A stretch of DNA of 20,000 bases from an uncultured virus (IMG/VR IMGVR_UViG_3300003962_000117) (IMGVR_UViG_3300003962_000117), one strand, 5' to 3'. Positions 1-20,000 are shown, counted from the first letter of the stretch. Notes: generated from the sequence alone by a model not told the origin. Numbers and translations: made by a program.

Positions 1-269
1 GTCAATTTTTTAAATAACAACTTAGCTATCGTTGTCTTGCCAGCTCCCGACAATCCGGTCATCCATATAACACATGGCTTGTAGTTAAAGATGGTTTTAT
101 GCCAGAATAAATCAAAGGCAGAGTATGAAAATATTTTAACAAAAACATCAATTCCTCCTAATGATAATGACAGTTTAAAATCTCCAGTAATTATAAAAGC
201 CAGCACAGCAGTTATTATCGAGGAATAAATTCTGTATATGGTAGATTTTATTATGAGAATGTATTTCAT
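1..269 (-). CDS. cysC: DUF2061-like membrane domain fused to adenylyl-sulfate (APS) kinase, 3'-truncated by window edge
   Basis: Not in ORF track. Manual translation from ATG at 269 (ATGA overlap with stop of 266..895): MKYILIIKSTIYRIYSSIITAVLAFIITGDFKLSLSLGGIDVFVKIFSYSAFDLFWHKTIFNYKPCVIWMTGLSGAGKTTIAKLLFKKL. The first ~58 aa match the DUF2061 pattern (K-x-x-x-Y-R...ITG...G...K...W); VIWMTGLSGAGKTTIA is the typical APS kinase P-loop. Confidence 0.8.
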   Translation of the reverse strand, partial: MKYILIIKSTIYRIYSSIITAVLAFIITGDFKLSLSLGGIDVFVKIFSYSAFDLFWHKTIFNYKPCVIWMTGLSGAGKTTIAKLLFKKL

Positions 270-895
270 GCCGCCTCCCTTATAAGTTTAAACCACGTTT
301 GATGGCCATTGACGTGAACGTATTCCAGCCTCTCATAAATAAAACCAAAGGTCTTGGCTGCATCAATAATAAATCCCTCTGTATATGTTACGCATTCCGG
401 ATACTCCCATTCACTCCCAGAGTAGTCACTTTTCCCCTCCATAAATGTTCCAAAAAATAACGAATCTCCGCGCATGACCTCGCCTAAGCTCATAAGGCAT
501 TTCTCAATTTGGCGTTTCGAGCAATGCGTAAATATTGAATGGGCTAAGACAAAATCAAAATCGCACCCAAACTCACCTAACTCGAAATTACTATCGTGCG
601 AAAAATGTGGCTTCTTTATTCTAACCAAATCCCATCCAATCTCCTTTTCAATCCCAGTATTCAGCACGGATTCATTTGGCTCAATTCCATAGTAATTGCC
701 CTCCATTAAATACGGTATCAATAATTTTCCAGCCCTCAAAGAACCGCATCCTATATCAAGAACTCTATGATACTCTCTGAGGCCAAGCTGAAAAAGTAGA
801 ATGAATTGATGGGCAGAAAAAAGGTCGTACTTGCGCCTGTGGCCTTTTCCGACATACTCCCTGTAATCAAAGTCTTTAGAATCTACGTCTATCAT
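266..895 (-). CDS. Class I SAM-dependent methyltransferase
   Basis: Motif I VLDIGCGSLRAG, YYGIEPN, and FDFVLAHSIFTH; type often found in glycan loci. Confidence 0.9.
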   Translation of the reverse strand: MIDVDSKDFDYREYVGKGHRRKYDLFSAHQFILLFQLGLREYHRVLDIGCGSLRAGKLLIPYLMEGNYYGIEPNESVLNTGIEKEIGWDLVRIKKPHFSHDSNFELGEFGCDFDFVLAHSIFTHCSKRQIEKCLMSLGEVMRGDSLFFGTFMEGKSDYSGSEWEYPECVTYTEGFIIDAAKTFGFIYERLEYVHVNGHQTWFKLIREAA

Positions 896-897
896 TT

Positions 898-1572
898 TTA
901 ATGATGCTTTAATGACTTGTCCAAAAATTCATTCACCTTAATCAAATTATCCTCGCTATAATTTAAAAATGGAAGCTCGTGCTGCAATTTAGAAATGACG
1001 CTCTGCGTATTGTTGATGAGATGGTCGAACTTGACAACAACCCTACTCTCTTTAATCATGGCGCTTTCTAAATGATATAAATATTTTCTTATCAATGCCC
1101 TGCACACATCTTCCTCAAACCCATTTCTGGCAATCAAAGATTTCACTATTTTATATTCATCTCTAACGGATTGAACATACTTGACATCATATCCGAGCTT
1201 AATCAAAGCACTCTTATACAAAGGCAGTAGCAAACAAATTCTTGGGTCTTTAATTGCAATGAGAGGATGCCCGCCAAATACAGATTCGAGTACATACTCA
1301 ATCAATGGCTTTAATTCACTTATGAGAGATTCGTGATTTACTAATACTCTCAGAACTGCATCGTGCGGGTCATCCCAAGAACTATTTAGCTTCTTGCTGA
1401 GAATGTACTCATTCAGGTTGAATATGCTTTTGTTTTCAAAAAAGCCCTTCGGGTTATCCTCTGCTGGAGGGGATATATCCTCGCCCAAATATGCACCTAA
1501 AATATTAATAACCCCAGTAAGCGCACTTGTCCCGCTCCGGTGCATACCAACTATTAAAATTGCGACCTTCAT
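898..1572 (-). CDS. Sulfotransferase-family protein
   Basis: N-terminal PSB-loop-like ILIVGMHRSGTS, then NPKGFFE and IKDPR, typical of bacterial glycan-associated sulfotransferase-family proteins. Confidence 0.8.
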   Translation of the reverse strand: MKVAILIVGMHRSGTSALTGVINILGAYLGEDISPPAEDNPKGFFENKSIFNLNEYILSKKLNSSWDDPHDAVLRVLVNHESLISELKPLIEYVLESVFGGHPLIAIKDPRICLLLPLYKSALIKLGYDVKYVQSVRDEYKIVKSLIARNGFEEDVCRALIRKYLYHLESAMIKESRVVVKFDHLINNTQSVISKLQHELPFLNYSEDNLIKVNEFLDKSLKHH

Positions 1573-1619
1573 ATATCTGCTTTCAAAAAAATGCGTCTCG
1601 AAATATTATTTTAAAAAGG

Positions 1620-2150
1620 CTATATCTTCTCGATAAAATAACTCGACCAGTCATCGGTTGAGATGAACATCTTAAATCCGTTGTTCAAGCAAAATTCATC
1701 AACGGCTTTTTTAACCTCGTGATATGGATAGTCGTGACCGCACAAATATCCACCCTTTTTAACTTTATGCCACCACATACCCAAGTCCTTTGTAACCGCA
1801 TCATAGCTATGGTTGGCGTCAATATAAACAAAGTCAAGGCTGTTATCATCAAACATACTGACAGCCCTGTGCCCAGTAGCCCTTATCATGGTCGCTCTCT
1901 CTCCGAAAGAGTATATCCTATCAAATGCGCTTGACAGGTTTTCCCTCTGAGCGTCTGCGCCCACATTAGCTACATCATTATAAGATTCTCTTGGCAGCTC
2001 CCTCCAAATATCAATCAGGACTAACTCTCTTCCATTCCAATTTTTCAGTATGTGCTCAGAATACTTCGCCTTCTGAACTCCGAGCTCAACCCCGATTCCT
2101 ACCAGACCTTTTTCATTAAGAAATGCTGGAAAATCTTCCCTTGTTTTCAT
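1620..2150 (-). CDS. Class I SAM-dependent methyltransferase (Methyltransf_24-like)
   Basis: GVELGV, LIDIW, LDFVYIDANHSY, KGGYLCGHDY motifs. Confidence 0.9.
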   Translation of the reverse strand: MKTREDFPAFLNEKGLVGIGVELGVQKAKYSEHILKNWNGRELVLIDIWRELPRESYNDVANVGADAQRENLSSAFDRIYSFGERATMIRATGHRAVSMFDDNSLDFVYIDANHSYDAVTKDLGMWWHKVKKGGYLCGHDYPYHEVKKAVDEFCLNNGFKMFISTDDWSSYFIEKI

Positions 2151-2157
2151 TTTTGTT

Positions 2158-3009
2158 TTATTTAGTTGGTTTATAATTTATTGCTTGTTCTGCTATTTTC
2201 AGATACCTGTGAATCATTAAATGATTGTTCATTATCCAATTTTGATTATCCTTTATCATCGCCTCATAACCCGCCTTTGGTATAGACAATATTTTTTCTA
2301 TCTGCGAGAATATATCTTCATAGTTGTGATAAAAATACGCCCTGTCAGCGAGTGAAGGTATCTTTGCGCACTCCTCGTTATAATCAGTAAGCAGCATTCC
2401 GCCAAATCCTATATTCTCAAAGACTCTATAATTGCATTCGTTGGTACTGGACTTGTTAAACGCCACATAGGAGTCCTGAACTACATTAGCATACTCTCTC
2501 CATGAAGCGGTTTTTATTGTATAAGATATTTTTCTCGCATCTAAATCAGACTTGAATTTATCAAAAAACAATTTCCTATTGACATATTCATCAATATGGC
2601 CGACAAACGAAAGCTGCTTCCCCCTGCCCTCTTTTATTCTTCTCATCAAATCTAATGTAAAAAAGAATCCGAGAGGAAGATGGGTTGACGGCCTATTCAG
2701 TTTCCTCCTCATTCCATCAACAGACATAAAAATATAATCATACGAGTTTGCATAATTCGGATAGGCGCTAAAAATTCCGCCATTATCTATGAACCACATT
2801 GCTTTAGGCACTTTTACGCTGGCCATGAGATGCGAATAGATGGACTTACCTTCATTAAATTCCTGCTCTATAATTAAATCTGCATTTTTTGCTCGCTCGT
2901 AAAAAACCTCTTTAGGCATTTTATAATTATAAAAACTCGCATCAAAATATTCACCGAGCCCCATAAAATCCGAGTCCCATAGCGTGAGAAATAATACCTT
3001 TGGCTTCAT
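2158..3009 (-). CDS. GT-B glycosyltransferase, CgeB/Glyco_trans_1_2-like
   Basis: WFID, LPLG, LSFVG, and NYRVFENIGFGGMLLTD matching the 'N-x-R-x-F-E...G...LTD' motif; C-terminal H-x-x-x-HR. Confidence 0.7.
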   Translation of the reverse strand: MKPKVLFLTLWDSDFMGLGEYFDASFYNYKMPKEVFYERAKNADLIIEQEFNEGKSIYSHLMASVKVPKAMWFIDNGGIFSAYPNYANSYDYIFMSVDGMRRKLNRPSTHLPLGFFFTLDLMRRIKEGRGKQLSFVGHIDEYVNRKLFFDKFKSDLDARKISYTIKTASWREYANVVQDSYVAFNKSSTNECNYRVFENIGFGGMLLTDYNEECAKIPSLADRAYFYHNYEDIFSQIEKILSIPKAGYEAMIKDNQNWIMNNHLMIHRYLKIAEQAINYKPTK

Positions 3010-3659
3010 ATTGAATACCCTAATTGCTTTTCCTGATTTATATCAAGGCGCTTTCTTATCGCAGACATATATCGAGATGGGATTTTGTATTTCGGCTTAC
3101 GAATATATGTTCCGCCATACGTCTCGTCACTACTCGTTATAATTATGTTGCTGCTTTTCCTTTTAATGGAAAAATTCTTTCCAATATCTACAATGATTTC
3201 CCTTCCGTTTCTTTTTATATCCTCGTACCTTATCAGCACATAATTACTTACCATCTCAGGCATCCTGTCGAGCAAGTATTCATTTTTCAACTTCCTTAAC
3301 TCAAAAATATCCTTATACTTTTTTTTATCTTTCCAATTCCTATCCTCTATAATTTCATTTCCAGTCGCCTCATCAATAGAAACCCATTCGTCAAGTAAAA
3401 ATGAACCCCATCTCTTATTTCGACCAATAGGAAGATGATGAGGGTGTTTTTTTAAAGAAGCCATCCATTGAACAGGGTTCCTGACAATTCCTATAAATAA
3501 AACATCATCAGTTCCAGATAGGTCGCTGTGTCCAAAAAAATGCTTCCATCCCCATAACTGCAAATGCTCTATGTCAAAATTATCTAACATAATCTTTTGA
3601 ATAAAGTTAGTGCCGGAACAACGCTCTCCGTATATGGTAAAGATTTTTATATCGCCCAT
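3006..3659 (-). CDS. Sulfotransferase-like (P-loop fold) protein
   Basis: IYGERCSGTNF (5'-PSB-like), GWKH, IVRNPVQWMAS (3'-PB-like R...S), LIRYED. Confidence 0.7.
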   Translation of the reverse strand: MGDIKIFTIYGERCSGTNFIQKIMLDNFDIEHLQLWGWKHFFGHSDLSGTDDVLFIGIVRNPVQWMASLKKHPHHLPIGRNKRWGSFLLDEWVSIDEATGNEIIEDRNWKDKKKYKDIFELRKLKNEYLLDRMPEMVSNYVLIRYEDIKRNGREIIVDIGKNFSIKRKSSNIIITSSDETYGGTYIRKPKYKIPSRYMSAIRKRLDINQEKQLGYSI

Positions 3660-3677
3660 TACTATTAAATTCTCAAA

Positions 3678-4421
3678 CTACAAGTTCATTTTTTTCACTC
3701 CTAAAAAAAGACCTCTGTATTTATTATATTCAAATGGCTTGCCTTCGCTAAATACGGTCTGCTGATACACGATGTCAAACCCTACCTCTTTGATTGCCTG
3801 AATTAGTTGCGTTTTTTTGAGCCAAAAAGATTTGCTATTACTGTACGAAGCCCATTTATTCATCTCGACTTTATCGCGAGTGGTATTGGAGTCGTATTCA
3901 AAAAACCACCTACCCAACTTCCCTTCATTCTCGCATATTGGAGATAAGCTAAACTGGCAATCGCGCATATCATCCTCTGCATAATGAGTGTCTATGATTA
4001 TAGTGTCGGTTATAGCTCCCATCTGCTTTAAAAATGAAACCGGATTGTCCAGATGGTACAAAATCCCGCAACAAAGAATCGCACCATACTTTTTTGACGA
4101 GCCGATATTTTTTACATCATCTTTCACAAAGATGAGATTTGATAGTTGTTTAAACTTGCTTTTTACAAATAGGCATTTCTGATAATTGGACTCGCGAGCC
4201 TCTACCCCAATTACGTCATATCCCATCTGCGCAAGCGCCACCGAATATCCGCCCTCAAGACATCCTAAATCCAAAATAGACGACTTAGCTCTAACGAATC
4301 TGCCTATACTGTCATAAACGGCTCGACTAAGAACGGAGTCTTTGTGCTCCTCTTTGCCAGCATCCATCGTAAATGTTCCGTCTGGAAATTTTATATTATG
4401 GGCTGTAAATTGCTCTGTCAT
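3678..4421 (-). CDS. Class I SAM-dependent methyltransferase
   Basis: ILDLGCLEGGYS, VIGVEAR, ILCCGILYHLDNP. Confidence 0.9.
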   Translation of the reverse strand: MTEQFTAHNIKFPDGTFTMDAGKEEHKDSVLSRAVYDSIGRFVRAKSSILDLGCLEGGYSVALAQMGYDVIGVEARESNYQKCLFVKSKFKQLSNLIFVKDDVKNIGSSKKYGAILCCGILYHLDNPVSFLKQMGAITDTIIIDTHYAEDDMRDCQFSLSPICENEGKLGRWFFEYDSNTTRDKVEMNKWASYSNSKSFWLKKTQLIQAIKEVGFDIVYQQTVFSEGKPFEYNKYRGLFLGVKKMNL

Positions 4422-6550
4422 TATAGATTTATGTTGATATATTTTTTCTCAATCCATCCAACAGTCACTTCATAATTTTCAACCGACAATCCCCATCTTT
4501 CACAAAATGCCTTACGCCTCTCTTTGTACATATCGCTCAATCCGCGCTTTTTAAGCTCCCTTCGTCCAAAATTTTTATCGTGATAATAATTGGGCGCATT
4601 TACCGAATATGACTTCCAGCCCTTAGCTCTCATTGCGTAGAAAAAATAATCATCTTCATATCCCCATCCAAAGCTATTAAAGGGTGGGTGCGATGGGAAT
4701 CTTACCTCCCTAAGCACATCTGTTCTAAATAATCCATACTGCGTCCAAGCCATTGGATACCAGCAGTTGATTTTCGTAATGACTCCCATTTTTTCATCCG
4801 CATCGCTCCGGCTTAATGTGCCGCTCCAGTGTCCATTATTTTTTTGACTCCTTTCATAATCGTAATACCCAATGATTGCTGCGTCCGGAAACATATCCAT
4901 TACCAGAGAATACTTTCTGATAGTGTCTGGCACATAAAGAATATCTCCATCAATCAAGAATGTTCGCTCGTGCGAAGCCAAGCATACGCCAAGATTTCGA
5001 GCAATAGACGAGCCGTAATTGTCGTTAAGTCGAACGTATTTTATCTGAGAACCAAACTCCTTAAATAGCTTGCCCGAATTATCATCGGAGCCATTATCCA
5101 CCACTATGACCTCTATGCCTTCGGCCAGCAACCTTCGGGCTGACTCTACGGATACATGACTCTCGTTCCAGTTAGTAATAATGGCGCTGGCCTTAACATC
5201 TTGATATTTTTTGTCATACACTTTTTTCATTCCGTTCTTAAATTCAAATTGCTTTTCTTCATCAAGAAATTTATGACTCACTCCGCCAAGATGATTAACG
5301 ATTGAGTCTTTTACAAGTGCGTGCCTGAATCCGTGATTTTGTAATTGTTTTGCGTAATCATTATCCTGAAACCAGAACTTAAACTTCTCATCGAACTCTC
5401 CTATCTTTTTCAAAACCTCTTTCTTCATTACAACGCAGTACCCGAATACCTGCTCGCCAACATTATAGCCGAGCCATACCGGAGACGGGACGGATATTTC
5501 GGGTCTCGCCTCGAACCACTCTTTCCAGAAAGGACAAGCCGAATCGAGATTGTGCTCGCCCATTGCATTTACCATTTCAGATAACCACCCTCCTTCAAAA
5601 ATCACATCGTTGTTTGTAGCGACAATGTACTTGCTTTTGCATTTTGAAAATCCTATGTTCAAAAACTTGTTGAAATTAAATTCCTGCTTCGGAATAATCA
5701 CATTAGCGTCATATCCTTTTGGGAAATCCTTGTCGAATTTTTTATTGGTTTCTATCAAATACACATTGAACTTGACTTCTTTTTGAGAGCCTCTCAGAGA
5801 TGAAATTGCGTTCTTGGTCATTTCGTATATCTGCTTATCCTTCGTATAGGACAGCATTACCACATCAACCTCAATGCCTATTGGGTGCTGCTTTACGAGC
5901 TTAATGGAATATAGCTTCCACCCTTCGCATCTTTGAGCCTGTTCGTAGAAACGCCCATCAGTCATATCGCTGGAGGCGTCTTTAACCCAGCCCTCTTCGT
6001 GACTCAGAACAACAATGGGTGTTTTATTTTTCTGCGCGGCCAATGAAAAATACAAATCAGTGTCTTTAGATGACGGAAAGTTTTGGATTGACACTTTAAT
6101 GGTGTCCGTGTGATACCCAGAGCATCCGGATGCAGCGACATGAACGAAAGTATCTGAGTCTGATTTTTGATTGCACTTTACGATTTGACCACCCAGCGCC
6201 AGCCCGTGAAAAGATACTATCGCTTTTCTATGATACCTTTCGATGCCATCAATCATTTTGCCTACATAGCCTCTCGGATAAACGACCCCTTCGTTAACAT
6301 GGAGCGCATACCCACTCAATTTATCGCTGAAATAGAATTTGCCAGCACTTCCGTATCCACTGTGGATGATGTACTCTATTTTATTTGGAGCGATTTTCTG
6401 GATTTCATTGGCCAACTCCTGACTATAATTAATCAAGTATAGATAAAATTTATCGGCCTGATGCAGCAGGGAATTTATGGTGTCGCGCAAATAACTCTCA
6501 TTAACGCTTGAGATGCATACTGATACTTTATCGTTTTTTTTATTCTTCAT
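4421..6550 (-). CDS. Three-module GT-A (GT2-like) glycosyltransferase; first module degenerate
   Basis: Module 1 (aa ~1-215) is paralogous to the N-half of 6540..8099 but lacks the DDD motif. Module 2 has FNFNKFLNIG, TNNDVIF, FWFQDND. Module 3 has VVDNGSDD, ARNLG, IDGD, GWGYEDD. Confidence 0.85.
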   Translation of the reverse strand: MKNKKNDKVSVCISSVNESYLRDTINSLLHQADKFYLYLINYSQELANEIQKIAPNKIEYIIHSGYGSAGKFYFSDKLSGYALHVNEGVVYPRGYVGKMIDGIERYHRKAIVSFHGLALGGQIVKCNQKSDSDTFVHVAASGCSGYHTDTIKVSIQNFPSSKDTDLYFSLAAQKNKTPIVVLSHEEGWVKDASSDMTDGRFYEQAQRCEGWKLYSIKLVKQHPIGIEVDVVMLSYTKDKQIYEMTKNAISSLRGSQKEVKFNVYLIETNKKFDKDFPKGYDANVIIPKQEFNFNKFLNIGFSKCKSKYIVATNNDVIFEGGWLSEMVNAMGEHNLDSACPFWKEWFEARPEISVPSPVWLGYNVGEQVFGYCVVMKKEVLKKIGEFDEKFKFWFQDNDYAKQLQNHGFRHALVKDSIVNHLGGVSHKFLDEEKQFEFKNGMKKVYDKKYQDVKASAIITNWNESHVSVESARRLLAEGIEVIVVDNGSDDNSGKLFKEFGSQIKYVRLNDNYGSSIARNLGVCLASHERTFLIDGDILYVPDTIRKYSLVMDMFPDAAIIGYYDYERSQKNNGHWSGTLSRSDADEKMGVITKINCWYPMAWTQYGLFRTDVLREVRFPSHPPFNSFGWGYEDDYFFYAMRAKGWKSYSVNAPNYYHDKNFGRRELKKRGLSDMYKERRKAFCERWGLSVENYEVTVGWIEKKYININL

Positions 6551-8099
6551 TTTCGATGTAGGCTTTATCCTTGACGGAATTATATAGCTCCTTTGAATTT
6601 ACTTTTTCTCCCCACTTCGCATTAAACGCCTCCCGCCTTTCTTCAAACATGGCGCTCATGTTCATTATCTGCATCTGTCTTAAAGAAAAATGGGCATCAT
6701 GATAGTAGTATGGCGCATCAACACTCAGGGAAATCCATCCGTCCTTAGAAAATTCTCTGTACAGCCAGTCGTCCTCGAATCCATATCCGCACATATCGAA
6801 TGGTGGGATTGAAATGAACCGATACTTTTTCAGAACCTCTGTCCTGAAAAGTCCGTACTGAGTCCAAGCTATCGGATACCATGTGCCTATCTTTTTGATT
6901 TTACCCATGACTTTATCAGCAAGCTCTTTATGCTGAGTTCCATGAGAGAGATTTCCATCTTTCCTGAGCTCCCAGTCGAAGTATCCCAAGCAAGCGCAAT
7001 TATCAAATTTATTTATCACACGCTCGTACTCAGAAATCGTATTTGGCACATACAAGATGTCTCCATCAATGAGGAAGGTGAATTTATTGCCAGCCGGAAT
7101 TAAATCAATGCCGATATTCCTTGCGATGCTTGAGCCGTAGTTCTTATTTAGCAGAACGAGTTTTATTTTGCTGCCAAATCTTTCCTTGAATTTATCTCCA
7201 GAGCCGTCAATGGAGCCATTGTCAACAACTATCACGTCAATATTTTCGCTTAAAAGCCTTTCAATCGTGCCGAGCGACACATGGCTTTCGTTCCAGTTCA
7301 GGACAATGGCCGAACACTTATTAGCCCCGTGATTTTTAACTGGACTACTGACCGCTCTTTCTGGCTTCTCCTTGAAGCTCACTCCATAAAGTTTCCATTC
7401 GCCTATCTCGGAAACCCTTTTCTTGTGCTCTAAGAAGCCGCTTGCCGCCCGCGTAATGGCTATCGAGCTTTCGGAATACATCTCAGTAATCCAATTCGAC
7501 TTATGAGCAAGAACACATATCGGAACTTTTTTCTTCTGGGCTAAAATGGCGAAGTGAGTGTCTGCCATATTGGGGGACGGGAAATCATTCATGGTCGGAC
7601 TGATTGTATCACTATGCCATCCCATACAGCCAGTCCCTCCGGCATGAGCGAATAGGTCGGTATGCAGCTCATCTTTAAATGTGACGAACCAGACATGGCT
7701 TGTTGCGTAATCGGCAATAGGAAATTTAAAGAGCCTGCCGTGAAAGGTGACGACCGCCAGCCGATTGTACTTTTCGATGCCCGCCACAACCTTCTCGACA
7801 TAATCTGGCGGGTAAATCAGGTCGTCATCGAGCGTCAACATGAACCCTTTTAGCTTGTCTGCCCAGTGGAATTTATGGGCGTCTCCGAGCTTATTATCTC
7901 CTATTACAAAGCATATCTTGTCCGGAGATATGTCTCTCAGTCTTTTAGCGGATTTTAAGTCGTAATCGTTTAGGTATAAATAGACCCCATCAACCTGATT
8001 GATGATTGATTCTATGGTCTTGGTCAGCAGATGGCCTCTCTCTGGAATACTTGAGATGCACGCATAAACTCTATCCTTTCCTGTACGCCCTCTATTCAT
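6540..8099 (-). CDS. Two-module GT-A (GT2-like) glycosyltransferase
   Basis: Module 1: SSIPER, GDAHKF, TLDDDLIYPPDYV, GGTG. Module 2: VVDNGSIDGS, ARNIG, IDGD, GYGFEDD. Confidence 0.85.
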   Translation of the reverse strand: MNRGRTGKDRVYACISSIPERGHLLTKTIESIINQVDGVYLYLNDYDLKSAKRLRDISPDKICFVIGDNKLGDAHKFHWADKLKGFMLTLDDDLIYPPDYVEKVVAGIEKYNRLAVVTFHGRLFKFPIADYATSHVWFVTFKDELHTDLFAHAGGTGCMGWHSDTISPTMNDFPSPNMADTHFAILAQKKKVPICVLAHKSNWITEMYSESSIAITRAASGFLEHKKRVSEIGEWKLYGVSFKEKPERAVSSPVKNHGANKCSAIVLNWNESHVSLGTIERLLSENIDVIVVDNGSIDGSGDKFKERFGSKIKLVLLNKNYGSSIARNIGIDLIPAGNKFTFLIDGDILYVPNTISEYERVINKFDNCACLGYFDWELRKDGNLSHGTQHKELADKVMGKIKKIGTWYPIAWTQYGLFRTEVLKKYRFISIPPFDMCGYGFEDDWLYREFSKDGWISLSVDAPYYYHDAHFSLRQMQIMNMSAMFEERREAFNAKWGEKVNSKELYNSVKDKAYIENEE

Positions 8100-8120
8100 T
8101 GCAAAAATAAGCTATGGCGT

Positions 8121-8173
8121 CAAAAATAAAAAAAATAAGTAGCGCAATCCGTTTCCGAAGAGCGCTACTTATT
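8121..8173 (-). terminator. Intrinsic terminator downstream of the paired small genes
   Basis: 12-bp perfect stem aataagtagcgc (8134-8145) / gcgctacttatt (8162-8173), inner UUCG-GAAA-CGGA hairpin on the minus strand, followed on the minus strand by a long T tract. Confidence 0.8.
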
Positions 8174-8199
8174 AACAAAATAGCTATAAAATCCCTGTA

Positions 8200-8610
8200 T
8201 TAAGGGATAGAAGGAGGCGTCAAGCAACTCAAAGCTATCCAGCTATGACGGCCAGCAACGTGAACAAAAATCGCTCTTCCAACTCCATTGAAGGAGGCTG
8301 AATTTGCTCCGCAAATCTTATCAGAATCATCTTCTGATTGGAAAGCGTTAATGATGATTGGGTTGATTGGCGCATTGCTGCGGATGGTCATGAAGAAACC
8401 AAATCCAACTCCGAAGTTTCCTTGACGGAAGAGCGAAGTAATGGACATGAGGTTAACGATGAGCCCTCCTGCAACGAGGTCGCAATCGAATACTTTTGGG
8501 AGAACAGGAACGGCTCCTTGACCAGAGCTTGTAGGCTCTACCGAGAAGTTGTATGTGTTTCCTCCTGTCAATACTTGGTATTGAGGAGTTGTCATTAGTT
8601 CTATTGTCAT
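8200..8610 (-). CDS. Small beta-rich putative virion structural/decoration protein (paralog 2)
   Basis: Aligns end to end with 8699..9103 (PQYQ, NTYN, P-LPK-FD-D, NLMSITSLF, FGVGFG, DSD-ICG, HVAGRH-W); resembles the N-terminal domain of the collagen-like protein. Confidence 0.6.
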   Translation of the reverse strand: MTIELMTTPQYQVLTGGNTYNFSVEPTSSGQGAVPVLPKVFDCDLVAGGLIVNLMSITSLFRQGNFGVGFGFFMTIRSNAPINPIIINAFQSEDDSDKICGANSASFNGVGRAIFVHVAGRHSWIALSCLTPPSIP

Positions 8611-8636
8611 TTGCTTTTGATTTATTTTTTATTGAT

Positions 8637-8671
8637 AAGGCAAGCGATGGCTTTTAATCATCGCTTGCCTT
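8637..8671. promoter_or_regulatory. Intergenic 13-bp stem-loop between paralogous genes
   Basis: aaggcaagcgatg (8637-8649) / catcgcttgcctt (8659-8671); no U tract on the coding (minus) strand, so it may be a processing/stability hairpin or leaky terminator. Confidence 0.6.
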
Positions 8672-8698
8672 TGTTGTCAATTCGTCAATAGCTCGGTA

Positions 8699-9103
8699 TT
8701 AAGGAGCTGGAGTGAAGCACACCGCATGGAACCAGTTGTGGCGTCCTGCTACATGAATCCATCCGGCCATTCCTGCTGGGAATGCAACAACAAGTTGCGG
8801 CTGACCGCAGATAGTATCAGAATCCCCTTCTGATGTAAATGCGTTCCAAACGATGTTGGCCAAGCCAGCAGTTTTGGTGTAGAAGATTCCGAATCCTACT
8901 CCGAAACCACCTTGAGCAAACAAAGAAGTGATGGACATAAGATTTATTGTCACCACACCTGCGGTAGTGTCAATGTCGAAACACTTCGGCAGTTGAGGAA
9001 CTGTTCCTCTTCCTGAACTTGGAATCTCTGAATCGAGATTGTAAGTGTTGTTGCCAGTAAGTTTCTGGTATTGTGGGGCTGTGTCTAAAGTGATAATAGC
9101 CAT
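8699..9103 (-). CDS. Small beta-rich putative virion structural/decoration protein (paralog 1)
   Basis: Contains DIDTTAGVVTINL...G...N-I...DTICG...W, a pattern like the 'DTxxGxxTxxLP...DxIxG...W' domain of phage baseplate/fibre proteins; very A-rich leader. Confidence 0.6.
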   Translation of the reverse strand: MAIITLDTAPQYQKLTGNNTYNLDSEIPSSGRGTVPQLPKCFDIDTTAGVVTINLMSITSLFAQGGFGVGFGIFYTKTAGLANIVWNAFTSEGDSDTICGQPQLVVAFPAGMAGWIHVAGRHNWFHAVCFTPAP

Positions 9104-9189
9104 TTTTTAATTTTTTTTTAGATTAGTGTTCTTCGATAGTTTTGATAAGCAAAAGTGGTGAATAATAAGGCACGATTTTTCTAAAAATT

Positions 9190-9319
9190 CCGACATTACA
9201 CTATGTCGGCACTATTTAATTCATTGATTATCAGCGTATTGCATGGATGATTTCGTGTCGGCTTTTTTGTCATACTTGAAATTCAGTCAAAAAATGGTGG
9301 CGACAAACCTCAATGTCGG
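9190..9319. promoter_or_regulatory. Paired palindromic sites CGACA-N8-TGTCG flanking back-to-back IHF-consensus matches
   Basis: ccgacat-tacact-atgtcgg (9190-9209); gcgacaa-acctca-atgtcgg (9300-9319); half site tgtcgg (9256-9261); TAAttcaTTGATT (9217-9229) and TATCAGcgtaTTG (9229-9241) each fit WATCARNNNNTTR. Confidence 0.55.
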
Positions 9320-9400
9320 ATTTGAGATTCGGGTCATGAAATTATTTGGCATAATTTTACTGCGTTAGTTTCCACGTTAAAGGTTAATTTCTATTGTTGC

Positions 9401-9440
9401 AAAAGACGCCTTGACTTCGGTCAGGGCGTTCTTTTTTTTA
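9401..9440. terminator. Intrinsic terminator, probably bidirectional
   Basis: acgccttgac-ttcg-gtcagggcgt hairpin with C(UUCG)G loop and T8 tail on +; on - it directly follows the stop of 9441..10868 and is followed by TTTT. Confidence 0.75.
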
Positions 9441-10868
9441 TCAGAAGATGAGGTATCCATCCTCTGCGTAGAACTCAAGGAAAGATTTTTTTCTCTGCTC
9501 GAAATAGGTGTTTCCCTTTTTATCCTTCACGACTATCTTATTCAGATTGCCTTTCCGGAAAATACTTTTTGCGTCTGCTATCGCTTCTTCTCTATCGAAT
9601 CTTGACCTAAACTCTTTGCCATCGTTCTCTGCAATCATGTATTCGATAAGCTCTCCCCCTTTCTCTTTTTGCTCAGGAATGACTATCACCTCTCTTTCTG
9701 AGTGTCCGGATTTTTCTATGAAGTTAATGAAGTCGTGTGATGCGTACTCTGGCGCATATTTGTTTTTACGAACCCATTTAAAAACAAATTCCACAGAAAC
9801 AACATTTTCAGGAAGAGGCTTTTCAAACACCTTCCCATCTTCTCCGGCAAATCCTTTCGCCACATCCTTGTCATAAGTCCAGCTCCATGCAGCTTCATCG
9901 AATTGCGCACCGGACACATGAGACCCTCTGTATATTTTATCAATGCCTTTGTTTTTCAGATACTCGTAGCTGCTTTTAATAATCCAATCTGGAGCATCGG
10001 TCGGAAGCATCTCATCATCCTCCTCGACCGGATTATTATAGTAAACGTATTCGAGAAGGTAGTTGATGTAGGTCTTGTCATCCTTTGATATGGTCTTGGC
10101 GGTCGGAATTTTTCCACCAGCCTCCATTTCGACGCTGCCGCCTTTTTCCAAATAACCCATATCCTTGAGGTCAATGATTTTTCCGCGCTCCACCCATTCA
10201 TCCCAGAGTTCCGGTACGAGGTAGTGCTTCTTGAGGGTTGGCCTCCCGTGCCCAACCTTTTGCGCCACGATTTTTAGTATAGCATTCAACTGCTTCTTGC
10301 GTTTTTTGTCAGTCTCCTCCGGTTCAATCTTTTTTAACTTTTCGACCGTGTATTGGTTTGCAAGAAATCCGCGCAGGTCTTTTGCGGAAATATTGTGTGG
10401 GGATAAATATCTATTAACTCTGTCTGCCTTAATACGAAATCCATCGGAAGTCTCAAACACATATTTACTGGGAGAATTTTTCAATGCGGTTTTTAACGCC
10501 TTTGCAATCCGCTCATCTGTAAAACATTTTTCATGACGAACTCCGGACTTGCCCGTATAGTCAAGCGATACCGTATTTCCGCTTATAGATACATTCGAGC
10601 GCTGGAATCCGGTAACACCCAAATGACCATCCCCTGCCGATGAATCGTTTCCGATGCGCTCTGCCGTAAGCAACATTGTTGCAACCACAAGCGCGGTGAG
10701 TGAATCCTTTTCATTATCGCTCTTTAAATCTTTTGAAACATTCAGGCGGAGCTTACGAATACCGGAAGATAGCTCCTCTATGCGAGCCTTCTTCTTCTTC
10801 CAACGGGCTTCTATGACCTCTGGACTTTCAGGCGGACGTGGGACAAATATTTTTTTCTGTTCTACCAT
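9441..10868 (-). CDS. Multidomain protein: DNA topoisomerase IB catalytic core + putative R-S-E ADP-ribosyltransferase domain + small C-terminal domain
   Basis: TopIB catalytic residues R71 (ERIGN), K107 (YTGKSG), K163/R166 (AKDLR), H207 (KVGH), Y216 (KKHY). After the EKGG/EAGG linker: IYRG (R314), SWT (S329) DKDVAKGFA, SEREVIV (E391/E393). Confidence 0.85.
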   Translation of the reverse strand: MVEQKKIFVPRPPESPEVIEARWKKKKARIEELSSGIRKLRLNVSKDLKSDNEKDSLTALVVATMLLTAERIGNDSSAGDGHLGVTGFQRSNVSISGNTVSLDYTGKSGVRHEKCFTDERIAKALKTALKNSPSKYVFETSDGFRIKADRVNRYLSPHNISAKDLRGFLANQYTVEKLKKIEPEETDKKRKKQLNAILKIVAQKVGHGRPTLKKHYLVPELWDEWVERGKIIDLKDMGYLEKGGSVEMEAGGKIPTAKTISKDDKTYINYLLEYVYYNNPVEEDDEMLPTDAPDWIIKSSYEYLKNKGIDKIYRGSHVSGAQFDEAAWSWTYDKDVAKGFAGEDGKVFEKPLPENVVSVEFVFKWVRKNKYAPEYASHDFINFIEKSGHSEREVIVIPEQKEKGGELIEYMIAENDGKEFRSRFDREEAIADAKSIFRKGNLNKIVVKDKKGNTYFEQRKKSFLEFYAEDGYLIF

Positions 10869-10892
10869 TATTCGGTATCTTCAAATTATTCC

Positions 10893-12590
10893 TTAAACAC
10901 GAGGCGTCCAAAATTCTTTACTTAGTTGCTCGGACAAAGATTTTAATTCCTCGACAATGGATGCTGGGACTGGCTTATAGAGCCAATCGGTTCCGTACCT
11001 ATATCCCTTATCCTCGTAAAGACCTATGGACTTCAAGTATTCATCCCTCTTGTCGAAGTCGAATTTATTTTCTGGCGTGTACCAATTTTTAAGAGCCTCA
11101 TTTTGCCTTACAGTTCCGGCATAAAAATCATTCATGTTATACTCCCTGTAAATGCTGGCAAGCCTTAGTAGAGTTTTATTTTTCGGAAAGCTCTCTTCTA
11201 TTTTTGCGATTGTCGCAGAGCTGCTGTAATTCCTGAAATATCCATTCCACTTTCTGCCGGATATGTGGATATACGGAACATCGTGCAGAGTCTCAAGCGT
11301 ATCCCAGTCTCGGATGGTCGGGATATTCTTAATCGTTACTTCAATTTCGTACTTAATTAGGTTGATTACTTTCTTGTACAATATCTCTCTGTCGTCTGCT
11401 GGCATTATAGTGGACTCCTCTCGCCAAATATAATTTGGCAGTTTCTTGAACTTGACAAAATATCCTATCTGGCCATGAATTTTATTTTGCTCGCCCACCT
11501 CCTTCATCCACTCGGAAAATTCTTGTTCCCTTCCATTGTCGTCTCGATATTTTATAGTGCCGATGTCATCGGTGGTTACTGTTATGGTATTTCCGTTTTC
11601 ATCGAAATAGTTATATGGCTCTCTCAATTTGACCTTATCGCGCATCTTGTATTTTGGGGTCGCGCCAGCCTCTCCGCCATTTCTCATTTCTTGTTTTGAA
11701 ACATAAATTCTTCCTTTATTGGCTATCCGCTTCGACTCTTCTTCAAGAACTTTTTCTGCGGATTCTCTGTCTGATAGCCACTCGCTTTTTAGTTTGCCAT
11801 TTGAATCAAAGCATTCATCTGTAACGCCATCAAAATCTCCGCGCCAAAAGTTCCATATATGCAATATTTTTTCTTGAGAAAGATAAACTGAATAATCTTC
11901 TTCAATAATTTTACTGTCTTTTTCAAGAATCCCCTTCTTCCTTTCGAGATACCGAGCTATCTCCCTGTTTGTATTAACCTTATCTCCCTTCGATAAGATT
12001 AATTGTATTTCACCGCAATCCTTTTCAAGTTCCTCTTGGGTTGAATTGGGGTGATATATCATCAGGTGTCTCCTGATTTCATATTCTGCATTTGCATTTG
12101 AACTACGGGCTGCAATATTCATCGTTTGCGCTCTTGCCTCTTCCAGTGTGACAGGCTTTTGCCTCAGCAATAAATACGCTCCAGCGCGATTCATCTCATC
12201 AAAAGATACATTGGGTGCTCGTTTTTGAATGTCTTTAAATGTTTCGTAGGATATGTCTCCTAAATCATTCAAATGTTTTTTACTGCCTTTGATGCTCCCT
12301 CCTTCTGACATTTTCTTCTCTACATATTTCAAGAGTAAATCATAGTAATCGTCATCTTCCTTGAAATGAGCTTTAGCAATCGTCTCATAAAATTCCTGCT
12401 CAGTAATTGGCATCTCTACGCCCTGAGCTGCCAGCCTCTTTTTCAATTTGTCGTATAAATCCTTGTGCTCCTTTTCTACTTTTACACCAACGGCTAATTT
12501 GTCTGCCGGAACATCTTTAAAATATCCTCCCCAGACGAGCGCCCCGTCATTACCATAGCTTTTCAAGAATGATAGAAATCCTTTCCCCAT
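10893..12590 (-). CDS. Modular (polyvalent-type) phage protein: DUF5661-like + unknown + WNFxRGDFD domain + SH3/KOW-like + C-terminal phage domain
   Basis: GVKVEKEH...IAKAHFKEDDDYY (DUF5661-like pattern); KYKMRDKVKL...GTIK...YFVKF (SH3-like); C-terminal MNDFYAG...GYRYGTDWL..P; MSEGG and MRNGG linkers. Confidence 0.65.
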   Translation of the reverse strand: MGKGFLSFLKSYGNDGALVWGGYFKDVPADKLAVGVKVEKEHKDLYDKLKKRLAAQGVEMPITEQEFYETIAKAHFKEDDDYYDLLLKYVEKKMSEGGSIKGSKKHLNDLGDISYETFKDIQKRAPNVSFDEMNRAGAYLLLRQKPVTLEEARAQTMNIAARSSNANAEYEIRRHLMIYHPNSTQEELEKDCGEIQLILSKGDKVNTNREIARYLERKKGILEKDSKIIEEDYSVYLSQEKILHIWNFWRGDFDGVTDECFDSNGKLKSEWLSDRESAEKVLEEESKRIANKGRIYVSKQEMRNGGEAGATPKYKMRDKVKLREPYNYFDENGNTITVTTDDIGTIKYRDDNGREQEFSEWMKEVGEQNKIHGQIGYFVKFKKLPNYIWREESTIMPADDREILYKKVINLIKYEIEVTIKNIPTIRDWDTLETLHDVPYIHISGRKWNGYFRNYSSSATIAKIEESFPKNKTLLRLASIYREYNMNDFYAGTVRQNEALKNWYTPENKFDFDKRDEYLKSIGLYEDKGYRYGTDWLYKPVPASIVEELKSLSEQLSKEFWTPRV

Positions 12591-14365
12591 TACTGTAAAA
12601 ATAATTCTTTTTTCTCAGACATTGGCTTTGGCAATTTGAAGTCGCCCATTTTTTTCTTAAATCGTTTTACAAACGGCTCGCGATGCTTTTCCCATGCGCT
12701 TATATTCTGAATGAGTCCGGTCGCCATGAATGCCTGAGCTTCATCAATGAGAACATTTTCTCCGTACCCTCTTTCAGTCGAAAGTATATTGAGCATTTTT
12801 TCTTTGTCCGGCAATTTACTTACGAGAGCGGTCATGTCATTTCTATAATCCTCGTCCGACCAGAAAAACGCATGAGCGAGTTCGTGGTCAAGCGTATCAT
12901 GGTCTCCAGACCGGATTCCAATCAGATAAAAATCGGTTGACTTTTTCATTATCTCGAAAACTCGGTCGAGGAAAAAATTATCGTACTTGTTCCTTTCATC
13001 GTTGACGGTGTAGCAATTCATTATGGCGCTGCTGGGGACATTAAACCCATAAAATTCTTTCGGGTATGTGAATTTCCCGTTTGCGCTGGGGAAATTCTCG
13101 GAGAACCATTTTTTGAACTCGTCTATCTTAAATTCTTTGCCCTTAAATTCGTCCCATTCGTAAAAAGTTTGGCAGCGCAAGAATGACAGCGCTAAATCTT
13201 CGTTCTGCTCCATTTCCAATAAGAATATGTTCGGATAGAGTTGATATAATGAATACTCGAAATCAATTTCACCACCATACTCCATTTTTCTGAGAGTTTT
13301 TATGGAAACAAGCGGACTTTCGTTTATATAGTAGTCATCTAAGAATTGCATCTGGTCATCATCATTCTTAAACTCTCCGCCACTATAAATATAAACAGGT
13401 ATATTTTTTATCCCCATTTTCTTCAAAATCATAAATCGGTGATTGCCGTCCCAAATAAAATACTTTCCATCCTCCTTATCGTTTACAAGTATTGGAAGGA
13501 CGCCATTCTTTTTTATCTCCTGAGCTAACTCCTCATACTGTTCGTCATCTATGCTCGTTGTTGTGAATGAGCCATCAATATATTTAGAATCCAAAATAGC
13601 AAACCTTATGCTGCCCTCCTTGATTTTTTTTAAAAATTTATTTAGCCGAACTACATTTTCATTGGTTCTCTTTAATTCTTTTTCAGATAATTCCCCGCCC
13701 CGACCATATCCTCTTTTGAAAAAATAATGAATGTCGCTGTCCACGTTATATATAAAAAGTATTGCCGTGTCTTTTATTGACATATCACGACCAGCGCTAT
13801 CCTGCGCTATGTAGTGAAAAGTATGTTCGCCTTTTATTGCTTTTTTAGGAACATCGTCTTTCGATACATATTTGTAAAATTCCTCCTCTGTCGTTTCTTT
13901 TGACTTACCCCAATCATCTTCATCTGGGTCGCCTACATATTGCGACATAGTAGTAGCATCTGGAAAGTACCTACAAACCTCTCCCTTGCCGTCAGCAACA
14001 TCTACGCAATTTCCTATGTACCCGCCTTTAGCGTATTGTCCTCCGGCTTCCTTCTTTACAACGAGCACTCTACCTTTATAGAAAGACCATTTATTCTTTT
14101 CCTCAACAACTTTTTCGGCAGACTGCTTATCAGAGAGCCAATTTTTTCTCATAACTAAATTTTCGCTCTTATCAAAATCCGCATTCAATACTCGGTCAAA
14201 ATCGCCTCTATTGAAATTCCAGTAATACAAAAGCCGTCCCTGATGATACATGACGGCATAGGATTTATCAGCAGCTCCTCCGTTGGAAAAAGTATTTCCA
14301 GACCGAAAGTATCCGCCCCATATCAAAGCGCCCTCATTGGAGTAATATGATGCAAAATTATCCAT
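12590..14365 (-). CDS. Modular (polyvalent-type) phage protein: WNFxRGDFD domain + unknown (GNCV...DIHYFF) + ParB/Srx domain + HExxH zincin-like domain
   Basis: LAQEIKKNGVLPILV...YFIWDGNHRF (ParB/Srx); DHELAHA at aa 493-499 with downstream DEAQAF (zincin-like); FSNGG, EAGG, YAKGG, YGRGG, MEYGG linkers. Confidence 0.7.
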   Translation of the reverse strand: MDNFASYYSNEGALIWGGYFRSGNTFSNGGAADKSYAVMYHQGRLLYYWNFNRGDFDRVLNADFDKSENLVMRKNWLSDKQSAEKVVEEKNKWSFYKGRVLVVKKEAGGQYAKGGYIGNCVDVADGKGEVCRYFPDATTMSQYVGDPDEDDWGKSKETTEEEFYKYVSKDDVPKKAIKGEHTFHYIAQDSAGRDMSIKDTAILFIYNVDSDIHYFFKRGYGRGGELSEKELKRTNENVVRLNKFLKKIKEGSIRFAILDSKYIDGSFTTTSIDDEQYEELAQEIKKNGVLPILVNDKEDGKYFIWDGNHRFMILKKMGIKNIPVYIYSGGEFKNDDDQMQFLDDYYINESPLVSIKTLRKMEYGGEIDFEYSLYQLYPNIFLLEMEQNEDLALSFLRCQTFYEWDEFKGKEFKIDEFKKWFSENFPSANGKFTYPKEFYGFNVPSSAIMNCYTVNDERNKYDNFFLDRVFEIMKKSTDFYLIGIRSGDHDTLDHELAHAFFWSDEDYRNDMTALVSKLPDKEKMLNILSTERGYGENVLIDEAQAFMATGLIQNISAWEKHREPFVKRFKKKMGDFKLPKPMSEKKELFLQ

Positions 14366-14366
14366 G

Positions 14367-14877
14367 CTAAAAATGTTCTTCTAAATCAAAGTTTGATGGA
14401 AGCTCGACTCCGGCCTCATTACCGTTCTTTGCGCGACTCTTCTTCCATTCAGAAATATATTCTTTCCTATGCTCTGATATTTTTGACTCGCTGAATCCGA
14501 GCTTATCAATCAAATGCTTATTGTCCTTCAAGAATCTAATCGGGCTCCCAATGTAAGTGCTGAACGGAATAACTCTTTNNTACAAAACAATTATTCCCGA
14601 CAATAGTATCCCTCTCTGACCCGCAGCCGATAACTACAAATTCGGCAAACCTGTTGCCGTCTCCTATTATCGCTTTCTTAAAGCCCCTTCCTTCTTTTGT
14701 TTTTTCAAGCGCCTGTTTGTGCTCCGGCTCTGAACCGATAGAACAATGGCTAACAAAGGTGTTTCCGTTTCCGATTATTGCATTTGGATACACGATGCAG
14801 TATGCGCCAATGATATTGTTATCGCCCAATACCGCCCCATCATACACTATCGCTGTTTCATGAATTATATTTGCCAT
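14367..14877 (-). CDS. LpxA-like left-handed beta-helix (hexapeptide repeat) acyltransferase, interrupted by an NN assembly gap
   Basis: IHETAIV, LGDNNIIGAYCIV, SIGSEPEHK, IGDGNRFAEFVVIGCGS, TIVGNNCFV up to NN at 14579-14580; the other frame continues VIPFSTYIGSPIRFLKDN...LGF, the expected C-terminal part. The two track ORFs appear to be halves of one gene. Confidence 0.75.
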
Positions 14878-14889
14878 GACCTATGTTTT

Positions 14890-15891
14890 TTATTTTGAAT
14901 ACGCTCTCGAATCCACAAACAGCATTCGAGCCGGATGCGGATTTTTATATTTCAATCGCAGCTCTCGAACTTTCTTGGCTGAATTTGGACGACCATTTTT
15001 AGCATATACTTGTTCGAGAAAATATAGGTGCTCCGCCCGAAGCTCATCGAGCTCTCCGCAGCGCCAGTATTCGTCAATCACTTCCATGAGCGGATAGCCC
15101 AGAGTCCATTTTAGTCCGGCAATCATTAATCTGGAATAGTATCGCTCCTCGTAGAGCCCTCCCTCCATAGCCGTTCTTTTTTCATACCACTCGATAGCCT
15201 CCTTCGATTCGCCAGCGTCCTTATAGCTCTGCGCCAGATAAAAAACATCTCTTGGGTCATTATGCTCTTCGACATCTTTCTTTATCGCAGCAATATATCT
15301 TTGGTACTTTTCTTTCCTCCCTTGCTTCCATGAGTTTCCGTCAGACAAGCATACCACTTTGAAGTCGCTAATAAATCCAGTTTTGGACGTAGATGGTTCA
15401 TAGGAATACAATCCTTCATGAACCCTATGCTTCCAAAATGGATTCTTTGAGAGCTTGAAAAAACTACTCCTATCGTACACCAAATCCCCGTTCTTTACGC
15501 TGATGTTGGCAAAATCGTATTTTGATAAATTTCTTTTCAATACATTTTTATCAAATCCTTTACTTAGTACAATCGTCTCATCACATCCAATCAGAAATCC
15601 GTAATCCATTATTCCTTTAGCTTTCTCCAGCGCATAATTTCTCCATGCACAAAAATTAAGAAGCCCGTCATCATTTTCTGGTTTTGGAAAATCAAATACT
15701 CCGCCTTTAATTCCTTTCGAGTCAAAAAAGTTCCTCACGATTTCTCTTGACGAATCGGTCGAACCAGTATCTACGATGCAATATGAATCTATAATTGGCA
15801 GGACAGACTCCAAGAATCTGGGCAGTATTTCAGCCTCATTTTTCATTATTATGTTCACCCCTATCGTGGGCAGATTATTTGCCGGAGTCAT
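14890..15891 (-). CDS. GT2 glycosyltransferase with C-terminal TPR-like helices (protein O-glycosyltransferase type)
   Basis: IIMKNEAEILPRFLESV, VDTGSTD, WRNYAL, GCDE (DxDE position), RVHE, then PRDVFYLAQSYKDAG...AIEWYEKR. Confidence 0.85.
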   Translation of the reverse strand: MTPANNLPTIGVNIIMKNEAEILPRFLESVLPIIDSYCIVDTGSTDSSREIVRNFFDSKGIKGGVFDFPKPENDDGLLNFCAWRNYALEKAKGIMDYGFLIGCDETIVLSKGFDKNVLKRNLSKYDFANISVKNGDLVYDRSSFFKLSKNPFWKHRVHEGLYSYEPSTSKTGFISDFKVVCLSDGNSWKQGRKEKYQRYIAAIKKDVEEHNDPRDVFYLAQSYKDAGESKEAIEWYEKRTAMEGGLYEERYYSRLMIAGLKWTLGYPLMEVIDEYWRCGELDELRAEHLYFLEQVYAKNGRPNSAKKVRELRLKYKNPHPARMLFVDSRAYSK

Positions 15892-16468
15892 CGAATAGCA
15901 AAGATAGCTGATTATTCAAGCATCTAATGTGGTCTTGTGGGGTTATGAAGCATTGTTTATCAACAATGCCCTTATAGCTATCTATTCCGAGACATTCAGC
16001 TCCGTACCTCCTTCCCGTAAATTCAGAGCAGGTGTCTCTTTTTGTGCTGCCGAGATTTTTTGTATTAAATCCGAATCTTCGATAAATACCGATTCTGGCA
16101 AGCATGAAAAAGTCGTACTTGATTCCATCTTCGGCTTTATCAATAGCTTTATTCACCGCCTCGTCAATTCGTTGACCCGAAAAACCAACTGGCCGGACAA
16201 TACAAAAATCCTCGTAGTCTTTTATCAGATGGCTTAAAAAGTGCGGCTGAACTCCATCTGCCACCGAATCAATGGTCAGCAACCTGTCTCCCTTTTTAAA
16301 AATAAGGGCGCAATGATTATAGTACGCTTTTTTCCAGTTGCCATTTTCATCCTTAATAGCATCTCCCCAGTGAATGAGTTTGGCTAAGAGTCCGGAGCCT
16401 CTAAAAAGAGTGATGTCTCCATTCTGGATTTCCGACCTTACTGAAAGATACTTTTCGTATGTACTCAT
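15875..16468 (-). CDS. Permuted papain-like NlpC/P60 (YiiX/YebB-like) amidase/peptidase
   Basis: GDITLF, YNHCAL (His), KYDF, TCSEF (Cys), ITPQD, in the permuted His-before-Cys order. Confidence 0.85.
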   Translation of the reverse strand: MSTYEKYLSVRSEIQNGDITLFRGSGLLAKLIHWGDAIKDENGNWKKAYYNHCALIFKKGDRLLTIDSVADGVQPHFLSHLIKDYEDFCIVRPVGFSGQRIDEAVNKAIDKAEDGIKYDFFMLARIGIYRRFGFNTKNLGSTKRDTCSEFTGRRYGAECLGIDSYKGIVDKQCFITPQDHIRCLNNQLSLLFDDSGK

Positions 16469-16483
16469 GTTTATATAAATTTA

Positions 16484-17263
16484 TTATTCGTAAATCCCCT
16501 CTCGCAAACAAAGCATAATACTATTCACCAACTGCTCTTTATTGGTTATTGTGGCTTCTGGAAGAAATTCGAGCGGCATTGCAGATACACCTTCTGATTC
16601 GTATTTCCCTAATGGATTTTCCAGAATATCCTTCAACACGCCATTATCGTCATGAACTCCGATAGGCGATAATGATGCTAAATTATTTTGATAATACGAA
16701 ACTGGAGTAGCCTCGATAAAATTAAATAAGCATTCTACTAAGTCCGTGTTGCCAGACTCCAGCCCTTCGATTCCCTTTACCTCGTACTGATAGTCGAGCC
16801 TATCTCTTTCAAGAATAGCATTGATTCTAAAAACCCAAAGAGGCTGTACGTTCTTAAAGAAGATGCTCTTAGCATACTGAAATCTTTTCTTCCTACACTC
16901 TCTCGAATTATCGTCAAATAATGCCATCCAGTAATTATAACTATCTCCAAGAACGTCTAATCTTCTTTGTAAGTTATTCGTTGCTTTACGAATACATATC
17001 TCCCATTTTTCTTTACTATCATAACTATTCCATGTGGCATCATCCACCTCTCCGTAGCTCTGGAGCCTCGCTCTAATAAATTTATAATCATATCCAAGAA
17101 AATCTGCAATCTTAATCCAATTTCCGATAGTCGTTATGTCGTTATACCCATTTGGCAAATCCCCATCCACAACCACATATCTCTCCCCAAGAGCATCAAT
17201 TTCCGATTGCTCATATCTCCGTTCTGGGTCAAATGCAGTAAGCTCTCCTATTTTATATGCCAT
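16484..17263 (-). CDS. Hypothetical protein, possibly fibre-associated
   Basis: Long ORF packed in the operon; N-terminal part resembles that of 17530..18351. Confidence 0.55.
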   Translation of the reverse strand: MAYKIGELTAFDPERRYEQSEIDALGERYVVVDGDLPNGYNDITTIGNWIKIADFLGYDYKFIRARLQSYGEVDDATWNSYDSKEKWEICIRKATNNLQRRLDVLGDSYNYWMALFDDNSRECRKKRFQYAKSIFFKNVQPLWVFRINAILERDRLDYQYEVKGIEGLESGNTDLVECLFNFIEATPVSYYQNNLASLSPIGVHDDNGVLKDILENPLGKYESEGVSAMPLEFLPEATITNKEQLVNSIMLCLREGIYE

Positions 17264-17265
17264 AC

Positions 17266-17520
17266 TTATGTCATATTACGCGGGTCTGTCGCTTTCCATT
17301 CGACATCTCCGGTATAATTTGTTTTGAACTTTATCGTAAATCCGTTTTTAGTCACGCTTATTTTATATGGAGGAGCGGTTGTATCATCCCCAAGAGTAAG
17401 GTCAACAGCAGGGACAATGTTGAATGATTTCGGGAAAATAACATTCTTTGTTTTCTCCGCACTAAAATTAGCTATGCCTTGCTGAATAAATGGAGCTGTT
17501 TTATTTTCAGTTATTGACAT
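17266..17520 (-). CDS. Small beta-sandwich protein (H-type lectin / phage fibre C-terminal-like)
   Basis: VIFPKSFNIVPAV...VTKNGFTI...VEWKA matches the F-P-x-x-F...P-x-V...T-x-x-G-F...W-x-A pattern of these domains. Confidence 0.6.
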   Translation of the reverse strand: MSITENKTAPFIQQGIANFSAEKTKNVIFPKSFNIVPAVDLTLGDDTTAPPYKISVTKNGFTIKFKTNYTGDVEWKATDPRNMT

Positions 17521-17529
17521 ACGGTCGCT

Positions 17530-18351
17530 TTATTGTTTCACTTTTGTTAATAAAATATAAAATTCTACACTACCTGCGGTAGCCTGATTCAAATTAGCGC
17601 CTGCACTTACAGCCTCCGCCCTAACACTTGTTACATTGCCCCAATCCTCCATGAAAAAATCCTGACTGGTTTGAAAATTAGTGTCTCCGACATTAGTGGA
17701 TACAAGGAATGGGCTGGCATATTTAATTAGATTTCCTGCTATTCCAACCGAAATAGTGTATGTAGAAATGCCTGTCCCTTGAAACTTAACATCGTGTTTT
17801 ATTACAACCCCACGAACCATATATCCTTCCGGCAATAAGAATATTTCAATATCCTTACTCAATGACGCAACACTAAAATCGGAATATATCTTTATCACTT
17901 TTATAGCTATCTCTGTCGGCTCATTGAATTTAGAAATTTTAGATACAAGCCTCTTAGTATAGTAGTCAGCTATCTCTTGACTTCCGCATTTAGAAATATA
18001 GAATGCGTTTCCTTGAGCAGATATTATTCTAAGACCGCACCACCTAACAGCAACATCTTGCTGCGCTGCACTTAAACTATTCCAACTACTATAATCTACT
18101 CCGGCAATGGCTTCAATTCGAGTGCATATCTGAATCTGCAACGAAGCAAAATCCGGAAGGTCATCAGTCGAACCAACAAGAGTTATTGCATATTTATCCC
18201 AATTTTCTGGGGCATCAAAAGCCTCATAGTTTGCGGGTAGAGAATTAGCTATAACAAAAGCGGGATATGGCAGATTTTCTACCTGAGAAGTATTTGGATT
18301 TACATAAATATGTGTTACTGGGTCGTATCCAGTAAGTATGTATAGAGTCAT
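17530..18351 (-). CDS. Hypothetical two-domain protein with beta-rich C-terminal domain, likely virion/fibre associated
   Basis: Directly follows the collagen-like gene; C-terminal LPEG...ISVGI...TAGSVEFYI is beta-sandwich-like. Confidence 0.55.
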   Translation of the reverse strand: MTLYILTGYDPVTHIYVNPNTSQVENLPYPAFVIANSLPANYEAFDAPENWDKYAITLVGSTDDLPDFASLQIQICTRIEAIAGVDYSSWNSLSAAQQDVAVRWCGLRIISAQGNAFYISKCGSQEIADYYTKRLVSKISKFNEPTEIAIKVIKIYSDFSVASLSKDIEIFLLPEGYMVRGVVIKHDVKFQGTGISTYTISVGIAGNLIKYASPFLVSTNVGDTNFQTSQDFFMEDWGNVTSVRAEAVSAGANLNQATAGSVEFYILLTKVKQ

Positions 18352-18353
18352 TA

Positions 18354-20000
<1,647 letters not shown>

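Follow-up and report, generated by a model that had tools for sequence, protein, structure and literature searches.

Adenovirus adenain and ASFV pS273R (pp220/pp62) process polyproteins at Gly-Gly-X sequences, the adenovirus-type consensus being (M/I/L)-X-G-G↓X with a hydrophobic residue at P4. In phage T4 the capsid-targeting sequence of the internal proteins is removed by gp21 and in phiKZ the inner-body proteins are cut by gp175; enzymes of this type follow the rule [S/A/G/L/I]-x-E, with cleavage after the glutamate. Processing has been proposed for the polyvalent proteins of phages (Iyer et al, 2017, PMC5512222), and DdrB of phage P1, which carries a ParB domain and a C-terminal zincin-like MPTase, is described as processed before packaging (PMC5512222). 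In the text of that article the words 'linker' and 'glycine' do not occur and 'topoisomerase' occurs in the reference list only, so it describes neither a fixed junction motif nor a TopIB anchor module.

The window analysed here is a stretch of 20,000 nucleotides from the 78-kb contig of an uncultured virus (IMG/VR IMGVR_UViG_3300003962_000117). Its phage origin is indicated by collagen-like tail-fibre PHROGs within the window and by relatives on IMG/VR phage contigs. Three of its genes encode polyvalent phage proteins, in which unrelated enzyme modules are strung in one polypeptide (Table 1). In the 475-residue protein TopIB is combined with an ART-like module and, at the C-terminus, a small domain; the 565-residue protein has a DUF5661-like module beside unnamed ones, and the 591-residue protein has ParB and an HExxH, zincin-like module together with two that are unnamed. 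What connects the modules is a short linear motif, specific to this phage lineage, that is kept by selection at the level of the protein: the GG codons at the joints vary (GGC GGA, GGA GGA and GGT GGT, among others), which shows that it is the protein on which selection acts.

A sequence-only reading of the same DNA had placed the three ORFs and listed 11 GG-containing pentapeptides; on re-checking, the coordinates and lengths of the ORFs were correct and all 11 peptides were found at the residues given. Two further sites, LIWGG and LVWGG, had been overlooked and bring the total across the three proteins to 13, compared with 7.4 ± 2.4 in shuffled sequences. The other 19 ORFs of the window contain 20 GG against ~37 expected from composition, or 15 against ~23 if the collagen-like ORF is set aside. 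The GG excess from the window by itself is modest and the case rests on the relatives. At five of the 13 window sites GG is followed by Glu (GGE).

Table 1. Features of the three genes. Coordinates are those of the window, residues those of each protein.
Feature	Residues	Coordinates	Strand	Remark
591-residue protein, ORF		12590-14365	(-)	
N-terminal leader (Y.N.GAL.WGGYF, then FSNGG)	1-30	14276..14365	(-)	common to 565-residue protein
LIWGG	14-18			overlooked by the sequence-only reading
Unnamed module 1	31-104	14054..14275	(-)	repeated in 565-residue protein
Double joint KEAGG-Q-YAKGG	105-115	14021..14053	(-)	
Unnamed 'YIGSCVD' module	116-219	13709..14020	(-)	
Joint YGRGG	220-224	13694..13708	(-)	
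ParB/Srx module with internal IYSGG	225-360	13286..13693	(-)	
Joint MEYGG	361-365	13271..13285	(-)	
HExxH (zincin-like) module	366-591	12593..13270	(-)	
565-residue protein, ORF		10893-12590	(-)	
N-terminal leader ending LVWGG	1-22	12525..12590	(-)	
LVWGG	18-22			overlooked by the sequence-only reading
DUF5661-like module	23-93	12312..12524	(-)	
Joint MSEGG	94-98	12297..12311	(-)	homology breakpoint at residue 96
Unnamed region, far end without GG	99-229	11904..12296	(-)	
Second copy of module 1	230-301	11688..11903	(-)	
Joint MRNGG	302-306	11673..11687	(-)	homology breakpoint at residue 307
Unnamed C-terminal region without GG	307-565	10896..11672	(-)	
475-residue protein, ORF		9441-10868	(-)	
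Type IB topoisomerase core	1-237	10158..10868	(-)	
Double joint GYLEKGG-SVEMEAGG	238-252	10113..10157	(-)	
ART-like module	253-400	9669..10112	(-)	YRG, S-x-T, E-R-E motifs by eye
Joint KEKGG	401-405	9654..9668	(-)	
Small C-terminal domain, tail ...SFLEFYAEDGYLIF	406-475	9444..9653	(-)	

Two of the domain labels proposed by the sequence-only reading are borne out by Pfam, with Topoisom_I (PF01028) at 80 bits (cut-off 23.7) and ParB_N (PF02195, residues 271-326 of the 591-residue protein) at 30.5 bits (cut-off 26.3). The other three are kept here as likenesses. DUF5661 (PF18905) reaches 20.4 bits, below its cut-off of 27; a TopIB relative, P0267, carries PF18905 in its precomputed annotation. 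The ART-like module gave no Pfam match and is modelled by AlphaFold at low confidence, and its Atlas structural neighbours include the ART and ADPrib_exo_Tox clusters at a TM of ~0.54, below the bar of the tool; residues resembling the R / S-x-S(T) / E-x-E triad of R-S-E-type ADP-ribosyltransferases were picked out by eye. For the HExxH module, in which HELAH and DExQA[FY] are conserved, no Pfam family and no PDB sequence match was found; the zincin label comes from the HExxH motif and from weak fold matches of the 591-residue model in VIA-align, to the Pro-Pro endopeptidases PPEP-2 (Z 5.3, rmsd 5.3, 124 aligned) and PPEP-3 (Z 4.8) and to lethal factor (Z 4.2). In the 565-residue protein, residues 99-229 have no family and no match in 80 related loci, and the C-terminal region has no family over threshold, with one weak phage match at residues 457-549.

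The TopIB core, whose presumed catalytic tyrosine (Y216) is the same in all 40 aligned relatives, is modelled with pLDDT block means of 72-98 over residues 1-230 and has no stretch below 50 before residue 238. From residue 238, at the post-TopIB joint, the pLDDT is below 50 and the AlphaFold model is confident again from about residue 406, past KEKGG, with block means in the small C-terminal domain of 83-92 (residues 411-460) and 77 (residues 461-470). Within this joint, which is predicted to be unstructured, all 40 relatives (44-77% identity) keep G243 and at least 90% keep G244, and 76 of the 80 metagenome relatives have GG here. One account of such a joint would be an uncleaved hinge or spacer, in which the Gly-Gly makes a turn between the final hydrophobic residue of one module and the first of the next, lets any module fold beside any other and leaves the proteins as intact multi-enzyme strings. 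Ordinary flexible linkers vary in length and sequence, however, whereas this GG stays invariant across 44-77% identity without packing against anything in the AlphaFold model.

The consensus of the motif is [YFML]-x-x-G-G-x-[IVL], and two data sets yield the same logo, each with 0.83 bit at position -3. GG is in excess over shuffled sequences both in the TopIB set (552 against 299 ± 16) and in the polyvalent relatives (59 against 31 ± 5), while the standalone HExxH proteins have no excess (48 against 61 in shuffles). Among 13 distant TopIB polyvalent proteins of huge phages, 10 are at the shuffle level, three (L051, L079 and L071) lie 1.8 to 3.4 sd above it and none has the motif context. We find the motif to be invariant yet predicted to be unstructured, and limited to one clade of uncultivated tailed phages that is widespread, with members from freshwater, marine, groundwater and sediment metagenomes. 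Most TopIB cores of this clade are fused to further modules, the longest such protein having 2514 residues.

The modules on either side of the joints occur in other company elsewhere. Module 1 of the 591-residue protein is 45% identical to residues 230-307 of the 565-residue protein, both copies having GG before and after, and it also matches residues 995-1092 of P0014. In P0012, which is 91% identical, VLVVKKESGG stands at the place of the double joint and its single GG connects module 1 straight to the HExxH module. The 'YIGSCVD' module, with pLDDT block means of 76-94 (residues 131-210) and 82 (residues 211-220), has standalone homologues of 116-121 residues (P0020, P0021, P0084 and P0102) that match residues 113-218, and no two of its five GG-bounded copies share an upstream or a downstream neighbour. 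The YGRGG joint after it falls below a pLDDT of 50 at residues 220-226, between confident segments, and has a homology breakpoint at residue 226. The pLDDT is again below 50 at residues 337-361 and the model is confident from residue 368, just past MEYGG, with block means of 85-98 over residues 371-580 of the HExxH module. A search with the whole 591-residue protein gave 1927 matches at E ≤ 1e-3, and the 150 listed are mostly standalone proteins of 210-240 residues covering the HExxH module; among the matches listed, more than 100 standalone homologues align their own residues 2-10 to residues 368-373 of the query. In the 475-residue protein it is the ART-like module that is exchanged: P0158, 54% identical, matches closely through ...GYLEKGGSVEMEAGGK, with identity over the final 45 residues of that stretch, is unrelated in the middle where the ART-like module would be and resumes homology at KE[KS]GG-EL.

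The sequence-only reading had held that GG lies at the module boundaries. Homology supports this for 10 of the 13 sites, with GG at residues 29, 108, 114, 223 and 364 of the 591-residue protein, 97 and 305 of the 565-residue protein and 243, 251 and 404 of the 475-residue protein, and does not support it for IYSGG (residues 326-330) or the two WGG sites. The WGG sites are part of the N-terminal leader common to the 591- and 565-residue proteins. IYSGG was rejected as a boundary, the standalone ParB homologue P0129 (148 residues, matching residues 234-357) spanning the unit without GG. Some GG sit within modules and some boundaries are without GG, as at the start of the repeated module near residue 230 of the 565-residue protein. 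Across 116 proteins, 33% of 671 homology breakpoints are within 5 residues of a GG, compared with 9% of random positions. By splitting 142 related proteins at GG we obtained 432 segments of at least 45 residues in 113 clusters (at least 60% mutual coverage). Downstream of the TopIB segments 31 kinds of neighbour occur and upstream of the HExxH module 8 kinds, and GG-bounded homologous segments were found for the DUF5661-like module (six in other proteins, with varied neighbours) and the ART-like module (five).

As that reading had also proposed, homologous domains do occur in other orders, the same modules being reordered, fused or present as single genes with the breaks at GG, and its picture of 'beads on a string', of shuffled GG-bounded cassettes, is upheld by P0158 and P0012, which lose or replace cassettes exactly between joints. 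Standalone homologues likewise begin or stop at joints. These comparisons show that the GG motif marks the ends of evolutionary cassettes, and that it is exactly at the joints that these have been acquired, lost, exchanged, fused and split. It could be that the DNA of the joint is itself the substrate for this shuffling and the peptide inert, a recombination scar. The exactness of gain, loss and swap at the joints, and the doublets, which resemble two joined ends, would fit with this, but the 13 window sites differ in their glycine and flanking codons, with only GGN GGN in common, and the residues favoured at -3 and +2 are retained although their codons vary, which makes a DNA-level scar very unlikely.

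The motif is also kept where a protein ends. Standalone TopIB proteins stop 2-5 residues past it (for example ...GYRKGGRV), P0008 starts MNLSEHRYKKGG and continues with its first module, and in L004 three successive single-module genes each end in [YM]xxGG-x9-IGGL. Of 63 proteins, 7 (against 2.6 ± 1.6) have a GG no more than 6 residues from the C-terminus and 16 (against 5.9 ± 2.2) have one no more than 12 residues from the N-terminus. The N-terminal cases come mainly from one module family, and the terminal enrichment is modest. At protein ends there is nothing for a hinge to tether, and that the modules fuse and split freely suggests that tethering is dispensable.

Encapsulin cargo-loading peptides and the T4 capsid-targeting sequence provide precedents for a further role, in which the joints and tails would bind the capsid interior, portal or scaffold and so load the cargo. 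Related terminal tails (..FEYxIGGL, ..YYAxxGGLIF and ..FYAEDGYLIF) form several conserved classes after the final GG; that of the 475-residue protein, ..[FY]Y[AS]E[DEN]G[WY]LI[FL], ends at least nine other relatives among those listed and one metagenome ORF. The leader common to the 591- and 565-residue proteins (residues 3-40 and 7-46, respectively; BLASTP E 4e-05), whose motif is absent from every other ORF of 854 scanned, could serve in the same way, and multiple copies of a docking peptide would give avidity. Most of 67 complete C-termini of GG-rich ORFs are nevertheless without such tails, and the array genes lie outside the head module. No capsid or portal family was found in the window ORFs or the remainder of two related contigs, and the genes near the arrays are mostly for replication, recombination, methyltransferases and glycosyltransferases, not head genes. 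A docking or loading function for the motif would thus seem unlikely.

The most likely function of the GG motif, to which we give a probability of roughly 40% from the sequence comparisons, would be as the recognition site of a site-specific protease. The putative protease would cut at or just after GG, so that one address peptide, at the N- or C-terminus, could serve a whole translation product, with the separate effectors set free while the product is delivered to the host or thereafter. That the proteins are packaged into the virion is an assumption drawn from other polyvalent proteins. In favour of cleavage are the coincidence of joints with cassette boundaries, the conservation of a motif that is predicted to be unstructured, the GG excess confined to multi-module proteins of one clade, the presence of the motif at protein ends, and the precedents of the processing proposed for polyvalent proteins and of DdrB. 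Against cleavage, the GG-to-GG spacings are often short (of 839, 134 are at most 10 residues and 224 are 11-40 residues) and cutting at every GG would yield many tiny peptides. These short spacings and the tandem doublets resemble repeated spacer units and are for this reason better fitted by a hinge. A cognate protease was also not found in the neighbourhoods scanned: no Ulp1/adenain-like (clan CE) or prohead protease was detected in the 22 window ORFs (20 kb of the contig) or in the remainder of two related contigs, and none of these, nor capsid or portal, in 146 representative neighbours from 80 metagenome loci, which were scanned with PHROGs only at E ≤ 1e-5 with ~10 kb visible on each side. 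The HExxH module is unlikely to be a general processing enzyme, since the embedded form occurs in just 2 of the 80 related loci (1 of 32 among those that span 12 kb or more) and phages that lack the motif have it in abundance as a protein of its own. The modest terminal enrichment, the boundaries without GG, the GG within modules and the scarcity of head genes near the arrays also weigh against cleavage. In addition, the virion RNA polymerase of N4 and ArdC/TraC1 are described as delivered unprocessed (PMC5512222). With the conservation of the motif set against these points, the uncleaved hinge is possible but doubtful.

We put forward only tentatively that the arrays may be true polyproteins, of up to ~2,500 residues and with ~40 [YFML]-x-x-G-G sites at most, cut by an unrecognised Gly-Gly-specific protease. 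Were this the case, dozens of separate anti-host effectors together with small peptides would arise from the arrays, the cut site would double as a universal 'plug' for swapping effector cassettes, and bacterial viruses would have their own equivalent of the Gly-Gly maturation of ASFV and adenovirus, with a new protease specificity. A prohead protease of the T4 gp21/phiKZ gp175 type could instead cut after Glu, with G-G-E as the site. Besides the GGE at 5 of 13 window sites, Glu follows GG more often than any other residue does, yet it is present at only 138 of 649 unique sites (21%) while the GG is fixed, and no S77-type protease was found in the window, two related contigs or 146 neighbours. 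Cleavage after Glu is accordingly given hardly any chance.

How, then, does the locus compare with the systems described at the outset? With adenain and pS273R it shares Gly-Gly at the borders of the products, which are putative here, and a hydrophobic residue upstream. The hydrophobic residue is however at P5 (-3 from the first G) and P4 is A/E/K, which departs from the adenovirus-type consensus, and the host is a bacterium. The likeness to T4 and phiKZ is in the idea of an address peptide combined with proteolytic maturation of injected proteins, though the enzymes of those phages cut after Glu, which here follows GG at only 21% of sites. As in the polyvalent proteins of Iyer et al (2017), several unrelated enzyme domains are present in one phage polypeptide (TopIB with an unrelated module; ParB with HExxH and two others), the mosaicism is extreme, and ParB, ART-like and zincin-like HExxH modules are present. 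No PolyVal/LPD family was detected in the three window proteins (Pfam, E ≤ 0.1); ART-PolyVal (PF18760) is found in relatives of the 591-residue protein that share its modules and in 28 of 80 related loci. DdrB of P1 is likened here by its domain order, which is that of the 591-residue protein, ParB followed by a C-terminal HExxH module, whereas the 591-residue protein has two more modules and GG joints before these. Like type IB topoisomerases (PF01028), the 475-residue protein conserves the core and the presumed catalytic tyrosine, and in this clade the core is then followed by a GG joint.

Two of the three genes under study code for proteins with a named domain, and all three lie side by side among the 22 ORFs of the window, which run on one strand (G+C about 40%). 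The sequence-only reading had picked out eleven pentapeptides with a Gly-Gly pair, all of which were found at the residues that it gave. Of its domain names, the type IB topoisomerase (TopIB) core of the 475-aa protein (80 bits) and the ParB N-terminal domain of the 591-aa protein (30.5 bits) stand above the Pfam thresholds, while the DUF5661 match of the 565-aa protein falls under its cut-off. Two further pairs, in LIWGG and LVWGG, lie within the N-terminal leader of the 591- and 565-aa proteins. In total the three proteins contain 13 Gly-Gly pairs against 7.4±2.4 in shuffled sequences, and the remaining 19 ORFs contain fewer than expected from composition. This excess is modest and, without the relatives, unconvincing. 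The leader shared by the two larger proteins was not found in any other of the 854 ORFs scanned and may be an address peptide.

Features of the window and of related TopIB contigs (L003, L083, L090)
Feature	Contig	Coordinates	Strand	Remarks
Sugar/methyl modification genes	window	266-8099; 14536-15891	-	dense, either side of the three proteins; several GT2 and other glycosyltransferases, one of 709 aa with two GT2 stretches; four methyltransferase-like ORFs; one hexapeptide acyltransferase
475-aa protein	window	9441-10868	-	one of the three adjacent genes
C-terminal tail, 475-aa protein	window	9444-9500	-	..SFLEFYAEDGYLIF; member of conserved tail class ..FYAEDGYLIF
565-aa protein	window	10893-12590	-	middle of the three genes
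591-aa protein	window	12590-14365	-	one of the three adjacent genes
N-terminal leaders, 591- and 565-aa proteins	window	14276-14365; 12525-12590	-	Y.N.GAL.WGGYF
'YIGSCVD' module, 591-aa protein	window	13709-14020	-	~105 aa; two conserved Cys; confident AlphaFold model; no family name
Candidate cysteine peptidase ORF	window	15875-16468	-	197 aa; phmmer to PDB 3kw0 'Cysteine peptidase', E 1.2e-3
Collagen-repeat tail-fibre-like protein	window	18354-19649	-	431 aa, 18% Gly; Pfam Collagen 78 bits; phrog_6320 tail fibre, E 3e-51
Further giant genes after the TopIB polyvalent gene	L003	14217-19379; 19385-20783	+	phage contig; match unknown-function PHROGs with 1500-3400-aa profiles (this set, with L083: phrog_14770, 18947, 616, 30335)
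Giant gene of the same set	L083	5975-7699	-	same PHROG set as L003
Reverse transcriptase and transposase near TopIB gene	L090	18131-19105; 8460-9812	-	reverse transcriptase phrog_1423, E 7e-112; 125.8-kb metagenome contig

No DNA similarity of the window, part of a 78-kb contig, to GenBank phages was found, nor did single-sequence searches of IMG/VR and the JGI metagenomes with the 591- and 475-aa proteins give anything close; related loci in these collections were recovered afterwards by profile-based scans, and two relatives are about 26-28% complete. A large-database search with the 591-aa protein gave relatives that carry single modules of it in different order. Of the eight proteins that the first such search gave, most carry PF18760 (ART-PolyVal) and so are polyvalent proteins, a known kind to which the three proteins of the window belong. 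Between the modules of these eight stand NPDIRY-x-x-GG, EYAKGG, KYELGG, YKNGG and FEYGG. Every well-covered module of the 591-aa protein is also known standalone, with ends that match the joints, as we call the short motif [YFML]-x-x-G-G-x-[IVL] between unrelated modules. The zincin-like HExxH module recurs in more than 100 proteins of 210-240 aa, in which the match starts at their own residue 2-10, equivalent to residues 368-373 of the query and directly after MEYGG. Standalone versions of the 'YIGSCVD' module are four proteins of 116-121 aa, which span residues 113-218, from YAKGG to YGRGG; the ParB module (residues 234-357) has one, of 148 aa. At the other extreme P0014, a relative of 1568 aa, joins a TopIB end, the HExxH module, module 1 (the unnamed module at residues 31-104 of the 591-aa protein), ParB modules and others in one chain with about a dozen [MY]-x-K-G-G sites, one of them just four residues before the C-terminal end. 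Amongst GenBank phages, at the protein level, the HExxH module was matched in three records and TopIB in one, and the 565-aa protein had one weak match; the HExxH module of LR756502.1 has a gene of its own with no Gly-Gly linker, and LR745208.1 carries TopIB fused to an N-terminal region that has no name, likewise without such a linker.

Two close relatives differ from the window by whole cassettes. P0158 matches the 475-aa protein up to ...GYLEKGGSVEMEAGGK, the final 45 residues of that stretch being identical, then has unrelated sequence in place of the ART-like module, and returns to near-identity from KE[KS]GG-EL to the end. In P0012, whose HExxH module is 91% identical to that of the 591-aa protein, VLVVKKESGG runs directly into this module, and the two cassettes that the window has between module 1 (ten residues of it in the record) and the HExxH module are absent. 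Judged from the alignments, both would be products of recent cassette exchange between joints.

The same pattern is seen in the counts. When a homology breakpoint is defined as the end of a BLAST alignment beyond which both proteins continue for at least 25 aa, 33% of 671 breakpoints in 116 proteins lie no more than 5 aa from a Gly-Gly pair, compared with 9% for random positions. Splitting 142 proteins at Gly-Gly gave 432 segments of at least 45 aa, which fall into 113 clusters at a mutual coverage of at least 60%, so that the pieces between pairs are whole homologous units with many different neighbours. Gly-Gly pairs are in excess over shuffles in the TopIB family set (552 vs 299±16) and in the polyvalent relatives (59 vs 31±5), with z-values that overstate independence since the sequences are related to one another; the standalone HExxH proteins have no excess (48 vs 61). 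The 80 metagenome loci have 854 ORFs, of which 82 are Gly-Gly-rich, chiefly large genes in arrays downstream of TopIB, and the 649 unique sites of these 82, an independent replication, give the same logo as the first set: Y/F/M/L at -3 from the pair (0.83 bit), A/E/K at -2, K/E at -1, E at +1 in 21% of sites and I/V/L at +2 in 47%. The sequence-only reading had proposed 'beads on a string' shuffled as cassettes, and had suggested looking for Gly-Gly enrichment at domain boundaries and for the same linker between domains in other orders. The breakpoints show such an enrichment and the matches to the 591-aa protein such orders, and the shuffling of cassettes bounded by Gly-Gly is supported by the standalone ends, the segment clusters, the breakpoints and the swaps in P0158 and P0012. 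At the level of sequence, the comparisons show that cassettes end at the motif and that selection on it acts through the peptide.

The strongest single case is the joint that follows the TopIB core. Across 40 aligned relatives (44-77% identity), which include standalone TopIB enzymes ending two to twenty residues past the pair, Gly243 is invariant and Gly244 at least 90% conserved. Of 80 metagenome relatives, 76 have the pair at this site; as to the other four, the ORF of L086 stops ahead of the site, that of L154 stops no more than four residues from it, and the last two are standalone proteins ending there. In the AlphaFold model of the 475-aa protein TopIB is confident to residue 237, pLDDT is below 50 from 238, and confidence returns with the C-terminal domain at about residue 406, directly past KEKGG. 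The model of the 591-aa protein has two well-aligned modules that are confident, and dips at 220-226 and 337-367. An invariant pair in a stretch predicted to be unstructured argues for a functional linear motif rather than for packing, and the site after TopIB bears that signature in the models.

No nucleotide-level repeat was found at the 13 Gly-Gly sites of the window, where the Gly and flanking codons vary. The joint was seen in only two of 80 IMG/VR TopIB loci (L003 and L004); of 13 large TopIB polyvalent proteins from distant huge phages ten have no Gly-Gly excess, the other three exceed the shuffle by 1.8 to 3.4 sd, and none shows the motif. On these sequences the motif is lineage-specific and not a DNA repeat. 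L004 encodes its modules in separate small genes, every one of which ends in [YM]xxGG-x9-IGGL. Other C-terminal tail classes amongst the relatives are ..GELSFLNW, ..FL.P.Y[RK]... and ..YxIGGL. Many TopIB relatives (P0183-P0252 and others) have a small module at the N-terminus, [IMF][FV].G..H..GG[IV]P, often after a leader of 3-12 aa ending in K-x-K-G-G, and some orthologues begin at the module itself.

A short motif of fixed sequence where unrelated domains meet is typical of viral polyproteins, and partly for this reason the reading that we favour, with a probability of about 0.4, is that the joint would be the recognition site for a protease. Several observations stand against cleavage. The enzymes that the sequence-only reading had in view, a Ulp1/adenain-like peptidase or a prohead protease, had no match in the window, in two related contigs or in 146 neighbour representatives, and neither had any capsid or portal family. 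The neighbours of the related arrays in the latter two sets are replication and recombination genes with sugar and methyl transferases, not head genes. A large share of the spacings from one Gly-Gly pair to the next are shorter than any domain, and the HExxH module, present in 2 of 80 loci, was rejected as a general processing protease. The motif is also kept at protein termini, where there is nothing to tether, and this argues for a protease site. The joint might instead be an uncleaved hinge, which we think a little less likely, or a docking peptide, which we consider improbable. Glycosyltransferases are again found beside related Gly-Gly arrays.

The HExxH module belongs to a large unannotated family, with 1927 matches to the whole 591-aa protein at E <= 1e-3; most of the 150 matches listed (P0013-P0157 among them) hit this module and are standalone phage proteins of about 220 aa. 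HExxH and DExQA[FY] are conserved. No Pfam family was found for the module in the 591-aa protein, and none is common to the 39 family members scanned. Its fold is weakly similar to those of Pro-Pro endopeptidases and lethal factor (Z 4.2-5.3, from an over-long model); Foldseek with the whole 591-aa model found nothing in the PDB at E <= 0.001, and the family profile gave only a chance-level match to PDB sequences. The matching genes of the jumbo phages XacN1 and Xoo-sp13 bear the annotation 'ABC transporter ATP-binding protein', a label that looks wrong. The candidate cysteine peptidase ORF shares one His and a C-S-E-F motif with 3kw0 and looks like a permuted papain-type (YiiX/C92-like) peptidase by sequence; PHROGs gives instead a weak 'enoyl-CoA hydratase-like' match. 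The large protein database has only six relatives of it, of which one is named from a Bacteroidota MAG, and the two related phage contigs searched have no counterpart, so that it was set aside as the cognate protease and remains a lead.

Polyvalent proteins are regarded as the weapons that a phage delivers first. Two features seem new here: a joint of conserved sequence between the modules, and the role of TopIB as anchor of the arrays. Searches of openly accessible full texts found no account of such a Gly-Gly joint in polyvalent proteins of phages, and in the accessible text of a 2017 survey (PMC5512222) 'linker' and 'glycine' are absent and 'topoisomerase' occurs in the references only. The interest lies in a testable handle on how effector strings are built and possibly dismantled: a conserved 7-residue joint allows hundreds of giant uncharacterised phage proteins to be split, unsupervised, into modules, many without a family, and is a concrete candidate processing site. 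If the joint is cut, the enzyme would be a new protease with site specificity, and effector cassettes would have a natural standard for modular cloning; if not, an invariant linear motif as a universal inter-domain connector would still be unusual.

Compared with known systems, cleavage after Glu by an enzyme of the T4/phiKZ type is a misfit, as Glu follows the pair at only 21% of sites, and so is the adenovirus register, since the hydrophobic residue of the joint would be at P5. Processing of polyvalent proteins has already been proposed, according to the accessible text of the survey, and DdrB of phage P1 (ParB with a C-terminal metallopeptidase) is processed before packaging (PMC5512222), which argues for reading the joint as a protease site.
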